This document shows, piece by piece, positions 1 to 57,483 of a stretch of 57,483 nucleotides of DNA (its first letter is position 1; each line of letters starts with the position of its first letter). The notes under the pieces are model-generated. The model was given only the letters and a program-made list of their open reading frames with translations, searched no databases and was not told the DNA's origin. The stretch is from a virus: the IMG/VR virus record IMGVR_UViG_3300028840_004876. One strand, given 5' to 3'. The translations under genes and the position numbers were made by a program.

Positions 1-144
1 TCGGGGGCAACGGGTATCACCGATGCGGACCGATCTACCTCTGGCGGCGAGTTCTCACGCCGGAGGAGATATGGGAGCTTCACAACGACCCGTGGGTGAT
101 GTTTCGCCCGGCGGCGAGACCTGTTTCCCTGTGGGTGCCCGGTG
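1..144. repeat. Terminal overlap: 1..144 is identical to 57340..57483, indicating circular closure or terminal redundancy
   Basis: Both ends read tcgggggcaacgggtatcaccgatgcggaccg...cctgtgggtgcccggtg. I compared them base by base. Confidence 0.95.
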
Positions 145-2435
145 GGGCTACCGCTCAGTCGATTACGGCCGCGCCGCTCAACGCCGAGGCCGATCTCCAA
201 GCGACGACTCTTGATGTCGAAACGCCGCTCGCCCCGCTCAACGCCGAGGCCGAGCTTCAGGACGCGACTGCCGACGGTGAGGTGACGGAGACTCTCGCGT
301 CGCTTGACATCTCGATGGACTTCATTGCGGCCTCGTTCAACCCGGGGCCCGTGTCCATCGCACCGGCGTCGCTCAACCCGGAGATGGACGTACCCGCTGC
401 GACGCTGCCTGCGCCAGACGCGCAAGTAGACGCGGACCCGCTCAACCCTGAAGCTGAACTCCCGGCCACGTCGCTTGACGCGGAAGGCTCGATGGCGGCC
501 GCCCCGCTCAACGCTGAGGCCGAGCTCATCGATGTAACCCATGACATCGACATACCGGCTGCACAGCTCAACCCTGAGGCCGAGCTTCAGGACGCGACTG
601 CCGACGGCGAGGCTTCGATGGCTGCGCCTCCTCTCAACCCTGAGGCCGAGATTCTCGACGCTTCTGCGACCGCGGAAGGGTCGATGGCCGCATCGCCCCT
701 CAACCCGGAGGCCGAGCTCGTCGATGTAACCCACGATGTTGACATCCCGGCTGCACAGCTCAACCCTGAGGCCGACGTCCCGGCCACGTCGTTCGACGCT
801 GAGGCTTCGGTGGCTGCGGCGCCCCTCAACCCTGAGGCCGATGTCATCGATGTAACCCATGACGTTGACATACCGGCTGCACAGCTCAACCCTGAGGCCG
901 AGCTCATCGCGGCGGTGGTCGATGGTCCGGGCGTAGTGGCTGGCGTCCCGCTCAACCCGGAGATAGAGCTGCCCGCTGCCGTAGCCACGGGCGGTGGCAC
1001 GGCGCAGATAGACGCCGACCCGCTCAACCCGGAGATCGACATCGTCGCCGCTGTCGTGGCGACCGCGGGTGACGAACTCTGGGTCACGAAGCAAACGCTG
1101 CGACTCGTCGGGCGTCGCACGCCCACCGTGGTCCCGGTGGAGATCGACGGCGACACGGTCTTGCTGAGTCTCGTGCCACATAACTGGATCGCGCAGGTCA
1201 CGGTCGAGTCGTCGTTCCTCACAGACGTCACGCGCTCTGAGACCATGCGTGAGGAGCGCGTCTCTCTCCGTGAGAAGCCTCTGCGCCTCGCAACCTTTCA
1301 GCACACCGGGATGTCGCGCGCGGACTCAGCGCGGATCATGATGAACATGGCTCGCATCGCGAACGGCGGGGCACCTGTCCCGCTTCATTGCGACGCGACG
1401 CGGCTGACGCAGACGGCGGGGCTCGGAGCGCAAACGCTGACAGGGGACTTCCGTTGGCGCCGCTTCTTCCCCGGGGCGCGTCTCGTCATCCATACGTGGG
1501 ACGCATCGGGTCGCCCGACGGATGTTGAGATCCACGCCATCGAGAAGATCTCCGCGGACCGCCAAGTCGTGACGCTCGTGACAACGCTGGCCGCGGCGAA
1601 GGCGTCAGGCGCGCGGGTGATCCCGCTGCTCGATTGCGACGTCACCGCAGAGTCTTCGGCGCAGGTGGTCAGCGATGCGAACGTCGACCTCACGATCACG
1701 TTCGCCGAGAAGCCCGGCGCGTCCTCGCTCCCGGCCACGATCATGGATGTGGCGCCGTGGCTCCAGCATCAAGACGGGCTGCCGATCCTTGACGTGTCGG
1801 GAGACTGGTCCGCCGGTCACCAACTCAGAGTCATGGCCTCTGGCGAGAGGGCTCGCGACGGTCGTGCCTCTGTGTTCGCAGCCACCGGAGACGCGCCGCG
1901 CTTCGCACACACGATCAACTTGAATGCGCTCACTCGCGAGCGTGCGTGGGACGTCATCCAGTTCTTCGAGTCGCGACGCGGCCGGGCCCGGCCGTTCTGG
2001 CTGGTAGCTCCGCTGTCTCCGTGGACGTTGGAGAACGTGAACGGGACCACGATCAAGATCGCGCGCGTCGGGAACATCGAGGACGTCCAGGACTTCGTGA
2101 AGCACATCGGCTTCGTGCTACGTGACGGGACCGTGGTCATCCGCACAGTGACCACCGCGTACGACAACGGGACGCACTTCCTCATCGGGCTACAGGGCGC
2201 TCTGCCCGCGTCGGTGACCACCTCCGCGGTTCGGCGTCTGTCACCGGCGTGGCGTGTTCGCATGGAGCGCGATGCGTTCACCGAGCGCTGGACCACGGAC
2301 GGGATCTGCACTATGAGATTCGATGCCATCGACGTCGACGACGAGGACGCGCGCGTGACGCAGCTCGAGGACGATGATGATCGCACGCTGCTGGTGACGC
2401 GGCAGGTCGTCCGCGTGCTGGGAGCTCTCTCATGA
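1..2435 (+). CDS. Tail protein, downstream part of a gene that wraps the contig ends. The full gene is 56775..57339 joined to 1..2435, about 999 aa. It has a LamG-like N-domain, LNPEAEL tandem repeats and a distal-tail (DUF2460/lambda gpM-like) C-domain.
   Basis: The frame is open from nt 3. The same peptide NDPWVMFRPAARPVSLWVPG is encoded at both window ends, and track ORF 96..2435 is in that frame. The C-terminal region has the FFESRRGRARPFWLV motif. The gene sits directly upstream of gpL/gpK/gpJ-like genes. Confidence 0.75.
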   Translation, partial: GGNGYHRCGPIYLWRRVLTPEEIWELHNDPWVMFRPAARPVSLWVPGGATAQSITAAPLNAEADLQATTLDVETPLAPLNAEAELQDATADGEVTETLASLDISMDFIAASFNPGPVSIAPASLNPEMDVPAATLPAPDAQVDADPLNPEAELPATSLDAEGSMAAAPLNAEAELIDVTHDIDIPAAQLNPEAELQDATADGEASMAAPPLNPEAEILDASATAEGSMAASPLNPEAELVDVTHDVDIPAAQLNPEADVPATSFDAEASVAAAPLNPEADVIDVTHDVDIPAAQLNPEAELIAAVVDGPGVVAGVPLNPEIELPAAVATGGGTAQIDADPLNPEIDIVAAVVATAGDELWVTKQTLRLVGRRTPTVVPVEIDGDTVLLSLVPHNWIAQVTVESSFLTDVTRSETMREERVSLREKPLRLATFQHTGMSRADSARIMMNMARIANGGAPVPLHCDATRLTQTAGLGAQTLTGDFRWRRFFPGARLVIHTWDASGRPTDVEIHAIEKISADRQVVTLVTTLAAAKASGARVIPLLDCDVTAESSAQVVSDANVDLTITFAEKPGASSLPATIMDVAPWLQHQDGLPILDVSGDWSAGHQLRVMASGERARDGRASVFAATGDAPRFAHTINLNALTRERAWDVIQFFESRRGRARPFWLVAPLSPWTLENVNGTTIKIARVGNIEDVQDFVKHIGFVLRDGTVVIRTVTTAYDNGTHFLIGLQGALPASVTTSAVRRLSPAWRVRMERDAFTERWTTDGICTMRFDAIDVDDEDARVTQLEDDDDRTLLVTRQVVRVLGALS
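175..1060 (+). repeat. In-frame tandem repeat array inside the tail gene: about 13 copies of (P/Q)LN(P/A)E(A/I/M)(E/D)(L/V/I) spaced 20-24 aa apart
   Basis: LNxE cores fall at aa 28, 48, 93, 116, 138, 158, 180, 202, 222, 244, 264, 286 and 310 of track ORF 96..2435. Three near-identical nucleotide copies of gtaacccaYgaYRtYgacatMccggctgcacagctcaaccctgaggccga start near 535, 726 and 853. Confidence 0.9.
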
Positions 2436-3229
2436 GCGCACTCACCGACACGCACAAGGATCGCCTCACTCTCGTGGACTTCACTCACGACGATGGCTCA
2501 GCGAGGTACGCCGACTGGGACGTCGCAGCGGGCGCGTACGTTGCCACGCCCACGATGGACATCACCTACCCGCCGGCCACGTCGCTGCTCGACGAGAAGC
2601 CGGTCAAGATCGTGCTGCCGACGGATGACTGGCTCCACGCTCTGAGTAGCGGTGATCCACACCCGCCGGTGGAGTGCCGCATTCGCGTTCTGTCGCGCGG
2701 AGATAGCGGCCCGGACACACGCACGCTGGTTCTCGGAGACCTCGGTCGCGTCACGCGCAACCCGCGTGGGCGCAAGGATCGCGTGCGGCTGGAAGTGTGG
2801 AACGACAAAGAGCTCCTCAAGACGGCGCTCGGAATGCCAGCGAACCTTCACTGCGAGTGGCGGCTCGGAGACTCCAAGACGTGCCAGATCACCATCGCCT
2901 CGTATCAGGAAACAGGGACGCTGGCGTTGGGCTCAGGGCCGAATGTCACGATCACGGGTCTCTCGTCTCACGCAGGCGACTCCACGTACTGGGTTCGCGG
3001 TCGCGTCATCCTCGGAGGTGTGGCGCTGACGATTCGCAACTGGGATGGCTCGACCGGCTTCGAGCTCGTGCGACGTCCGCCATCGGGGTGGGCGAGCCAG
3101 ACCGTGACCGTTCAGCCGGGGTGCGACAAGACGCAGGAAACGTGTGACGCCCGATGGAGCAATCTCGACCGGTTCTTTGGCGCAGGCTTCAGCATCCCGG
3201 CTTATCACCCGGTGATCGAGAGGCCATAG
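2432..3229 (+). CDS. Tail tip protein, DUF2163 / BR0599 family (lambda gpL-like, GTA g13-like)
   Basis: ATGA overlap with the upstream stop. The C-terminus PGCDKTQETCDARWSNLDRFFGAGFSIPAYHP matches the BR0599 Cys-rich signature. Confidence 0.8.
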   Translation: MSALTDTHKDRLTLVDFTHDDGSARYADWDVAAGAYVATPTMDITYPPATSLLDEKPVKIVLPTDDWLHALSSGDPHPPVECRIRVLSRGDSGPDTRTLVLGDLGRVTRNPRGRKDRVRLEVWNDKELLKTALGMPANLHCEWRLGDSKTCQITIASYQETGTLALGSGPNVTITGLSSHAGDSTYWVRGRVILGGVALTIRNWDGSTGFELVRRPPSGWASQTVTVQPGCDKTQETCDARWSNLDRFFGAGFSIPAYHPVIERP

Positions 3230-3699
3230 AGCGCCGCATACTTGCCGTGACGTCCAGCTGGCTGCGGACGCCGTACATGGCGGGGCAGTGCGCGAAGGGC
3301 GGAGGCGTCGACTGCGTCCGCTTCGTTGCTGCCGTGATCGACGAACTCCACGGTGAGGTGCGCATCCCGGCCATCAAGCTCCCGCAAGATGTCGCGTTCC
3401 ACGCGCCAGCGACGGCGCGCGCGGCGCTGCGTCTCTTTCGGAAGGCGTACGAGCCTTTGCGGGTGGTACGCGACGGCGTCGTCGAGCCGGGCGACATTGC
3501 CATCGTGACGCTTGGGAAGGTGGCAGGACCGGGTCACGCTGTTCTCATCGGCGCGGAGCCGAACACGGCGTGGCACGCAACAGGTGACGAGGTTCAACGA
3601 GCAGGCATCGGCGTTCTCACTCGCCCGCCTGCTCATCTCTACGGAATCTACCGAATCGAGGACAAGGACCGATGGCTCAAGTCTTCGTGCCATTCGTGA
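3154..3699 (+). CDS. Tail-associated NlpC/P60 (C40) peptidase (lambda gpK-like, GTA g14-like)
   Basis: WLRTPYMAGQCAKGGGVDCVRFVAAV carries the catalytic Cys context, and GPGHAVLIG lies downstream. The position between the gpL-like and gpJ-like genes fits. The start is uncertain because it overlaps the upstream gene by 76 nt. Confidence 0.7.
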   Translation: MEQSRPVLWRRLQHPGLSPGDREAIERRILAVTSSWLRTPYMAGQCAKGGGVDCVRFVAAVIDELHGEVRIPAIKLPQDVAFHAPATARAALRLFRKAYEPLRVVRDGVVEPGDIAIVTLGKVAGPGHAVLIGAEPNTAWHATGDEVQRAGIGVLTRPPAHLYGIYRIEDKDRWLKSSCHS

Positions 3700-6386
3700 T
3701 CAGCATGGGCCTGTCCTTCCTGGCAGGCTTCATCGCCGAGCAGACGCGGAAGAAGGGTCGTCGTGCGTCGCTTCAAGACGACAAGCCCACGACGATCGCA
3801 TCTCGCGGTGCGTTCATCGCGTATCTACTCGGCGTTAGGCGGCTCGGTCCGATCTTCGCTTGGGTGGGTGACAAGACCAGCGGCCGCGAGCGCACGAGCT
3901 CTTGGTCCGGAAAGGGCGGCGGCTCCGAGACCAAGACCAAGAAGGCCACCGTCTACTTCGAGAGCGGGTGGCACCACCTCTGCGTCGGACCGGCCACGGC
4001 GATTCATGCCATCTACGAGAACGGGAGAGACATCCTCGGCTACTCCATCGACTCGACGTCACACCCGAGCGGGACGACCGTCGACCTCGGGAAGTACGGG
4101 AAGTTCGACATCTACTGGGGCGAGACTGATCAACCGGTCAATACGTGGCTCGGCAACGCAACGCGTGTGGGAATCGAGTCGCGCTGGCCGTTCGGCTGCT
4201 ACATCCAGTGGACCAAGAAGCGTCTCGGCACCGTGTCGCAGTGGCCGTTGCTCGACTACGTAGTGGAGGTGCGACCGGGCTACGCCGTCAATGTGACGGC
4301 TGACTCGGCGTGGATCGACCCGACGTTCACTCTCGGCTCTTACTCCGAGTCGTGCGACAAGGCGACGTCCGGCGCCGAAGGCACGGGGCGCTTCCGCGTC
4401 AAGGGCCGAAAGGCCACGAAGTTCAACGCGGGAGACCGGATCAAAGTCCAGGGAAACCACGCGAACAACGACGGCGACTACGTCATCAAGTCGATCACGG
4501 TCACGACCGTCGGGTACAAGACCACGAAGACGAACATCTACGTCTACGGCGGAGTGACGACGGACGTGGCCAGTCCAGCGGGCACGATCACGCTGTACGA
4601 GTCGGACAAGAACGGCGGCGCGAACCCGGCGTACGTGATCGACCAGCTCCTGTTCGCGACGCACCCGCACGGGCTCGGGCTCGACGTGTCAAACTACGAC
4701 ATCAGCACGCTCGACGCTATCGCGACGGCGCTCGGCACCTCGGGTGAACGCCTGCCCGTGTCTTCGCTGGCCGTCGATGGTGAGGACGCGCAGTCGCTTC
4801 TGGCCGAGCTGCTACAGGACATCGGAATCGCGATGCGATGGAACGTGACCACCGCGCTGTGGGAGTTCCATCTGATCCGCGAGGAGACAGCGCGGCCGCA
4901 GGTGCCTGCCAAGCTGCTGCTCCCGCCGTTGCCGGAAGTGACCACGGTCCTCGACCAGCAGCGACCCGTGGACAAGCTCATCTTCACGTTCCCGTCGTGG
5001 CTCGAGCGCTTCAAGGAGTACACGCTGGTCGTGGACGACGACGCTCTCGCCGAGACGCGCGGGCGCCCGAGGCCGCGAACGATCCACCTGCCCACCATCA
5101 TCGACATCGAGACGGCCACGATGGTCGCGTCGCGTCGCGCGCAGGAAGCGCTCGGCGTTGTGACGGCGTGGCGGCTCGTGGTCCAAGGCGAGGCGTGTCT
5201 CCTGCGCCCCGGCGATAGCATCGACGTGGAAGGCATCACAGACCCGCTGCGCGTCATGTCGATCACCCACCAGCAGGACAGCGGTGCGGTGGAGATCGAA
5301 GCCATCACCGACTACTATTCGGTCCCGGCCACGGAGGAGGACGCGCCTGCGTCGTTCACCCCTGCGACCGACATCGAAGAGGAGATCCTGCCGGACGAGG
5401 AGTGGGAGCCCATCGAGGTTCCGCCTGGCATCACGCCCGTGACTCCGCGGTATGGGATCCCGGTGCTGCGCCCGCTCGTGTTCATCCCCATCATTCGCGG
5501 CAGCGCCGCCACCGTGGGGCATGAGGTGTACATCTCCACGGACGACTCGACGTTCACCTCGCTCGGCGACGACGAGGGCGTGTACTCGGGCGGGCTGCTC
5601 GAGGAAGACTTCCCGCTCTCTGGCGCAACGCTGGTTGAGACGGGGCCCGAGTTCACTGCCGAGGGCGACGACATCGCGAGCGTCGCGCAGGATCTCAGCG
5701 CGGACACCGAGGGGTGGCGCGCGGGCAAGCAGATGGTGTTCATCGGGAGCGAGATCCTGTTTGTCCGGGAGATCACCGCAGTGAGCGGGGACACGTACCG
5801 TCTGGACGGCGTGCTCCGCGGTCGCCTCGGAACCGCTGAGGAAGAGCACAGCATCGACGACCCGGTGTTCATCGTCCCGTATGAAGACCTCACAGTCTAC
5901 GGCGACTTGCTCATGCGGCCCGGTGAGACCTACTACTTCAAGGTCGTGCCGTGGGGCAACCAGTCGATCCCGCTCGATGAGCTGCCGTCGAAGTCGATCA
6001 CTCTCGTGGGCAACGGCATCGTGCCGCCGGCGGTCGTCAACCTCCGCAACGATCTCATGAACTCGTACTTCGCAGGAACAGACTCGCCGACGTTCGAGTG
6101 GACATACCGCTTCGGCCGCGACCCGGGATCGGGTTCCGGCAATCAAGCTTCCGGCGAGGCGTGCGCTGCGAGCGCTGTTGAGGGCGAGTTCCTCATCGAC
6201 GTTCTCGATGCGAGCGACGTCGTGAAGCGCAGCCTCACGGTGACCGAGCCGACCTGGCAGTACACGAACGCGAACATGCTGGCCGACTTCGGCGGCGCGG
6301 CCCCGTCCTCTTTCAAGATCAGCGTCGTCCACGCCGTTGGCGGTCGAGCCAGCGCCGCGACGGTGCTCACGATGACCAAGCACTAG
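3672..6386 (+). CDS. Central tail tip / host-specificity protein (lambda gpJ-like, GTA g15-like), 904 aa
   Basis: Large ORF after the gpL/gpK-like genes. It has a hydrophobic N-terminus (MAQVFVPFVISMGLSFLAGFIA) and the usual size and order for gpJ-class proteins. Confidence 0.7.
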   Translation: MAQVFVPFVISMGLSFLAGFIAEQTRKKGRRASLQDDKPTTIASRGAFIAYLLGVRRLGPIFAWVGDKTSGRERTSSWSGKGGGSETKTKKATVYFESGWHHLCVGPATAIHAIYENGRDILGYSIDSTSHPSGTTVDLGKYGKFDIYWGETDQPVNTWLGNATRVGIESRWPFGCYIQWTKKRLGTVSQWPLLDYVVEVRPGYAVNVTADSAWIDPTFTLGSYSESCDKATSGAEGTGRFRVKGRKATKFNAGDRIKVQGNHANNDGDYVIKSITVTTVGYKTTKTNIYVYGGVTTDVASPAGTITLYESDKNGGANPAYVIDQLLFATHPHGLGLDVSNYDISTLDAIATALGTSGERLPVSSLAVDGEDAQSLLAELLQDIGIAMRWNVTTALWEFHLIREETARPQVPAKLLLPPLPEVTTVLDQQRPVDKLIFTFPSWLERFKEYTLVVDDDALAETRGRPRPRTIHLPTIIDIETATMVASRRAQEALGVVTAWRLVVQGEACLLRPGDSIDVEGITDPLRVMSITHQQDSGAVEIEAITDYYSVPATEEDAPASFTPATDIEEEILPDEEWEPIEVPPGITPVTPRYGIPVLRPLVFIPIIRGSAATVGHEVYISTDDSTFTSLGDDEGVYSGGLLEEDFPLSGATLVETGPEFTAEGDDIASVAQDLSADTEGWRAGKQMVFIGSEILFVREITAVSGDTYRLDGVLRGRLGTAEEEHSIDDPVFIVPYEDLTVYGDLLMRPGETYYFKVVPWGNQSIPLDELPSKSITLVGNGIVPPAVVNLRNDLMNSYFAGTDSPTFEWTYRFGRDPGSGSGNQASGEACAASAVEGEFLIDVLDASDVVKRSLTVTEPTWQYTNANMLADFGGAAPSSFKISVVHAVGGRASAATVLTMTKH

Positions 6387-6396
6387 GAGACCGGCA

Positions 6397-6822
6397 ATGG
6401 CTCGACCCACGCATGCGACGGTGCTCTCGTCTCACCAGAACTGGGACGCAGAGATCCGTGCCAACTTCAACCTCGTCTTCACGACGCCGATTCCGATCCC
6501 GCGCTACGCTAACTCTGCGGCGCTTCCGGCGGCTGCGGACTATGAGGACTGTCTTGCGATGACGGCCGACACCCACAAGCTCTACCACAGCGACGGGACG
6601 TCCTGGCTGTTGGTGGACAACGCTGCCGCGGGGTCGGCAATCGCGGACCTCAGCGTCAGCGCCGTCGCGGATCCGTCCGACTCGCCGACGACTGCGGACA
6701 GCCTGCGCGACGATCTCGTCGCGACGACGCTCGCGGATCTCGCGACGGCGCACGGCGAGATCGAGAGCAAGATCAACGCGATCCTCGCGGCGTTGCGCGA
6801 CCACGGGCTGATCGCAACGTAG
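6397..6822 (+). CDS. Hypothetical virion protein, last gene of the tail module (141 aa)
   Basis: GGAGA RBS upstream of the ATG. The C-terminal segment is EIESKINAILAALRDHGLIAT. I recognised no catalytic motif. Confidence 0.6.
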   Translation: MARPTHATVLSSHQNWDAEIRANFNLVFTTPIPIPRYANSAALPAAADYEDCLAMTADTHKLYHSDGTSWLLVDNAAAGSAIADLSVSAVADPSDSPTTADSLRDDLVATTLADLATAHGEIESKINAILAALRDHGLIAT

Positions 6823-6824
6823 CA

Positions 6825-6841
6825 TGGCACCAAAGGTGCCA
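6825..6841. promoter_or_regulatory. Palindrome TGGCACCAAAGGTGCCA, a putative operator
   Basis: 7-bp perfect arms with a 3-nt spacer. Confidence 0.5.
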
Positions 6842-7001
6842 GGGGTAACTGGCAAATGCGCCTGCGGCGGGAGCCGCCTGTCTCGGCAAGAAGAGCTTAG
6901 AATAATAGTACCTGGCTGAGGTCTACTTTCAATTCAACGTCCATACCTCGGGCGTTGGCGGTCCAGCCCCAGGGCGAGTTAGGCGCACTGTACGATACCC
7001 C

Positions 7002-7018
7002 TGGCACCAACGGTGCCA
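7002..7018. promoter_or_regulatory. Palindrome TGGCACCAACGGTGCCA, a putative operator
   Basis: 7-bp perfect arms with a 3-nt spacer. CTGAGAAAATCTC follows at 7020. Confidence 0.5.
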
Positions 7019-7052
7019 CCTGAGAAAATCTCGCCCGCCTACCGCTTTTCCC

Positions 7053-7081
7053 TGTACACCTACGCGTGGGTCGGGTACAAT
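7053..7081 (+). promoter_or_regulatory. Putative sigma70-type promoter: TGTACA, 17-nt spacer, TACAAT
   Basis: The spacing is exactly 17 nt. The downstream leader carries tcgattg...ccgcacgaacaggag, as in the early cassettes, and runs into ATG 7130. Confidence 0.5.
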
Positions 7082-7129
7082 GTCCCTTGGACATTGACAC
7101 TTTCGATTGCCGCACGAACAGGAGCCGAC

Positions 7130-7318
7130 ATGGAAAACACGAACGAGACGCACGACTGGCTGGCCGAGGCCGAAGCAGCTTTCGCGGCGAACCGCTGGAG
7201 CGACAGCGAGACGACGATCAGCGCTGAGCAGCTGGCGGAGGCCGAGGCGCCTCGCAAGCGGTCGTGCTTCCTTGACACGCTCGCCGAGGCAGTCGAGCGC
7301 TTCGGACTCGAGAGCTAG
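7130..7318 (+). CDS. Hypothetical protein (62 aa, acidic)
   Basis: The start was moved from track 7013 to ATG 7130, which follows gaacaggagccgac (RBS). It is the first gene after element A. Confidence 0.6.
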   Translation: MENTNETHDWLAEAEAAFAANRWSDSETTISAEQLAEAEAPRKRSCFLDTLAEAVERFGLES

Positions 7319-9499
7319 ATGACTTCCCACAGTGATAGGAGCCGACCGATGACCACGACACTTCCCGCCCCGGTGCTCGACGAGCACCCCATCATCGAGC
7401 CCCTGGGCGAAGCGACCCAGGACCTCTTCACCCCCCTCCCGCTCCGGGACAACGACTTCCTTCTCATCGAGACCGACGAGAAGGGCGAGGCGTTCGAGAT
7501 GCGCCCCTTCCGCGGGCGGTTCCTCGACGTGAACGAGGACGCGAGCGCGTACGCCGTCGAGGCTGTCCGCAAGAACTCGCGCGGCGACACGGTCCTCGAG
7601 GTGAGCGGCCCGCCGAGCTGGGCGTCGCGACAGGACTTCTTCCGTCGCATTCCGCAGGCGCATCAGGGCCAGAAGGATTTCTGGCAGCGCAACCAAGGCG
7701 AGTACACGTGCGCGGCCACGGACTACACGTGCATCGTGACGCATCACAGCTGGCCGCAGTCGCGGCTCGTGTTCGGGGACGACAACGCGCGGCTCCTCTA
7801 CACGTTCCTGCTCAAGCGCTTCATGCGCCAGACGATTCGCGCGCAGCTCCAGAGTAAGTTCAAGCTCGCCGGTGAAGTGCCGGTCATGCCGGACGACTAC
7901 TATCCGGACGAGCTCAGGCAGTTCGCCGCCGCCGACTACCAGAAGACGGCGATGATGATGAGCCTCGGCCAGGAGGGCACGGCGCTCTTCATGGACCGGG
8001 GAACCGGCAAGACCTACACGACCATCGATCGCATCTGCCTCGAGGCGCACCGCACTCGCCGAGGCAAGATGCCCGGCGAAGAGGCGCACATGATGCGCGT
8101 CCTCGTGATCGCGCCTCTTCAGGTCCGCCTCAACTGGCAGGAGGAGTTCACGAAGTTCGCATGGGTCGGCGGCAAGGTCACCGTCCTCCGCGGCGGCAAG
8201 GAGAAGCGGGTCAAGATCCTCACGCACGCCATTCGCACCGAGGACGACTGCGACTTCTCTGCGGTCATCGTCTCCTACGACACCGCCGCCCGCGACGTGT
8301 CGTACCTCAGCAAGCTTCAGTGGGATCTCGTCGTCCTCGACGAGTCGCATCGGATCAAGTCGTCGCAGACCAAGCGGTGGAAGCAGATCAAGAAGCTGCG
8401 CGCCGCGTCGCGCCGTCGGCAGATCCTCACGGGAACGCCCTACGCGAACTCCATCTTCGACCTCTATACCCAGCTCGAGTTCCTCGGCGAGGGGCTCAGC
8501 GGGTTCTCGAGCTTCCGTTCGTTCATGAAGTTCCACGGGAAGTTCCAGAAGACCGAGGGCGGCCGGACGTCGCTCGTCGGGATGAACAACATCCCGCTCA
8601 TGCGCGAGCGCCTCGCTCGTCTGTCGTTCGCGGTCTCGAAGGAGGAGGCTGGCCTCAAGCTCCCGCCGAAGGTGTACGACACTCTCGAGGTCGAGATGAC
8701 CCGGAAGCAGGCCAAGTTCTACGAGCAGATGGCGACGCAGCTCGCGGTCGAGATCGAAGACATGATGAGCGGCGCGCTCGACAACACGGCGAACCGCGCG
8801 ATGACGGCCGAGAACATCCTCACCAAGCTCCTGCGCCTCGCGCAGATCACGAGCGGGCACGTCGTGTGGGACGCCACCTACTCCGATGACGGCGAGCAGC
8901 TCACCGAGAAGCGCGTCCAGCAGATCGACCCTGAGAAGAACCCGAAGGTCGTCGCGCTGGTCGAGACGCTTCAGGAGGAACTCGCTGAGGACCCGCTCGC
9001 GAAGAAGATCGTGTGGGCCGTCTTCGTGCCGGACATCAAGGAGATCGAGAAGGAGCTCACGCGGGCCTTCGGCGCTGACGCGGTGGTGACCTACTACGGC
9101 GCCACGAGCGAGCGCGGCCGCGAGGAAGCTATCGCTCGCTTCAACTGCGATCCGAACTGCCGCGTGATGATCGCGAATCCGCAGACGGCGGGCGAGGGTC
9201 TCAACCTGCTCGGCTACGATCAGAAGGATCCCGACAACTCGCCGACCTACTGCGATCATCAGATCGTCTTCTCGGCCAACTGGTCGCACGTGCTTCGGGC
9301 GCAGCTCGAGGACCGCGCGCATCGGCGCGGCACGCGCACGACCGTTCGCGTGACGGACCTGGTGGTGCCGCACAGCATCGACACGGAGATCCGGGCGCGC
9401 GTCCAGGGCAAGGCTGCGGACGCGGCGAAGGTCAATGACATCAAGGACATTCTCGAGTCCGTCCTCGGCCTCGAGCTCAACGGATTCGGGAGGCTCTAA
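7319..9499 (+). CDS. SNF2-family DNA-dependent ATPase/helicase
   Basis: LVVLDESHRIKS (motif II), ILTGTPYANS (motif III), IANPQTAGEGLNL and EDRAHRRGT (motifs V/VI). Confidence 0.9.
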   Translation: MTSHSDRSRPMTTTLPAPVLDEHPIIEPLGEATQDLFTPLPLRDNDFLLIETDEKGEAFEMRPFRGRFLDVNEDASAYAVEAVRKNSRGDTVLEVSGPPSWASRQDFFRRIPQAHQGQKDFWQRNQGEYTCAATDYTCIVTHHSWPQSRLVFGDDNARLLYTFLLKRFMRQTIRAQLQSKFKLAGEVPVMPDDYYPDELRQFAAADYQKTAMMMSLGQEGTALFMDRGTGKTYTTIDRICLEAHRTRRGKMPGEEAHMMRVLVIAPLQVRLNWQEEFTKFAWVGGKVTVLRGGKEKRVKILTHAIRTEDDCDFSAVIVSYDTAARDVSYLSKLQWDLVVLDESHRIKSSQTKRWKQIKKLRAASRRRQILTGTPYANSIFDLYTQLEFLGEGLSGFSSFRSFMKFHGKFQKTEGGRTSLVGMNNIPLMRERLARLSFAVSKEEAGLKLPPKVYDTLEVEMTRKQAKFYEQMATQLAVEIEDMMSGALDNTANRAMTAENILTKLLRLAQITSGHVVWDATYSDDGEQLTEKRVQQIDPEKNPKVVALVETLQEELAEDPLAKKIVWAVFVPDIKEIEKELTRAFGADAVVTYYGATSERGREEAIARFNCDPNCRVMIANPQTAGEGLNLLGYDQKDPDNSPTYCDHQIVFSANWSHVLRAQLEDRAHRRGTRTTVRVTDLVVPHSIDTEIRARVQGKAADAAKVNDIKDILESVLGLELNGFGRL

Positions 9500-9852
9500 T
9501 GTCGCGCGTGTTCTTCATCACCGACGAGACCCGCTTCGACACCACACCGGCCGAGGAGTACGGCGAGCGCATGTTCGTCTACGATCGCACGAGCTACTGC
9601 CCGTGGAGTGACCCGGACAAGCTCGCGCGTGAGGCGCTGCGCTTCCTCAGCGAGAACCGGTTCGACCCGGAGTACGATCACATCGCGCTCACGGGTCCCG
9701 CGACGCCGCTCTCCGTGTTCACGGCCGTCGTCCTCGCGGCGTACGAGACCATCAACGTCCTCATCTTCAACGCGCGAGCCGAGAAGTATCGCCCGCGGAC
9801 GCTCAACGCCCGGCTCCCGTCGGGCGAGGTCCCCGGGGTGCCCCAGGGCTAG
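9499..9852 (+). CDS. Hypothetical protein (117 aa)
   Basis: TAATG stop/start overlap with the SNF2 gene, on the coding strand. Confidence 0.6.
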   Translation: MSRVFFITDETRFDTTPAEEYGERMFVYDRTSYCPWSDPDKLAREALRFLSENRFDPEYDHIALTGPATPLSVFTAVVLAAYETINVLIFNARAEKYRPRTLNARLPSGEVPGVPQG

Positions 9853-10005
9853 GGCACAGGTAATGCCTCCAGGGCCCCTAGGGCACCACTGGGGCCCTGG
9901 GGGCCACCTACGCGATGATTCATACCTGTCTAGCCCCACCCTGCGAGTATGGACGACCCAGGGCTGCCCCTGGACGACAGACGGGCCTTCATGAGAGGAG
10001 GGACG

Positions 10006-10569
10006 ATGGCCGAGCAGGATGTTGCCATGTTCGTGGACCGCGCGTTGCGCGCGGCCGATCGCGTGGAGGACGTCCACGTTGAGACGCTTCGCGCACTCAT
10101 CGAGCTCTCGGACACGGTGAAGAAGAACGAGGCGTCGCTCACGAGCGAGCAGCTCTGCGACGCGGGCTTCATGTGCCGCCAGATGGAACGGTGGGCGGAC
10201 GAGCTGCGCAAAGAGGCGAAGGCCAGACGCGAGCGCCTCGCGTACCTCATCGCGTATCGCGCGGCGCAGGCGGTCGCGACCAACCCTACGGCCGAGACCA
10301 CCGTGCGCGGGAAGTACGCGACCGGTACCCCGGACGTGAAGGTCGCTGCCGGACTGCCGAAGCGCGACACGCCCGAGTACGCGAAGCTCTGCGAGTGGCT
10401 CGGAGTCAGCGAGGAGGCGCAAAAGTCGGGCGCCATCCGCTTCCACTTCAACACGCTCATGGACATCGTGAGCGAGCGCATCGCGGCGGGGCAGGACGTC
10501 CCGCCGGGCATCACCAAGACGTACTCGATGTTCGTGACCAAGTTCATCGCGCGGCGTCGCGCGAAATGA
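10006..10569 (+). CDS. Hypothetical protein (187 aa), possibly an accessory factor for recombination or replication
   Basis: The start was moved to ATG 10006, which follows gagaggaggg (RBS). No motif recognised. Confidence 0.55.
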   Translation: MAEQDVAMFVDRALRAADRVEDVHVETLRALIELSDTVKKNEASLTSEQLCDAGFMCRQMERWADELRKEAKARRERLAYLIAYRAAQAVATNPTAETTVRGKYATGTPDVKVAAGLPKRDTPEYAKLCEWLGVSEEAQKSGAIRFHFNTLMDIVSERIAAGQDVPPGITKTYSMFVTKFIARRRAK

Positions 10570-10582
10570 GAGGAGGCCCACA

Positions 10583-11419
10583 GTGGCCAAGCGAGACGAC
10601 AAGCCGAAGGAAGTCGTAAAGGTCGAGGCGCCGCCGCAGTGGCTGGCCGAGGCCGCGGAGACGGACCAGTCCATCGAGGCGATGGCCGAGCACCGTGTGC
10701 TGCCCCGTCTCAAGGTCGTCCAGGGCATGAGCGACTCCGCGCTCAAGGACGCGGTGGGCGAGGGCGGCGTCGTCCTCACGCCGGGCAACGTTCTGGTCTG
10801 CTCCAGGGACGAGGGCTTCGAGTTCGTCCCGGTGTTCTTCTTCACCGAGTTCATCGAGATGTCCGACATCAACGACTCGGAGTCGCCCACGGTGCTCGAG
10901 CGCACCTTCGACGTCACGCACCCGCTCGCCGTCCGCGCGCGTGACGCGGACCAGTGGGAGCGCGACTACGGTCCCGAGGACTCGAAGGGCCGCGCGAAGT
11001 ACACGGCCCGTGCCTGCGAGGTCTTCAACTTCGTCGGCTTCCTCGACGGCGGCGACATCCCCGCCGAGCTCCACGGCGTGCCGCTGACGATCACGTTCGC
11101 GCGCGGCGAGTTCAACACCGGCCGGTCGTTCATCACGGCCATCACCATGCGGCGCGTCGGCGGGAAGATCGTCCCGCTGTGGGCGCAGCGCTGGGCGTTC
11201 ACCATCGGGTTCCGTGAGCGCGACTCGAAGAAGTGGTACGGTCTGGACGTTCGCAACCCGGCGCAGCCGTACATCAGCGAGGAGCAGGGCGCGATGTTCA
11301 AGGGCGCGCACGAGGAGTTCGCCGAGCTCTTCGAGAAGCAGCGCCTCAGCGTGGACCACGAGGACAAGCCCGCCGACGCCGAGATCGTCGAGGAGGGCGA
11401 GGACGAGTCGGAATTCTAG
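10583..11419 (+). CDS. Hypothetical protein, candidate ssDNA-binding protein with an acidic C-terminal tail ending in EF
   Basis: GTG start 7 nt after the gagaggagg RBS. The C-terminus is ADAEIVEEGEDESEF. The gene lies between helicase genes. The SSB call is an inference from the tail and the context only. Confidence 0.45.
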   Translation: MAKRDDKPKEVVKVEAPPQWLAEAAETDQSIEAMAEHRVLPRLKVVQGMSDSALKDAVGEGGVVLTPGNVLVCSRDEGFEFVPVFFFTEFIEMSDINDSESPTVLERTFDVTHPLAVRARDADQWERDYGPEDSKGRAKYTARACEVFNFVGFLDGGDIPAELHGVPLTITFARGEFNTGRSFITAITMRRVGGKIVPLWAQRWAFTIGFRERDSKKWYGLDVRNPAQPYISEEQGAMFKGAHEEFAELFEKQRLSVDHEDKPADAEIVEEGEDESEF

Positions 11420-11433
11420 GCGTCGCATCCTTC

Positions 11434-11460
11434 GCGGGGCGTGGAAGGTCCGCGCCCCGC
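11434..11460 (+). terminator. GC-rich hairpin after the SSB-like gene
   Basis: gcggggcg pairs with cgccccgc across an 11-nt loop. There is no clear U-tract. Confidence 0.4.
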
Positions 11461-11489
11461 GTTCACTTGGCCGCGCACAGAGGTAGCCG

Positions 11490-14354
11490 GTGAATCTACT
11501 CGCCATCAACGCGCTCTCGGAACTCGAACGCGCTGGCTGGAAGTACGAGCCAGCGGGCGAGAACGAGGTCCGCATCCGTTGCCCTGCTCACGACGACGAT
11601 ACTCCGAGTGCGGCGGTCAACACCGCCAAGAACAAGTGGAAGTGTCACGCCGCGGGCTGTAAGGGGAGCGGTGACATCGTCACGCTGCTTGCGCTCATCA
11701 TGAGCGTTGAGCGCGCGACGATGCTCGCGGATCTCTCAACGCGTTACGAGCTTCAAGAGGTCAAGTCTATTCAGCCGTCTCGCATCGAGACGCTTCACGC
11801 GAAGATCTGGGACGCCGGTCCGTTGCTCACGTCACTACGCGAGCGCGGAGTTACAGACCCGATGATCCGTGCTGCGCGCCTAGGCTTCGCCAAGGGGCGC
11901 ATCACGATCCCGGTGTACGATCTCCAGCGTCGGATCATCAACGTGCGTCGCTACTTGCCGGGCGCGCCAGGCCCGAACAAGATGCGGAACACGAAGGGCT
12001 ACGGGCGTCCCGCCATCTACCAGCCTGAGCAGCTTGCGAAGTTCGACAAGGTAGTGTGGTGCGGCGGTGAGATGAAGGCGCTCGCCGCTGGCTGGTACCT
12101 CAAGCGCAAGGGTATCGGCGCGTTCTCGGTCACGGCTTCCGAGGGGGTATGGGAATCGCGGTGGAACGGTCTGCTCAAAGGCAAGACCGTGTACATCTGT
12201 ATGGATGTGGACCACCACGGTGAGCTCGCCGCGACCAAGGCCGCGCGTCTTATCGCACGCGCCGCCGCGGCCGTCTACATCTGCCGCATCCCGTTGGACG
12301 TCGAGAAGTATCCCAAGGGCGACCTCAACGACTGGATCGGCCACGAGGGAGCGCGCACCTCTGAGTTAGTACAGATGCTCGAGGACGCGGAGCTCTTCGA
12401 CCCGGCAGACCAGGTGACTGTCACCGGCGCCAACGGTGACGCCACCGACGTTCGCATACAAGAGGTCACGGACCCGCGCAACGTTGCGCGCCGCATCGCG
12501 TTCACAGGCGTCGTGTCTGCCCTCGCCGAGACGCCGTTCCTCGTGCCGAGTAAGCTCACGGCGTTCTGCGATCGCGACCAGCCGTTGTGTCACGCCTGCC
12601 CGATCAACCAGCTCGAGCCGTCGCGCAGCGACAACTCTGTTGAGGTCGAGGTGCCACCGACGGCGCTCGGCATGCTCATGCTGGTGGACCAGCCAGCCGG
12701 TCGGCAGCGTGAGGGAGTGATGGCAGCGCTCGGGGTACCGCGATGTAAGGTCGCGCAGTTCGTGCCGCAAGAGCACTCACGCGTGCACGACGTTCGGCTG
12801 GCGCCGACGTTGCTCATAACGTCCGAGGGCACCAGCAACCACGCGCAACCAGCGCTCATCGTGAACCACACGCCTGAGCTCAACGTCCCGTACCGCTTCG
12901 AGGGCGTCACGTACCCGCACCCTGCGAACCAGCAAGCCGTGCTGCTCATCGACAAGCTCGAGCTTGCTGAGGACAGCCTGTCATCGTTCGCGCCATCGGT
13001 CAGCGATCTCGAGACGCTCAAGATACTTCAGCCTCGGAGTTGGACGCTCGACTCGCTGAGCGACAAGCTCGACCAGCTATGGACAGACCTCGAGCACAAC
13101 GTGACCCGGATCTTCGGACGACGCGAGCCGCACGTGCTCTTCGATCTCGCGTACCATTCGCCGCTGGTCATCCAGGCGAACGGCCGCAACGTCCCTGGCT
13201 GGGTTAACGTCCTCATCGTCGGAGACAGCGGCCACGGCAAGTCCGAGATGGGTACGCAGATCTCGCAGCACTACGGTCTCGGCGAGAGAGTCGAGGCGAA
13301 GAACGCCACCGTGGCTGGCATACTCGGAGGCCTCTCGCAAATCGGGAATCGCTGGTTCGTACAGTGGGGTGTGATACCCACGCACGACCGGCGCCTCGTC
13401 ATCCTCGAGGAGATCAAGGGCGCGGACCCGGAGGTGATCGCGAAGCTCACCGACATGCGGTCCTCTGGCGTTGCTGAGCTTCAGAAGATCGAACGGCGTC
13501 GCGCACACGCGCGAACACGGCTCATCATGATCTCGAACCCGCGTGGCGCGAAGCGTCTCGAGAACTTCAACTTCGGCGTTGACGCCATCAAGGAGCTCAT
13601 CGGTGGGCTCGAGGACATCCGGCGTTTCGACGCCGCGTGCCTCATGTCCGGGAAGCAAGTCGACGTGGCGCAGATGACAGCGCTGGCCAGCGAGCCATCG
13701 AAGATCCCGAACGTGCTCACGCGCGACGTGGCCCGACGCGCCATCCTGTGGGCGTGGACACGAACGCCCGGGCAAGTCGAGTTCGAAGACACGACGTGGG
13801 AAATGATACGGGAGAAGACCCTTGAGCTCTGCGCCAAGTACACCGAAGCCATCCCGCTCATCGACCGCGGAACGACCCGCTTCAAGCTGGCTCGTCTCAG
13901 CGCTGCTCTGGCGGCGCGAACATTCTCCGTTCGCGACGATCCGCAGGTCATCGTGGTTCGACCCTGCCACGTCCAGTACATTGCCCGATTCCTTGACGCC
14001 CAGTACGGTGATCCTCATTTCGGGTACGCGGACTACTCACGAGCGCAAGTCCAAGCGGACGAGCTCGTAGACCCGAAGCTCATACAACGCCAGCTCATGG
14101 GAACCAAGTACCCGAAGGACCTCGTGAGCTCGCTGCTCTACCGTGACGAGATCACAACGCACGACTTCGAGGACTGGTGCGAGGTCGACCAGGAGTCCGC
14201 GCGTCGACTTGTCAGCTTCCTCGTTCGCAAGCGCGCGATGTTCCGCAAGAAGCGGCAGTACCGGAAGACCGCGGAGTTCATCGCGCTGCTTAAGACGCTG
14301 GCCGAAAGCGACCTGCCGGACACTGGCGAGTCGCACGAAGAAGACGAGTTCTGA
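11490..14354 (+). CDS. Primase-helicase fusion: CHC2 zinc finger and Toprim (DnaG-type) followed by an MCM-like AAA+ ATPase
   Basis: CPAHDDDTPSAAVNTAKNKWKCHAAGC (CHC2). WCGGEMKAL...ICMDVDHHGE...GDLNDW (Toprim). VLIVGDSGHGKSEM (Walker A). RRLVILEEIKG (Walker B). TRLIMISNP (sensor 1). EDIRRFD (Arg finger). The acidic tail is GESHEEDEF. Confidence 0.8.
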   Translation: MNLLAINALSELERAGWKYEPAGENEVRIRCPAHDDDTPSAAVNTAKNKWKCHAAGCKGSGDIVTLLALIMSVERATMLADLSTRYELQEVKSIQPSRIETLHAKIWDAGPLLTSLRERGVTDPMIRAARLGFAKGRITIPVYDLQRRIINVRRYLPGAPGPNKMRNTKGYGRPAIYQPEQLAKFDKVVWCGGEMKALAAGWYLKRKGIGAFSVTASEGVWESRWNGLLKGKTVYICMDVDHHGELAATKAARLIARAAAAVYICRIPLDVEKYPKGDLNDWIGHEGARTSELVQMLEDAELFDPADQVTVTGANGDATDVRIQEVTDPRNVARRIAFTGVVSALAETPFLVPSKLTAFCDRDQPLCHACPINQLEPSRSDNSVEVEVPPTALGMLMLVDQPAGRQREGVMAALGVPRCKVAQFVPQEHSRVHDVRLAPTLLITSEGTSNHAQPALIVNHTPELNVPYRFEGVTYPHPANQQAVLLIDKLELAEDSLSSFAPSVSDLETLKILQPRSWTLDSLSDKLDQLWTDLEHNVTRIFGRREPHVLFDLAYHSPLVIQANGRNVPGWVNVLIVGDSGHGKSEMGTQISQHYGLGERVEAKNATVAGILGGLSQIGNRWFVQWGVIPTHDRRLVILEEIKGADPEVIAKLTDMRSSGVAELQKIERRRAHARTRLIMISNPRGAKRLENFNFGVDAIKELIGGLEDIRRFDAACLMSGKQVDVAQMTALASEPSKIPNVLTRDVARRAILWAWTRTPGQVEFEDTTWEMIREKTLELCAKYTEAIPLIDRGTTRFKLARLSAALAARTFSVRDDPQVIVVRPCHVQYIARFLDAQYGDPHFGYADYSRAQVQADELVDPKLIQRQLMGTKYPKDLVSSLLYRDEITTHDFEDWCEVDQESARRLVSFLVRKRAMFRKKRQYRKTAEFIALLKTLAESDLPDTGESHEEDEF

Positions 14355-14365
14355 GAGGAGACGAG

Positions 14366-15064
14366 ATGCCTGAGAGATTGGAGACGCGACGGCTGTTGCG
14401 CCACCGAGCGGCGGCGACGTCACGACCTTACATGGCGGCGCAGCTGCCCGGTGGAGAGGTGCTCGTGTTCGACACGCGGCCCTCCGGCGGTGGCCCGTTC
14501 TTCCCGGACATGGACGAGGACCGGGCGGCAGCGTACGCGCTGTCGATGTGCCGCGCGTGGAATGACGCGCTCGGTCGCGAGGACACCACACCACACACGG
14601 ATCTCGTACGACGCTTCCACGAGCGCCACCACTTCGGGATCGACCGTAACCTCTGCGAGGAAGGCGGCGATCACGACATGTTCCCCGCTGCGATGCTCAC
14701 GGCCATGGCGATGCAGGTGCTGGCGATGTCCGAGACGCTCGCGGCGTACGCCAGGAAGAGCGAACCGAACGGCGACTGGCGCATGAGTCGCGCGCACAAC
14801 ATGACCGAGGAACTCGCCGAGGTGCTCTTGGCCATGGCGGCCAAGGATCCTGTCGCGCTGCTCGACGGCCTGGGTGACTTGGCGTATGTCACGCATGGCA
14901 CCGCGGTCGTGTACGGGCTTCCGCTGGAGCGCGGGTTCCGGGAGATCCATCGGTCGAACATGACCAAGGACCCCGCGCCGGAAGGCGAGGTCACCCTGCA
15001 CCCGGTCAAGGGCGAGAACTACGAGCCGCCGGATCTCGCCGGTTGCTTCGAGGTGACGGAATGA
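14366..15064 (+). CDS. All-alpha NTP pyrophosphohydrolase (MazG / PRA-PH-like)
   Basis: MTEELAEVLLAMAAKDPVALLDGLGDLAYVTHGTAVVYGLPLERGFREIHRSNMTK matches the EExxE...D...D...sNmsK pattern of MazG-like phage enzymes. A gagaggag RBS lies upstream. Confidence 0.7.
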   Translation: MPERLETRRLLRHRAAATSRPYMAAQLPGGEVLVFDTRPSGGGPFFPDMDEDRAAAYALSMCRAWNDALGREDTTPHTDLVRRFHERHHFGIDRNLCEEGGDHDMFPAAMLTAMAMQVLAMSETLAAYARKSEPNGDWRMSRAHNMTEELAEVLLAMAAKDPVALLDGLGDLAYVTHGTAVVYGLPLERGFREIHRSNMTKDPAPEGEVTLHPVKGENYEPPDLAGCFEVTE

Positions 15065-16107
15065 GCCAGGTCAACCACGCCGCGGATCGCAAGGGCGCGG
15101 CGCTGTGCCTCGACGAGGCGTGGCACTACGCGGCGGCCGAGCTGTGGGACCACGCCGCTCACGCGACGTCGCGAGACGGTGACATCTTCGCGGAGCTTCC
15201 GGCCGCGCGTCTCATGCTCATGAACACCCGCGCCGTGTGGATGATGGGGCCGCGCAGCCCTTCACCGCTGTACGCTGCGGGCGAGCTCATGTGGTACCTC
15301 AGCGGGTCGGAGGATGGCGAGTTCATCTGCCACTATGCTCCGAGTTACGAGCGGTTCCTCAACGACGGCGTCGCGCTCGGCGCGTACGGGCCGCACATTC
15401 GTGGCCCGCTCAAGAGCGTGGGTGGCTTCGACCCGCTCATGCGGATCGCGTCGCTTCTCACAGCGAAGCCCGATACCCGGCAGGCCGTGTTGCCGATCTA
15501 CGGCTATCACGACCTCCAGGCTGCGGGCTCGCTGGCGAACGACATACCCTGCACACTCGGTCTTCAGTTCCTCGTGCGCGATTCGAGTCTCAACGTGATC
15601 TCGACCATGCGCTCGAACGACCTATGGCAGGGTCTGCCGTACGACATCTTCGCGTTCGCGACCATCAACGTTCTGCTGGCGCACCACCTCGACCTCTCGC
15701 CAGGATGGATCTGCCACCAGGCGGGATCGCTTCACCTGTACGAGCGCCACGCTGAGGCGACGCACCGCGCGATACTCAGCGGCCAAGACATGTACGCGCG
15801 ACCGCCGAAGCTGGGGTGGTGGACGCGTCGCGAGCCGGGCCGGCTGTTCCACGATCTCGCCGCCGCGGTCGCGCTCGAGCGTCGCTTTCGCGAGGATCGC
15901 GAGGTGCCGCTGGCCGAAGCGATCTCGTGCATCCAGCAGAGTCTCGGGGCGCGAACGCTGCTCGGCACCATCGTCGCGCTCTGCTACGCGAACCGCCGGG
16001 CCTTCAACATCGACGAAGCGAACGCGATGAACGTCGTCATCCCCGACTGGCTCATCGCCAAGGTCATCAACTGGCAGGGCCGTCAGCGAGCGTGGAGGAA
16101 GTCATGA
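15061..16107 (+). CDS. Thymidylate-synthase-family enzyme with the cytosine-type Asp. Predicted dCMP C5-hydroxymethylase or dCMP C5-methylase.
   Basis: ATGA overlap with the upstream stop. DIPCTLGLQFLVRDSSLNVISTMRSNDLWQGLPYDIFAFATI...GSLHLYERH aligns without gaps to E. coli ThyA [41 protein letters not shown]...GDTHLYSNH. Asp replaces Asn177. Confidence 0.75.
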   Translation: MSQVNHAADRKGAALCLDEAWHYAAAELWDHAAHATSRDGDIFAELPAARLMLMNTRAVWMMGPRSPSPLYAAGELMWYLSGSEDGEFICHYAPSYERFLNDGVALGAYGPHIRGPLKSVGGFDPLMRIASLLTAKPDTRQAVLPIYGYHDLQAAGSLANDIPCTLGLQFLVRDSSLNVISTMRSNDLWQGLPYDIFAFATINVLLAHHLDLSPGWICHQAGSLHLYERHAEATHRAILSGQDMYARPPKLGWWTRREPGRLFHDLAAAVALERRFREDREVPLAEAISCIQQSLGARTLLGTIVALCYANRRAFNIDEANAMNVVIPDWLIAKVINWQGRQRAWRKS

Positions 16108-16652
16108 TCACGCTCATCATCGAAGGCGCAGACAACCTCGGCAAGACCACGGCCGCGAAGAGGCTCGCGGCGCTGCACCTCGATCGGACCGGGGAGGCTA
16201 TCCCCGTCATCCATCACGGCCCGCCAACGGACCCCGTGATGGAATACTCGACCGAGCTCCTGCGCCCTGCCATACACGACCGTGGCCATCTTGGCTGGCT
16301 TGTGTGGCAAGGCATGCTGGCGCAAAGCGGGACGGAGTTCGACCGCCTCGCGATGGAGCAGCTGGTCCGGGTGCTGCGCGTCGTCCATCGTGTGATCGTC
16401 GTGTGCCTGTACGCCGATGACGACTGGTACTGCGAGCGCATCGCAGAGTACGACGATCGCGATGAGCTCATGCCGCCCAACATTCGACGGGTCGCGAACC
16501 GCGCGTTCGCGCAGCTCTGCTGGTCGCGCGACGGTAACTGTGAGAAGTACGTCGACATCCCTTACAACGTCAGCGTCAGCGGGTTCCCCAGCGATGCGAC
16601 CTTGAACCGCTGGCTGGACCGCTGCTCCCTGCGCCAGAGTGAGGCGCTCTGA
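16104..16652 (+). CDS. P-loop kinase, thymidylate-kinase-like (dNMP kinase; a DNA-level kinase is an alternative)
   Basis: ATGA overlap with the upstream stop. LIIEGADNLGKTTAAKRLA (P-loop, Tmk-like) and AIHDRGHLGWLVWQ (DRY..S..AYQ-like). Confidence 0.65.
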   Translation: MITLIIEGADNLGKTTAAKRLAALHLDRTGEAIPVIHHGPPTDPVMEYSTELLRPAIHDRGHLGWLVWQGMLAQSGTEFDRLAMEQLVRVLRVVHRVIVVCLYADDDWYCERIAEYDDRDELMPPNIRRVANRAFAQLCWSRDGNCEKYVDIPYNVSVSGFPSDATLNRWLDRCSLRQSEAL

Positions 16653-18681
16653 GGTCACAGTGATAGAGCTTGAGACCCACGACGGTCGAGTCGTCAATCT
16701 CGTTGAGCACGCCCGTGAGCTGCCAGAGTTCACGGGCGTTCAGCGGGTCTACGCCGACTGCGAGACCACGTCCGGCGACCCGAAGGTGAAAGCCTTCAAG
16801 CCGTACGGTGGGCATCGCATCGCTGGCGTGGCCGTGCTGCGCGACGACGAGGCGACGGCGTGGTACGTCCCGGTGCGCCACAAGCATGGGCGCAACATCC
16901 CGGCGCAGGCGGTGCGTCGCTGGCTCCGAGACATGATGACCGTCCCGGAGTGGGTGAACCACAACGTCAAGTTCGACGCGCACTTTGTCGCGTGCGCCGG
17001 CCGTGGCGACGAGCTCGTCTTCCCTGGCCGCATGATCGACACCGCCACGCTCGCCAAGTGCCACGACACGGATCGCATGGGTCACGGGCTCAAGGCGGTA
17101 TGCGCCGACTGGCTCGAGCAAGATCTCTCTGAGCAGGACGAGGTCGAGGCGTACCTGAAGAACGAGAAGACCAAGGACTACGGGGAGCTGCCAGCGGATC
17201 TCTGCGGGCGGTACGCCGGCCAGGACGTCTTGATGAACCGCGAGCTCATGCGGTTCCTCGAGGACCAGCGGCCGGAACAGATGCGCGACACGTGGGAGAC
17301 CGAGATCCTTCTCACGCCTGTCCTCTTCGACATCGAGCGAGCGGGCATGCGTGTGAACGATCTCGCCGTGAAGAAGCTCAAAGTCAAGACGCTGCGGTCG
17401 ATACTCGGGGCGCAGCAGGAGATCGTGGACCTCACTGACGGCCGCGAGTTCGTCGACTCTAGCAAGAACCTGTACGACCTCATCGTGAACGTGCTCGGTC
17501 TTCCGGTCCTCAAGTGGAACACGGACCCCGAGTCGAAGGAGCGTGGCTCGCCGTCCTTCGACAAGGAAGCGCTTGAGCTGTACGGTATGCACCCCGAGGT
17601 GCTTCACCAGCCGAGGAACGCGCGCGTGATCGAGCTCATCAAGTCGGCGCGCGCTGAGTCGCACTTCCTCAGCAACTACTTGGAGGTCTTCGGTCAGGCG
17701 GTTGAGACCGGTGGCTTCGTTCATCCGAGCTTCAACCAGCTCATTCGGACGGGGCGCATGAGCGCCTCGGACCCGAACGTGATGGGGATGAGCAAGGCCG
17801 CCAAGGATCTCATCATCCCCGACGACGACGAGTACGGCATCCTCACTGCGGACGCAGAGCAGATTGAGTTCCGTCTCATCGTCCACTACATCCGTGATGC
17901 CGATGCGATCGCAGCGTACGCGCGTGACCCGGACACGGACTTCCACATGTGGGCGGCGCGGCTGTGCGAGGTCGAGCGCACGCCCGCGAAGACTCTCAAC
18001 TTTGCGATGGGCTACGGCGCAGGGAAGAAGCGCGTCGTGTCGCTGCTGCTCACGGACCCCACGATCATGCACGACGTCGGCGAGATCATCGCCCAGCAGA
18101 TCGAGGAGGGTCGCGTACCCGAACGCCTACGCGCACAGGCGTACCACCGGCTGTGCGAGCGTCGCGCGCAGGGCGTGTACACGCGGTACCACGAACGCCT
18201 GCCCGGGATCAAGAGGACCTCGCGAGCTGCGGCGCAGAAGTGCATCATGCGTGGGTACGTCTTCAACCCGTTCGGCCGTCGCCGTCACTTGCCGCCTCGC
18301 GCTGCGCACAAGGCCTTCAACACCATCGTCCAGGGCGGTGCGATGGACATCATCAAGCGGCGGATGATTCGGTTGGCTCCGCGTTACAACTCGTGGGTGC
18401 GGAACAGCGACATCCGTCTCTTCGGAAACGTCCACGATGAGCTGCCGCTTCACGGGCCACGCGAGGCGCTGGAGGACCCGAAGATCCAGGCGCGCATCCA
18501 CGCGGTGCTCGAGACCACAGACATCGACTTCCGGGTTCCGTTCACCTGGGAGGCCGGCTACTCACCGCTGTCGTGGAAGGCGGCGGGAGCGAAAGAGAAC
18601 GTCATCGACAAGATCCGGCTGCGGAAGATCGCCCTCGAGGAGGGCTTCCTCGGCCCGCAAATGCGGAGGTACTACGAGTGA
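16639..18681 (+). CDS. Family A DNA polymerase with a 3'-5' exonuclease domain
   Basis: YADCETT (ExoI), NHNVKFDAHF (ExoII), YAGQDV (ExoIII), ADAEQIEFRLIVHY (motif A), RTPAKTLNFAMGYGAG (motif B), NVHDEL (motif C). The start is GTG 16639 or GTG 16660. Confidence 0.93.
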   Translation: MRRSEVTVIELETHDGRVVNLVEHARELPEFTGVQRVYADCETTSGDPKVKAFKPYGGHRIAGVAVLRDDEATAWYVPVRHKHGRNIPAQAVRRWLRDMMTVPEWVNHNVKFDAHFVACAGRGDELVFPGRMIDTATLAKCHDTDRMGHGLKAVCADWLEQDLSEQDEVEAYLKNEKTKDYGELPADLCGRYAGQDVLMNRELMRFLEDQRPEQMRDTWETEILLTPVLFDIERAGMRVNDLAVKKLKVKTLRSILGAQQEIVDLTDGREFVDSSKNLYDLIVNVLGLPVLKWNTDPESKERGSPSFDKEALELYGMHPEVLHQPRNARVIELIKSARAESHFLSNYLEVFGQAVETGGFVHPSFNQLIRTGRMSASDPNVMGMSKAAKDLIIPDDDEYGILTADAEQIEFRLIVHYIRDADAIAAYARDPDTDFHMWAARLCEVERTPAKTLNFAMGYGAGKKRVVSLLLTDPTIMHDVGEIIAQQIEEGRVPERLRAQAYHRLCERRAQGVYTRYHERLPGIKRTSRAAAQKCIMRGYVFNPFGRRRHLPPRAAHKAFNTIVQGGAMDIIKRRMIRLAPRYNSWVRNSDIRLFGNVHDELPLHGPREALEDPKIQARIHAVLETTDIDFRVPFTWEAGYSPLSWKAAGAKENVIDKIRLRKIALEEGFLGPQMRRYYE

Positions 18682-19928
18682 AGAAGGAAGACGGGACCGC
18701 AATCGGAGTCCACGCGTTCGCGGGTGGCCTCACACTGGGCATGGACCGCGTGTTCAACGTCAAGGGTCAACTCGAAGTCTTCGACCTCGGCTGCGACAGC
18801 GTGCGTCACAATCTCGGGATCCCCGTCGTCCGTTGCGACGACGCGTCGTGGATGGACTCGCCGCCCGAGTGGGCCGAGAAGGCGCAGATCGTCTTCGGCA
18901 ACCCGCGGTGCACGGCGTTCAGCTGTCTCAACCGCGGGTGCGGGAAAGACGGGTACGGGCCCGAGGGCCGCGCGACCAAGGACGTTCGGCAGGCCGTCGA
19001 CTTCGTGGAGCGCGTGCGTCCGCACGTGTTCGTGTGGGAGTCCGTTCAGCCAGCGATCACCGCGGGCCTTCCGCTCGTCCTCGACATCGAGGAGCGCCTC
19101 GCCAAGCTGCGGTACTCGCCGACGCGGCTGCTGCTCAACGCAGCGACGTGGCACAACTCGCAGAACAGGCGTCGCTTCTTCCACGTGTTCACGAAGCCTG
19201 GCATCCACTTCTGGCCCGACGTCCCGGAGGTCCCGAAGAAGTGGCTCACCGTCCGCGAGGTGATCGAGGACCTCGCTGAGCACGAGGTGACCAGCGACCA
19301 TCAGTGGAACTACGAGACACCGGAGGACGCGGCGCAGGACGAGGTGCTCAACCACCACTGGTGGGACGACCCGTGCTTCACGCGTCTCGTCTGCTCGCTC
19401 GTCCCGCCAGGGCGCTCGATGAATGACGTGCCGTGGGACGACCTGCTCAAGATCCAGGCGGAGGGATTCAGCGGTTACGTCGACGGCTACCTCAGAGGCG
19501 CAGGCTCGTTCTCGCGTCACGCCGCGCGACGTCTCCATCCCGACGGCGCGAGCCGCGTCGTGTACGGTGGCTGGCACATGACGATCCACCCGTGGCTCGA
19601 CCGCGGCGTCACCGTGCGTGAGACCGCGAGGCTCATGGGGTTCCCCGACGACTGGGTCTTCCTTGGTCCGGCCGGTGGCTACGCGCAGATCGGGAAGGGC
19701 GTCGTGCCGGCCGTCGCGGAGTGGCTCGCGTGGCAGATCCTTCGAGCCATCGACTCGCCGAACCCGACCAAGCGCAAGAAGGAGTGGCGGTTCAACACGC
19801 GGACGCGGATGGTCGAGGAGCGCCGCGTGCCGGATGGCGAGGTGCGCACGTTCGATCTCACGCGCATGACTGCGAAGGTGCCGCGCCCGAAGCTCGCGCC
19901 TCGACGGAGCGTGTTCGAAGGCTACTGA
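18678..19928 (+). CDS. DNA (cytosine-5) methyltransferase-like protein with atypical catalytic motifs
   Basis: GTGA overlap with the polymerase stop. HAFAGGLTLG (motif I), FGNPRCTAFS (motif IV, PRC instead of PC), FVWESV (motif VI, ESV instead of ENV), SQNRRRFF (motif VIII), TVRETARLMGFPDDW (IX), GKGVVPAV (X). Confidence 0.8.
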   Translation: MKKEDGTAIGVHAFAGGLTLGMDRVFNVKGQLEVFDLGCDSVRHNLGIPVVRCDDASWMDSPPEWAEKAQIVFGNPRCTAFSCLNRGCGKDGYGPEGRATKDVRQAVDFVERVRPHVFVWESVQPAITAGLPLVLDIEERLAKLRYSPTRLLLNAATWHNSQNRRRFFHVFTKPGIHFWPDVPEVPKKWLTVREVIEDLAEHEVTSDHQWNYETPEDAAQDEVLNHHWWDDPCFTRLVCSLVPPGRSMNDVPWDDLLKIQAEGFSGYVDGYLRGAGSFSRHAARRLHPDGASRVVYGGWHMTIHPWLDRGVTVRETARLMGFPDDWVFLGPAGGYAQIGKGVVPAVAEWLAWQILRAIDSPNPTKRKKEWRFNTRTRMVEERRVPDGEVRTFDLTRMTAKVPRPKLAPRRSVFEGY

Positions 19929-19957
19929 GAAAAACTCTGAGTTAGCGGAGATTGCTG

Positions 19958-19986
19958 TTGACGGCCCATGGCCCGTGGTGTAGAAT
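19958..19986 (+). promoter_or_regulatory. Early promoter P1: TTGACG, 17-nt spacer, TAGAAT
   Basis: Exact 17-nt spacer. CTGAGAAAAACTCTGAG lies upstream at 19925. The conserved leader aacagtcgattgaaaccacgggccgcacagaacaggag follows. Confidence 0.7.
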
Positions 19987-20034
19987 TTCAACAGTCGATT
20001 GAAACCACGGGCCGCACAGAACAGGAGACGAACA

Positions 20035-20499
20035 ATGGCTAACACCGACAAGCAGCTTCAGGAACTCTTCGACAACGCCGATCGCTTCGGCCGCCACAGC
20101 GCGACCATCGGCGGCATCGAGTTCATCGTCCGCGTTCGGACCGACGGGATCGTCGTCGTGGTCGATGGCGACGAGGACAGCCGCGAGGGGTTCGACACGA
20201 TGGACGACGCGCTGCACGCCGCTGCGGACCACATCGCGATGGTCGAGGACGCGACGCTCGCCGAGATGGCGCATGACGAGCCGTCCGACAAGTTCGAGTT
20301 CGAGGCGCTCGTCGGCGAGACGGACGTCACCTTCAAGGCGCCGAAGACCTTGGCCATCAACGAGTGGATGCGACGCGCCCTCGTCCACGCGATCATCGAA
20401 GGCGAGGAGCCGACGGCCGACACGCTCATCTGCCTCAAGCGGGCGGGCACCTCCGAGGACGACGCCTTCTTCGCCAACGTTTCCGACCTCACCTGCTAG
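20035..20499 (+). CDS. Hypothetical early protein, strongly acidic (154 aa)
   Basis: The start was moved to ATG 20035, which follows gaacaggagacg. By my count it has about 34 Asp+Glu and 13 Lys+Arg. It is the first gene behind P1. Confidence 0.65.
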   Translation: MANTDKQLQELFDNADRFGRHSATIGGIEFIVRVRTDGIVVVVDGDEDSREGFDTMDDALHAAADHIAMVEDATLAEMAHDEPSDKFEFEALVGETDVTFKAPKTLAINEWMRRALVHAIIEGEEPTADTLICLKRAGTSEDDAFFANVSDLTC

Positions 20500-20507
20500 A
20501 GCTGCGC

Positions 20508-20536
20508 GCCGGGCGCCTCCACGAGGGGCGCCCGGC
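20508..20536 (+). terminator. Hairpin terminator gccgggcgcc-tccacgagg-ggcgcccggc
   Basis: 10-bp GC stem with a 9-nt loop. The stem-loop is identical to the one at 24604..24632. Confidence 0.55.
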
Positions 20537-20539
20537 TGA

Positions 20540-20555
20540 CTGAGAAATTTCTCAG
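20540..20555. promoter_or_regulatory. Perfect 16-bp palindrome CTGAGAAATTTCTCAG upstream of P2, an operator or UP-like element
   Basis: Self-complementary. Related CTGAGAAA motifs occur at 7020, 19925, 24230 and 24636, each upstream of a predicted promoter. Confidence 0.5.
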
Positions 20556-20562
20556 AAGGTTG

Positions 20563-20591
20563 TGGACGGGTCGTGGCCGCAAGCGTACACT
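20563..20591 (+). promoter_or_regulatory. Early promoter P2: TGGACG, 17-nt spacer, TACACT
   Basis: Same architecture and leader as P1 (aacagtcgattgaaaccacggccgca...gaacaggag). Confidence 0.65.
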
Positions 20592-20644
20592 AGCAACAGT
20601 CGATTGAAACCACGGCCGCACGGAACCACGAACAGGAGCCAGCC

Positions 20645-20863
20645 ATGAAGTTCGGAATCACGATTCGCGAGGCGTACGCCGCGCTGAAGAAGCCGGGCAT
20701 CTTCATCGACGCCGCTGTCCGCCTCTTCGAGGAGGACTCGGTACACGTGTCGCTCACGAAGGCCGCGCTGCGCGAGCGACTGGACTCGGCTGCGGCCGAG
20801 CTGGGGATGAACCATCGCACCAACATCGACGTCGACGCTGACGGCAACCTTTGGGTCGAGTAG
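20645..20863 (+). CDS. Hypothetical early protein (72 aa)
   Basis: ATG follows gaacaggagccagcc, behind P2. Confidence 0.6.
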   Translation: MKFGITIREAYAALKKPGIFIDAAVRLFEEDSVHVSLTKAALRERLDSAAAELGMNHRTNIDVDADGNLWVE

Positions 20864-20886
20864 TGAACCAGGAACAGGAGACTACG

Positions 20887-21399
20887 ATGAACGCTTCGCA
20901 GACGAGAGCCGTGACGCTGGTCGAGAACTTCAACCGTCACACGGACACGGGCGACATCGTCGAGTTCGCCGTCGATGACCTCACCGTCAAGGTGTGGCGC
21001 GACGAGCTCGGCCGGACCCGCGTCGACGCCGGCGGCCGCAGCGCCGCCTTCGACTCGGCGCTCGCCGCCGAGAACGCCCTCCGCTTCAAGCTCGGCCTGC
21101 CCGAGCGTACGACGCGGCGCACGGGCGCCGCGGCCGAGTACTACGCCCAGGCCGTCGAGCAGACCGTTCAGCGCACGGGCGCCGAGCTGCTGCGCAACAT
21201 GCGCGACCTGGCCGAGCACCTTCAGCGCGAGGCGCAGCGTCTCGAGGACGCGCTCAACGCCGAGCAGGTGGTTCGCGGGACCGTCAACAGCCTGGGCGTC
21301 TGCCAGACCCGCGCCACGGAGGTCGACCGCCTGTGCGCCGTCCTCACCGAGCAGGTCGAGGCGCGTACCATGGTCCGCACGATGGTGAAGGGAAAGTAG
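20887..21399 (+). CDS. Hypothetical early protein (170 aa)
   Basis: The start was moved to ATG 20887, which follows ggaacaggagactacg. Confidence 0.6.
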   Translation: MNASQTRAVTLVENFNRHTDTGDIVEFAVDDLTVKVWRDELGRTRVDAGGRSAAFDSALAAENALRFKLGLPERTTRRTGAAAEYYAQAVEQTVQRTGAELLRNMRDLAEHLQREAQRLEDALNAEQVVRGTVNSLGVCQTRATEVDRLCAVLTEQVEARTMVRTMVKGK

Positions 21400-21401
21400 A
21401 G

Positions 21402-21875
21402 ATGAGCGGCAGGATCTACATCCGCGACGCGCGGACCGGCGAGGAGCTCAAGAGCCATTCGATGCACGGGCGACGTCTCGAGGGTTGCTCGTCCGCGCCC
21501 ATCATCGAAGGGCGCCGCGTGATGAACGCGCGGACCGCCGTGCACACCTTCCGCACCTCGCGCCAGCGGGCCGAGAACTGGATCGTCGGTCTCAAGGCTC
21601 TGCCCGACCCGCGCCAGCCGCTCCAGGTCAAGATGTGGTGGGGCCCGGAGCACGCTGAGACCGTGTGGCTGCTCGACCACGATGGGAGCGAGCTCGTCGA
21701 TGAGCACCCGCGCTACATCACCCGCGAGGAGTTCCTCGCGCTCAGCGCGGCGCAGGCGGCGGGCACGCACCCGCGCGACCCGGAGCCGCAGAGCGCCGCG
21801 CGGACCGAGGAGCAGGTCCAGGCGGACATCGACCGGTGGGAGCAGTGGGAGAAGGAGAACGGGTACTACGACTGA
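21402..21875 (+). CDS. Hypothetical early protein (157 aa)
   Basis: ATG 21402 lies inside the long Arg-rich track ORF 20994..21875. The plausible protein sequence begins at MSGRIYIRD. Confidence 0.55.
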   Translation: MSGRIYIRDARTGEELKSHSMHGRRLEGCSSAPIIEGRRVMNARTAVHTFRTSRQRAENWIVGLKALPDPRQPLQVKMWWGPEHAETVWLLDHDGSELVDEHPRYITREEFLALSAAQAAGTHPRDPEPQSAARTEEQVQADIDRWEQWEKENGYYD

Positions 21876-21884
21876 GTCGATCAC

Positions 21885-21912
21885 GCGGGGACCTTCGGGT
21901 CCCCGCTCTTTC
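21885..21912 (+). terminator. Intrinsic terminator gcggggacc-ttcg-ggtccccgc followed by tctttc
   Basis: 9-bp stem, tetraloop and a T-rich tail. Confidence 0.65.
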
Positions 21913-21925
21913 GCAGGTAAAGTAC

Positions 21926-21945
21926 ACATTGCGTATCCGCAATGT
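21926..21945. promoter_or_regulatory. Perfect 20-bp palindrome ACATTGCG-TATC-CGCAATGT just upstream of the RBS of the sugar operon
   Basis: 8-bp arms with a 4-nt spacer. It ends 15 nt before ATG 21960. Confidence 0.5.
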
Positions 21946-21959
21946 CGAGAGGAGGAAGC

Positions 21960-22559
21960 ATGCATCAACTCAGAGTTGCGAGCGTCGCCCCCTTCGAGGG
22001 AGTGAAGCTCGTCAAGTACGGTCGCTTCGACGACGAGCGCGGGTACTTCGCCGAGCCGTTCCGCGCCAGCCAGATGGCCGACGTCGTCGGCGCGCCCATC
22101 GTCCAGATGAACGAGTCGCTGTCGCACGCGGGCGTACTCCGAGGTCTCCACTTTCAGTGGGCGCCCTTCATGGGCAAGCTCGTTCGCGTGATCGACGGGT
22201 ACATGGTCGACATCGTGTGCGACATCCGCGTCAACTCGCCGACGTACGGCGTGGTCCAGATGGTCCGCATGCTCCCTGGCAGCGGATGGATCTGGGTCCC
22301 GCCGGGTTTCGCACACGGGAACGCGTTCCCGGTCCGCACGCGCATTCAGTACCTGTGCACGGGCGAGTACTCGCAAGAGACGGAGGCCTGCCTGTCGCCA
22401 CTCGGGACGGACCTCGACTGGTCCCTCTGCGACCCCGCCGTGCTCGAGGTCGTGCGCGCGTGCCCGACCATCTCGATGAAGGACCGCGACGGCTACTCGG
22501 CGCAAGAGTGGCTGGCCGACGAGCGGTCGATGAACTTCCTGTATGAGGACCTCCGATGA
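21960..22559 (+). CDS. rmlC: dTDP-4-dehydrorhamnose 3,5-epimerase-like cupin (RmlC family)
   Basis: FDDERGYFAEPF, VLRGLHFQ, KLVRVIDGYMVDIVCDIRVNSPTYG and WVPPGFAHGN. The start was moved to ATG 21960, which follows gagaggaggaagc. Confidence 0.85.
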   Translation: MHQLRVASVAPFEGVKLVKYGRFDDERGYFAEPFRASQMADVVGAPIVQMNESLSHAGVLRGLHFQWAPFMGKLVRVIDGYMVDIVCDIRVNSPTYGVVQMVRMLPGSGWIWVPPGFAHGNAFPVRTRIQYLCTGEYSQETEACLSPLGTDLDWSLCDPAVLEVVRACPTISMKDRDGYSAQEWLADERSMNFLYEDLR

Positions 22560-23281
22560 CCCGCGACGCCAGCGTCCTCTTCACCGGCGGCTCGGGCCTC
22601 TTGGGCGCCGCCATGCGAGCCAGGCGCCCCGGCCTCAGGTACCCGCCTAGGGGCGCGTTCGATGTAACCCGCCCGTCGGCAATGCGAAACTACGTGGAGG
22701 CCCTTAGCCTGTCCTGTATCGTCCACGCAGGGGCCTTTACGTCCCCACCACGGGTAGACGCTGACCCTGCCCGGGCGATCGAGGTCAACGTGGCGGGCAC
22801 CGCGCACGTGGCCGCGCTGTGCGCGGCGCGGAAGCTGCGCCTCATCTACATCTCGACGGACTACGTCTTCCGTGGCACGCGAGGACCGTACGCCGAGGAC
22901 GATCCCGTGTACCCCGTCAACTGGTACGCGTGGTCGAAACTCGGAGGTGAGTGCGCCGCTCGTCTCTGTCCGGGCAGCCTCATCATCCGCACCTCGTTCG
23001 GACCGGACGAGTTCCCGTACGAGAAGGCGTTCTACGATCAGCTCACGTCGCGGGTCTCGGTGAGCGTGTTCGCAGACGCGCTGTCGCGACTCATCGACTC
23101 GGACGTGTCCGGAGTCCTGCACGTGGGCCACTACGAGGGCCGCTCCGTCCTGGCGTTCGCGCGGGAGCAAGGCGCGGCGCCGGAGCAAGTCACTCGCTTC
23201 GACATGCCGTTCGCTGTTCCGTATGACACCACGCTCGACGTCGACCGATGGCTCGAGCTCAACGAGGAAGGACGTGTGTGA
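22556..23281 (+). CDS. rmlD: dTDP-4-dehydrorhamnose reductase-like SDR (RmlD family, short form, 241 aa)
   Basis: ATGA overlap with the upstream stop. LFTGGSGLLGAA (Rossmann), YISTDYVF and NWYAWSKLGGE (YxxxK). Confidence 0.7.
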   Translation: MTRDASVLFTGGSGLLGAAMRARRPGLRYPPRGAFDVTRPSAMRNYVEALSLSCIVHAGAFTSPPRVDADPARAIEVNVAGTAHVAALCAARKLRLIYISTDYVFRGTRGPYAEDDPVYPVNWYAWSKLGGECAARLCPGSLIIRTSFGPDEFPYEKAFYDQLTSRVSVSVFADALSRLIDSDVSGVLHVGHYEGRSVLAFAREQGAAPEQVTRFDMPFAVPYDTTLDVDRWLELNEEGRV

Positions 23282-24246
23282 TGCGCATCGTACTCTGCGG
23301 AGGTGGGGGCTTCATCGGCTCGGCGCTGGCGCCCGAGCTCGTCCAACGCGGCCACGACGTCACGGTGCTCGACCTCTTCTGGTTCGGGCGCGCGATGCCG
23401 AGCGACGTCACGGACGTGAAGCAAGAGCTCTTCGACTGCTGCGGCGACGACTTCGAGAATGCGGACGTCGTCGTGTTCCTGGCCGGCCTGTCGAACGACC
23501 CGATGGCCGAGTTCAGCCCGGCTCTGAACTTCAAGTACAACGCCGCGCTCCCTGCGCTGCTCGCGTTTCTCGCGCGTGGCATCGGCGTGCGTCGCTTCGT
23601 CTACGCCTCGAGCTGCTCCGTGTACGGGTGGGCGCCCGACGAGGAGCAGACCGAGAGCGGCACCATCGACTGCGACTACCCGTACGGCATCGCGAAGCTT
23701 CAGGGCGAGGCCGGCGTTTCTCGGATGCTGTGCGACGGAGAGTTCGAAGTCGTCGCGCTGCGGAAGGGAACCGTCTGTGGTCACAGCCCGCGCCCGCGTG
23801 CGGACCTCATCGTGAACGCGATGATCAAGTCCGCGCTCACCGAGGGCGTCATCTACATCAACGACGCCACGACGTGGCGTCCGCTACTCAGCGTCCGCGA
23901 CGCCGTGCGTGCGTACGTGCGTGCGATCGAGGGACGCGCCAGCGGCGTGTTCAACGTCGCGAGCGTGAACGCGACCGTGCGCGAGGTCGCGGACGACGTG
24001 CTCGCGACGCTGTGCCTGTTCAAGTACGGCGCCGGCGTCGAGATCGTGCACCGCATGCGGAAGGACCGCCGCAGTTACCGCGTGAGCACCGCGTCGTTCC
24101 GCGCCGTGTTCGGCAACTGCTTCAGCGACGGCGTACGCGACATGGCCGCGAGCGTCCTTCAGAACCTCGAGGCGTACGGGGACTTCAGCGACCCCGCGCT
24201 GAGCAACATCGAGACGTTCAAGGCCCTCGGAGAAAATCTCAGTTAA
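23281..24246 (+). CDS. NAD-dependent sugar epimerase/reductase (extended SDR). It lacks the TDE dehydratase triad.
   Basis: TGATG overlap with the upstream stop. LCGGGGFIGSAL, YASSCSVYG and YPYGIAKLQGE (YxxxK). The sequence is SCS where 4,6-dehydratases have TDE. Confidence 0.8.
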   Translation: MRIVLCGGGGFIGSALAPELVQRGHDVTVLDLFWFGRAMPSDVTDVKQELFDCCGDDFENADVVVFLAGLSNDPMAEFSPALNFKYNAALPALLAFLARGIGVRRFVYASSCSVYGWAPDEEQTESGTIDCDYPYGIAKLQGEAGVSRMLCDGEFEVVALRKGTVCGHSPRPRADLIVNAMIKSALTEGVIYINDATTWRPLLSVRDAVRAYVRAIEGRASGVFNVASVNATVREVADDVLATLCLFKYGAGVEIVHRMRKDRRSYRVSTASFRAVFGNCFSDGVRDMAASVLQNLEAYGDFSDPALSNIETFKALGENLS

Positions 24247-24259
24247 CTCTGAGTTTGCT

Positions 24260-24288
24260 GTGGACGGGTCGTGGTCGCAACGCTACAC
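24260..24288 (+). promoter_or_regulatory. Early promoter P3: TGGACG, 17-nt spacer, TACACT
   Basis: The spacer ggtcgtggtcgcaacgc is nearly identical to that of P2. The leader ends in acacgaacaggagacgacg followed by ATG. Confidence 0.65.
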
Positions 24289-24326
24289 TAGCAACAGTAG
24301 AAGTGAAACACGAACAGGAGACGACG

Positions 24327-24593
24327 ATGACCAAGAACGCGACCGCGACCAATGGCAGTGGCTGGTACACCTGGCTGGTGGAGTTCGGGACCGAGAAGAG
24401 CTGCCGGTTCTCGAAGGCCGTTCGCATCCACGAGATGAACACGGTGCACGACGCTGTCCGCGCTGCGGCGCTGCTGCTCGTCCTCGAGAACGGGGCGGCG
24501 CTCGAGCCGACCTTCCGTTTCTGCGTCACGACGGACAGCGGTGTCTGCCTCCGCGGCAACCTGGCCGACGCCGTTCGCGAGAACAAGGTCTAG
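24327..24593 (+). CDS. Hypothetical early protein (88 aa)
   Basis: These are the last 88 codons of the Arg-rich track ORF 23223..24593. ATG 24327 follows gaacaggagacgacg. Confidence 0.6.
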   Translation: MTKNATATNGSGWYTWLVEFGTEKSCRFSKAVRIHEMNTVHDAVRAAALLLVLENGAALEPTFRFCVTTDSGVCLRGNLADAVRENKV

Positions 24594-24603
24594 CACGCCG
24601 GAC

Positions 24604-24632
24604 GCCGGGCGCCTCCACGAGGGGCGCCCGGC
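24604..24632 (+). terminator. Hairpin terminator, identical stem-loop to 20508..20536
   Basis: gccgggcgcc-tccacgagg-ggcgcccggc. Confidence 0.55.
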
Positions 24633-24658
24633 AAACTGAGAAACTTTGAAAAGAGTAG

Positions 24659-24687
24659 TGGACGGGGCGCACCACGAACGCTAGAAT
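24659..24687 (+). promoter_or_regulatory. Early promoter P4: TGGACG, 17-nt spacer, TAGAAT
   Basis: The conserved leader aacagtcgattgaaaccacgggccgtacagaaccgaacaggag follows. Confidence 0.7.
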
Positions 24688-24740
24688 TCGAACAGTCGAT
24701 TGAAACCACGGGCCGTACAGAACCGAACAGGAGCAGACCG

Positions 24741-25262
24741 ATGACCACGAACACCGCCAACCTCAGCAACATCCGCCTCAGCAAGACCTACCTCCGCAGC
24801 CTCGACATCCTCGTCGAGAACGGGACGATCACCGAGGACAAGCGGGCCGAGCTCGTTGCCGACGAGGTGAGCCGCCTCGAGCTGCGCGCCTCGCGCCTCG
24901 ACAGCTACGACGCGCCGCTCGAGCGGGTCGTCGAGGAGGAGCTCGAGCGCGCCCTCGAGATGGCGCGGCTCGACGCCGAGGCCACCAAGCAGGGCGGCGG
25001 CGCCCGCGAGCACATCGACCACGCGTGGTCGCGCCGCTGGTTCACCCTCGCGCAGATGCGCCGCTGGATCGTCGAGCTCGCCGCGACGCGCAACGGCCTC
25101 GACGGCTTCGACTTCCTCAGCGTCCGCGACCAGACGAACCGGGTCGGCAAGGCGCTCGACGCGCTGGTCCGCGCCGGGAAGGCCGAGATGGCGTACGGTC
25201 CGGGCGAGCGCAAGGGCGAGGTCAAGACCTGGGCGGCCTTCGACGCGGACGTCGAGGCCTAG
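24741..25262 (+). CDS. Hypothetical early protein (173 aa)
   Basis: ATG follows gaacaggagcagaccg, behind P4. Confidence 0.6.
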   Translation: MTTNTANLSNIRLSKTYLRSLDILVENGTITEDKRAELVADEVSRLELRASRLDSYDAPLERVVEEELERALEMARLDAEATKQGGGAREHIDHAWSRRWFTLAQMRRWIVELAATRNGLDGFDFLSVRDQTNRVGKALDALVRAGKAEMAYGPGERKGEVKTWAAFDADVEA

Positions 25263-25276
25263 AACGGAACGCTCAC

Positions 25277-25301
25277 GCGGGGCGCCCACGCGGCGCCCCG
25301 C
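25277..25301 (+). terminator. GC hairpin gcggggcgcc-cacgc-ggcgccccgc
   Basis: 10-bp stem with a 5-nt loop, immediately after stop 25262. Confidence 0.5.
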
Positions 25302-25323
25302 CGGCAAGGAACAGGAGACGATC

Positions 25324-25848
25324 ATGACCACCTTCGAGCAGCTCACTCGCATGTGCCGCGACGCGAAGCTTCACGACTGGAACGGCCTCACCGAGGAGGT
25401 GAACGGCGTCTCGGTCACGGCTCTCTTCGGGCCGGGCGGCCTCTACGTCTCGGTGGACGGGTCGGCGTTCGCCGTCGCTCGCGACGAGCGTCACGCGCGG
25501 CTCATCGCGTTCGTCAACGTCATGCGAATCGTGAGCGCGACGCGCCGCACCACCACGCGCCTGCGTCGGTCGGACGACAACCTGAGCCGCGCGCTCAGCG
25601 ACATCTTCCGCAACACCCGCGAGTACCTGGAGATGGACGAGCGCGACTCGGAGTTCGGGCGCAGCGTCTCGCATCATGGGACCGCCCGCTACGAGGCGCG
25701 CGTCATCGCCGGCACGTACGGCTTCGACTCGCTCGGTGTGCTCATCGTCGAGGCCGAGGAGCGGACCTCGAGCAAGTGGGTTCACTTCACGGACGAGCTC
25801 GCGTACCTCCAGGTCGTCGAGGCGCACTGCGCTCCGAGGCTGTCATGA
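25324..25848 (+). CDS. Hypothetical protein (174 aa)
   Basis: ATG follows ggaacaggagacgatc. Confidence 0.6.
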   Translation: MTTFEQLTRMCRDAKLHDWNGLTEEVNGVSVTALFGPGGLYVSVDGSAFAVARDERHARLIAFVNVMRIVSATRRTTTRLRRSDDNLSRALSDIFRNTREYLEMDERDSEFGRSVSHHGTARYEARVIAGTYGFDSLGVLIVEAEERTSSKWVHFTDELAYLQVVEAHCAPRLS

Positions 25849-26036
25849 TCCTCTCCGTCGCAACACGCTGCGCATGCGGTCGGCAGCTCGCGCGGATCGA
25901 CGTGGGCGAGCACGCGCCCGCCCACGTGCGTCGTACCTGCCGTGGTTGCCGGACCCGCTGGGCGGTAGCCGTCCACCCGCTGGGCCCCGTCACCGGCGGG
26001 TTCGCTCACCGAGCCGACCTGGTGAGGCTGTCATGA
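25845..26036 (+). CDS. Small zinc-ribbon protein (63 aa)
   Basis: ATGA overlap with the upstream stop. CACG...CRGC forms a four-Cys arrangement. Confidence 0.5.
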   Translation: MILSVATRCACGRQLARIDVGEHAPAHVRRTCRGCRTRWAVAVHPLGPVTGGFAHRADLVRLS

Positions 26037-26428
26037 GCGCGCGCGACTACGACGACCTGGTCTCGCTCGTGCGGACGCACCTCGAGCCGCAGCACTGCTA
26101 CGCGACGCGCCTCAACTTCACGGCCGACGCGTGGCTCGTCGAGGCGGTGATCGCGGGCGTCGGCGAGTCGGTGTTCGTCGCCGTCGACCGACGCACCGGC
26201 CTCATGCGGACGGTGAGTCGGCGCGACTTCGAGTTGGGCGTCGTGACGTGTTGCGAGGAGCTGGCGCACTGGCTCGTCGCCGGGAAGGTCGAGACCGACG
26301 CCGACGGCAGGTGGCAGGTCGTCGGCTGCTGTGGCAGCTGCTACGTCCTGGCCATCGACCACTGCCCTGGCTGCGGACAGCCCCTGGGTCGTCCTTCCTC
26401 GTCGGGCACCGAGGTGTCCGATGAATAG
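26033..26428 (+). CDS. Hypothetical protein with a C-terminal Cys cluster (131 aa)
   Basis: ATGA overlap with the upstream stop. GCCGSCYVLAIDHCPGCG. Confidence 0.5.
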   Translation: MSARDYDDLVSLVRTHLEPQHCYATRLNFTADAWLVEAVIAGVGESVFVAVDRRTGLMRTVSRRDFELGVVTCCEELAHWLVAGKVETDADGRWQVVGCCGSCYVLAIDHCPGCGQPLGRPSSSGTEVSDE

Positions 26429-26534
26429 CATGGCCCTCCTCGCCCTGGCCCTCATGGCTGTCACAGGGGTCGGTGCCGTGGTCGAGCTCGTGATGGAACT
26501 CGTCGAGAGATTTTTTGAGAACTGCCGGAAATAG
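26421..26534 (+). CDS. Possible small membrane protein (37 aa)
   Basis: MNSMALLALALMAVTGVGAVV is a hydrophobic stretch. It overlaps the upstream gene by 8 nt. Weak call. Confidence 0.3.
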   Translation: MNSMALLALALMAVTGVGAVVELVMELVERFFENCRK

Positions 26535-26537
26535 AAG

Positions 26538-26566
26538 TGTACCGGGCGACGCGGTCTCGGTATAAT
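26538..26566 (+). promoter_or_regulatory. Putative promoter: TGTACC, 17-nt spacer, TATAAT
   Basis: Consensus -10 box and the same -35 type as the promoter at 7053. Confidence 0.55.
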
Positions 26567-26656
26567 GTACGCATGACAAGTGAACGCGGACGGGACGGCG
26601 CGGGCAAGAGACCCGCGGCCCTCCGCAGGAAGACGCAGAGAGTGAGGAGACGTGAC

Positions 26657-27130
26657 ATGGCCCGCAAGAGCACGAAGAAGGACGAGACGGTCAAGGTCGG
26701 CAAGGCGAAGCCCGAGGCCACCGAGGTCGAGAAGAAGGAGAAGCCGGCGAAGACCGAGTTCCCCTTCGCGGACGCCACCGACGAGAAGGGCGCGGCGATC
26801 GCGCTCGAGACCATCGGCGAGGACGACGAGGCCCGCGAGGTCCTCACCGCCGTCCCGTTCAACTGGACGCCGGACCACGAGAACCTCGGCCGGAAGGACT
26901 TCAAGGACCGCGCCACCTTCCTCCGCTTCCAGGCCCGCAAGGTCGACCTGAGCATCGACAAGATGAAGCTCCGGAAGGACGACCTGCTCGCGAAGGCCGA
27001 GGAGGCCGAGAAGGGCGTCGACCCGACCCAGAAGAAGATCCGGCGCGCCGAGCGCCTCAAGGCGCAGCTCGCCGCGCTCGAGGCCGAGCTCGAGGCCGAG
27101 GGCATCGAGCTGGACGAGGACGAGGACTAG
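26657..27130 (+). CDS. Highly charged Lys/Glu-rich protein (157 aa)
   Basis: The start was moved to ATG 26657, which follows gtgaggagacgtgac. The C-terminus is EAEGIELDEDED. Confidence 0.55.
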   Translation: MARKSTKKDETVKVGKAKPEATEVEKKEKPAKTEFPFADATDEKGAAIALETIGEDDEAREVLTAVPFNWTPDHENLGRKDFKDRATFLRFQARKVDLSIDKMKLRKDDLLAKAEEAEKGVDPTQKKIRRAERLKAQLAALEAELEAEGIELDEDED

Positions 27131-27149
27131 CCTCGCTCACCGGTACCAC

Positions 27150-27179
27150 GCGGCCCGGCGGGTTCACTCGCCGGGCCGC
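27150..27179 (+). terminator. Hairpin gcggcccggcg-ggttcact-cgccgggccgc
   Basis: 11-bp perfect stem after stop 27130. Confidence 0.55.
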
Positions 27180-27213
27180 ACCTTCCTGGGGTCGAACAGC
27201 GATAGGAGATGTG

Positions 27214-27786
27214 ATGAGCCGACGGGGTAGAGACTTGACCGCTCTCGAGGATGCGCGCGAGGACCTCCGGGTGTTCAACGCGCTGCGCCTTCACTACACG
27301 AGAGCGCGTGACACGGAGAACCGGCCGCAGATCTCGGCGCTCATGCGAGAGATCTCGCGGCTCTTCGGGGAGGTCGAGCGCCTTCGCGACGAGGTGCGCC
27401 GCGCCGCCGACGAGGTGCCGAGGTACGAGGCGAAGGTCGCGGACCAGGCGAGCATCGTCCGGCAGCTCGAGCGCGACCCGCGCGCCGTCGTGTACCGCCG
27501 CGGCGGGAAGACGCGCGTGGCGAAGGGCGACTCGCGCAAGGCCAAGGCGCTGCGCCTGAGGCGCCAGCTCCGGAAGCTCGAGCTCGAGCTCGCCGCTGAG
27601 AACGCGGAGGCCTTCGAGCTGGGCGACACGGTCGAGGCCGAGGGCATCGTCGCCGAGTCGCGCGAGCAGGGCTGGTACTGGCACGGCATCGAGGGCGGGG
27701 CGGTCGAGGGTCCGTTCGAGTCCGCGTACGAAGCGCTGCGCGCGGGCGGCGTCTCGACGGGCGCAGCAACGCGAGCGGTCCGATGA
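27214..27786 (+). CDS. Coiled-coil protein (190 aa)
   Basis: ATG follows ataggagatgtg. The sequence is rich in heptad-like, charged segments. Confidence 0.55.
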   Translation: MSRRGRDLTALEDAREDLRVFNALRLHYTRARDTENRPQISALMREISRLFGEVERLRDEVRRAADEVPRYEAKVADQASIVRQLERDPRAVVYRRGGKTRVAKGDSRKAKALRLRRQLRKLELELAAENAEAFELGDTVEAEGIVAESREQGWYWHGIEGGAVEGPFESAYEALRAGGVSTGAATRAVR

Positions 27787-28379
27787 CCCGCAAGGAACGA
27801 CTCATGGCGCTGGCACTGGAGGAGCGGGCGCGTATCGCCCGCCTCCTCCGGGAGCACGGGCTCAAGCGCCTCGCCGCCCGCGTCGCGAACACCGAGTTCG
27901 CGTGGGACGAGCACCGCACGCACGCGGGCCACGCGTGGCACAACATGTCGCCCGCGGTCGCTGTGATGCGTGGCGCGGCAGAGGACCCGTCCTACTCGCC
28001 CGAGGGGCTCGCGAATCTTCGGGAGCGCATGCGCTCCTTCGAGGACCCGCCGGATCGCCCCGTCGTGACGCTGAGTTGGGCGATCTTCGCGCTGCATCGG
28101 AACGAGCACGGTCTCGTCCCGACCGTGGCTCATGAGCTGGCGCACATCGCCCGCCTCCGCAACGGGCACGACAAGCGGTGGCGACGGCTCGACGTGTTCT
28201 TCGGCGGGACTGGCAAGAGGCTGCATACCCTGGCCGTGGGGCCACGCCTGCCATCGACGCGGGTGATGAGTCGAATGACGCCACAGGGTAGGCTGTGGGC
28301 CCGTAGACAGCTGCTCCTGGCCATCCACGTGCTCGAGCGTATGATCGAGGGGGAGACCGTCGATGAATCTGCTACCTAG
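27783..28379 (+). CDS. SprT-like / DUF45-like zinc metalloprotease
   Basis: ATGA overlap with the upstream stop. VAHELAHIARLRNGHDKRW matches HExxH-x6-GH. Confidence 0.6.
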   Translation: MTRKERLMALALEERARIARLLREHGLKRLAARVANTEFAWDEHRTHAGHAWHNMSPAVAVMRGAAEDPSYSPEGLANLRERMRSFEDPPDRPVVTLSWAIFALHRNEHGLVPTVAHELAHIARLRNGHDKRWRRLDVFFGGTGKRLHTLAVGPRLPSTRVMSRMTPQGRLWARRQLLLAIHVLERMIEGETVDESAT

Positions 28380-29199
28380 CCACAACACTCTCGTCGCGTC
28401 CGTCCCTCCCGTGGCCACGTGGCGGCCCGACGACGAGCCGCCACGCTGGCTCTACGCCGAGCAGAAGCTCGACGGGCGTCGCATGCTGCTCACGAAGACC
28501 GGAGCGAACGAGATCGCGCTCAGGGGTCGCAAGAGCTACATCGACCACTGGCCGTCCGCGCGTCGTCTGGACGGTCTCACGTACGCGACGGACCGGATGC
28601 CGCTCGAGTCGGCGCTGGTGTGTGAGGCCCACATACCCGGAGTCAATCGCAGCGGCGACGTCCCGGCAGCGATCGCGAGCGGCGAAGGCTGGCAGCTCAC
28701 GCCGCTCGCGCCGCTGTTCTGGGACGGGAAGCTCACCATCGCGTCGAAGCTCATGAGCTGGCGCAAGCGCATGGCCGACCTCGGCCTCGAGTGCCCACGC
28801 GTCGCGCCGCGTCTGGCCACGCGCGAGCAGCTGCTCGAGTTCGCGAACGACCACGGGTGGGAAGGCGTCGTGCTCAAGCTCGGAGTTTGCTTCGGCTGGA
28901 CCAAGCTCAAGCCCACGCTCACGGCGGACCTCGTGGTGCTCAGCACGTACGAGCACGATCACGGCGGGCTGCTCGGCGGCCTCGTCTGCGGCATCGGCGA
29001 CGCTGAGATCGTGCGCGTGGGATCGGGCTTCACGCTCGAGGACCGCAAGGCTCTCTGGAAGGTGCGCACCGGTCTCGTCGGCCAGGTGTGCGAGATCGCG
29101 TACGAGCGACGCGCCGCCGCTGGCTCGCTGCTCTTTCCGAGGTTCATGCGCTGGCGTGACGACAAGAGCGCCAGCGAGTGTGACGGGAGGGACCTGTGA
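28363..29199 (+). CDS. ATP-dependent DNA ligase (minimal type)
   Basis: AEQKLDGRRMLL (KxDGxR, motif I), LVCEAH (III), WEGVVLK (IV), WTKLKP (V). Confidence 0.85.
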   Translation: MNLLPSHNTLVASVPPVATWRPDDEPPRWLYAEQKLDGRRMLLTKTGANEIALRGRKSYIDHWPSARRLDGLTYATDRMPLESALVCEAHIPGVNRSGDVPAAIASGEGWQLTPLAPLFWDGKLTIASKLMSWRKRMADLGLECPRVAPRLATREQLLEFANDHGWEGVVLKLGVCFGWTKLKPTLTADLVVLSTYEHDHGGLLGGLVCGIGDAEIVRVGSGFTLEDRKALWKVRTGLVGQVCEIAYERRAAAGSLLFPRFMRWRDDKSASECDGRDL

Positions 29200-29513
29200 T
29201 CACTCACGCCTGCTACATCCTGGCGCTGCTCATCCTCGCGACGCTGTATCGCATGCGGGTGAAGAGGCACCAGCGACTCCAACGTCAGTGCCTGGAGGAG
29301 AGCCAGCGGTACCACGAGTACGTCGCGGTGCTGACGGGCGGCGAAGACCGGGACCGTGTTACGAAGGTGCGCGCGTCGCTGCCGGCGTACGTACAGGTTC
29401 CTCGCGTTTGCTCGCGTAACGCTGAGGACGAGGCGTGGCTCGCCGCTAAAGACCTGAAGCTCGCCGCTGATCACTACTCCATCGACCGCATCGTGTACAT
29501 CAAGGAGGACTGA
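29196..29513 (+). CDS. Membrane-anchored hypothetical protein (105 aa)
   Basis: GTGA overlap with the upstream stop. The N-terminal TM segment is ITHACYILALLILATLY. Confidence 0.5.
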   Translation: MITHACYILALLILATLYRMRVKRHQRLQRQCLEESQRYHEYVAVLTGGEDRDRVTKVRASLPAYVQVPRVCSRNAEDEAWLAAKDLKLAADHYSIDRIVYIKED

Positions 29514-29515
29514 GC

Positions 29516-29767
29516 ATGCTCGAGATCCAGCTGGGCAACGGGACCGTACTCGTCGGGATCGCTGTCTCGAAGGACCACGGGCCGTGCATCACCTTCACCG
29601 AGATCCCGGTGCCGTGCGCCATCGGTGAAGAGATACCCACGAGCGGCCCGCTCGGCGAGCACGCGGCCCGGATCTACATCTCTGATACTCGGAGTTGCGA
29701 CGTCATGATACAGGTCGCGAAGAAGCTGCGCCACGTCTTGGAGGAGCTCGATGAACGATCTGTGTGA
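29516..29767 (+). CDS. Hypothetical protein (83 aa)
   Basis: The ATG lies directly after the upstream stop, on the coding strand. Confidence 0.5.
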   Translation: MLEIQLGNGTVLVGIAVSKDHGPCITFTEIPVPCAIGEEIPTSGPLGEHAARIYISDTRSCDVMIQVAKKLRHVLEELDERSV

Positions 29768-30113
29768 CGCCCTCGCGACGGAGGTTCTTGGCTGGCATGA
29801 GCGCCACACCATGTGGTGGCGACTCGGCTCGCCGACGGGCCTCCATCGCGCCACGGGCGCTGCGCAGATTCCGCAGCGTGGGTTCTTCCGACCGGACATG
29901 AACCTGCTGCACCTTCAGATCTGCCTCGCCCGTTTGAAGGACGACGGGTGCGAGTTCTCGCATGGCTGGTCTAACATGAGGTACGCGTATCGCATCGACT
30001 TCGAAGACACGCGAGCCGAGCTGACGGTCGACGTCGAGGAGCTGCTCAGCGGCGAGACCATCGAAGCGGCCGCCCGCGTCGCGCTCGCGATGTGGAGGGA
30101 ACTGCATGGGTAA
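29751..30113 (+). CDS. Hypothetical protein (120 aa)
   Basis: 17-nt overlap with the upstream gene. ATEVLGWHE has a pattern reminiscent of phage ABA-sandwich domain proteins, which is a weak resemblance. Confidence 0.45.
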   Translation: MNDLCDALATEVLGWHERHTMWWRLGSPTGLHRATGAAQIPQRGFFRPDMNLLHLQICLARLKDDGCEFSHGWSNMRYAYRIDFEDTRAELTVDVEELLSGETIEAAARVALAMWRELHG

Positions 30114-30330
30114 GCTGCATATTCGGAAGCAAGGCGAGCCGCAGCCCACCGAGGCTTATCTCGTCGAGGCTTTCGTGCCGGGTCTCGGCACGCGGCTCGT
30201 CACCGTTCATGACAGGCCGTACAAGCCGCACTCATCGTACCGCGCCGCGACCGTGGGTCGTGGGCGGAACATCAAGTACGGGTACGTCATCTACGGCGGG
30301 GCGCCTGGCGCCACGTTCGTCCAGTGCTAG
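30106..30330 (+). CDS. Hypothetical protein (74 aa)
   Basis: 8-nt overlap with the upstream gene. The composition is more protein-like than the overlapping Arg/Ser-rich frame of track ORF 30092. Confidence 0.45.
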   Translation: MGKLHIRKQGEPQPTEAYLVEAFVPGLGTRLVTVHDRPYKPHSSYRAATVGRGRNIKYGYVIYGGAPGATFVQC

Positions 30331-30415
30331 AGCTCTTCGTCGCACTCGTAGGCGGGCTCATCGGGTTTGTACTCGGAGTTCGCGCGGCGAGGATGGATCG
30401 AGAGAGGAGGAAGTG

Positions 30416-31441
30416 ATGAGCTGTACCTACTACTGTGACGGGTGTGGGAAGAAGCTCGGTTCGCACGTCGAGGGCGTGCTGAAGGCCGAGCACCGCACTC
30501 GCAACGGGCGCACCCTTTCCGTGTTCGTTCAGCCACAGCTGGTCAACGGCGAGCACTGGTGCCACGACTGCCAGCGCGCGGCCATCGCGTCCACGGGAGA
30601 CGGGCGCAAGCAGCCGATGGCAGAGCGTGTCGACCTGCCCGTGGTTGAGAAGCGCGGCGAGGAGCTGCCGCTGTCGCGGTATCGCAACAGCGACTGGCGC
30701 GTGAGCGTGATCAACGACATCATGAATAGCGCTGCCGACGCTGCGCCGCAGTACGGCATCGACAAGATGATCGCGCTCGAGTTGCGGGAGCGCGCGCAGC
30801 TCGCGTTGCTCGACGCGTGGGTCGCGGGCGTCAGACATCAGCTCTCGCTTCGCGATGACTTCGGCGCCGACGAGAAAGCGTACGCCGGTGAGGCGCTTCA
30901 CGAGCTCGCGAGGGTCGTCACGGGTCAGATCACCGACGTCAAGGCTGCGCTGAAGGGCGCGTACAACACCGGACTCGGAGTCGGCGTCAGGCGCAACTAC
31001 AACGATCTCGAGGCTGCGCGCGAGCAGCGGAACAAGTACAAGGAACGGCGCGACGCCGTGTACCGGGTGTTCCGCAGTGTCATCGCCGCGCTCGGCTTCG
31101 AGGACATGCCCGTCGAGACGCTTCACGCGGTACAGCTGGACCAGTGGCTGGCGCGAAGCGAGCCGCGTCTTCGCGAGCTGGTCGAGACCCGTGATAGGCT
31201 GCGCTCGGCGAATCGCACCCTCAGTCGTCGTCGGCGTGAGCGCGACGCCGCGGTCGAGGACCTCAGCACCGTCGCGAGGATCATCGAGTGCGAAGACCAG
31301 CAGCACATCATCGAGCGGGCGCGCCAGCTGCGGTCTGCGAAGTCGACGGCGTGGGACATGCTCAGCACGCTGCGAACGAAGATTCAGCATGGCGCGCCGC
31401 GCGATCAGCTGCTCGAGAACATCGCCGAGGTGCTCGGATGA
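30416..31441 (+). CDS. Zinc-ribbon plus coiled-coil protein (341 aa)
   Basis: The start was moved to ATG 30416, which follows gagagaggaggaagtg. CDGCGKK...CHDC. Confidence 0.55.
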   Translation: MSCTYYCDGCGKKLGSHVEGVLKAEHRTRNGRTLSVFVQPQLVNGEHWCHDCQRAAIASTGDGRKQPMAERVDLPVVEKRGEELPLSRYRNSDWRVSVINDIMNSAADAAPQYGIDKMIALELRERAQLALLDAWVAGVRHQLSLRDDFGADEKAYAGEALHELARVVTGQITDVKAALKGAYNTGLGVGVRRNYNDLEAAREQRNKYKERRDAVYRVFRSVIAALGFEDMPVETLHAVQLDQWLARSEPRLRELVETRDRLRSANRTLSRRRRERDAAVEDLSTVARIIECEDQQHIIERARQLRSAKSTAWDMLSTLRTKIQHGAPRDQLLENIAEVLG

Positions 31442-32082
31442 ATGTCATCGAGCCGAGCTACCAGATCGAGTACGTCACCGGCACGGAGTGTGACGATGAC
31501 CCCGTTCAGTCGCCCCTCGCTCTCATCGAGCGCGCGGCCCGTACGTGCTACAAGTCCGAGGCCCGCATCGCGCCCGGTACTGCCGAGAAGCTGACGCGTC
31601 ATCTCATCAAGCGCGGGCATCACGCGATGCTCGAGTTCGGGTTGGTGGTCGTGCGGTTCATCGTCGACCGCGGCGTCAGCCACGAGCTGGTCCGCCACCG
31701 CCTCTGCTCGTTCGCGCAGGAGTCGACGCGCTTCTGTAACTACAGCGGCGGTGTCACGTTCATCCGACCGCCGTGGCTAGACCAGGGCGGTTCCACGTCG
31801 GCAAGTGGTCGCTGGCGGCACGCCATGTCGAGAGCGGAGTCCGACTACCTCGCCTTGCTCCGCGGAGGTTGGACGCCGCAGCAGGCGCGCAGCGTTCTGC
31901 CGAACAGCACGAAGACCGAGATCGTGGTCGGCGCCAACTTCCGTGAGTGGCGAACGATCTTCGGTCTCCGCGTGGCGAAGGCCGCGCACCCGCAGATGCG
32001 GCAGGTCATGGTGCCCTTGCTCGAAGAGGTCAAGACCATCGTTCCCGTTCTCTTCGACGACGTTGAGGTGCCTGATGCTTGA
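31438..32082 (+). CDS. thyX: Flavin-dependent thymidylate synthase ThyX
   Basis: ATGA overlap with the upstream stop. VRHRLCSFAQESTRF is an exact RHRxxSxxxxSxR ThyX signature. Confidence 0.9.
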   Translation: MNVIEPSYQIEYVTGTECDDDPVQSPLALIERAARTCYKSEARIAPGTAEKLTRHLIKRGHHAMLEFGLVVVRFIVDRGVSHELVRHRLCSFAQESTRFCNYSGGVTFIRPPWLDQGGSTSASGRWRHAMSRAESDYLALLRGGWTPQQARSVLPNSTKTEIVVGANFREWRTIFGLRVAKAAHPQMRQVMVPLLEEVKTIVPVLFDDVEVPDA

Positions 32083-32491
32083 TGTTCACGACATCGGCCA
32101 GATGGGCGCCATCGTCGCGACTGCGATGCCTCTGAGTCAGGCGCAGGTGGATCGACTCGGACGTGAGATCCGCGAGGGCTGCCTCATGGTTTGCGACCGC
32201 ATCGTGGTCGATGGGCCGGACGGCGTGCGTGGAGCGACGCTCGAGTTCATCGACAAGACGGTGCTCGCGGGCTTCAAGATCGGTCACCCGATACGTCCGA
32301 GCGACGTGGGGCCTGCGGCCATAGCAGACGCGAGCGCAAAGAGCCACGAGCTGTTCGTGGTCTTCCTACCGGACGCGGACCGCGGGACGCGCGAGTTCGC
32401 AGAGGCGTGGAAGTACTGGTGCCGTCCGTACATTCGCGCAGCGCAGAAGGGTGAGCGCGTGCTGCTATGCGTCGACCGCGACGGCCAGTGA
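32075..32491 (+). CDS. Hypothetical protein (138 aa)
   Basis: 8-nt overlap with thyX. Confidence 0.5.
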   Translation: MLDVHDIGQMGAIVATAMPLSQAQVDRLGREIREGCLMVCDRIVVDGPDGVRGATLEFIDKTVLAGFKIGHPIRPSDVGPAAIADASAKSHELFVVFLPDADRGTREFAEAWKYWCRPYIRAAQKGERVLLCVDRDGQ

Positions 32492-32847
32492 CGCGAGTCG
32501 TTGGCGCCATCGACCCAGACGGTCAGACCTTCGAGGTCGCTGTCGAGATCGAGAAGCCCGACGGGTCGGTGACGATGATGGAGCTCCCGGTGCCTGCGCT
32601 CTACGGCGGCGGATGTTACATCCCGTTCGAGTGGGGCACCGGGAGTGATCGCCTTGCGCAGTACTCGCTGGCGCACGCGATGATCTTCGCTGCGACGGGG
32701 GATGAAGAGCTGGCGTGCGACGCGCGGGTCGGTTTCGCAAATGGTGTCATCGAGCGCATGCCCACCGACACAGGCTGGCGCTTGCGCTTCACGCAGATCG
32801 TAGCTGCCGCGGATCAGTATGCGGCCGAGAGGAGGGACTCGAAGTGA
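32488..32847 (+). CDS. Hypothetical protein (119 aa)
   Basis: GTGA overlap with the upstream stop. Confidence 0.5.
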   Translation: MTRVVGAIDPDGQTFEVAVEIEKPDGSVTMMELPVPALYGGGCYIPFEWGTGSDRLAQYSLAHAMIFAATGDEELACDARVGFANGVIERMPTDTGWRLRFTQIVAAADQYAAERRDSK

Positions 32848-33125
32848 TGTACGTTCTGACGCAGGAAGAGAAAGACCAGCTCGTACCACGTGATCGCCTC
32901 GACTCGCAGACGGCTCGCGCGAATGCGCTCGTCAACGTCGTGCAGCGCCTCATGCGCCGCGGCGACGAGGAGGGCGCGCCGGAGTGGGAGTGCCCGCATG
33001 ACGGCGGCTACGTGTGCGACGAGTGCCCGCTCATCGTGACGCCGGACGGTAAGCATCGGCGGTTCATCGGGACGGGCGGCGCGCGCGTCGAGCTGTGTCA
33101 CCTGGACAAGGAGTTCTCGAAGTGA
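32847..33125 (+). CDS. Hypothetical protein (92 aa)
   Basis: TGATG overlap with the upstream stop. ECPHDGGYVCDECP is a Cys/His cluster. Confidence 0.5.
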   Translation: MYVLTQEEKDQLVPRDRLDSQTARANALVNVVQRLMRRGDEEGAPEWECPHDGGYVCDECPLIVTPDGKHRRFIGTGGARVELCHLDKEFSK

Positions 33126-33334
33126 GGCTCCCGAAGAAGAAGGCCAAGGCGCAGAGCAAGGGCCAGATCATCTGCGCCGTCAACGCAACCGCGCGGTGCG
33201 AGATCGCTGCCGTGACGCCGGACAAGGCGGCGCTGGTCCGCCTCGGATGGAAGAGGTCCTCGCCGGAGGACGGGAAGCACGACACGTGGGCCTGCCCGCA
33301 CTGCTCGAAGATCGTGGAGGTACTCGGACGATGA
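33122..33334 (+). CDS. Small basic zinc-ribbon protein (70 aa)
   Basis: GTGA overlap with the upstream stop. ICAV...ARCE...CPHC. Confidence 0.45.
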   Translation: MRLPKKKAKAQSKGQIICAVNATARCEIAAVTPDKAALVRLGWKRSSPEDGKHDTWACPHCSKIVEVLGR

Positions 33335-34332
33335 AAGCGCTCATCACTGGCATGACACCGACGCAATGCGGTCGGCAGGCTCGCGGCATCACGGTCGCGG
33401 GTGACGGCTGGCGCAGCGCACTCGAGCACGCGGGGTGGGAAGTGGATCACCGCGTGATCGCTGTCAACGAGGACCTCGGCGAGTACGATGCCGTCCTCGT
33501 CGGGATCGGACAGATCAACTCCATGACTGCGAGGCACGCGAGCAGCGCACTGTACGCCTTGCTCGACCGGCCGGACGCGAAGCTCTTCTGCGACGACTGG
33601 CAGATCACGCAGGCGCACTCTGGCTTCCGCGTCGCACGCTGGTCGCCCATGCGCCTGTACACGATGGACGGTCGGCCGGGCAATACGCTGCTCTACCGCG
33701 ATCACCAGGACGCCGTCATGAAGGTGCTCAAGGAGTTCGCGAAGCCGCGGTGGAAGCGACCGATGCTCGTCGCGACGCACGGCGACGGCGTGCCGTACAA
33801 GCTGAAGGTCCCCGGTCCGGTGACGTGCGCGGACCCGTCCAACTTCACTCCGAGGTGGGCGCCGTACCCCTGGCCGCGTGAGCGTGCGTGGATCTGGGCA
33901 TCGCTGTACCGCTACGAGAAGAGCAAGAACCGCAAGACGCCGTGGGCGGGCACGTGGCCGATCGTCCATCACGGACGCGTCCGCGACCTGCCGAACGGCG
34001 TCGACCTCGACAACGACAAGGAGTTCATTCCGCAGGACGAGCTCATCGAGAAGATGCAGCGAACCGTGGGCTACGTCGTCCCCGAGCGCCCGCTCATGGG
34101 CAGTGGCTGGTGGCGTCACCGCTACGTTCTCGCGAGCGACAGCGGTAACGTGGTCGTGTGCCATCCGGACGAGGCCGCGATCTTCGGTGATGCGTACCTC
34201 GTCACGCCGCAGGAGGTCGAGGCGCATCCGGAACCGCACGCGCTCTGGCAGGCGCAACGCGATGCGCTCAACGCCGTGGTGTGGTCGGCCGACCGCTGCG
34301 CCGAGGTCGTGGACGAGTTCATGCGCTCATGA
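33331..34332 (+). CDS. Hypothetical protein (333 aa), candidate DNA base glycosyl/group transferase (weak)
   Basis: ATGA overlap with the upstream stop. MKALITGM..., EYDAVLVGIGQINS and GWWRHRYVLASDSGNVVVCHPDEA loosely recall the two Rossmann-like halves of T4 beta-glucosyltransferase. This is from memory and not verified. Confidence 0.3.
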   Translation: MKALITGMTPTQCGRQARGITVAGDGWRSALEHAGWEVDHRVIAVNEDLGEYDAVLVGIGQINSMTARHASSALYALLDRPDAKLFCDDWQITQAHSGFRVARWSPMRLYTMDGRPGNTLLYRDHQDAVMKVLKEFAKPRWKRPMLVATHGDGVPYKLKVPGPVTCADPSNFTPRWAPYPWPRERAWIWASLYRYEKSKNRKTPWAGTWPIVHHGRVRDLPNGVDLDNDKEFIPQDELIEKMQRTVGYVVPERPLMGSGWWRHRYVLASDSGNVVVCHPDEAAIFGDAYLVTPQEVEAHPEPHALWQAQRDALNAVVWSADRCAEVVDEFMRS

Positions 34333-34718
34333 GAGAGAACGGGCCAGGTGGGTTGACGGCGCTTGTTCGCGAGGCACTGAAGCGAGTGAACGCGTACTCG
34401 CTCAAGCTTCACGGTCATCGCGAGCAAGCGCCAGGGTGGCCGGACTTCTTCGTGGCGCACTCGCGGATTCCTCGCGGGGTGTGGATCGAGTTGAAGGCCG
34501 GCGGCGGGCAGCTCAGCGGAACTCAGAGGCGCGTGTTCCGCGAGCTGTCGAGACGAGGCACGCCGGTCCTCATTCTCGAGGAGCGGGACGGGATGCTCAT
34601 CGCGTACGAGCAGGACGACGAGGACGCGGCGATCCTCACCCGGTGCCTGGCGGACGAGACGCCAAGCGACATAGGCCGCTGTATCGTCCTCCATTGCACG
34701 CAAAGGCTAGGCGAATAG
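34329..34718 (+). CDS. VRR-NUC domain nuclease
   Basis: ATGA overlap with the upstream stop. GWPDFFVAH...VWIELKAGGGQLSGTQRRVFRELSRRG matches the PD...E-x-K...Q pattern of VRR-NUC. Confidence 0.75.
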   Translation: MRENGPGGLTALVREALKRVNAYSLKLHGHREQAPGWPDFFVAHSRIPRGVWIELKAGGGQLSGTQRRVFRELSRRGTPVLILEERDGMLIAYEQDDEDAAILTRCLADETPSDIGRCIVLHCTQRLGE

Positions 34719-34819
34719 TAACTATCGTGTCAGGGCGTGGCCTGTAGCCCTGCGGCCATACAGACGTGCTACACGGCAAACCCGCGGCATAGTGCGGGTA
34801 GAATAGGGGACTGGCTCGG

Positions 34820-34837
34820 TGGCCCCATGTGGGGCCA
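34820..34837. promoter_or_regulatory. Palindrome TGGCCCCA-TG-TGGGGCCA, a putative operator
   Basis: 8-bp perfect arms. Confidence 0.5.
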
Positions 34838-34891
34838 TGCGGGTCAAGTCTCTACCAGTACAGGACTTAGAGCGTTTCGACGGGTCGCAGG

Positions 34892-34909
34892 TGGCCCCAC
34901 GTGGGGCCA
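34892..34909. promoter_or_regulatory. Perfect 18-bp palindrome TGGCCCCACGTGGGGCCA
   Basis: Self-complementary, including the CG centre. Confidence 0.55.
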
Positions 34910-35069
34910 TGGGTAACTGGCAAATGCGTCTGCGGCTGGTAGCCCCTACCCTATCGAAACGCCCTAACCACCTGATAGATAAAGACCTACACTGACCCAG
35001 GTACTGTTATTCCTAGCTTTCCGGGAGGAGAGGCCTGGGAGCGCGGCAGGCGCACATACCAGTTACCCC

Positions 35070-35087
35070 TGGCCCCACGTGGGGCCA
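35070..35087. promoter_or_regulatory. Perfect 18-bp palindrome TGGCCCCACGTGGGGCCA, 24 nt upstream of the regulator ATG
   Basis: Identical to the palindrome at 34892..34909. Confidence 0.55.
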
Positions 35088-35110
35088 CCTGATTTTGGAG
35101 CCCGGGAGGA

Positions 35111-35674
35111 ATGAGCGAGGAACGCGAGATACTGGACGCGATCGCGAAGGCAGAGGCGCAAGAGCAACGCGACATTCTGCGACGCTGTGACTGGGAGGAT
35201 CCCGCGGACGTCGCGCTCTTGAGAAGCAGCGACAGGCTGGCAGCACGGATGCGTGCGATACGCCGCCTCTGCCAGGGTATGCGCTGCCCGGGGTGCGGCG
35301 ACATCGTGCTGAGGTCGCGCTCATGGGTGTTGCGGAACGACGGCGAGAGCGCGGTCTGCCGGTCGTGCTTCTTCCGCATGCGTGAGCGCGGCGAGAAGAA
35401 GGTGACGATAGCTTCGAGTCTCGTCTCCTTCGAGGAAGTGCGGTACCACATCGAGCCGCACACGCTGGTGCTGGCGCGTGAGGCTGCGGGCATACCGCAA
35501 GCAGAGTTCGCGCGTCGCGCCGGATGGAGTCGAGGCTGGCAGCGCAAGCTCGAGGCGGGCGAACGCATCAGGCTTCAAGCTGAGGCAGTGCAGACAATCT
35601 TCACCGTGCTTCGAGAGGCCGGCGTGGAACTCGAAGACGGGGACAGGGTGGCCCCAAGTGGGGCCAGGCAGTAA
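35111..35674 (+). CDS. Transcriptional regulator: zinc ribbon plus XRE-type helix-turn-helix
   Basis: The gggagga RBS lies upstream. CPGCG...CRSC. LAREAAGIPQAEFARRAGWSRGWQRKLEAGER has the HTH_XRE pattern. Confidence 0.7.
   Translation: MSEEREILDAIAKAEAQEQRDILRRCDWEDPADVALLRSSDRLAARMRAIRRLCQGMRCPGCGDIVLRSRSWVLRNDGESAVCRSCFFRMRERGEKKVTIASSLVSFEEVRYHIEPHTLVLAREAAGIPQAEFARRAGWSRGWQRKLEAGERIRLQAEAVQTIFTVLREAGVELEDGDRVAPSGARQ
35649..35666. promoter_or_regulatory. Palindrome TGGCCCCA-AG-TGGGGCCA inside the 3' end of the regulator gene, just upstream of the next promoter
   Basis: 8-bp perfect arms, followed by ggcagtaactg as in the element arms. Confidence 0.5.
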
Positions 35675-35676
35675 CT

Positions 35677-35705
35677 GTGGACATTGACGGTCCACATGGT
35701 ATAAT
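35677..35705 (+). promoter_or_regulatory. Putative promoter: GTGGAC, 17-nt spacer, TATAAT, with the inverted repeat tgtggac/gtccaca over the -35 region
   Basis: tgtggacattgacggtccacatggtataat. The -10 box matches the consensus. Confidence 0.6.
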
Positions 35706-35735
35706 GATACGCGTGGACTGACCTGGAGTTTTCCA

Positions 35736-36098
35736 ATGGTGACGAAGAGACAGGACCTGGTGGCGGGACGCAACGTCGTCATCCGTGACGTGATGCGCGG
35801 GCGGCTCATCCGATCGTGCGGACGCGACGAGTGGCTGGCCGAGGTCGACGGGGAGCGGGTCGCGGCGCACGCACGGGACATCGTGGTGATGCCGGGCGAG
35901 GGCGAGCAGGTCATCGTGGACGAGCGCGGTGCGACGCGGGTCGTTCCGGTGGTCGAGGAGCCTGTGGTGGTCGAGGAGCCTGTGGACGAGGCGCGTGAGG
36001 CGCTGCTCGCTCAGGTGGTTCACCTCGCGCTCGACCTCGAGAACGTCGAGGACATGAGCAACGAGGAGATCGAGAAGGCCATCGCGTCGGCGTTCTGA
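35736..36098 (+). CDS. Hypothetical protein (120 aa)
   Basis: A ggag RBS lies upstream of the ATG. The gene contains an exact 18-bp tandem duplication. Confidence 0.6.
   Translation: MVTKRQDLVAGRNVVIRDVMRGRLIRSCGRDEWLAEVDGERVAAHARDIVVMPGEGEQVIVDERGATRVVPVVEEPVVVEEPVDEAREALLAQVVHLALDLENVEDMSNEEIEKAIASAF
35948..35983 (+). repeat. Exact 18-bp tandem duplication (ggtggtcgaggagcctgt x2) encoding VVEEPV twice
   Basis: Read directly from the sequence. Confidence 0.9.
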
Positions 36099-36126
36099 GC
36101 TCGCAACGCTGTGACAAGGAGCGACT

Positions 36127-36765
36127 TTGCTCGGCGACTACCGCATCGACCCATCGCTCGCTGGCACAGTGAACGCGATGGCGTCAGCGCCGGACGGTCA
36201 TCCGCGGCGTTGTCAAGCAAAGAGCCGCGCGACGCAACAGCAGTGCAAGAACTGGGCCACGAAGGGAAGGCACTACTGCCGCTTCCACGGCGGTCACCTT
36301 CCCTACCACAAGGAGAAGAAGTTGGCGGGCCTCTATTCACGACGCGCGAACAAGCGGCTCAAGGAGCTACTGACCGACGCAGCGAACGCCGAGCGCAATT
36401 CGCTGGCCGAGGAAGTGGATGTCGCGCGTGTGCTTGCGGCCCGTGCCATGAAGTCGTTCGAGAAGATCTGCATCGAAGATCCCCCGACCGAGCTCGCGGC
36501 GGACAAGGCCAAGCTCGGGAGACTCAGAGCTACTGCGACAGCGTCGCTGCGAACGGCGCTGTCGCAGGTCGCATCGCTGGTCACGGCTCACTCGAAGGTG
36601 ATCAGCGAGCAAGCGCTCGACGCACACGCCGCAGAGTACGTCGTCGCGCAGGTCGTCAAGATCCTTCAAGAGCGCATTGAGGACGAAGAGTTGCTCAATG
36701 CGCTCGTGACGGATCTCGAAGAGTTGAAGGTGCCGAGCAAGACCACGGTCGTCGTGGTCGAGTGA
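36127..36765 (+). CDS. Candidate small terminase subunit / DNA-binding protein (212 aa)
   Basis: TTG start 7 nt after the aaggag RBS. RCQAKSRATQQQCKNWATKGRHYCRFHGG is a Cys...HGG motif seen in some phage small-terminase-like proteins. The gene lies upstream of TerL. The function is uncertain. Confidence 0.4.
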   Translation: MLGDYRIDPSLAGTVNAMASAPDGHPRRCQAKSRATQQQCKNWATKGRHYCRFHGGHLPYHKEKKLAGLYSRRANKRLKELLTDAANAERNSLAEEVDVARVLAARAMKSFEKICIEDPPTELAADKAKLGRLRATATASLRTALSQVASLVTAHSKVISEQALDAHAAEYVVAQVVKILQERIEDEELLNALVTDLEELKVPSKTTVVVVE

Positions 36766-36981
36766 AGGGTCTGCTGAGCCGTAGCGCAGCGGTCGGTGTC
36801 GGCATGACACCGGGCGATAGTGAGACGGGCGCGGCCACTAGGCCCTTCACACGATCACTACGACACGTACCCAGCCCTAGGGCGTACCTGGGGCGGGTAC
36901 AGGCAGTATCCATCGCGTAGGGCCCTACCCTGCGAGAATAGGCCGTACAGGACACCCTACGCCTACGTGGGAGGGACGGGC

Positions 36982-37113
36982 ATGAAGGCCGACGAGCGTC
37001 GCGCCCGGCAGCGTCGCCGCAAGGCGGCCTTGGCCGGCGTCCCTGTTTTGAAGCGCGGAGTGGGCGGGACCGCGCGCAAGGCGGAGAAGAAGAAGCGTGC
37101 CGAGCCCAAGTGA
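36982..37113 (+). CDS. Small basic protein (43 aa)
   Basis: ATG follows gggagggacgggc. The protein is Arg/Lys-rich. Weak call. Confidence 0.35.
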   Translation: MKADERRARQRRRKAALAGVPVLKRGVGGTARKAEKKKRAEPK

Positions 37114-37411
37114 CGTGAGACGCATCGCAGAGCTCGCGAGCGCGTTCAGCGGTGTGCGGGTCGATGCACTACATGATGCACTCTCCGATCTGCTCGAGGA
37201 CTTCGAGGAAGAGGGCGACGCCCTCATCGAGTTCGGCGAGCCGAAGGACGACCTCGCACAGTTCGCGATCTTCGACCTCAACACCGGCGAGGTCAACATC
37301 GGGCCGGTGACCGTGAGGCAGTTGCTCGCACGTGAAGAGCAGCAGCTCACCGCAGAGCTAACGCAACTGACGTGTCAGCTGAGACGCGTGAGGAGCCAGA
37401 GCGCGAAGTGA
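37097..37411 (+). CDS. Hypothetical acidic protein (about 100 aa). The start is uncertain: GTG 37097 or GTG 37115.
   Basis: ORF on the coding strand upstream of TerL. Confidence 0.45.
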   Translation: MPSPSDVRRIAELASAFSGVRVDALHDALSDLLEDFEEEGDALIEFGEPKDDLAQFAIFDLNTGEVNIGPVTVRQLLAREEQQLTAELTQLTCQLRRVRSQSAK

Positions 37412-39618
37412 CGCCAACGTCGACCCAGTTCCGCATCGAGTTGCCCAACCATCTGCGATTCATTGCGCGGATGGGGGAGGACGTTGTGTGCCTGCGTCCT
37501 GATCTCGACTGCCGGACTGACGCGATGGCGCTGGCCATTAGCTTCTCGGTCGCGGCCAGCGGTGGTGAGGCAGCTGTGTTCGTTCCGGACGGGCTGTCTC
37601 TCCGCGTCATGCTGGACGACTGGCTCGCCGCGAGTGGTCTCGGAGTTCAGCGACGTTGGACGTGCGACGCAGGCGACGCCAAGGCACACATGGTGACGCT
37701 GAAGTCAGGCGGCCGGTTGTGGCTCGTCTGCGGCGCCCGTCCTCAAGTCGATCGCATTCCCATGCGTCCGCACGTCGTTACGGGCGACGTCTGCGACCGC
37801 ATAGCGACCGATCTCGCGTCGGAATACAGGGGACGCTCGCGTCTCCTCCTCTCGGGCACGCTCGCCGACCGCGGTCACTGGTTCTACGAACTGGCGCGGA
37901 ACGGCGAGTGTGCCGTCGAGACCGTGTCGCTGGACGACGTCCTCGCCGCGTACCCCGGCCTCGCGTTGGACGCAGAGCGCTACGACCCCACGCTCGCCCC
38001 GCGACGGTTGCGGCTAGAGGACGTCGTCCCTCGACCGGCACCGCAGAAGCCGTTCGGACGGTTCGCGATCAACAGGCTGCGGATCAAGTCGGACAAGCCG
38101 CCGTCAGTGCTGCATCCGAAGCAGCGCGAGATAGCTCTGAGCCAGCCAGGCGTCACGCCGATCGTTCCGTTCTACGTCTCGGCGCTTCAGCGTCGCTACA
38201 TGGCGATGAAGCGGCTCGCTGTCATGAAGGGCCGCAAGCCGTGGTACCTGCTGCTCAAGTATCGTCGCGGTGGTTTCACGACGCTCGAGCAGGGGCTCAG
38301 CTATCGCATGTGCGTCACGTCGGCCCGCTCAGAGGTCGCGACGCTGGCGCATCACAAGGACCCGACTCAGCGTATCTTCCGCATTGCGCGGCTCATGGCC
38401 GAACAGGACCCGGCGGGCACGAAGCTCATTGGTGACTCCAAGTCCGCTCTTGAGTTCGCAAACGGTTCGTCCTTCTTCATCGGGACCGCTGGCGGCTCTG
38501 GCTTCGCGCGAGGTGACACGCTGCGTCGCGTCCACGGGTCAGAGATCGCGAAGTGGTGCCGAGGCCCACGGCAAGAGACTCAGGTTGAGGACCTGCTCGC
38601 TGGCATACTCGGAGCTGCGAGCTACGGCGAGGTGGTCCTCGAGACGACGGCCGCGGGACGTGAGCACTTCTGTCGCATGTACCAGGAAGCGAAGCGAGGC
38701 GAGAACGAGTTCACGCCGCTCTTCCTCAGGTGGTTCGACGATCCGATGAACCGCGCGTTGCCTGGCACGTACTCAGAGGAAGAGCTGCTCGACACGCTCA
38801 GCGCTCGCGAGAAGGACTTGATGGAGCGGTTCGGTCTCGACCTTGCGCAGATCGCCTTCCGTCGCGAGAAGGTCCGCGTTTACAAGCGGCTCTTTCCGCA
38901 GGAGATGCCAGAGGACGACGAGACCTGCTTCATCACGTCGGGCGTCTGCTGGTTCGACACGGACATGCTGCTCACCATCGCCGAGTCTCTTCCCGAAGAG
39001 GAAGGGACGTGGTCGCACCTACCCGGCGGTTACGAGGTCCGATGGAAGGAGCCAGAGGTCGGCCGCGAGTACGTAGCCGGATGCGATACGAGTGAGGGAC
39101 TGCCAGGGTGTGACAACTCTGGCTTGGGGGTCCTCGACAAGAGGACGGGGGAGCAGGTCGCGGCCATCCACGGGCTCTTCGCGCCACGCGTTCTAGCGGG
39201 GCACGCGGTCCGCGTCTGCCGCGACTACAACGACGCATTGCTCGGAGTCGAGCGCGAGAACCACGGACACGCGGTCATCATGCGCGTCATGGATCTCGGA
39301 TACAGGAAGCCGCACTTCCGTGGTGGCCCGCTCTACTACTTCGATCGCAGGAAAGATGTGAAGAAGGCGAGAGCTGGCTGGACCACGAACGCACAGACGC
39401 GACCGGTCATGCTCGAGGACCTCGCTGAGGACATCGAGGAAGGCGGTCAGATCGTTCACGACAAGCAGTTCATCGAGGAAGCTCTGAGCTTCCGGCTTCA
39501 GCCGAGCGGGAAGTTCGAAGCGGACCCCGGGGCGAAGGACGATGCGGTGATGAAGTGGGCGATCGCAGGACAAATGAGGCGCATGCGTAGGCGCAAGCCG
39601 AGGATCACCGTCGGCTAG
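37372..39618 (+). CDS. Terminase large subunit with an unusual N-terminal extension of about 260 aa
   Basis: HPKQREI...LLLKYRRGGFTT (Walker-A-like K-x-R-x-G-x-T/S), FIGTAGGSGFARGDT and a C-terminal nuclease-like half. The start is GTG 37372 or GTG 37408, the latter forming a GTGA overlap. Confidence 0.75.
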   Translation: MSAETREEPEREVTPTSTQFRIELPNHLRFIARMGEDVVCLRPDLDCRTDAMALAISFSVAASGGEAAVFVPDGLSLRVMLDDWLAASGLGVQRRWTCDAGDAKAHMVTLKSGGRLWLVCGARPQVDRIPMRPHVVTGDVCDRIATDLASEYRGRSRLLLSGTLADRGHWFYELARNGECAVETVSLDDVLAAYPGLALDAERYDPTLAPRRLRLEDVVPRPAPQKPFGRFAINRLRIKSDKPPSVLHPKQREIALSQPGVTPIVPFYVSALQRRYMAMKRLAVMKGRKPWYLLLKYRRGGFTTLEQGLSYRMCVTSARSEVATLAHHKDPTQRIFRIARLMAEQDPAGTKLIGDSKSALEFANGSSFFIGTAGGSGFARGDTLRRVHGSEIAKWCRGPRQETQVEDLLAGILGAASYGEVVLETTAAGREHFCRMYQEAKRGENEFTPLFLRWFDDPMNRALPGTYSEEELLDTLSAREKDLMERFGLDLAQIAFRREKVRVYKRLFPQEMPEDDETCFITSGVCWFDTDMLLTIAESLPEEEGTWSHLPGGYEVRWKEPEVGREYVAGCDTSEGLPGCDNSGLGVLDKRTGEQVAAIHGLFAPRVLAGHAVRVCRDYNDALLGVERENHGHAVIMRVMDLGYRKPHFRGGPLYYFDRRKDVKKARAGWTTNAQTRPVMLEDLAEDIEEGGQIVHDKQFIEEALSFRLQPSGKFEADPGAKDDAVMKWAIAGQMRRMRRRKPRITVG

Positions 39619-39659
39619 AGCACGGTGACAGCGAGGCCCACGACTCGGGGGAGCATCGC

Positions 39660-40049
39660 ATGGGCCAAGACCAGACGAAAGCAGCAGCGGAGGGACTCGC
39701 CTTGAGCGTCGCCCAGAGAATCTTCGTGATCGCGCTTGGGTGCATCGTTACGCTGGGTCTCACGTTCATCTGGACGAGCGTAACGGGTTCGAGCGCCGAT
39801 GTGCGCAAAGAGCTGAAGGCGAGCATGGAGTCGATGAGCACGCAGCTCGACGAGCAGGGCGAAGCGCTGGCCGAGGTGAAGGCGGAGAACAAGCTGCTGC
39901 GGCAGGAGATCGGACACTTGCGTGAGATCATCCAGCAAGGCATGGACGATCGCTATCGCGCGTCCGACGCTCGACGCGACTTTGAGTTGCGCGATCTGAA
40001 GATCGAGGCGCTCAAGCGCCGCGTCGAGAAGCTCGAAGAGAAGAAGTGA
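39660..40049 (+). CDS. N-terminal TM plus coiled-coil protein (i-spanin-like architecture)
   Basis: The TM segment is IFVIALGCIVTLGLTFIW. A long charged coiled coil follows. Confidence 0.5.
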   Translation: MGQDQTKAAAEGLALSVAQRIFVIALGCIVTLGLTFIWTSVTGSSADVRKELKASMESMSTQLDEQGEALAEVKAENKLLRQEIGHLREIIQQGMDDRYRASDARRDFELRDLKIEALKRRVEKLEEKK

Positions 40050-40204
40050 TGGGATACATACGAGACATCGCAGGCTCCGACGAGTCGACGACCGCTGTGG
40101 TCGAGGCCGCGGAAACGACCAAGGACCCCGAGCAGAAGCCGCGCGGCATGCGGCCGATCTTCGGTGACGTCGAGACACTGCTCGACGTCTTCGGTCTCGA
40201 GTAG
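40049..40204 (+). CDS. Possible small ORF (51 aa), not in the track
   Basis: TGATG overlap with the upstream stop. My own translation gives MGYIRDIAGSDESTTAVVEAAETTKDPEQKPRGMRPIFGDVETLLDVFGLE. Confidence 0.3.
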   Translation: MGYIRDIAGSDESTTAVVEAAETTKDPEQKPRGMRPIFGDVETLLDVFGLE

Positions 40205-40218
40205 GGGAGGAGGAACGC

Positions 40219-40881
40219 ATGCGTCTCATCGTTGTGATGATCATGGCGCTGGTCCTCGTGGGCTGCGCGTCCACGATGCCCGCGCCGGGTGCGTACCCGG
40301 ACACGGCCGTCAAGGGCCCGGAGTCGGGCAAGGCGTCCAGCGACATCGGCACGAACGACATGCCCGTCGCGGGCGGCTACAACGGAGCGGCCGGCAGGCA
40401 GAAGAACGTCGCGATGAGCAACAAGGTCTCGCCTCAGCGTCAGAACACCGGGACCGGCTCACTCGTGACGGCGTTCATCCAGGGCGCGACGCCGCAGCAA
40501 GAGCAGGCGGCGCACGGCAGACTCATGGCGATGCTCGAGAGTGACGAAGAGATCGCCATGATCCGCAAGGAGATGAAGTGGCTGATGGACGCCGAGGAGT
40601 ACAGCCCCGACTGGCAGACTCGAGCTGATGCGCTCAAGCTCCAGTATCGCGAGGCGCGAGATCGGCTGGTCGCCATGTTCGAGACAACGTCGGGGCTCTC
40701 GGGTCGCATCGACCTGGGTAAGCTCCGAGTCCTGGTGAACGTCGGTATCATCTCGGGCAATGTGGGCCACACCGAGCGAGAACCCTCGGCTGATGAGATG
40801 GCCGCGCTGAAGGCTATCGTACCCGAGCTCGTGAAGGCCGCCGCGCTGGTGGCTGAGGACGACGACGAGGACGATCAGTAG
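40219..40881 (+). CDS. Lipoprotein (220 aa)
   Basis: ggaggagg RBS upstream. The signal peptide MRLIVVMIMALVLVGC carries the LVGC lipobox. The C-terminus is acidic. Confidence 0.65.
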   Translation: MRLIVVMIMALVLVGCASTMPAPGAYPDTAVKGPESGKASSDIGTNDMPVAGGYNGAAGRQKNVAMSNKVSPQRQNTGTGSLVTAFIQGATPQQEQAAHGRLMAMLESDEEIAMIRKEMKWLMDAEEYSPDWQTRADALKLQYREARDRLVAMFETTSGLSGRIDLGKLRVLVNVGIISGNVGHTEREPSADEMAALKAIVPELVKAAALVAEDDDEDDQ

Positions 40882-40890
40882 GAGCAAGGG

Positions 40891-43164
40891 ATGAAGAAGC
40901 AGGCAGTGATGGGTCGCGTCAAGAGTCGCAGAAGCGTGCGGCGGAAGAGCTCGATGGTCCGGGGTCTCCAGTCGTGGTATGCGAGCTTGGCGAACACTCG
41001 CCTGACTCCCTTGCTCAGAGCACAGGACCCGTTCAACAACCACGCCTGGGTTATGGCGGCGGCGGTCACGACGGCCGTCGTCGCCTCACAGGCGCCGTTC
41101 ACGGTCTTCCGCGAGACGCCTGATGAGATCAACAGGCGTCGGGCGAAAGCTCGCGGCGGCTTCCGGCTGCGTCGTGGATCCATGCGCACGATGGTCCAGC
41201 GCGTCATCCAGCGCAGCGCCGAGCACCGCTTTCTGAAGGCGAGCCTCGGTCTCGAGCCGGACTACGATCACGCGCTCTCGCGTCTGCTCGCGCACCCCAA
41301 CCCGCACCAGCATGGGTCGCAGCTCTTTCAGATGACCGAGCTCTGGCTCTCCGTTCGCGGCGAGTGCTTCTGGGTCCTCGAGAAGGACAACGGCGAGCCG
41401 ATGCTTCCGGGCGATGTCCCGGACCGCATCTGGCCGCTGAGTCCCGATCTCTTCAAGCCGATCCTGAGCGACGGCGGTTTCGGCGAGCTCGTGGGCTGGG
41501 AGATGAGCAGCGCGTACTACATGCCGCATCGTCTCAAGGGCATCAAGGTCCCGCTGCCGCTGGGCGACGTGGTCCAGTTCAAGTACCCGAATCCCGACGA
41601 TCCGCTGCGCGGCCTGTCGCGTCTCGGCGCTGTCGCACTCGGCATCGAGATCGACATGCTGGCGAAGGCGCATAACCGGGCGGTCATCGAGAACGGTGGC
41701 GACCCGGGCGGCGTGCTGATGTACGACGAGATGATGGAAGAGGAGGAAGAGAAGGAGTTCATGTCGAAGTGGAACTCCATGTACGGCGGGCCTGAGAACG
41801 CCCGTCGCACGGCTCTTCTCTCCGGCGGGTTCAAGTACGCGAGCATCGCACTGAGCCCGAAGGATATGCAGTTCCTCGAGCAGCAGAAGTGGGACCGCGA
41901 AGAGGTGCTCGCCGTGATGGGCGTTCCTCGCTCGGTCCTCGGCGTCCCGGACCAGAACTACGCAACGCAGCTCGGACAGGACGCGAACTTCTGGGACAAG
42001 ACGCTGCTGCCGCTGATGAAGCTCGAAGAGACGACGCTCGACGCAACGCTCTTCCACAACGAGACGGACGACGTCGTCGGCATGCACGACGTTCGCGACG
42101 TGGAAGCGCTGCGCGTGGGCATCTCGGAGAAGACCAAGACCGCGCTGGACTTGACGGACCAGCGACTCCACATGCCGCCTCGCGTCGCGTACGACATCGT
42201 GGGCCTCAGCGTTCCGGAGTACGAGAACGACGATGTCTCGATCTGGACCCCCGCGGACGAGACGGTGACGGACCAGCCAGAGCAGAGTGCCGCTGCTGCT
42301 ACCATGACGACGTCACTCGACACCCCTGAAGATCGCGTCGTGGGAGCTGGCGACTCACTCGAGCTGATCCGTCACCGACTCGCCCGCGCCAAGGCCAGGC
42401 GATGGGAGGAGTTCGCGGTCGTTCAAGAGACGGCCGAGGACGACCTCAGCACCCGGTGGCGTTCGTGGAACAGCGAGGAGAAGCGCGTTGTCCTCGCGGC
42501 CTTCGACGAAGCGAACAAGGCCAAGCAGATTCGCGCGCTGCTCAAGGAAGGCGACGGCAATCTCAGCGCGTTCCTTCCGACGGAGCAGGAAACGTCTCAG
42601 CGGTTGCGCCCGAAGGTGAGGCCGTTCTACGACGCGACGCTCGGCAAGACGTACGAGTTCACCATCGAGGAACTCGGAGTCCCGGTGTTCGCGCCGGACG
42701 ACGCGCTCATCGTGGACGTCCTCGAGAAGCGCGAGGCGCTGTTCGCGGGCAACACGTCTGCGTCGCTGCGCAAGCGGATCTCCGCGCAGGTGGAAGCGTG
42801 GGCGCAGACCGGTGACAACATCAGTGAGCTGCGCAAGCGCGTCGCGTCGGTGTTCAACGTCAACGCGTCGTCGGCCAAGACTCTGAGCGTGGCGCGGACC
42901 GAGGCGGGCGGGTACATGAACGCGACCCGTGACGCCATGTTCGGCGCGCAGGGCGTGCTCAGGGAGGCGTGGTCCACAGCGGGTGACGAGCACGAGCGCG
43001 ATACGCATCACACGTACGGGCTGGCCGAGCCGCAGGATCGCGAGTTCAACTATCTCTCGCTCGGTCCGAACACGGGCAAGGGTACGCTGGCCTTCCCTGG
43101 CGACTCACGCTGCACGGAGCTCGCCGAGATCATGAACTGCCGGTGCTTGAAGGTCCCGGCTTAG
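40891..43164 (+). CDS. Portal protein fused to a Mu gpF / SPP1 gp7-like minor head domain
   Basis: Size and position fit a portal. The C-terminal ARTEAGGYMNATRDA...WSTAGDEHERDTHH...FPGDS...NCRCLKVP is the MuF-family signature. Confidence 0.8.
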   Translation: MKKQAVMGRVKSRRSVRRKSSMVRGLQSWYASLANTRLTPLLRAQDPFNNHAWVMAAAVTTAVVASQAPFTVFRETPDEINRRRAKARGGFRLRRGSMRTMVQRVIQRSAEHRFLKASLGLEPDYDHALSRLLAHPNPHQHGSQLFQMTELWLSVRGECFWVLEKDNGEPMLPGDVPDRIWPLSPDLFKPILSDGGFGELVGWEMSSAYYMPHRLKGIKVPLPLGDVVQFKYPNPDDPLRGLSRLGAVALGIEIDMLAKAHNRAVIENGGDPGGVLMYDEMMEEEEEKEFMSKWNSMYGGPENARRTALLSGGFKYASIALSPKDMQFLEQQKWDREEVLAVMGVPRSVLGVPDQNYATQLGQDANFWDKTLLPLMKLEETTLDATLFHNETDDVVGMHDVRDVEALRVGISEKTKTALDLTDQRLHMPPRVAYDIVGLSVPEYENDDVSIWTPADETVTDQPEQSAAAATMTTSLDTPEDRVVGAGDSLELIRHRLARAKARRWEEFAVVQETAEDDLSTRWRSWNSEEKRVVLAAFDEANKAKQIRALLKEGDGNLSAFLPTEQETSQRLRPKVRPFYDATLGKTYEFTIEELGVPVFAPDDALIVDVLEKREALFAGNTSASLRKRISAQVEAWAQTGDNISELRKRVASVFNVNASSAKTLSVARTEAGGYMNATRDAMFGAQGVLREAWSTAGDEHERDTHHTYGLAEPQDREFNYLSLGPNTGKGTLAFPGDSRCTELAEIMNCRCLKVPA

Positions 43165-43172
43165 GAGGAAGC

Positions 43173-44336
43173 ATGAGACTGATCGAGGACCAGGACGAGC
43201 TCGTCGCTCGACTGCGTGAGCTCGAGGAGCTGGCGGGTCCGGGCCACGTGCGCCTCCACGGTCGCACAGAGTCGGGCCACGCGCTTCTGCGCAAGACCGT
43301 GGGGCGCATCGACAAGGCGCCGAAGGTGCCGAGTGCGAAGGCGCTTCAGAAGCTCGCCGAGGCGCTGGGCATCCAGTGGACCGAGGGACTCGAGGAGCGC
43401 GTCCTTCCGTACTGGGCGTCGGACGAGCGCGTCGACGGCGACGGCGACATCATCCGGCAGGTCTGGCACTTCAACGAGTTCGCCAAGAACTCGCCGCTGA
43501 TGTACTCGCACGACTGGTTCTCGCCGCCCATCGGGCGCGCGCTCCAGTGGAAGGTCGTCGGCCGCAAGGAGGACGACTACAAGGGCAAGGCGCTGTGGCT
43601 CCTCGAGCTCTTCGCAACGCAGGAGCAGAGCGCGTTCGCTGACAGTGTGTTCCGTCTCGTCCAGGCGGGGCTGCTCGTGAGCGGGTCGGTCGGGTTCTAT
43701 GCGACGCAGGTTTCGGACCCGGACGACGCCGAGCGCGAGAAGCTCGGTCTCGGGCGGTACGGACTGATCTTCGAGGAGAACCATCTCCTCGAGTTCTCGA
43801 CGTGTCCGATTCCGTGCAACGCCGGGGCGCATGTCGCTCGTGCGCTCACCGGCGCGAAGGGGGTGATCAAGCCGTCGGACGTCACCGTCCTCCGCGAGTC
43901 GTGGCGGTCCACGTTCACGCGAGGTCCGGGTGACGCCGAGCGCTGGGTCGAGATCGAGAGAGGCATCGTCGCTCTCGCTCGTGCGCTGTGGCCGCAGGAG
44001 GACTTCCGAGTTCACGACGAGCTCGACGTCCCGATGCTCACGACGCTCAGCTTCTCCCCGGAGCCCGAGGATGACTCGGAGCCCGAGATCGAGGAGGTGG
44101 AACCCGCCGAGCTGGATCCCGAAGTTGCCGTGCGTCTCGACGCGCTCGAGGAGCGCTTCGAAGAACAGATCAGCATCCTCAACGACATTCGCTCGGGTGT
44201 CGAGCGGATCGAGAGATCGTCCAGGTCGGTGTCTTCCGACGCGGGCGACCACGAGGGAGGCGAGACCAGCGAGGCGCTGCGGCGCGCGATGGACGACCTC
44301 TCGAAGCGCATTGGTGAACCGGTCACCGAGCGCTAG
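43173..44336 (+). CDS. Prohead protease (HK97/S78-type) with a scaffold-like C-terminal half
   Basis: The start was moved to the ATG that follows aggaggaagc. WASDERVDGDGDII...FAKNSPLMYSHDW. The C-terminus is acidic and helical. Confidence 0.7.
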   Translation: MRLIEDQDELVARLRELEELAGPGHVRLHGRTESGHALLRKTVGRIDKAPKVPSAKALQKLAEALGIQWTEGLEERVLPYWASDERVDGDGDIIRQVWHFNEFAKNSPLMYSHDWFSPPIGRALQWKVVGRKEDDYKGKALWLLELFATQEQSAFADSVFRLVQAGLLVSGSVGFYATQVSDPDDAEREKLGLGRYGLIFEENHLLEFSTCPIPCNAGAHVARALTGAKGVIKPSDVTVLRESWRSTFTRGPGDAERWVEIERGIVALARALWPQEDFRVHDELDVPMLTTLSFSPEPEDDSEPEIEEVEPAELDPEVAVRLDALEERFEEQISILNDIRSGVERIERSSRSVSSDAGDHEGGETSEALRRAMDDLSKRIGEPVTER

Positions 44337-44371
44337 TCACAGAGCATCTCACTCACAAGGAGAACATTGAG

Positions 44372-45763
44372 ATGAGCGGAAACGCACCCACGACCCTCGA
44401 GGAGCAGGTCGCCACCGTCGTCCAGCGGGTGAACGGTCTTCTCGACGGCGACGAGTCGCTGAGCGCGACGCAGGAGAAGCTCAAGGCGCTGAAGGAGTCC
44501 GTCGATGGACTCGAGGCGCTCAACATCGCCGGCGTCGTCGAGGAGATCGAGAAGCTCCGCGCCGCCCAGGAGCTGCTCGTCAAGCAGATCCGGACCAGCC
44601 GCAAGGGCGTCTACGTCCCGGGCGTCGAGGAGGAGGACTTCTCGGTCGTCAAGGCGATGATCGGCGTTCGCACCGGCCGGTGGAAGGACGCCGGCAAGGA
44701 GAAGGAGATCATGCTCGAGGCGGCCCGCATGAAGGCGGGTCAGACCTCCGGTGACGACGAGGCCGGCGGCTTCTTCATCCCGGACCAGGTGATCCCCGAG
44801 GTCATCGGCGCGATCTACACCCGCTCGGCGTTCATCGCGCTGGACGGGAACGGCGACACCCGCGTGAGCGTCCTCGAGGGCCTCACCGGCGGGACCGTCA
44901 AGATCCCGAAGTTCGACGGCGGCCTCATCGCGTACTGGATCGGCGAGGAAGACGCCTACGCCGCCAGCGTCGCGGACGTGGGCGACGTCACCATGACGCC
45001 GAAGAAGCTCGGCGTTCTGGTCCGCCTCACCGACTCGATGGTCAAGCTCCAGGGCTACGGCTTCGAGCGGATGATCCGGAACGAGATGGCCACCGCGTGC
45101 GCCAAGAAGCTCGACTTCACGGTGATGTACGGGCGCGGTGGCGACAACATGCCACGCGGCATCGCCCACATGCGGGACATCAAGATCTTCTCGAACGAGC
45201 AGAAGACCGTGTACACCCGCGACCAGGTCGAGGCCGCCTCGTCGCCGCTCGGCGACTGGGACGGCGCCGAGCTCACGTTCGACACCCTCAGCGAGATGGA
45301 GCTCGCGCTCGAGGAGGACGACATCACGCTCGACTCCACGCACGCGTGGATCACCTCGCCGCGGGGCATCAACTACCTCAAGCGTCTGCGCATCCCGAAC
45401 TTCTCGGGCGACACCGAGGGGCAGTACCTCGTCGGCGTGCCGTACCTCAGCGACACCAAGCTGCAGGACGTCGTCGGCCACCCGTTCGGCAAGTCGACGC
45501 AGATCCCCAGCGACAACGTCCCGGGCGAGACCATCAACGGCGCCACCGACTCGACGACCGAGAAGTACACGGACGTCGTCGGCGGCAACCTGGGCAACGT
45601 CGTGGTCGGCCGCTGGGCCGGCATCGAGGTGGACGACGACGGCGGCAAGGGCCCCGGGTTCCTCCGCGACCACCTCTACATCAAGCTGAAGATCTACGCG
45701 GACGTTCAGGCGCGGCAGCAGCGCGGTCTGATCCTCTGCCCCGACGCGCAGTGCCGCGCCTAG
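44372..45763 (+). CDS. Major capsid protein (HK97 fold)
   Basis: The position after the protease, the 463-aa length and an N-terminal coiled delta-like region are typical of the HK97 family. Confidence 0.8.
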   Translation: MSGNAPTTLEEQVATVVQRVNGLLDGDESLSATQEKLKALKESVDGLEALNIAGVVEEIEKLRAAQELLVKQIRTSRKGVYVPGVEEEDFSVVKAMIGVRTGRWKDAGKEKEIMLEAARMKAGQTSGDDEAGGFFIPDQVIPEVIGAIYTRSAFIALDGNGDTRVSVLEGLTGGTVKIPKFDGGLIAYWIGEEDAYAASVADVGDVTMTPKKLGVLVRLTDSMVKLQGYGFERMIRNEMATACAKKLDFTVMYGRGGDNMPRGIAHMRDIKIFSNEQKTVYTRDQVEAASSPLGDWDGAELTFDTLSEMELALEEDDITLDSTHAWITSPRGINYLKRLRIPNFSGDTEGQYLVGVPYLSDTKLQDVVGHPFGKSTQIPSDNVPGETINGATDSTTEKYTDVVGGNLGNVVVGRWAGIEVDDDGGKGPGFLRDHLYIKLKIYADVQARQQRGLILCPDAQCRA

Positions 45764-45819
45764 GTGAGCGCGTAGCTCACTCAGGTTGAACCGCAACTCA
45801 AAGTTCAGGAGGAACGCCA

Positions 45820-46224
45820 GTGACGATCGCGAAGAACGCCCTTCAGATCGGAAAGGAGAAGGGCCTCCCCTCCGACGCCGTCCCCGTCAGCGGCATGACG
45901 GCCTCGGACATCACCGGCACGACCGCCGTCGCGGCTCTCGCTCCGAGCGCGAGCACGAAGGCGCTGTACGTGACGGACATTCTCGTTCACAACAAGACGA
46001 TCGCCGAGGACCCGGTCATCACGATCCAGTCCAACGCGTCCACCCCGGTCCCCATTCTTCAGTGCCTGCCGTCCACGGCGGGCGCCGGGAATGGGCACTT
46101 CTCGGCGAAGTTCGACCCGCCGGTGAAGGTGGCCACGGGCAAGAGCGTCATGGGAGTCGCGGCCTCGGCGGTCGGCGATTGCCGCGTGACGGTCAACGGG
46201 TACGAGGGCACGCCGGGCGTCTAG
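45820..46224 (+). CDS. Hypothetical head-associated protein (134 aa)
   Basis: GTG start after the caggagga RBS. Confidence 0.55.
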   Translation: MTIAKNALQIGKEKGLPSDAVPVSGMTASDITGTTAVAALAPSASTKALYVTDILVHNKTIAEDPVITIQSNASTPVPILQCLPSTAGAGNGHFSAKFDPPVKVATGKSVMGVAASAVGDCRVTVNGYEGTPGV

Positions 46225-46255
46225 CTCGGGACCTCCCAACTCCAAGGAGACCACA

Positions 46256-46738
46256 GTGAAGGGTAACAACTTCTTCCACGCGGCCATCCCCGTCGCCGGA
46301 CTGCTCTCGCAGGTCGTGAACAACACGACCGTGGTGGGCGCCGCGATCAAGGAGCCGTGGACCAAGGGCCGGCAGCTGGCGGTCATGGTCAACTGCGGGG
46401 CGCTCCCCGCGACGACGTCGCTGATCATCAAGCTGCAGCAGCTCGCGCGCTCCGACGGAACCACGTGGTCCGACGTCCAGGACTACGCGGGGACCTCGGA
46501 CCTCGAGTTCCTTCAGACGCTGTACGACGACGGCGGCGACGGCGAGTCCGCCGTCCTTCTCGGCACGGTGCCGCTGAGCCACATCGACAGCGACACGTAC
46601 GAGGCGCTGCGCATCTCGGTCCAGAACGAGGCGGCGACGGCCGCGCCCGTCGGCGTGACCTGCGTCATCTTCGATCTCTACGAGAAGCCCAGCGGGGTGA
46701 CGGACTACCTCTTCTCGGCCTGCCGCTACGCGAGCTAG
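46256..46738 (+). CDS. Hypothetical head-associated protein (160 aa)
   Basis: GTG start after the aaggaga RBS. Confidence 0.55.
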   Translation: MKGNNFFHAAIPVAGLLSQVVNNTTVVGAAIKEPWTKGRQLAVMVNCGALPATTSLIIKLQQLARSDGTTWSDVQDYAGTSDLEFLQTLYDDGGDGESAVLLGTVPLSHIDSDTYEALRISVQNEAATAAPVGVTCVIFDLYEKPSGVTDYLFSACRYAS

Positions 46739-46898
46739 GCTGATCCACGATGAATGACAACCCGCGCGACAGGACGGGCCAGGGCGACGCGCCCGCCGAT
46801 CCGGTACCGCCTCTGCGTAGTGCCGCGCCAAGCGTGCGCGTCGTCCTGCGCACGTCCGTCGTGCGGGTTCGCCTCAAGCACGATAAGGAGCGAAGCGA

Positions 46899-47255
46899 AT
46901 GAGCACCGACAGCCTCGACCTTCTGACGCTCGTCGTCGGCTCGACGCGACCCTTCGAGATCGAGATCGCGGACAAGAACAACGAGGACCTCGACCTCACT
47001 GGCGTAACGCGTGCCTCGTTCCGCATTGCGGACAGCGTCGAGTCCACGACGTACGTCCTCGAGCTCGACACCGACGAGGGCGACCTCGCAGTCGGGTCGG
47101 GCAAGCTCACGGGCTCCATGACGCAGACGCAAGCAGACGCGCTCACCACCGGCGAGTACGTGGCCGAGGCCTCGTTGCTCATCGACGGTGGGTGGCAGCA
47201 CACGGACATCTTCCACGTTCGCATCCGACCGGCCATCGCGGAGCACCTCGCATGA
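46899..47255 (+). CDS. Hypothetical virion protein, Ig-like or beta-sandwich-like (118 aa)
   Basis: ATG follows the aaggag RBS. Confidence 0.55.
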   Translation: MSTDSLDLLTLVVGSTRPFEIEIADKNNEDLDLTGVTRASFRIADSVESTTYVLELDTDEGDLAVGSGKLTGSMTQTQADALTTGEYVAEASLLIDGGWQHTDIFHVRIRPAIAEHLA

Positions 47256-47779
47256 TCACGACCGCAGAGTTGCGCAGAGCGCTGGGCTGGGGCCCGGACC
47301 GCGAGGACGAGTTGCCGCTGATTCGCGACGCTGTCATCGGGCTCTGGGAGGACACGACCAAGTTCCTGTGGAACACCCGCGCCGCGCACGTCCAGGTGTT
47401 CGAACCACGGCCGCGCACGACGCAGCTGTTCCTCGAGCTCATTCCTGTCACGTCCATCACGGCCGTCAAGGAACGCAGCTTCGGTGACACAGCGTGGACG
47501 ACTCTCGACTCGGACTACTACGAGGTGACAGGGCGTCGCACGCTCGAGCGCATCGGCGGCGGTTCGTGGGGTGAGCAGGTTCACGTGACGTACGCTGGCG
47601 GCGCTGACGTCGCAGACGCGCAGATACGCCGAGCGCTGATCGCGCAGGTCAAGTTCGAGGCCGCGATCCCCGCCGGCGTCCAGGCGAAGACGGTGAACAA
47701 GGCCACAACGAAGTTCCACGATCCGACGCTTCACCCGTTCTTCGCGATGATGGCGAAGAGGAAGGGCCGCAAGCTGTGA
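47252..47779 (+). CDS. Head-tail connector (gp6-like)
   Basis: ATGA overlap with the upstream stop. MITTAELRRALGW...DELPLIRDAVIGLWE is typical of head-tail connector proteins. The start was moved from the Arg-rich track start at 46754. Confidence 0.55.
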   Translation: MITTAELRRALGWGPDREDELPLIRDAVIGLWEDTTKFLWNTRAAHVQVFEPRPRTTQLFLELIPVTSITAVKERSFGDTAWTTLDSDYYEVTGRRTLERIGGGSWGEQVHVTYAGGADVADAQIRRALIAQVKFEAAIPAGVQAKTVNKATTKFHDPTLHPFFAMMAKRKGRKL

Positions 47780-48459
47780 CCGACTCTGTCGTGCTCTTCA
47801 TGAGCAAGGAGACGTTGCGCGGGTTGGAGCGTCTGAAAGGCACGCTCGGTCCGCGCAAGTTCACGACGGTGATGGACCAGTTCTTCGAGCACGAGTCGGC
47901 CAAGGCGGCCGGCCACGTCTCGGATACGATGCTCAGCGGTCAGCGGCTCAAGCGACGGACCGGGGCGCTGGCTAGGTCGATCGTGGGGCGGGGTGTCCGC
48001 TTCGGCAAGGCACCAGCCATGCGAGTCGGCGTCTTTCGAGGAGCGGCCGCAGAGGACTACGCCCGCATCCAGGAGAAGGGCGGGGTCGTGAAGGCCAAGC
48101 CAGGCAAGGCGCTGGCCATCCCCATGAAGCATGCGAAGACGCCGGCGGGTGTGCCGCGGTGGGACTCGCCACGCGACGCGCCGGTTGAGCTGAAGCTGAT
48201 CCCGTTCACGTCGGGTGGAACGGCGAAGGCGGGGCTCTTCGACGCGAGGAGTCTCGAGGCCGCCGAGCGCTACGACGGGACGATTGACATGAAGAAGGCG
48301 AAGCTCTACTACCTGCTCGTGAAGCAGGTTCGCATTCGCGGCAAGCACTATCTCCGAGACGGGTTCCGCGACTTCTTTCCGATCCTCATGGAGGACCTCG
48401 CGGAGTTCGTGGTCGGCAAGTTCCGCACCGCATTCTGGACCAGAGGAGTTCTCAGGTGA
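47776..48459 (+). CDS. Head-tail joining / tail completion protein (HK97 gp10 / Mu gpG-like)
   Basis: GTGA overlap with the upstream stop. SGQRLKRRTGALARSI resembles the RTGxLxxS motif. Confidence 0.45.
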   Translation: MTDSVVLFMSKETLRGLERLKGTLGPRKFTTVMDQFFEHESAKAAGHVSDTMLSGQRLKRRTGALARSIVGRGVRFGKAPAMRVGVFRGAAAEDYARIQEKGGVVKAKPGKALAIPMKHAKTPAGVPRWDSPRDAPVELKLIPFTSGGTAKAGLFDARSLEAAERYDGTIDMKKAKLYYLLVKQVRIRGKHYLRDGFRDFFPILMEDLAEFVVGKFRTAFWTRGVLR

Positions 48460-48893
48460 GCTCGTTCAAGACGATGATGGAGACGTTCAAGACGCTCGCG
48501 AAGGAGGTGCGCTCCGGCGCGTACTTCGCGAAGCGCGGCGCCATCGTCTGGGCCGAGTTCCCGTGGGACCAGTGCGGCAAGGATCGCGCGATCTCAATCC
48601 AGGTGGACGAGGGCTCGCTGCTGCGAAACGATACGCAGATGCTGCCGTGCGCAGTGACGATGGAAATGGCAGCACCGATGCCGGACCCCGCTGAGATCGC
48701 CGAGATCGACAGCGACCTCGAAGATGAGATGATCGAGGACGCGCGGTGGATTCTCAGCACCATTCTCGCACGAACCGACGACGGGGGCGACCCAGTCGTG
48801 TTCAAGGTGGATCGTGACGCGCCGTTCGTGGAGTTCCACGACGCGTCGCTGAAGGTCCAGGGACTCGTCGTATACTTCAAGGCTACCTGCTAG
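48456..48893 (+). CDS. Hypothetical virion protein (145 aa), candidate tail terminator by position
   Basis: GTGA overlap with the upstream stop. Confidence 0.4.
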   Translation: MSSFKTMMETFKTLAKEVRSGAYFAKRGAIVWAEFPWDQCGKDRAISIQVDEGSLLRNDTQMLPCAVTMEMAAPMPDPAEIAEIDSDLEDEMIEDARWILSTILARTDDGGDPVVFKVDRDAPFVEFHDASLKVQGLVVYFKATC

Positions 48894-48903
48894 GAGGCCG
48901 AAC

Positions 48904-49980
48904 ATGAGCGTGTCAGGCGCGCAGGAATTCTGGGTCGTCGGTTCGCGGCTGTACTTTCAGCGTGACGCCGTCGACTCCGTGGATCAGCCGTACGTGGACC
49001 TCGGCGTCATCCAGACGGCGAACCCCAGTCTCGAGGTCGAGAAGCTCACGCTTCAGGACTCGGACGGCGGGCTGAAGGTCGACGTCGACGAGGCGATCGC
49101 GAGCATCACCGAGACGTACGAGATCGTCTGCTCGAACATCAACATGCACAACCTCGCCATGCTGCTGATGGCGGAGCCGCCGAGCGCCTTCACTCAGACG
49201 GCGGAGCAGAAGTCCGTGGTCCACGACGTCCCGAAGGTCGGCGGTCTCGTGAAGATCCACGACTCCGATACGGATCTCACGAACCTCTTCAACCTCTACG
49301 CCGTCTCGGGTGTCGTGAGCGACCCGGCGGATCTCACGACGGCCGTGCTCACCGACATCGTCGCGTCCACGAAGACGCTGACGATCACCGGGGACCTCTC
49401 CGGCGATCTCAGTGCCGGCGATCAGATCGTCGTGTACCGCACCGGCCTCAGCGATCTCCGCAACGCGAAGACGCTCACGGTCGTGTCCGTGACGTACACG
49501 ACGAGCACCGCCGTGGTCGTGTCCGAGGCCGTGTACGACGAGACCACGATCACCGGCTCCGTGCTCTACGCGGCGTCCGGCGACAGCGGCACCGTCTACG
49601 ACCAGGACACGGACTGGGAGGTCGTGAACCTCTCGCGCGGCTTCATCCGCATCATCGACGGTGGCGCGATCACGACGGACGGGACGGACGTGTACGTCAT
49701 CTTCCAGCTCAACGCCCTGTCGGGCAACCGGCTGGCGATGCCGCACACACAGCAGGACGAGATCAAGGGGACCGCGCTCATCATGTGGTCGCGTGACAAC
49801 CACGCGGCGCAGACGGTGCGCGAGGCTCGCGTTTCGATCACGCCGGCCAGCTCGGCGCTGAGCGCCGACGAGTTCTCGAACATCACGTTCACGGTGAAGG
49901 TGCTCAACGTCATCACGAGCACGACCGAGCCCGCCGGACGTGTCGTCCACTTCAAGGGCACGGTGCCCAGCGAGTCGTAG
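48904..49980 (+). CDS. Major tail protein (by position)
   Basis: aggagg RBS upstream. It immediately precedes the chaperone pair and the tape measure gene. Confidence 0.55.
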   Translation: MSVSGAQEFWVVGSRLYFQRDAVDSVDQPYVDLGVIQTANPSLEVEKLTLQDSDGGLKVDVDEAIASITETYEIVCSNINMHNLAMLLMAEPPSAFTQTAEQKSVVHDVPKVGGLVKIHDSDTDLTNLFNLYAVSGVVSDPADLTTAVLTDIVASTKTLTITGDLSGDLSAGDQIVVYRTGLSDLRNAKTLTVVSVTYTTSTAVVVSEAVYDETTITGSVLYAASGDSGTVYDQDTDWEVVNLSRGFIRIIDGGAITTDGTDVYVIFQLNALSGNRLAMPHTQQDEIKGTALIMWSRDNHAAQTVREARVSITPASSALSADEFSNITFTVKVLNVITSTTEPAGRVVHFKGTVPSES

Positions 49981-50031
49981 TAACTAGCTCCCGGTCGCAC
50001 CTCGTCACCGCAGCGTCGAGGATAGAGCTTC

Positions 50032-50061
50032 GCGAACCGCTGAGCGACCGCAGCGGTTCGC
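50032..50061 (+). terminator. Hairpin gcgaaccgctg-agcgaccg-cagcggttcgc after the major tail gene
   Basis: 11-bp perfect stem. This is a possible attenuator that lowers expression of downstream tail genes. Confidence 0.5.
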
Positions 50062-50088
50062 ATCACATTCGTGCTGCGGAGGAAGGTC

Positions 50089-50607
50089 ATGACGGAGAAG
50101 AAGAGCGCGACGGCTATCATCGTGCCCCAGGGCACCCTGGTGGCCCTGGAGCAGGGTCTCAGCGCACGCGTGTTCCCCATGGGGTTCGCGCACATCCAAC
50201 GGTTCAGCGGCGACCTGGGGCGGGTAGCGCTTGCTCTCGTCCAGGCTCTCGAGCACGACAAGGCTGCGAGCGAGATGGAGGTCGGCGCTGCCGTCGCGGC
50301 GCAGGCACTCCCGGTGCTCGTCGCCGAGGCGATGGACCTCGTCCTCGCGTGCACGCGCTTCGAGTCGAACGGTGAACCGGCCGAGGTGAAGTTCGAGGAC
50401 CTGCCTCACTGGTGGGCGCCGCCCATCATCGAGGCGTGGCTCGTCGAATCGTTCGGCGAGGAGAAGAAGCGCGACCCTTGGGTCAGGGCGATCGAGTCGA
50501 CGATCGCCCGAGTGACGGGAGCCGAGGTGAAGATCTCGGGGATGCTGTCCAAGGCCTGGTCTTCGCTGGCCACGAGCTTCGGGACATCCTCCGAGGACAG
50601 CAAGTAG
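50089..50607 (+). CDS. Tail assembly chaperone (gpG-like)
   Basis: The start was moved to ATG 50089, which follows ggaggaagg. The gene lies directly upstream of the tape measure gene. Confidence 0.6.
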   Translation: MTEKKSATAIIVPQGTLVALEQGLSARVFPMGFAHIQRFSGDLGRVALALVQALEHDKAASEMEVGAAVAAQALPVLVAEAMDLVLACTRFESNGEPAEVKFEDLPHWWAPPIIEAWLVESFGEEKKRDPWVRAIESTIARVTGAEVKISGMLSKAWSSLATSFGTSSEDSK

Positions 50608-50789
50608 GACTCCCGTATCCAGGATGGACATGGCCGCAGTTCGAGTTCTACGCGAAACGCGCTCTTGCCGTACGCAGCGAGCTCATCGCATCGCTGTCCG
50701 AAGTGGTGACAGGGTCGATAGGCGCGCTCTTCGATAAGAAGGCTGGCGCAGCACTCGAGAAGTGGCTGAAGGAGTTGCGGAGCAACTAG
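50412..50789 (+). CDS. -1 frame extension of the tail chaperone (gpT-like part of a G-T frameshift product)
   Basis: This ORF is in the -1 frame relative to 50089..50607 and overlaps its 3' end. It has no in-frame ATG and ends 1 nt before the tape measure ATG. Confidence 0.5.
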   Translation: MGAAHHRGVARRIVRRGEEARPLGQGDRVDDRPSDGSRGEDLGDAVQGLVFAGHELRDILRGQQVGLPYPGWTWPQFEFYAKRALAVRSELIASLSEVVTGSIGALFDKKAGAALEKWLKELRSN

Positions 50790-53700
50790 ATGGCCGAAGA
50801 GCGCATCAGCATCCTCGCTTACCTGAAGGACCAGATCTCGCCGAAGGTCGGCAAGATGGTGCGCGGGTTCCGCGCGCTCGGTAAGGTCCTGAAGACTGCG
50901 AGCTCCGCTGGCACTAAGTCGTTCGGGCTTCTCGGCCGCACTCTCAAGAGCCTGCGCTCGCAGGTCTTCAACCTCCGCAACCTCGTCGCTGGCGCAGCCG
51001 CCGGCGGCATCATCAAGACGTTCTCAGACTTCGAGCGCGGCATGGTGAACGTGTACACCCTGCTCGACGACGCGCCGAAGCACGCCGCGAAGTTCGAGGC
51101 CGGGGTCAAGCGACTTGCCAAGGAGACCGGCGAGTCGCTTGACGATCTGGCCACCGCTCTCTTCGATGCCATATCAGCCGGCGTGGCTCCAGAGGGAGCC
51201 ATCGAGTTCCTGGAGCAGTCGGCCAAGCTCGCGATCGCGGGCAACACCGACATCGCGGCTTCGACCAAGGGCCTCGTGTCCGTCCTCAACGCCTACCACA
51301 TCGGCACCGAACGCGCCGAGGAGGTGAGCGACTCGCTGTTCAAGGCGATGAAGGGCGGCATCACGACCATCGAGCGCATGAGCTCGGTGATGGGCGCGCT
51401 TGCTCCGACCTCGTCTCTCGTCGGTGTTTCGTTCGACGAGATGAACGCCGCCATCGCCGCGGTGACCAAGACCGGCTTGTCCACCGAAGAGGCCGCGACC
51501 GCGATCCTCAACACGTTCAACGTGTTGCTCGCCCCGATGGAAGATGCGGTCAACGAGTCCGAGCGGCTCTCGAAGCTCTTCCCGGAGCTCAACTTCGAGT
51601 TGAGCATCGCGAACCTCCGCGCGAAGGGCCTCGCGCAATTCATGTCAGACTTGGCCACGGTCACCGGTGAAGAGGCCACGGTGATCAAGAAGCTCATCCC
51701 GAACATCCGGGCGTTCAAGGGTGTCGCGGTCCTCGCGTCAGACGGCGCGAAGGAGATCGCTGCCCAGATGGAGCAGATGGCCGAGAAGAGCGGGACCACC
51801 GCTCGCGAATTCGCGAAGGTCGCCGAGACGCTCGACCTCAAGCTCAAGCAGCTGCGTTCGACGTTCGTGATCCTCCTGGTTGAGATCGGCCGGGCTGCGA
51901 AGCCGTTCATCGAGCGCACCATCGAGCGTCTCCGCGAGTGGATCGAGTACGTGACCACGCGCCAGAACACGATCCGCGTGTGGGTCGAGACGATCCTTCG
52001 CTCGCTGCGCCAGCTGGTGGTCGTGGCCAAGGAGCTCGTTAAGAACCTGGACGTCGTCCCGGCACTCGTGAACTCGATGATCACGGGCATCACGCTGCTG
52101 GTGCGACTCTTCTGGGCTTCCCTCCCGTTGCTCCTGTCCACGGTCACGCTCATCGGCAAGCAGCTCGGGACTGCGTTGATGGTCGCGATCGTTGGAGCGT
52201 CGAAGGAACGCATCGCGACTGAGCTGGCCACCGGTGACATCGGGCTCATGCGCGAGCTCTTGCTGAAGGCCGGACTCGGTGGCGAGGAAGTCGACCGGCT
52301 CAAGGAGATCGGGAATCGACTGCCCGTGGTTCGCGAGGAGCTCAAGCAGCTTCAGCGCATCGCGGACAACCCGGAGCACTTCGCGCGACTCGGTGACTTG
52401 TCCCATGGCGATCCGCAGGCGGACGCGATGTTCCGCAGGTTTGCGGAACTGGCCGAGATGTACACCGATCGCCGTCGGCTCTTCAACGCTGAGGTGAAGA
52501 AGCTTCAGGACGAGCAGACGCGACTCGAGGGCGAGCTCAGCGGCCAGATCACTGACGGCTTGCTTGACGCGGATAAGGCCGCGGTGCGCGAGCGGTCGCA
52601 GAAGTTCATCGAGGACGCTGGCCGCATCATCGGCGAGGAGCTTCCGAACATCGCGCAGGGCCTCGCGCCTGGGTCGCGTCAGGCCATTGATGACCTGATC
52701 AAGATGTGGTCCGATGAGCTCAGCGCGAAGCTCAGAGGAGCGCAAGGTCGCGACGCGCTTCGCAGCGTGGTCGATGCTGTGCGCAAGGGCATCGCAGACA
52801 TCGGCGCCGGCGTGCGGCCGGTTCCGAACTTGCTGTACGAGGCTCTCGGTCTCGGCGCATTCGCTGGCAGCGATGGGGCGAAGAGCGCAAAGCCTGGCGT
52901 GAACATCGAGCAGGTCGTTCAGCGGGTCACCGCCGAGTTCGAGAAGCTCGAGAAGCGGATGGAGGCATTCCGCACCAAGCGCGACACCGCTCGCGAGCTC
53001 GGTGAGGGCGGGTTCATCTTCCCGGCTGAGGCAGTCGAGCGAGAGCAGGAAGCCATCGCGGCAATGCGCGGCGAGATCGGTCGCTTCGATCAGCTGCTCG
53101 AGTCCTTCTTCGCGAAGGCGAACTCTGAGGAAGCGGCGATCCTTCAGACTGAGCTACGTCAGATCATCGAGCAGCTCGGTCTGGTCAAGCGCGAAGTCGC
53201 AGGTGCCGACGAGGTTCAGGGAACGTTCTGGACGGGCATGGCGGCCGGGATCCAGAATACGCTTGAGGATCTCGCGGATCTCCGCCAGCTCGGTGTTGAG
53301 GTAGGGACCAAGTTCGTCACCGACGTCGCGGGCAAGATCGCGGACGCCTTCGTGGAGATGAAGGGTTCGTGGTCTGAGTTCGTGGTGAGCTTCCTCAAGG
53401 GCCTCTCGAAGATGATTCTTCAGGCGGCGATCGCGGGCGCGATGATCAAGGCGCTTGGCCCCGGCGGGTTGAACATCCTCCCGGCAACTGGGCGTCTCGG
53501 CGGTCTCTTGCGACGCAACGCGGGCGGTCCCATCCCCGGCCCGCGCCACGTGCGCAGCGACGTCGTCCCGGCGGTCCTCGCCCCTGGCGAGTTCGTGATC
53601 CCCAGGGACGCCGTGGATTTCTACGGCTCCGGGGCCATGGAGGCTCTACGCCGTAGGATGGTCCCACGCAGTGCTCTAGCAACCCTGGGTTCGCGTCCCT

Positions 53701-53894
53701 CGGCCCGTACGCTCAAGCGCGGGTTCCAGACAGGAGGCTCGGTGGATGCGGGTGGAGGCATGCTGAGGGCCGTGGTCGTGGGGTCCGAAAGCGAAGTCGA
53801 GAGACTCGTCGCGGGCGGGCGTCGCGCGTTCCTCGACTTCCTCGCTGAGGAAGACGCATCCCGCTACAGCCGACGTGGAGGAATGCCGGCATGA
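50790..53894 (+). CDS. Tape measure protein (1034 aa)
   Basis: The size, helical low-complexity composition and position all fit a tape measure protein. Confidence 0.85.
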   Translation: MAEERISILAYLKDQISPKVGKMVRGFRALGKVLKTASSAGTKSFGLLGRTLKSLRSQVFNLRNLVAGAAAGGIIKTFSDFERGMVNVYTLLDDAPKHAAKFEAGVKRLAKETGESLDDLATALFDAISAGVAPEGAIEFLEQSAKLAIAGNTDIAASTKGLVSVLNAYHIGTERAEEVSDSLFKAMKGGITTIERMSSVMGALAPTSSLVGVSFDEMNAAIAAVTKTGLSTEEAATAILNTFNVLLAPMEDAVNESERLSKLFPELNFELSIANLRAKGLAQFMSDLATVTGEEATVIKKLIPNIRAFKGVAVLASDGAKEIAAQMEQMAEKSGTTAREFAKVAETLDLKLKQLRSTFVILLVEIGRAAKPFIERTIERLREWIEYVTTRQNTIRVWVETILRSLRQLVVVAKELVKNLDVVPALVNSMITGITLLVRLFWASLPLLLSTVTLIGKQLGTALMVAIVGASKERIATELATGDIGLMRELLLKAGLGGEEVDRLKEIGNRLPVVREELKQLQRIADNPEHFARLGDLSHGDPQADAMFRRFAELAEMYTDRRRLFNAEVKKLQDEQTRLEGELSGQITDGLLDADKAAVRERSQKFIEDAGRIIGEELPNIAQGLAPGSRQAIDDLIKMWSDELSAKLRGAQGRDALRSVVDAVRKGIADIGAGVRPVPNLLYEALGLGAFAGSDGAKSAKPGVNIEQVVQRVTAEFEKLEKRMEAFRTKRDTARELGEGGFIFPAEAVEREQEAIAAMRGEIGRFDQLLESFFAKANSEEAAILQTELRQIIEQLGLVKREVAGADEVQGTFWTGMAAGIQNTLEDLADLRQLGVEVGTKFVTDVAGKIADAFVEMKGSWSEFVVSFLKGLSKMILQAAIAGAMIKALGPGGLNILPATGRLGGLLRRNAGGPIPGPRHVRSDVVPAVLAPGEFVIPRDAVDFYGSGAMEALRRRMVPRSALATLGSRPSARTLKRGFQTGGSVDAGGGMLRAVVVGSESEVERLVAGGRRAFLDFLAEEDASRYSRRGGMPA

Positions 53895-54946
53895 CGCTGC
53901 GAATCATCGAAGGCTTCGATCTCTTCACCGCGAGTGCGCTCGGGCGCGCGGACATCGCGCGTCGTTGGTCGGGTGCGAACACCAGCCTCGACGCGTCAGG
54001 ACCGCAGACCGAGACCGGGCACCATCATGGTCTCGCGTGGGAGGCGATCGCAACCGCCGAGACGCTTCACACTCGCACACTCACTGAGGACACCGAGTGG
54101 ACGCTCGGCTTCGACGTCTCGTTGAAGAACTCGCCTGTCACCACCGGGCTGCGCGTTCGGTTCTACCTCAGCGGCGTGCTACAGCTTGAGTTCAAGCCGA
54201 AGAGCACCGCAGCGGGCAGCACGACGTTCGGGTTCTATCGCGGCGCAACGCAGGTCGGCAGTGACCTGGTGTTGACCGCAGCGGCGAGCAAGACCTCCTG
54301 GCAGTACGTTGAGATCAGGGTCAAGTTCAGCGCGACGGCTGGCGAGGTTGAGGCTTACGTAGACGGCGTTCAGTCGTTCGCAGCCACGGCGCTCAACACA
54401 GTAGACACGGGCGCAGGTGGCGCGGACTCGTTTGATGTTACGATCCAAGACGATGGTGGCACAGGGTGGACGTTGCTCGACCACCTCTACGCGATGGACG
54501 CGTCGGGCGGTTCCTTCCTCGGCGTGCAAGTCGTCGAGGAGAGGGTCGCGACTGCGGACGGCACAACGTCCGGGTGGACGCCGAGCACCGGGACCGATCA
54601 CTACGCGATGGTGGACGAGGCTGCCGCGGATGACGCCGCAACGTACTTGGAGTCAGACGCGGACGACGAGCTCGATCTCATGGACTACGAGAACCTCGCT
54701 TCGATCGCCGGTGCGATCGAGGGCGTGGAAGTGGAAACGCAGGCCGCGGTCTCCTCGTGGGGAACGCGGAAGATGAAGCCCATGGTGCGGACCAACTCGA
54801 CCAACGTCGAAGGCGACGAGGAGACCGTCAACTCGGCCACGTTCGCCGCGTTCCGTCAGATGTGGGAAGACAATCCGGAGGCCGGTGGGGCCTGGACGCC
54901 CGCCGCAGTCAACGCCGCTGAGTTCGGCGTTAAGCGGTCCGGCTGA
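53891..54946 (+). CDS. Tail protein (351 aa)
   Basis: ATGA overlap with the tape measure stop. Confidence 0.55.
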   Translation: MTLRIIEGFDLFTASALGRADIARRWSGANTSLDASGPQTETGHHHGLAWEAIATAETLHTRTLTEDTEWTLGFDVSLKNSPVTTGLRVRFYLSGVLQLEFKPKSTAAGSTTFGFYRGATQVGSDLVLTAAASKTSWQYVEIRVKFSATAGEVEAYVDGVQSFAATALNTVDTGAGGADSFDVTIQDDGGTGWTLLDHLYAMDASGGSFLGVQVVEERVATADGTTSGWTPSTGTDHYAMVDEAAADDAATYLESDADDELDLMDYENLASIAGAIEGVEVETQAAVSSWGTRKMKPMVRTNSTNVEGDEETVNSATFAAFRQMWEDNPEAGGAWTPAAVNAAEFGVKRSG

Positions 54947-54960
54947 GAAAGGAGACCGAG

Positions 54961-55542
54961 ATGGATTCGTGGGACCCGACTGGGTCGAACACGCTCGACT
55001 TCGCGGATCTCCCCGAGGACCTCTACGCACTGTTCCTTCAGCCCGTGCGCAAGGAAGAGTTCGAGGCCACGGAGGAGGATCCCGATACGGGCGAGATGGT
55101 TCGTGTGAAGCGCGAGCGCTGGGCCATCACCGAGAGCCGCCGTCGTCACCGTGTGGGCGGAGTGCCCGACGAGCAGACGTCCGGCATCGAGAACGGCTTG
55201 CTCGTCCGGCGCCAGCGGACCAAGTGCACCATCGCGAACGCGGAGTTCGTCGGTGATCTCGTGCGCGTTCGTAAGGCCGTCTGCGTTCCGGACCCCGAAG
55301 ACGACCTGGACGACGGGCACATGCTGATCGTCGAGAAGAGCGTCAGCTTCGAGACCGAAGAGACGCCGAGCGCCGTCGTTCTCAACGAGACGTACATGCC
55401 GGGCGTTCCGGTGTGGCCCGAGCCCCACAAGGGCGCGACGCACGTGCGCATCGGCGTCGTGCGCGTCTCGCAGTTCGACGGACCGGATCGTCGTCCGGTC
55501 GAGCCGATCATGCTCGTCCCTGTTCTCGGAAAGGAGGACTGA
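54961..55542 (+). CDS. Hypothetical tail protein (193 aa)
   Basis: aaggaga RBS upstream. Confidence 0.55.
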   Translation: MDSWDPTGSNTLDFADLPEDLYALFLQPVRKEEFEATEEDPDTGEMVRVKRERWAITESRRRHRVGGVPDEQTSGIENGLLVRRQRTKCTIANAEFVGDLVRVRKAVCVPDPEDDLDDGHMLIVEKSVSFETEETPSAVVLNETYMPGVPVWPEPHKGATHVRIGVVRVSQFDGPDRRPVEPIMLVPVLGKED

Positions 55543-55543
55543 C

Positions 55544-56011
55544 ATGGCCAGTGCGGTCAAGTTCGTCAGCAACAACTTCCTCGCCGAGCTCCTCAAGGGC
55601 AACGTCGACATGGACGCTGATACCCTGAAGACGCTGCTCGTCCAGTCCACGAACGACATGGACGACGAGGACGACAACGTCGGCGATATCACCACTCTCG
55701 GTGAGCTCTCCGTCACGGGGTACACCGGCGGGCACGGCGGGGCGGGGCGGAAGACGCTGAGCTCCATCACCATCGCCGTGGACGACGGCAACAACCGCGC
55801 GACGTTCGCGGCGGCCGATCAGACGTGGACGTCGCTCGCGTCGGGTCAGACGATCAAGGGTGCGATCTTCCACAGGGCGGGAACGGCCAGCGACGCGGAT
55901 GCGCTGCTCATCGGGTTCTGGCCTGCGGACCTGCCGACCAACGGTGGCGACGTGACGCTCGCGTACACGGGCGGCTTCCCGATGATCCTCACTCGGGCCA
56001 CCGGCTCGTAG
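55544..56011 (+). CDS. Hypothetical tail protein (155 aa)
   Basis: aaggagg RBS upstream. Confidence 0.55.
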   Translation: MASAVKFVSNNFLAELLKGNVDMDADTLKTLLVQSTNDMDDEDDNVGDITTLGELSVTGYTGGHGGAGRKTLSSITIAVDDGNNRATFAAADQTWTSLASGQTIKGAIFHRAGTASDADALLIGFWPADLPTNGGDVTLAYTGGFPMILTRATGS

Positions 56012-56024
56012 TCACAGCAATTCA

Positions 56025-56053
56025 GCGGCGCGCTCTTCGGGGCGCGCCGCTTT
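56025..56053 (+). terminator. Intrinsic terminator gcggcgcgc-tcttcggg-gcgcgccgc followed by ttt
   Basis: 9-bp GC stem followed by TTT. Confidence 0.6.
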
Positions 56054-56063
56054 GGAGGTTCGG

Positions 56064-56417
56064 ATGGCGAATGAGATTCTTGTCTTGCCGGGTAGCGTGG
56101 GGCATGTTCATCTCGGCATGGTGTACGACATCCCGCTCGCGCAACGGATCGAGGTACCCGGCTCGCCGGGCACGTGGCACGTCGTGTCTCCAACGGCTGA
56201 GATTCGCGACGAGGCCCTGGCACTGATGACGGTCGATCAGAAGACGGCTCTGGACAATGGCACGGCGCTGTATCGGGAGCGAAGTCTGCCCACCACACTC
56301 GACGGTGCCGAGCTGCTCGCGGCCGTTCGCGCGTTCTATGAGGGGTGGAAGAGCTCGCTTCTCGCGCAGTACGTCGGCCGCTATCAGCACGCAGGCAAGA
56401 CGTTCGACGCCGAGTAA
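56064..56417 (+). CDS. Hypothetical protein (117 aa)
   Basis: The start was moved to ATG 56064, which lies 5 nt after ggagg. Confidence 0.5.
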   Translation: MANEILVLPGSVGHVHLGMVYDIPLAQRIEVPGSPGTWHVVSPTAEIRDEALALMTVDQKTALDNGTALYRERSLPTTLDGAELLAAVRAFYEGWKSSLLAQYVGRYQHAGKTFDAE

Positions 56418-56426
56418 GGAGGGACG

Positions 56427-56771
56427 ATGGCCCCTACGAAAGACAGAGCCGCAATCACTCAGCTCACGGCGACCGGGAACTCCACAGACCTCGATGTCTC
56501 CGGCGCGTACCGCGCGAGTCTTGGGATCGAGCACAACAACGGCACCGGCACGATCACCGTCGGCGCGCAGATCGACGTGCGAGTGAAGCCCGCGAGCGGC
56601 TCGTGGTACGTCCTCACGACGATCACCGCGAACCTCACCGCGTCATCTCAGCAGACGTGGGTCGTCGACATCCCTGATGGAATGGCCAGCGTCGATCTGG
56701 ACTACACTGCCCCGACGGGTTCCACGGGCCACACGCTCGACGCCGAGGTCGGGCGGATCACGGCGGTTTAA
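56427..56771 (+). CDS. Hypothetical protein (114 aa), probably beta-rich
   Basis: taaggaggg RBS upstream. Confidence 0.5.
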   Translation: MAPTKDRAAITQLTATGNSTDLDVSGAYRASLGIEHNNGTGTITVGAQIDVRVKPASGSWYVLTTITANLTASSQQTWVVDIPDGMASVDLDYTAPTGSTGHTLDAEVGRITAV

Positions 56772-56774
56772 CTG

Positions 56775-57483
56775 ATGCGCTTCCCGCCGACCATCGCCGT
56801 GTTGAACCGCGAGCACCCGCTCGCTCGCGGTCTCATGTTCGCGATCCCGATGAACGAGGGAGCGGGCGCGACGATTCGGGAACACGTTGGCGGGACCAGC
56901 GCAGTCTCTTCTGTGACACCGACATGGGTCCGACGCGACTTCGGCCCCATGATCGACTTCGGCGCAAACGCGGCCTACTTCGCCGCGCCGCACACCGTCA
57001 CCGACGCTGATCTTGACGGGCCGACATCGGCGTTCTTGATCGCGGAAGAAGCGGGCAACTCATTCCTCAACTTCCTGGTCATCGAGGGTGAGTCCGGGAC
57101 GTATCACTTCGCGTTCAACCCGTCCCGAAACGGTGGCGCGTTCACACTGAAGAACACCCCCAACAACGATGGCTTGAAGTTCGGCGTGGCGTTGAACGAC
57201 CACTCGTGGGCGTACACAAACACGGGCGGGGACATCGAGACGAACGGTACTGCGTACCTCGACGGTCTGCCGTACTCAACTTCAACCGGGAAGACAGACG
57301 CCTCCAGCCAGCCAGCGGGCGCGTACCTTCTCGGCGGCGTCGGGGGCAACGGGTATCACCGATGCGGACCGATCTACCTCTGGCGGCGAGTTCTCACGCC
57401 GGAGGAGATATGGGAGCTTCACAACGACCCGTGGGTGATGTTTCGCCCGGCGGCGAGACCTGTTTCCCTGTGGGTGCCCGGTG
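56775..57483 (+). CDS. Upstream part of the wrap-around tail gene: LamG / concanavalin-A-like lectin domain. It has no stop before the window end.
   Basis: My own translation from ATG 56775 is open to the window end. The ending GAYLLGGVGGNGYHRCGPIYLWRRVLTPEEIWELHNDPWVMF is typical of Laminin_G_3-type phage tail domains. The ORF is absent from the track because no stop is reached. Confidence 0.75.
   Translation, partial: MRFPPTIAVLNREHPLARGLMFAIPMNEGAGATIREHVGGTSAVSSVTPTWVRRDFGPMIDFGANAAYFAAPHTVTDADLDGPTSAFLIAEEAGNSFLNFLVIEGESGTYHFAFNPSRNGGAFTLKNTPNNDGLKFGVALNDHSWAYTNTGGDIETNGTAYLDGLPYSTSTGKTDASSQPAGAYLLGGVGGNGYHRCGPIYLWRRVLTPEEIWELHNDPWVMFRPAARPVSLWVPG
57340..57483. repeat. Second copy of the 144-bp terminal overlap
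   Basis: Identical to 1..144. Confidence 0.95.

Follow-up and report, generated by a model that had tools for sequence, protein, structure and literature searches.

A conserved phage gene cassette predicted to make 5-hydroxymethyl-dCTP before replication, with a previously unassigned Tmk-like kinase

Gene order and junctions of the cassette

The window analysed here is a whole stretch of 57,483 nucleotides from an uncultured phage (IMG/VR record IMGVR_UViG_3300028840_004876). It contains four plus-strand ORFs in series, encoding a MazG-like protein, a ThyA homologue, a P-loop protein and a family A DNA polymerase, the order that the initial annotation had given. The features considered in this work are the following:

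11490 to 14354, plus strand: primase-helicase (zinc-ribbon/Toprim primase plus MCM-like P-loop; Pfam and PHROG matches)
14366 to 15064, plus strand: MazG-like (PRA-PH family) all-alpha NTP pyrophosphohydrolase, 232 aa (PF01503, phrog_671)
15061 to 16107, plus strand: member of the ThyA superfamily, 348 aa, predicted to be a dCMP hydroxymethylase and thus a 5hm-dCMP synthase (PF00303)
16104 to 16652, plus strand: small Tmk-superfamily P-loop kinase, 182 aa (EGxDxxGKxT and DRxHxG motifs, fold, profiles)
16660 to 18681, plus strand: family A DNA polymerase with a 3'-5' exonuclease domain (PF00476, PF01612, phrog_17 at 6e-84)
18678 to 19928, plus strand: C5-cytosine DNA methyltransferase homologue, fifth coupled gene (PF00145, 3e-18)
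19935 to 19986, plus strand: weak hairpin (19935-19950), then a sigma-70-like promoter match (19958-19986), by consensus scan only
31288 to 32082, plus strand: ThyX, flavin-dependent thymidylate synthase (PF02511, 2e-44)

The MazG-like/ThyA (15061-15064) and ThyA/P-loop (16104-16107) junctions are ATGA start/stop overlaps as had been described, with a Shine-Dalgarno sequence before each. The third junction had been read as a 14-nt overlap (16639/16652), which requires the polymerase to start at GTG 16639. However, the in-frame GTG 16660 is favoured by a GAGG located 5 nt before it, by its alignment with the start of the homologue in locus L004 and by the public gene call for the same contig (673 aa, beginning 8 nt after the P-loop stop), and the polymerase most likely starts there, after a 7-nt gap and with no 14-nt overlap. 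The coupled chain extends beyond the polymerase to a fifth gene, as the GTG start of the C5-DNA methylase overlaps the polymerase stop (GTGA, 18678-18681) with GGAGG upstream. On the other side, 11 nt separate the end of the primase-helicase gene from the MazG-like start, and this gene belongs to the same packed unit. L004, L006 and L009 have an equivalent gene immediately before their cassette, and its product is 45-52% identical to that of the window. The probable end of the transcription unit is the hairpin and promoter match at 19935-19986, although the consensus scan found 2 promoter-like sites against 1.2 expected. Sugar-nucleotide genes are also present within the window.

Four-base overlaps are habitual in this genome (10 of its 58 junctions), so that those of the cassette are weak evidence on their own. 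The comparison of gene neighbourhoods that the initial annotation had proposed was more informative: the gene order is kept across dozens of loci whose proteins are only 25-46% identical, which is far beyond chance. Furthermore, the cassette genes are closely packed (overlaps or gaps of 11 nt at most) and would be co-transcribed, which favours expression co-ordinated with the replication genes.

The predicted dCMP hydroxymethylase and the MazG-like enzyme

The ThyA homologue matches PF00303 (1e-22), and its best PDB match is the CMP hydroxymethylase MilA (6e-28), with thymidylate synthases at about 1e-12. It has Asp where E. coli has Asn177, as previously claimed, and its signature EYRDCTRSDDHY is that of T4 gp42 at all 12 active-site positions checked (E. 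coli 58, 94, 126, 143, 146, 147, 166, 167, 169, 177, 207 and 209), including the catalytic Cys146 together with Asp177, Asp143, Thr147, Asp169, Ser167 and Arg126. According to published residue rules, which are correlative and drawn from other clades, Asp177 indicates cytosine, Asp143 with Thr147 the hydroxymethylase type and Ser167 with Arg126 the deoxyribose type, and all tested 5ho-dCMP synthases have Asn169 (PMC13326640, PMC5175136, PMC8670742). The gp42-identical active site predicts 5hm-dCMP as the product, and not dTMP, 5-hydroxy-dCMP, 5m-dCMP or hm-CMP; the retained Asp169 in particular argues against a 5-hydroxy-dCMP synthase. A dCMP hydroxymethylase, which would convert dCMP, methylene-tetrahydrofolate and water into 5hm-dCMP, is therefore strongly supported by the active-site residues. 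MilA, the mildiomycin CMP 5-hydroxymethylase (PDB 5B6D/5JNH), is the closest solved relative and has Asp143, Asp177 and Thr147 in common with it, but prefers ribonucleotides through Ala176 and Lys133', where the window enzyme has the deoxyribonucleotide-type Ser and Arg. Moreover, the separate ThyX is a source of dTMP, making the ThyA homologue dispensable for dTMP synthesis; the PF02511 match of ThyX begins at ORF residue 75, and the actual start of the gene probably lies downstream of 31441.

It is very unlikely that the ThyA homologue makes another C5-modified dCMP in an otherwise unchanged pathway, either the 5-methyl-dCMP of Xp12 or the 5-hydroxy-dCMP of RB69 and DLP3. Confirmed 5m-dCMP and 5ho-dCMP synthases do occur among the Asp177 enzymes of cytosine-modified contigs, position 143 varies in the relatives (Thr in L005, L006 and L161, Leu in L097), and both the downstream C5-methylase and the sugar-nucleotide genes could be taken in the same sense. 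However, methyl-forming enzymes have a hydrophobic residue 143 and His147, whereas the window enzyme resembles T4 gp42 and MilA at these positions, and its Asp169 differs from the Asn169 of the 5ho-dCMP synthases.

The MazG-like protein matches PF01503 with 44.1 bits (cut-off 21.3) and phrog_671 at 4e-20, and its metal-binding acidic motif is intact, with E148, E149, E152, D167 and D171 invariant, in agreement with its annotation as an all-alpha pyrophosphohydrolase. The core spans residues ~79-232; the N-terminal ~75 aa were found in this window's protein alone. ATG 14366 is preceded by a strong Shine-Dalgarno sequence (AGGAG), and the GC3 of this extension is 0.81. Its attribution to the DCTPP1 type was not supported: its sole PDB relative is DR2231 (2e-6), which we take to be dUTP-specific, T4 gp56 has no detectable relation to it (HHalign 0.1%), and 64 of the 78 loci of the broad MazG/PRA-PH family are without any ThyA homologue. 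The full-length sub-family, in contrast, adjoins a ThyA homologue or the kinase, directly upstream of either, and from this synteny we infer that the enzyme could convert dCTP to dCMP and PPi, which would both deplete the dCTP that competes with the modified nucleotide and provide the next enzyme with its substrate.

The Tmk-like kinase and its gene neighbourhood

The P-loop protein contains both peptides quoted in the initial annotation, IIEGADNLGKTT and HDRGHLGWLVWQ, and its EGxDxxGKxT and DRxHxG motifs are invariant. The folds closest to its confident AF2 model (pLDDT 86.6) are YorR and the thymidylate kinases (Tmk), and profile comparison gave 1.3e-9 for YorR and 1e-4 for Tmk. It falls below the threshold of every Pfam model, and within its family 33 of 74 members match PF02223, weakly, and 37 of 74 match phrog_761. 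By predicted fold and profile it is thus a divergent member of the thymidylate-kinase superfamily, as proposed. Its fold recurs in YorR of the SPbeta prophage (PDB 2AXP/3KB2) and in the thymidylate kinases, as do the motifs EGxDxxxK(S/T)T and DRF, but YorR is itself uncharacterised and the similarity to Tmk is marginal (E about 1e-4).

The family comprises about 1,083 clusters, and its single match among 185,579 species genomes is a phage-like contig bearing the same cassette, so it is essentially restricted to viruses. In a sample of 69 IMG/VR loci for which the kinase was the sole selection criterion, a ThyA homologue is present in 49 (directly adjacent in 42), and a ThyA homologue or the MazG-like gene in 63. 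Among all kinase-bearing loci, the window and the first-found relatives included, every readable ThyA neighbour has Asp177 (55/55) and 49 of 56 ThyA homologues carry the T4-identical 12-residue signature, although many of the sampled loci are related or near-duplicate contigs, so that independent events are fewer than these counts suggest. Relatives also carry a dCMP-deaminase-family gene next to the kinase.

Fold, motifs and this exclusive association point to a 5hm-dCMP monophosphate kinase, possibly acting on dTMP too. It may instead be a plain dTMP kinase, as the nearest, and sole, named relatives of the family are thymidylate kinases. The cluster would then serve general nucleotide metabolism, with dTMP coming from ThyX or the deaminase, a MazG-like dUTPase or house-cleaning enzyme, host kinases processing 5hm-dCMP and the ThyA homologue as the only cytosine-modifying component. 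The kinship with DR2231, the ThyX of this phage, the deaminase adjoining the kinase in relatives and the broad MazG family, mostly without ThyA homologues, are consistent with this scheme. We nevertheless consider it unlikely, since a generic Tmk would also be expected beside Asn177 enzymes or where ThyA is missing, the family is essentially missing from cellular genomes, and a phage dNMP kinase was supplied in the published assays that placed modified dC in DNA. Dual specificity for 5hm-dCMP and dTMP, as annotated for T4 gp1, would merge the two readings.

The initial annotation had also suggested a DNA-level kinase like the 5-hmdU DNA kinases (5-HMUDK), which would phosphorylate 5hmC in the polymer and provide a leaving group for a further hypermodification step. 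The 5-HMUDKs (M6 gp54 and ViI gp67 among others) are likewise small phage P-loop kinases, and their genes too lie close to one for a ThyA-family hydroxymethylase, in genomes of a related type (M6 and the window are about 26% identical in SNF2 helicase and PolA), and the sizes are close (182 versus 187 aa for gp54). The strict association with hydroxymethylase-type ThyA fits a nucleotide or a DNA substrate alike, and the orf378 and orf197 families are conserved neighbours without known function. However, gp54 aligns with the window protein in the Walker A segment alone (HHalign probability 22%), and the fold and the EGxDxxGK and DRxH motifs are those of nucleotide monophosphate kinases. Moreover, 5-HMUDK systems have an amino-acid:DNA transferase partner and an Asn177 ThyA, whereas the ThyA associated here is Asp177, and neither the window nor the profiled gene families of the conserved neighbourhood yielded a partner of the aGPT-Pplase/AADT-like transferase, PLP or radical-SAM kind. 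As this proposal would also leave the pathway without any 5hm-dCMP kinase, we regard it as extremely unlikely.

A proposed pre-replicative pathway and its relation to known systems

Taking sequence, predicted fold and gene context together, we think it probable that the cassette is a pre-replicative 5-hydroxymethyl-dCTP pathway, through which the phage polymerase would build 5hmC into progeny DNA. The deplete, modify, phosphorylate and incorporate scheme first put forward is thus partly supported: the ThyA signature, the kinase superfamily and the exclusively Asp177 neighbours agree with it, the DCTPP1-type attribution is not supported, and dCMP supply followed by hydroxymethylation, phosphorylation and incorporation is the best-supported reading. 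The kinship with DR2231 and the broad MazG family mostly unlinked to ThyA homologues count against it. After the MazG-like and ThyA steps, the kinase would convert 5hm-dCMP to 5hm-dCDP, which host kinases are not expected to do, and we assume that host nucleoside-diphosphate kinase yields the triphosphate and the phage polymerase incorporates it; dTMP would be supplied by ThyX. In published assays, incorporation of modified dC in a heterologous host involved a co-expressed phage dNMP kinase. The matches to PF00476, PF01612 and phrog_17 confirm the family A assignment of the polymerase, which is the replicative polymerase of the phage. The C5-DNA methylase has motifs IV (PRC), VI (ESV) and VIII (QNRRR), and its gene was found again beside the cassette in other loci. 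An intact enzyme of this kind seems redundant if all cytosines are already 5-substituted, suggesting incomplete cytosine replacement or some further role.

T4 follows the same logic and steps (gp56 dCTPase/dUTPase, gp42, gp1, gp43 and the cd deaminase, the latter with family members in the window's relatives), and gp42 has all 12 checked active-site residues in common with the ThyA homologue. In contrast, gp56 and gp1 have no detectable homology to the MazG-like protein and the kinase (HHalign 0.2% for gp1), the T4 polymerase belongs to family B, and the T4 genes are scattered whereas those of the window are contiguous and coupled, with a C5-DNA methylase attached and no glucosyltransferase found. 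The 2-aminoadenine cluster of cyanophage S-2L (MazZ, PurZ, DatZ, DpoZ) has the same design: the MazG-like MazZ supplies a monophosphate substrate, a competing dNTP is eliminated, and the product is incorporated by a family A polymerase. That is a purine pathway, however, and the window has no PurZ, while its PolA aligns over its full length to the DpoZ model with 161 bits (cut-off 500 bits). The Pseudomonas phage PaMx74, of the same type as the Xanthomonas phage Xp12, has a pyrophosphohydrolase, a D177 ThyA and a deaminase, in this order, in one block, but its ThyA is N143/P147 and the kinase family is not represented in this phage.

Finally, it is already published that PRA-PH, Thymidylat_synt, dCMP deaminase and DNA_pol_A domains co-localise on experimentally cytosine-modified contigs (PMC8670742; 10.1101/2024.12.05.627091). 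The window has the domain set (PF01503, PF00303, PF00383, DNA_pol_A), order and Asp177 rule of this MetaGPA cassette, with ThyX and the C5-methylase in place of the deaminase, and is evidently a member of that cytosine-modified metavirome population, although many of the characterised examples make 5mC. These papers mention no cassette-encoded kinase, which is invisible to Pfam, and T4 gp1 was supplied; the link of the kinase family to the published cassette appears to be the new part. This uncultured phage most likely replaces cytosine with 5-hydroxymethylcytosine as T4 does, by means of a different pyrophosphatase and a previously unassigned Tmk-like enzyme, and if so, the logic of T4 would be carried out with partly non-orthologous parts.

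Gene order and junctions of the cassette

The window is a 57.5-kb phage contig of 65% GC in which nearly all genes lie on the + strand, and the four genes named in the initial annotation were found in it as open reading frames, in the order and at the coordinates that it had proposed. These genes and the other features discussed here are the following:

14366-15064, + strand: MazG-like protein
14366-14590, + strand: N-terminal extension of the MazG-like protein, 75 aa (GC3 0.81, strong Shine-Dalgarno)
15061-16107, + strand: ThyA homologue
16104-16652, + strand: P-loop protein, 182 aa
16660 (probable start) to 18681 (stop), + strand: family A polymerase
18678-19928, + strand: C5-cytosine DNA methylase, its GTG start overlapping the stop codon of the polymerase (GTGA)
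21942-24246: overlapping trio of RmlC (dTDP-4-dehydrorhamnose 3,5-epimerase), a shortened RmlD-like reductase and an NAD-dependent epimerase/dehydratase (SDR)
26537-27130: 197-aa protein (orf197)
31288-32082: ThyX, the first 154 nt overlapping the preceding 449-aa ORF; Pfam match from residue 75
~33331-34332 (ORF from 33196): P0163 (orf378), 333 aa, phrog_14998

The two ATGA overlaps claimed at the starts of the ThyA homologue and of the P-loop protein are exact, and a Shine-Dalgarno sequence precedes each downstream start. The 14-nt overlap claimed between the P-loop protein and the polymerase needs a GTG at 16639, whereas the in-frame GTG at 16660, which leaves a 7-nt gap, is better supported: it has a GAGG 5 nt upstream, it coincides with the N-terminus of the homologue in the related locus L004, and a public gene call made independently for this contig also starts the polymerase there. 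The 14-nt overlap is therefore probably an artefact of start-codon choice. As for the coupled chain of four genes, the four genes stand but the chain is longer, as the C5-methylase is joined to it by the GTGA overlap. The stop of a primase-helicase gene lies 11 nt upstream of the MazG-like gene, and a weak hairpin and a promoter-like site, both weak evidence, are found directly 3' of the C5-methylase. Because 4-base overlaps are common in this genome (10 of its 58 junctions), those of the cassette are not special in themselves. The cassette gene order is kept in relatives with no more than 25-46% identity, and it is this conserved order, not the overlaps, that is special. A 56,435-bp contig of the same phage was assembled in SRR6963312, compared with 57,483 bp here, and the two assemblies are consistent with a complete genome, possibly terminally redundant.

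The polymerase contains PF00476 (132 bits) and PF01612 (29 bits) domains and matches phrog_17 (6e-84). It also aligns end to end with the NCBIfam model of the aminoadenine-incorporating polymerase DpoZ, although the score of 160.8 bits is far under the 500-bit cut-off and a DpoZ identity was rejected; no PurZ-like gene was seen in the window. It is a member of the broad phage PolA clade that includes DpoZ.

Predicted hydroxymethylation and putative dCTP depletion

The ThyA homologue matches PF00303 with 80.8 bits (cut-off 24.3) and is much closer to MilA, a CMP 5-hydroxymethylase (6e-28), than to thymidylate synthases (~1e-12). We took diagnostic positions, in E. coli numbering, from PMC13326640, PMC5175136 and PMC8670742 and read the residues from alignments. 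The catalytic Cys146 is conserved together with Arg166, Glu58, Tyr94, His207 and Tyr209. Position 177 is an Asp (LPYDIF aligned to LPFNIA of E. coli), as the initial annotation had proposed in calling the protein an Asp-type homologue, and Asp in place of Asn177 has been associated with cytosine, not uracil, as the substrate (PMC8670742, PMC13326640). An acidic residue in place of Leu143 would give water access, so that the product is hydroxymethyl and not methyl (PMC13326640). The protein has Asp143 (NDIPC, three residues before the Cys), in common with T4 gp42 (dCMP hydroxymethylase), MilA and M6 gp58, and its Thr147 together with Asp143 is of the hydroxymethyl- rather than the methyl-product type. 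Ser167 and Arg126' (MRSND, PDTRQ) replace the Ala and Lys of MilA (MRAND, PDSKR), which indicates a deoxyribonucleotide substrate, unlike that of MilA. In fact, the 12-residue signature, EYRDCTRSDDHY, equals that of T4 gp42 at every position, and the dUMP hydroxymethylase of phage M6, used as a control, differs from it at 147 and 177, as expected. The signature of a 5-hydroxy-dCMP synthase of the RB69 gp48 / DLP3 gp80 type is excluded, as the Asn169 of those enzymes was not found and Asp169 is kept by the window enzyme and by every relative. Furthermore, a separate ThyX is encoded by the phage, so dTMP synthesis does not depend on the ThyA homologue. The prediction that the latter is a dCMP hydroxymethylase, which would form 5hm-dCMP from dCMP and methylene-THF, is thus well supported by residue rules that are correlative and come from other clades.

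Other signatures were also seen among the relatives. The ThyA homologue of locus L097 (7707-8672) carries Leu143/His147/Asp177, as would be expected for a dCMP methylase (5mC), in a variant cassette with a MazG-like gene at 6806-7342 and a weak kinase match at 8663-9274; Thr143 is present in three further loci (L005, L006 and L161). In the window ThyX stands in for the dCMP deaminase that most relatives have, and its true start is probably downstream of the annotated one, because of the 154-nt overlap and of the Pfam match beginning only at residue 75.

The MazG-like protein matches PF01503 (PRA-PH; 44.1 bits, cut-off 21.3) and its metal-binding EExxE ... DxxxD residues (E148, E149, E152, D167 and D171) are invariant. 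The attribution to the DCTPP1 type could not be maintained: a search of PDB sequences that allowed E values as high as 1 gave only entries of DR2231, its only solved relative, which we take to be a dUTP-specific enzyme, and DCTPP1 was absent from these matches, presuming that it is contained in that copy of the PDB. A relationship to T4 gp56 (dCTPase-dUTPase) was likewise rejected (HHalign probability 0.1%), and a homologue search with the core domain gave 7 uninformative matches. Of 78 loci picked with the MazG-like family as the sole criterion, 64 lacked a ThyA homologue, a kinase and a deaminase within 7 kb, which makes the broad family one of general phage housekeeping. In this family only the sub-family whose match runs over the full length, the FHxKHGFP helix included, accompanies the cassette, and where MazG-selected loci had a ThyA homologue nearby, this carried Asp177 in 10 of 11 cases. 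No relative examined, not even the closest one (L014), has the 75-aa N-terminal extension, whose GC3 is coding-like. PF01503 and PF00303 co-occur on cytosine-modified contigs in the MetaGPA study (PMC8670742), and this co-occurrence and the gene position make a dCTPase role of the MazG-like protein a reasonable inference; the support for a preference for dCTP is the synteny of the sub-family with Asp177 ThyA homologues.

The P-loop kinase and its probable substrate

The P-loop protein carries the motifs IIEGADNLGKTT and HDRGHLG, both invariant or nearly so in 74 members of its family. Across these diverse members EGxDxxGKxT and DRFHxG are likewise invariant or nearly so, and we take them to be hallmarks of the Tmk / deoxynucleoside-kinase group. 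The window protein itself has no match in Pfam or NCBIfam and only a weak one to phrog_761 'thymidylate kinase' (7.5e-5), while 33 of the 74 members match PF02223 weakly (best 9e-7). With an AF2 model of pLDDT 86.6, Foldseek gave SPbeta YorR and Tmk as the nearest structures in the PDB (TM 0.5-0.63) and, in BFVD, small phage proteins labelled 'thymidylate kinase' (TM up to 0.71), and the family profile matched YorR over the full length (1.3e-9) and Plasmodium Tmk (1e-4); a literature search found nothing on the function of YorR. The proposed Tmk-like P-loop kinase is therefore supported as a member of the Tmk superfamily by fold, motifs and family profile, the window protein itself lying below Pfam detection. 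A relationship to T4 gp1 (dNMP kinase) was rejected (HHalign probability 0.2%). A word-indexed search gave 10 clusters and thus the picture of a very small family, which an exhaustive profile search overturned: it gave 1,083 clusters (50% identity) with E <= 1e-3, of which 94 reached E <= 1e-30, and nearly all of the clusters are 165-210 aa long. In 185,579 species genomes, scanned with a 10-sequence alignment, there was a single match, on a contig of 59 kb that had been binned into a Robiginitomaculum MAG and that has the order MazG-ThyA(D177)-kinase-deaminase-PolA. The kinase family is thus a virus-restricted, Pfam-invisible branch of the Tmk superfamily, with ~1,000 clusters at 50% identity.

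Gene neighbourhoods were compared in 69 IMG/VR loci picked by the kinase family alone. A ThyA homologue is present in 49 of them, directly adjoining the kinase in 42, and a MazG-like gene is found in 33, a deaminase in 33 and a related PolA in 42. Either a ThyA homologue or a MazG-like gene occurs in 63 of the 69, and in at least 4 of the 6 loci with neither the contig ends at or near the kinase gene. When all kinase-bearing loci are considered, the window and the first-found relatives counted, the kinase was found only beside Asp177 ThyA homologues (55 of 55 readable), and 49 of 56 ThyA homologues have the T4-identical signature; the sample includes related and near-duplicate contigs, so these counts are not independent, and it spans two architectures and identities down to ~25%. 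This gene association ties the kinase, as a prediction, to 5-substituted, mostly hydroxymethyl, dCMP chemistry. In six loci (L024, L026, L029, L033, L035 and L045) the MazG-like gene and the kinase adjoin and the ThyA homologue lies 2-3 kb 3' of PolA, ~5-6 kb from the kinase. In the cultured phage PaMx74 the ThyA homologue is of the N143/P147/D177 type and lies in a pyrophosphohydrolase-ThyA-deaminase block, and no member of the kinase family was found in this phage.

The initial annotation had also raised the alternative of a DNA-level kinase. In the form considered here, the P-loop protein would phosphorylate 5hmC in DNA and not (only) free 5hm-dCMP, giving a 5-phosphomethyl-cytosine leaving-group intermediate for an unrecognised transferase. 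If true, such a pathway would be the cytosine counterpart of thymidine hypermodification, and the rest of the pathway could have candidates in the orf378 or orf197 families or in a 6-deoxyhexose donor from the RmlC/RmlD/epimerase genes. The kinase does match the 5-hmdU DNA kinase (5-HMUDK) M6 gp54, but only in the Walker A region (HHalign probability 22%, 46 columns), and a relationship was rejected in this comparison, made with gp54 alone among the 5-HMUDKs. Moreover, the 5-HMUDK pathway requires an aGPT-Pplase / amino-acid:DNA transferase (PMC8989533), and none was found with Pfam, PHROG and NCBIfam among the ORFs scanned at 7-37 kb. The same databases revealed no 5hmC-decorating enzyme (glycosyl- or carbamoyl-transferase, TET or aGPT-Pplase) among the unassigned ORFs. 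The alternative is not borne out by these results and we consider it very improbable.

The association with Asp177 ThyA homologues, the NMP-kinase fold of the model and the lack of a DNA-transferase partner favour instead the P-loop protein as a candidate nucleotide-level 5hm-dCMP kinase. In published heterologous systems modified dC is brought into DNA with the help of a co-expressed phage dNMP kinase (PMC13326640; 10.1101/2024.12.05.627091), which would explain why a kinase gene is kept beside that of the hydroxymethylase.

Neighbouring genes and proposed meaning of the cassette

Of the 69 IMG/VR loci, 8 have a C5-methylase beside the cassette, as does phage MW202657, and in four loci it lies directly 5' of the kinase. 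The loci with this gene are the window, L009 (MW202657), L013, L030, L038, L043, L050, L055, L059 and L068. Every copy keeps the catalytic Cys and the ESV of motif VI, and motif IV is PRC in the window and L013 and PPC elsewhere. A C5-methylase seems redundant if all cytosine is 5hmC, and its conserved motifs and recurrence beside the cassette are hard to reconcile with a complete replacement of C by 5hmC.

The Rml trio lies 2 kb downstream of the C5-methylase, with no RmlA or recognisable glycosyltransferase seen in the window, and it was rejected as a conserved cassette partner because it is absent from the flanks of the relatives. In P0163 the N-terminus is Rossmann-like and a GSGWWRxRY motif is invariant, and relatives of this protein are found 1-3 kb from the kinase/ThyA cassette in six loci (L046, L059, L093, L100, L102 and L131). 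It had no match in Pfam or, by profile, in the PDB, and its AF2 model, from a two-sequence alignment, is unusable at a pLDDT of 34.7. A presumed resemblance to T4 beta-glucosyltransferase was rejected (HHalign 0.4%, profile without a PDB match). Homologues of orf197 are located from a few hundred bases to ~2.5 kb 3' of PolA in 13 cassette loci, one of them being the Robiginitomaculum-binned contig. The tail genes (DUF2460, BR0599, Rcc01698_C), an SNF2 helicase and Pam3 gp32/gp34-like genes (96-6386 and 7319-11419) are like those of M6/YuA-type Pseudomonas siphoviruses. In M6 itself a hydroxymethylase cassette of the uracil type occupies the equivalent site, just 5' of PolA, which suggests that base-modification modules are exchanged at the site upstream of PolA.

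Taking the cassette as a whole, the main reading of the initial annotation, in which dCTP is depleted, dCMP modified, the product phosphorylated and then incorporated, is the best explanation, and a probable one, the modification step being read from residues and the kinase from fold and context. The cassette is of a known kind: on metavirome contigs found by experiment to be cytosine-modified, PRA-PH, Thymidylat_synt, DNA_pol_A (with an exonuclease domain) and dCMP deaminase occur together, and the ThyA homologues of these contigs are mostly Asp177 (PMC8670742; 10.1101/2024.12.05.627091; both from one group), and this set is the cassette of the window. However, a cassette-encoded kinase is not described in either paper: the word 'kinase' occurs 0 times in the eLife text (PMC8670742) and the preprint supplied T4 gp1 as the kinase (10.1101/2024.12.05.627091). 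In MW202657, the closest deposited phage, an 'ntP-ppase-like protein' and a 'pyrimidine hmase' are annotated in the same order as in the window, and the kinase ORF has no annotation. Within the literature searched, the assignment of the kinase family thus seems to be the new element.

If correct, this assignment would fill the missing phosphorylation step of the MetaGPA cassette, and would provide both a compact native enzyme for the in vivo synthesis of 5hm-dCTP and a second marker gene by which cytosine-modified phage genomes could be predicted. The window itself, if the main reading is correct, represents one more uncultured siphovirus predicted to swap C for 5hmC before replication, and such a genome would affect the sensitivity of the phage to restriction, CRISPR and type IV defence as well as the behaviour of its DNA in sequencing and cloning.

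Follow-up and report, generated by a model that had tools for sequence, protein, structure and literature searches.

The stretch of viral DNA analysed here (the window, 57,483 nucleotides) carries three plus-strand open reading frames at positions 21960-24246, which encode an epimerase of the RmlC type, a reductase of the RmlD type that is shortened, and an extended SDR; in sequence alignments, the catalytic residues of the three enzymes are intact. The stop codon of the epimerase gene overlaps the start of the reductase gene in an ATGA at 22556-22559, and the reductase stop overlaps the SDR start in a TGATG at 23279-23283, which indicates a single translationally coupled operon. The epimerase start codon at ATG 21960 is preceded by the ribosome-binding site GAGAGGAGGAAGC, while an alternative start, ATG 21942, falls within a palindrome described below. 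The operon and the remaining genome agree in codon usage (RSCU r = 0.975) and in GC content (66.5% vs 65.4%), and hence the operon is not an assembly chimera. With respect to genome organization, it is located in the replication/early region, outside the structural module.

Both flanks of the operon are marked by potential regulatory elements. Directly upstream, a terminator-like GC-rich hairpin (21885..21912, plus strand) comprises a 9-bp stem, a TTCG loop and a subsequent TCTTTC (GCGGGGACC-TTCG-GGTCCCCGC followed by TCTTTC). It lies exactly where the original prediction had placed a terminator, and the RNA fold of 21870-21975 (-44.6 kcal/mol, z = -4.6) corroborates it; owing to its short T-run, the hairpin is not called by a consensus terminator scan. 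Between this hairpin and the ribosome-binding site lies a perfect 8-bp palindrome, ACATTGCG-TATC-CGCAATGT (21926..21945, plus strand), which occurs only once within the window, makes up the second hairpin of the same fold and could, judging by its sequence, act as an operator or as an RNA hairpin. At the downstream end (24230..24312, plus strand), a GAGAAAATCTCAG/CTCAGTTAACTCTGAG hairpin overlaps the end of the SDR gene and precedes the third copy of a 65-nt promoter-like and leader cassette: GAGAAAATCTCAG at 24230-24242 codes for the final SDR residues GENLS ahead of the TAA stop at 24244-24246, in agreement with the claim that the motif of this cassette, previously termed P3, forms the last codons of the gene. 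The 65-nt unit is present in four copies (19945, 20550, 24248 and 24646), two of which match the sigma-70 consensus; 'early' is a putative label taken from consensus matches alone. The operon is thus bounded by the hairpin and the repeated promoter-like cassette, as had been proposed, and is itself devoid of a recognisable promoter of the 65-nt cassette type.

The first gene (21960..22559, plus strand) encodes an RmlC-type cupin NDP-4-keto-sugar 3,5-epimerase of 199 amino acids (205 from ATG 21942), which matches PF00908 (E 2e-35), finds RmlC enzymes as its best PDB matches (E 5e-24) and constitutes a long RmlC variant with a C-terminal extension. In an alignment with the catalytic residues of E. 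coli RfbC, H64, K73, Y131 and D175 are invariant, and the TIGR01221 score of 118.4 bits stays under the equivalog cut-off of 155.75. The second gene (22556..23281, plus strand) encodes a short RmlD-type NDP-4-keto-sugar reductase of 241 amino acids, whose match to PF04321 (RmlD_sub_bind, E 1.5e-33) spans only profile positions 3-179 of 287 and whose TIGR01214 score of 116.9 bits is likewise under the equivalog cut-off (224). Compared with E. coli RfbD, T101, Y124 and K128 are invariant and the motifs STDYVF and YxxxK are conserved, and the protein exhibits a deletion of about 19 amino acids after the RTS strand, corresponding to the substrate-binding region, as well as a short C-terminus from which the C-terminal helix is also gone. 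Hence, the assignment of these two proteins as RmlC- and RmlD-like stands, given their Pfam matches and retained catalytic residues, including the Thr-Tyr-Lys set of the reductase. The sequence motifs on which it was originally based (RGYFAEPF, LRGLHFQ, PPGFAHG, GGSGLLG and YAWSK, along with YGIAK of the SDR) all recur in the translations, as does SSCSVYG.

The third gene (23281..24246, plus strand; PF01370, E 7e-32) encodes an extended SDR of 321 amino acids. Its start is most likely ATG 23281, with 23248 as an alternative, and a public gene call of 321 amino acids (P0001) is 100% identical. Homologues number in the thousands at about 50% identity and share the invariant motifs GLSNDPMAEFSP, YASSCSVYG, YPYGISK and SPRMRFDL as well as an invariant Asp closing beta-2; S111, Y135, K139 and D31 are invariant across the family. 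In Rossmann folds, an Asp after beta-2 is an established indicator of NAD, and its invariance here therefore argues for NAD over NADPH and thus for an oxidising or epimerising enzyme rather than a terminal reductase. A role as NDP-hexose 4,6-dehydratase (RmlB/Gmd) was considered and rejected: the acid/base pair of these enzymes is missing, S-C-S within YASSCSVYG taking the place of T-D-E (or T-S-E) throughout the family, and the TIGR01181 score is 22.5 bits vs a cut-off of 365, which bears out the earlier decision not to call this enzyme RmlB.

Among solved structures, 6vo6 is the top PDB match of the single SDR sequence (E 3.5e-18), and the family profile reaches it with E 1.3e-36 (130 bits), compared with 2.9e-20 (76 bits) for the next structure; the motif SPRMRxDLxVN is common to the family and 6vo6. 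We take 6vo6 to be Cj1427, an NDP-heptose C4-dehydrogenase acting together with an RmlC-like epimerase and a 4-reductase. As would be expected of a Cj1427-type C4-dehydrogenase, the phage SDR has 6vo6 as its closest solved relative and features the catalytic triad and the NAD-type motif, while its potential partners, an RmlC-like epimerase and a reductase, are adjacent and translationally coupled. The SDR is accordingly predicted from its sequence to be an NAD-type C4-oxidoreductase of a very conserved, uncharacterised family.

A different assignment would place the SDR with the WbiB/Tle enzymes, which act as dTDP-L-rhamnose 4-epimerases, and would make dTDP-6-deoxy-L-talose the product. In Burkholderia, wbiB is placed next to wzm/wzt, and an SDR homologue in the metagenome locus L007 (which also has a SIS-domain gene) adjoins wzm and wzt in the same way. 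Moreover, a combination of RmlC, RmlD and epimerase operates in Burkholderia and Mycobacterium abscessus (PMC11549994). However, the catalytic Ser and Tyr of Tle/WbiB are 60 residues apart (S121, Y181), with an inserted element at 128-165 (PMC11549994), whereas the spacing in the phage SDR is 24 residues (S111, Y135), and 6vo6, the closest solved relative of its family, is no 4-epimerase. On the 24- versus 60-residue spacing, membership in the WbiB/Tle family was rejected; this applies to the family only and not to the chemistry, since an SDR of another lineage could likewise bring about 4-epimerisation. Taken as a whole, this explanation is highly improbable.

Returning to the C4-oxidoreductase assignment, an RmlC-type C3/C5 epimerase requires a 4-keto sugar. 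Cj1427 has GDP-heptose as its substrate; its tightly bound NADH is recycled with alpha-ketoglutarate and the 4-keto product is released. The Campylobacter jejuni trio comprises the C4-dehydrogenase Cj1427, the RmlC-like C3/C5 epimerase Cj1430/MlghB and the C4-reductase Cj1428/MlghC, the pathway logic of which is documented (PMC10680097). The phage trio resembles it in combining an SDR oxidant that lacks dehydratase residues with a cupin epimerase and an SDR reductase in the absence of a 4,6-dehydratase, and in that 6vo6 is the nearest solved structure of its SDR family by a margin of more than 50 bits. On the other hand, identity of the phage SDR to 6vo6 is low, the reductase is RmlD-type instead of GFS-type, the epimerase is nearer to the dTDP-type RmlC, and heptose genes (GmhA, HldE) were found near none of 80 loci with the cassette, as was also the case for ManB/ManC.

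These 80 loci are GTDB loci carrying the SDR family, and in 59 of them genes for RmlC-like and RmlD-like proteins both lie within 3 kb of the SDR gene. The gene order of the phage recurs in about 27 of the 80, distributed over many phyla, and bacterial glycan loci contain the trio in identical arrangement. RmlA and/or RmlB are present within 10 kb in only three to four of the 80 loci and are thus missing from about 95%. Because the SDR is linked to the pair in 59/80 loci and translationally coupled to it in the phage, it is no unrelated passenger. By sequence, the trio is a conserved bacterial three-gene cassette, apparently copied into the phage, and a literature search found no characterised cassette of RmlC-like, RmlD-like and Cj1427-like SDR proteins. 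Altogether, the three genes almost certainly form an intact, translationally coupled operon for a conserved nucleotide-sugar tailoring cassette, in which an SDR acting at C4 is combined with an RmlC-type epimerase and an RmlD-type 4-ketoreductase.

The survey also bears on the simpler notion of a plain partial rhamnose pathway, in which the RmlC/RmlD pair would boost or divert the dTDP-L-rhamnose synthesis of the host during infection, the SDR would be a GalE-like epimerase unconnected with the pair, and the phage would have no dedicated acceptor. An rmlC gene annotated as a moron (PHROG 8784) does occur in many large phages, sometimes accompanied by rmlA or rmlD, the phage RmlC-like and RmlD-like proteins share the folds and all catalytic residues of the canonical enzymes, and the precursor genes that adjoin the cassette in two to three bacterial loci (L094, L040) are indeed RmlA and RmlB. 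However, both enzymes miss their NCBIfam equivalog cut-offs (118 vs 156 and 117 vs 224), the reductase lacks the stretch of about 19 residues and the terminal helix mentioned above, the SDR is an obligatory third member, and L040 holds a canonical RmlC beside the copy of the cassette. Furthermore, the dTDP-L-rhamnose pathway joins RmlA and RmlB to RmlC and RmlD, whereas a scan of every predicted protein of the phage yielded neither RmlA nor RmlB nor any other nucleotidyltransferase or dehydratase domain, confirming the reported lack of such equivalents. The trio is therefore better described as a conserved cassette than as an ad hoc partial rhamnose pathway, as which it had first been perceived, and we consider the latter explanation improbable.

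From the composition of the conserved cassette we infer its substrate and product: a host NDP-hexose would be converted via an NDP-4-keto intermediate into the nucleotide of a rare L-configured hexose or 6-deoxyhexose, an L-hexose or 6-deoxy-L-hexose being implied by the trio of epimerase, reductase and SDR. Two routes come into consideration. In the first, a dehydratase-independent sequence of oxidation, epimerisation and reduction, the SDR would play the part of Cj1427 and the 6-OH would be kept; we regard its chances as about even. It is opposed by locus L094, where the cassette is interleaved with RmlB and RmlA, and by the canonical RmlC carried by type-B loci. In the second route, somewhat below even in our estimation, host RmlA and RmlB would provide dTDP-4-keto-6-deoxy-glucose, the phage pair would form a 6-deoxy-L-hexose and the SDR would epimerise it further; here, the canonical RmlC that L040 possesses in addition to that of the cassette counts against it. 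As to the donor source, the original prediction named a host NDP-4-keto-6-deoxyhexose or an NDP-hexose; the kinship of the SDR to a C4-dehydrogenase-type enzyme makes the dehydratase-independent NDP-hexose route as likely as the use of a host 4-keto-6-deoxyhexose.

A potential destination of the sugar is suggested by a gene module at 14366-16652, adjacent to PolA. It encodes a MazG-like nucleotide pyrophosphohydrolase (14366..15064, plus strand; PF01503, E 2.9e-11; PHROG 671, E 3.6e-20) with a presumable dCTPase-type role, though without detectable similarity to T4 gp56, a thymidylate-synthase (TS) homologue (15061..16107, plus strand; PF00303, E 1.2e-22), and a P-loop kinase-like protein of 182 amino acids with the motif EGADNLGKTT (16104..16652, plus strand; PHROG 761 thymidylate kinase, E 7.5e-5), whose gene features a ribosome-binding site and which has no Pfam match and may serve as a dNMP kinase. 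The TS homologue is a predicted dCMP 5-hydroxymethylase: its best PDB match is the CMP 5-hydroxymethylase MilA (E 6.5e-28), and when it is aligned with ThyA of E. coli and gp42 of T4, it displays the combination that marks dCMP hydroxymethylases, namely the TS fold, the catalytic Cys (Cys146), N177D and an acidic residue in place of L143 (L143D/E, here D). Since D169 is kept, a hydroxymethyl product is predicted by the same residue rules (bioRxiv 10.1101/2025.06.16.659550). In addition, the flavin-dependent thymidylate synthase ThyX (31438..32082, plus strand; PF02511, E 2.3e-44) supplies dTMP, leaving the ThyA homologue free for another role. Hydroxymethylcytosine (hmC) may be a constituent of the phage DNA; the genome also encodes a C5-cytosine methyltransferase, which would be deprived of its substrate if hmC fully replaced cytosine, and this counts against the hmC reading.

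The only glycosyltransferase (GT) candidate of the genome is P0121 (33331..34332, plus strand), a protein of 333 amino acids with a predicted GT-B fold and without a Pfam match, which may act on DNA. Its AF2 model, which is of medium confidence (pLDDT 61.6, pTM 0.63), retrieves T4 beta-glucosyltransferase (BGT; 1qkj) as the top Foldseek match in the PDB (E 3.7e-5, probability 1.0, TM 0.49); further BGT entries and GT-B enzymes rank next. A search of BFVD returned family members, then GT1s and a GT of phage SP-15. An hhalign comparison with T4 BGT was not significant, and hence there is no sequence-level signal between the two. In relatives, the P0121 family co-occurs with the module of MazG and TS homologue, and in two unrelated phage lineages, represented by L015 and phage DSL-LC01, P0121 homologues adjoin a UDP-galactopyranose mutase and N177D TS homologues of the cytosine-specific class. 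Relatives possess a GT of this family but not the cassette: MW202657 is without it genome-wide, and in L011, the closest relative, the position of the operon is occupied by small genes unrelated to it. Such a GT can thus use a host donor. P0121 is separated from the operon by 9 kb, and nothing directly links the two; we propose that P0121 might consume the product of the operon.

According to this proposal, 5-hydroxymethyl-dCTP would be made by the MazG-like pyrophosphatase, the TS homologue and the kinase, and hmC would be built into the phage DNA. Subsequently, the T4 BGT-like protein (33331-34332) would transfer the sugar of the operon onto hmC, yielding a hypermodified genome resistant to host nucleases. 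That hmC DNA is glycosylated with a rare L-sugar whose donor comes from the operon is, in our judgement, a possibility only a little short of evenly balanced, and the link between operon and GT is accordingly presumptive. The connection to DNA modification implied by the original prediction has been strengthened by the hmC module, the BGT-like GT and the neighbouring GT and sugar-enzyme genes of other phages, yet falls short of proof; the location of the sugar genes, which had been deemed unusual, is not odd if their product serves DNA modification. A DNA destination is also supported by the lack of any other recognisable GT, flippase or nucleotidyltransferase in the genome.

The competing destination is a glycan: the sugar nucleotide would feed virion-protein glycosylation or remodelling of the host envelope (receptor masking, superinfection exclusion). 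The transferase would come from the host or be a phage enzyme that has escaped recognition, and the BGT-like protein would have no connection with the operon and draw on a donor provided by the host, for example UDP-glucose. In cells, the cassette is always found in polysaccharide loci, where GTs, Wzm/Wzt, Wzy, Wzz and Bac_transf occur as well, and on two viral contigs the cassette is accompanied by ordinary glycan GT-A/GT-B enzymes, being combined with a GT2-GT4 fusion adjoining portal and S49 protease genes in L002 and located amid three GT1/GT2 genes and a radical-SAM enzyme in L003. These contexts count against a DNA destination, as do the relatives with a P0121-type GT that do without the cassette. 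Nevertheless, Pfam recognises neither a GT nor a flippase, polymerase or lipid-carrier transferase in the 57-kb genome, and GT-A/GT-B glycan transferases beside the sugar genes, as in mycobacteriophage virion glycosylation, are absent from the window. Moreover, the operon resides apart from the structural genes, and a foreign donor would need to be accepted by host GTs. We regard a glycan destination as rather unlikely.

The proposed glycosylation of hmC resembles the T-even system, which comprises the dCMP hydroxymethylase gp42, the dCTPase gp56, the kinase gp1 and alpha/beta-glucosyltransferases, in the N177D and L143D substitutions of the TS homologue, in the pyrophosphatase and kinase-like genes that adjoin the DNA polymerase and in the best structural match of the GT. 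Unlike T4, which takes UDP-glucose from the host, the phage has its own sugar-nucleotide operon; it is also siphovirus-like with 57 kb and 65% GC, its GT is without sequence similarity to BGT and its pyrophosphatase is unrelated in sequence to gp56. More specifically, hmC may be decorated with an L-hexose or 6-deoxyhexose whose donor stems from a cassette in which the SDR replaces the 4,6-dehydratase, a scenario that is tentative and on the doubtful side. To our knowledge, there is no report of an L-hexose or 6-deoxy-L-hexose on DNA. If the operon does feed the BGT-like transferase, hmC would carry a previously unseen sugar, which would widen the chemistry employed by phages against restriction, CRISPR and modification-dependent nucleases, and sugar-donor cassettes would appear to be swapped as modules beside a conserved core of hydroxymethylase and GT. 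The dehydratase-independent route to L-sugars would then also run in the numerous glycan loci of bacteria, CPR and DPANN where the cassette occurs. Being widespread and apparently uncharacterised, the cassette offers a lead for bacterial glycobiology, and the phage copy of it is compact.

Phage-encoded supply of NDP-sugars for DNA glycosylation has precedents in the NDP-arabinose genes of RB69 and DLP3 and in the UDP-galactose mutase of RL38JI (bioRxiv 10.1101/2025.06.16.659550, PMC13326640). As proposed here for the phage, these systems connect a TS homologue yielding a hydroxylated cytosine with a phage-tailored donor and transfer by a DNA GT. They differ in producing 5-hydroxycytosine (D169N), whereas the phage TS homologue keeps D169, and the sugar enzymes are entirely different. 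The concept realised in RL38JI is nevertheless mirrored in the P0121 family, whose members adjoin the mutase gene in L015 and DSL-LC01.

The three genes at 21960-24246 form a compact operon on the plus strand, which carries all predicted genes of the window, a complete public contig of 57,483 bp with a GC content of about 65%, and encode an RmlC-like epimerase (21960-22559), a short RmlD-like reductase (22556-23281) and an SDR enzyme (23281-24246). The three open reading frames of the original prediction are indeed present, with strong matches of the epimerase to PF00908 (E 2e-35), of the reductase to PF04321 (E 1.5e-33, confined to the initial 179 positions of a 287-position profile) and of the SDR to PF01370 (E 7e-32). 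Against the NCBIfam equivalog models of rmlC, rmlD, rmlB and galE, all three proteins score well under the cut-off. Small corrections were necessary at two of the proposed start codons: the epimerase most likely begins at ATG 21960, downstream of GAGAGGAGGAAGC, the alternative ATG 21942 being located within a perfect palindrome (21926-21945), and the SDR start at ATG 23281 agrees with the public gene call P0001 (100% identical). At each of the two junctions, the stop codon of one gene overlaps the start codon of the next, and the trio therefore constitutes one translationally coupled unit. Codon usage and GC content of the operon are those of the remaining genome, so that neither recent acquisition nor misassembly accounts for its presence. 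No near-identical phage DNA was recovered by megablast with the operon as query among 50,697 phage records, and a scan of IMG/VR with peptide patterns of the SDR found no relatives; patterns of the RmlC-like protein matched two IMG/VR contigs.

The signals flanking the operon likewise bear out the initial description, as the upstream hairpin is located exactly at 21885-21912, with a very stable fold, and GAGAAAATCTCAG encodes the C-terminal end of the SDR. Four copies of a 65-nt promoter-like and leader cassette surround the operon (19945-20009, 20550-20614, 24248-24312 and 24646-24710), each followed by a small gene of unknown function, and none of these copies belongs to the operon itself. 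The unit comprises a -35/-10-like pair (TTGACG or TGGACG, 17 nt, TAGAAT or TACACT) and the conserved leader CAACAGTCGATTGAAACCACGGGCCG, for which there is no matching Rfam family; Rfam and tRNA scans of the entire window were both empty. Two of the copies follow a near-identical GC hairpin together with a GAGAAA..TCTCAG palindrome (20507-20573 and 24603-24669).

Regarding the individual enzymes, alignment with E. coli RfbC shows that the epimerase retains the catalytic His, Lys, Tyr and Asp residues, and the reductase retains the Thr-Tyr-Lys triad of E. coli RfbD but lacks about 19 residues downstream of the RTS strand and has a shortened C-terminus. The SDR possesses the Ser-Tyr-Lys triad and belongs to a strongly conserved family with thousands of homologues of about 50% identity, in which the motifs YASSCSVYG, YPYGISK and SPRMRFDL and an Asp after beta-2 are invariant. 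The closest homologues of the SDR (P0002 and P0003, 52% identity) do not stem from a sister phage, but from short, bacterial-looking contigs. The reluctance to name the SDR RmlB was justified, as Cys-Ser replaces the Asp-Glu of 4,6-dehydratases, and the dTDP-rhamnose 4-epimerases of the WbiB/Tle family differ from it in their Ser-Tyr spacing, which excludes membership; judged by its residues, the SDR is neither a 4,6-dehydratase nor a WbiB/Tle epimerase. In Rossmann folds, an Asp after beta-2 indicates binding of NAD rather than NADPH. Because of this invariant residue, the evidence points to an SDR that would start by oxidising its substrate, for example as a dehydrogenase or epimerase, and disfavours an alternative function as terminal reductase. 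Among all solved structures, the SDR family profile best matched 6vo6 (E 1.3e-36, 130 bits), which we take to be Cj1427, the GDP-heptose C4-dehydrogenase of Campylobacter jejuni, followed by MoeE5 with 76 bits. In the Campylobacter pathway, Cj1427 yields a 4-keto sugar without dehydration, which is subsequently processed by the RmlC-like C3/C5 epimerase Cj1430 and the C4-reductase Cj1428 (PMC10680097).

The same cassette is widespread in prokaryotes and, as far as could be found, uncharacterised. Metagenome contigs with SDR homologues carry the trio in identical order within polysaccharide loci. Among 80 loci from GTDB species representatives, whose neighbouring genes were scored by tblastn, RmlC-like and RmlD-like genes are both found within 3 kb of the SDR gene in 59; the remainder, including several truncated contigs, feature RmlD-like alone (10), RmlC-like alone (6) or neither (5). 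Two architectures can be distinguished. Type A, the one of the phage, consists of a long RmlC-like gene, a short RmlD-like gene and the SDR gene, and occurs in about 27 of the GTDB loci, encompassing Desulfobacterales, Gemmatimonadales, Planctomycetes, Spirochaetes, Bacteroidia, CPR bacteria and DPANN archaea. Type B combines a canonical RmlC (45-54% identity to E. coli RfbC), the SDR and RmlD, mainly in Acidobacteriota. Radical-SAM genes recur beside the cassette, in a plain form on the viral contig L003 (6799-7767) and in a B12-binding form in the bacterial loci L004 (6205-7722) and L009 (8119-9579), which hints at further modification of the cassette sugar, e.g. by C-methylation.

The chemistry of the trio could follow either of two routes. 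In the first, a common NDP-hexose would be oxidised at C4 by the SDR and inverted at C3 and C5 by the epimerase, with the reductase completing the synthesis; no dehydratase would be required and the 6-hydroxyl group would be retained. This dehydratase-independent route, to which we assign about an even chance, would resemble the Campylobacter trio Cj1427/Cj1430/Cj1428. In the second, host RmlA and RmlB would provide dTDP-4-keto-6-deoxy-glucose, which the phage epimerase and reductase would convert to a 6-deoxy-L-hexose for further epimerisation by the SDR; this dependence on the host enzymes, under which the operon would correspond to the later steps of rhamnose synthesis, appears credible, if somewhat short of evenly probable. 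RmlA and RmlB both reside within 10 kb in just two of the 80 loci, L040 and L094, along with an RmlB without RmlA in L043 and weak matches in L073. These two loci point in opposite directions: the cassette is interleaved with RmlB and RmlA in L094 (6601-10948), which argues for the dTDP 6-deoxy route, while L040 (6237-10948) contains two RmlC genes, with RmlA, a canonical RmlC and RmlB directly upstream of the RmlC-like gene of the cassette, and this additional canonical RmlC argues that the cassette epimerase is not a plain RmlC. Both loci are good targets for deciphering the cassette chemistry. A heptose substrate, for which L007 with its SIS-domain gene and L004 with its GT9 gene gave a hint, is unsupported, since GmhA and HldE, as well as ManB and ManC, are located near none of the 80 loci. 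The operon is also distinct from the strict dTDP-rhamnose pathway, as shown by the scores below the equivalog cut-offs, the truncated RmlD and the absence of RmlA and RmlB equivalents, already recognised in the original prediction; a plain auxiliary rhamnose function is accordingly regarded as improbable.

A possible acceptor for the sugar emerges from the replication module. It is syntenic with that of MW202657, a spring-water siphovirus and the closest annotated relative (DNA polymerase 44% identical), and includes consecutive genes for a MazG-like pyrophosphohydrolase, which exhibits no similarity to T4 gp56, a thymidylate synthase (TS) homologue (15061-16107), a P-loop kinase-like protein (16104-16652; PHROG 'thymidylate kinase', E 7.5e-5) and DNA polymerase A; the gene for ThyX lies outside this module. 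Alignment with the actual sequences of E. coli ThyA and T4 gp42 revealed that the TS homologue retains the catalytic Cys, carries Asp in place of both Asn177 and Leu143, and retains Asp169, on account of which it is not of the 5-hydroxy-dCMP synthase type. Asp at position 177 confers cytosine specificity, and Asp at position 143 a hydroxymethyl instead of a methyl product (bioRxiv 10.1101/2025.06.16.659550). The best solved relative of the TS homologue is MilA, a CMP hydroxymethylase. From these residues and this relationship, the phage is predicted to incorporate 5-hydroxymethylcytosine (hmC) into its DNA. Adjoining the polymerase, a C5-cytosine DNA methyltransferase homologue (18573-19928; PF00145, E 3e-18), matched by two methylases in the corresponding region of MW202657, may reflect partial replacement of cytosine, a host-DNA target or other C5 chemistry.

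Although none of the window proteins contains a Pfam glycosyltransferase domain, a 333-aa protein (33331-34332) with homologues in MW202657 and other relatives sharing the MazG/TS module is a candidate for such an activity. Pfam gave no match for any of the nine family members, a profile search against PDB returned just a flavodoxin-like N-terminal hint (E 2), and hhalign against T4 beta-glucosyltransferase (BGT) was not significant (probability 2%). An AlphaFold model based on the nine sequences reached a pLDDT of 61.6 and a pTM of 0.63, whereas an earlier two-sequence alignment had given an unusable pLDDT of 35. Compared with all PDB chains, the model best matched T4 BGT (1qkj; E 3.7e-5, probability 1.0, TM 0.49), followed by other BGT entries and GT-B enzymes, and among viral models it matched its own family, then GT1 proteins and the phage SP-15 glycosyltransferase. 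The fold thus argues with moderate strength for a T4 BGT-like glycosyltransferase. Independent support for this assignment is provided by two unrelated phage lineages, the metagenome contig L015 (8695-13863) and Actinomycetia phage DSL-LC01 (69-11613), where the homologue, annotated as glycosyltransferase in DSL-LC01, directly adjoins UDP-galactopyranose mutase, with a TS homologue bearing Asp at position 177 and a methyltransferase or MazG-like protein nearby. The same arrangement has been put forward as the basis of DNA galactosylation in phage RL38JI (bioRxiv 10.1101/2025.06.16.659550), and both neighbourhoods may represent a module for galactofuranosyl modification of cytosine in DNA. T4-like Aeromonas phages, for example phiAS4 (3817-7089), encode a row of three hypothetical proteins of about 350 aa each behind motA; the middle one is another member of the family, and the three may thus act as DNA glycosyltransferases in such phages.

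Taken together, the most economical reading assumes a core shared by the phage and its relatives, in which T4-like hmC would be modified by a DNA glycosyltransferase, and a three-gene cassette that would constitute a lineage-specific add-on supplying an unusual donor sugar, a role that would fall to the mutase in L015 and DSL-LC01 and to the arabinose genes of RB69 and DLP3. The overall system would resemble the glucosyl-hmC of T-even phages and recent arabinosyl- and galactosyl-cytosine systems with phage-made donors, but differs in its enzymes and the predicted sugar class. DNA glycosylation as the destination of the sugar is proposed tentatively, at slightly less than an even chance. Its weak points are the distance of 9 kb between operon and glycosyltransferase gene without a direct link, the complete absence of the cassette from MW202657 and the C5-cytosine methyltransferase next to the polymerase, which would serve no purpose in DNA with complete replacement of cytosine by hmC. 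The expected operon site, directly preceding the counterpart of the gene at 24741, is taken up by unrelated small genes in L011, the closest relative, whose proteins are 40-72% identical. Delivery of the sugar to a glycan of the virion or host surface is considered rather unlikely, but is favoured by the fact that the cassette serves glycans wherever else it is found, including two viral contigs with ordinary glycan glycosyltransferases: in L002 its neighbour is a GT2-GT4 fusion gene adjacent to those for portal and protease, and in L003 it lies amid three GT1/GT2 genes and the radical-SAM gene.

Further features of the window concern regulation and gene content. Four copies of the palindrome GGTGGCCCCAnGTGGGGCCA (34818-34839, 34890-34911, 35068-35089 and 35647-35668), three just upstream of a helix-turn-helix gene (35111-35674) and the fourth within its 3' end, look like operator sites for the encoded regulator. 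Between the SNF2 helicase and primase genes, homologues of Pam3 gp32 (9499-9852) and gp34 (10583-11419) are arranged as in all relatives seen (L001, L014 and L016). Finally, a long open reading frame of coiled-coil character and without family match (30413-31441) overlaps the ThyX start codon with its end, and both this frame and ThyX are missing from L011.
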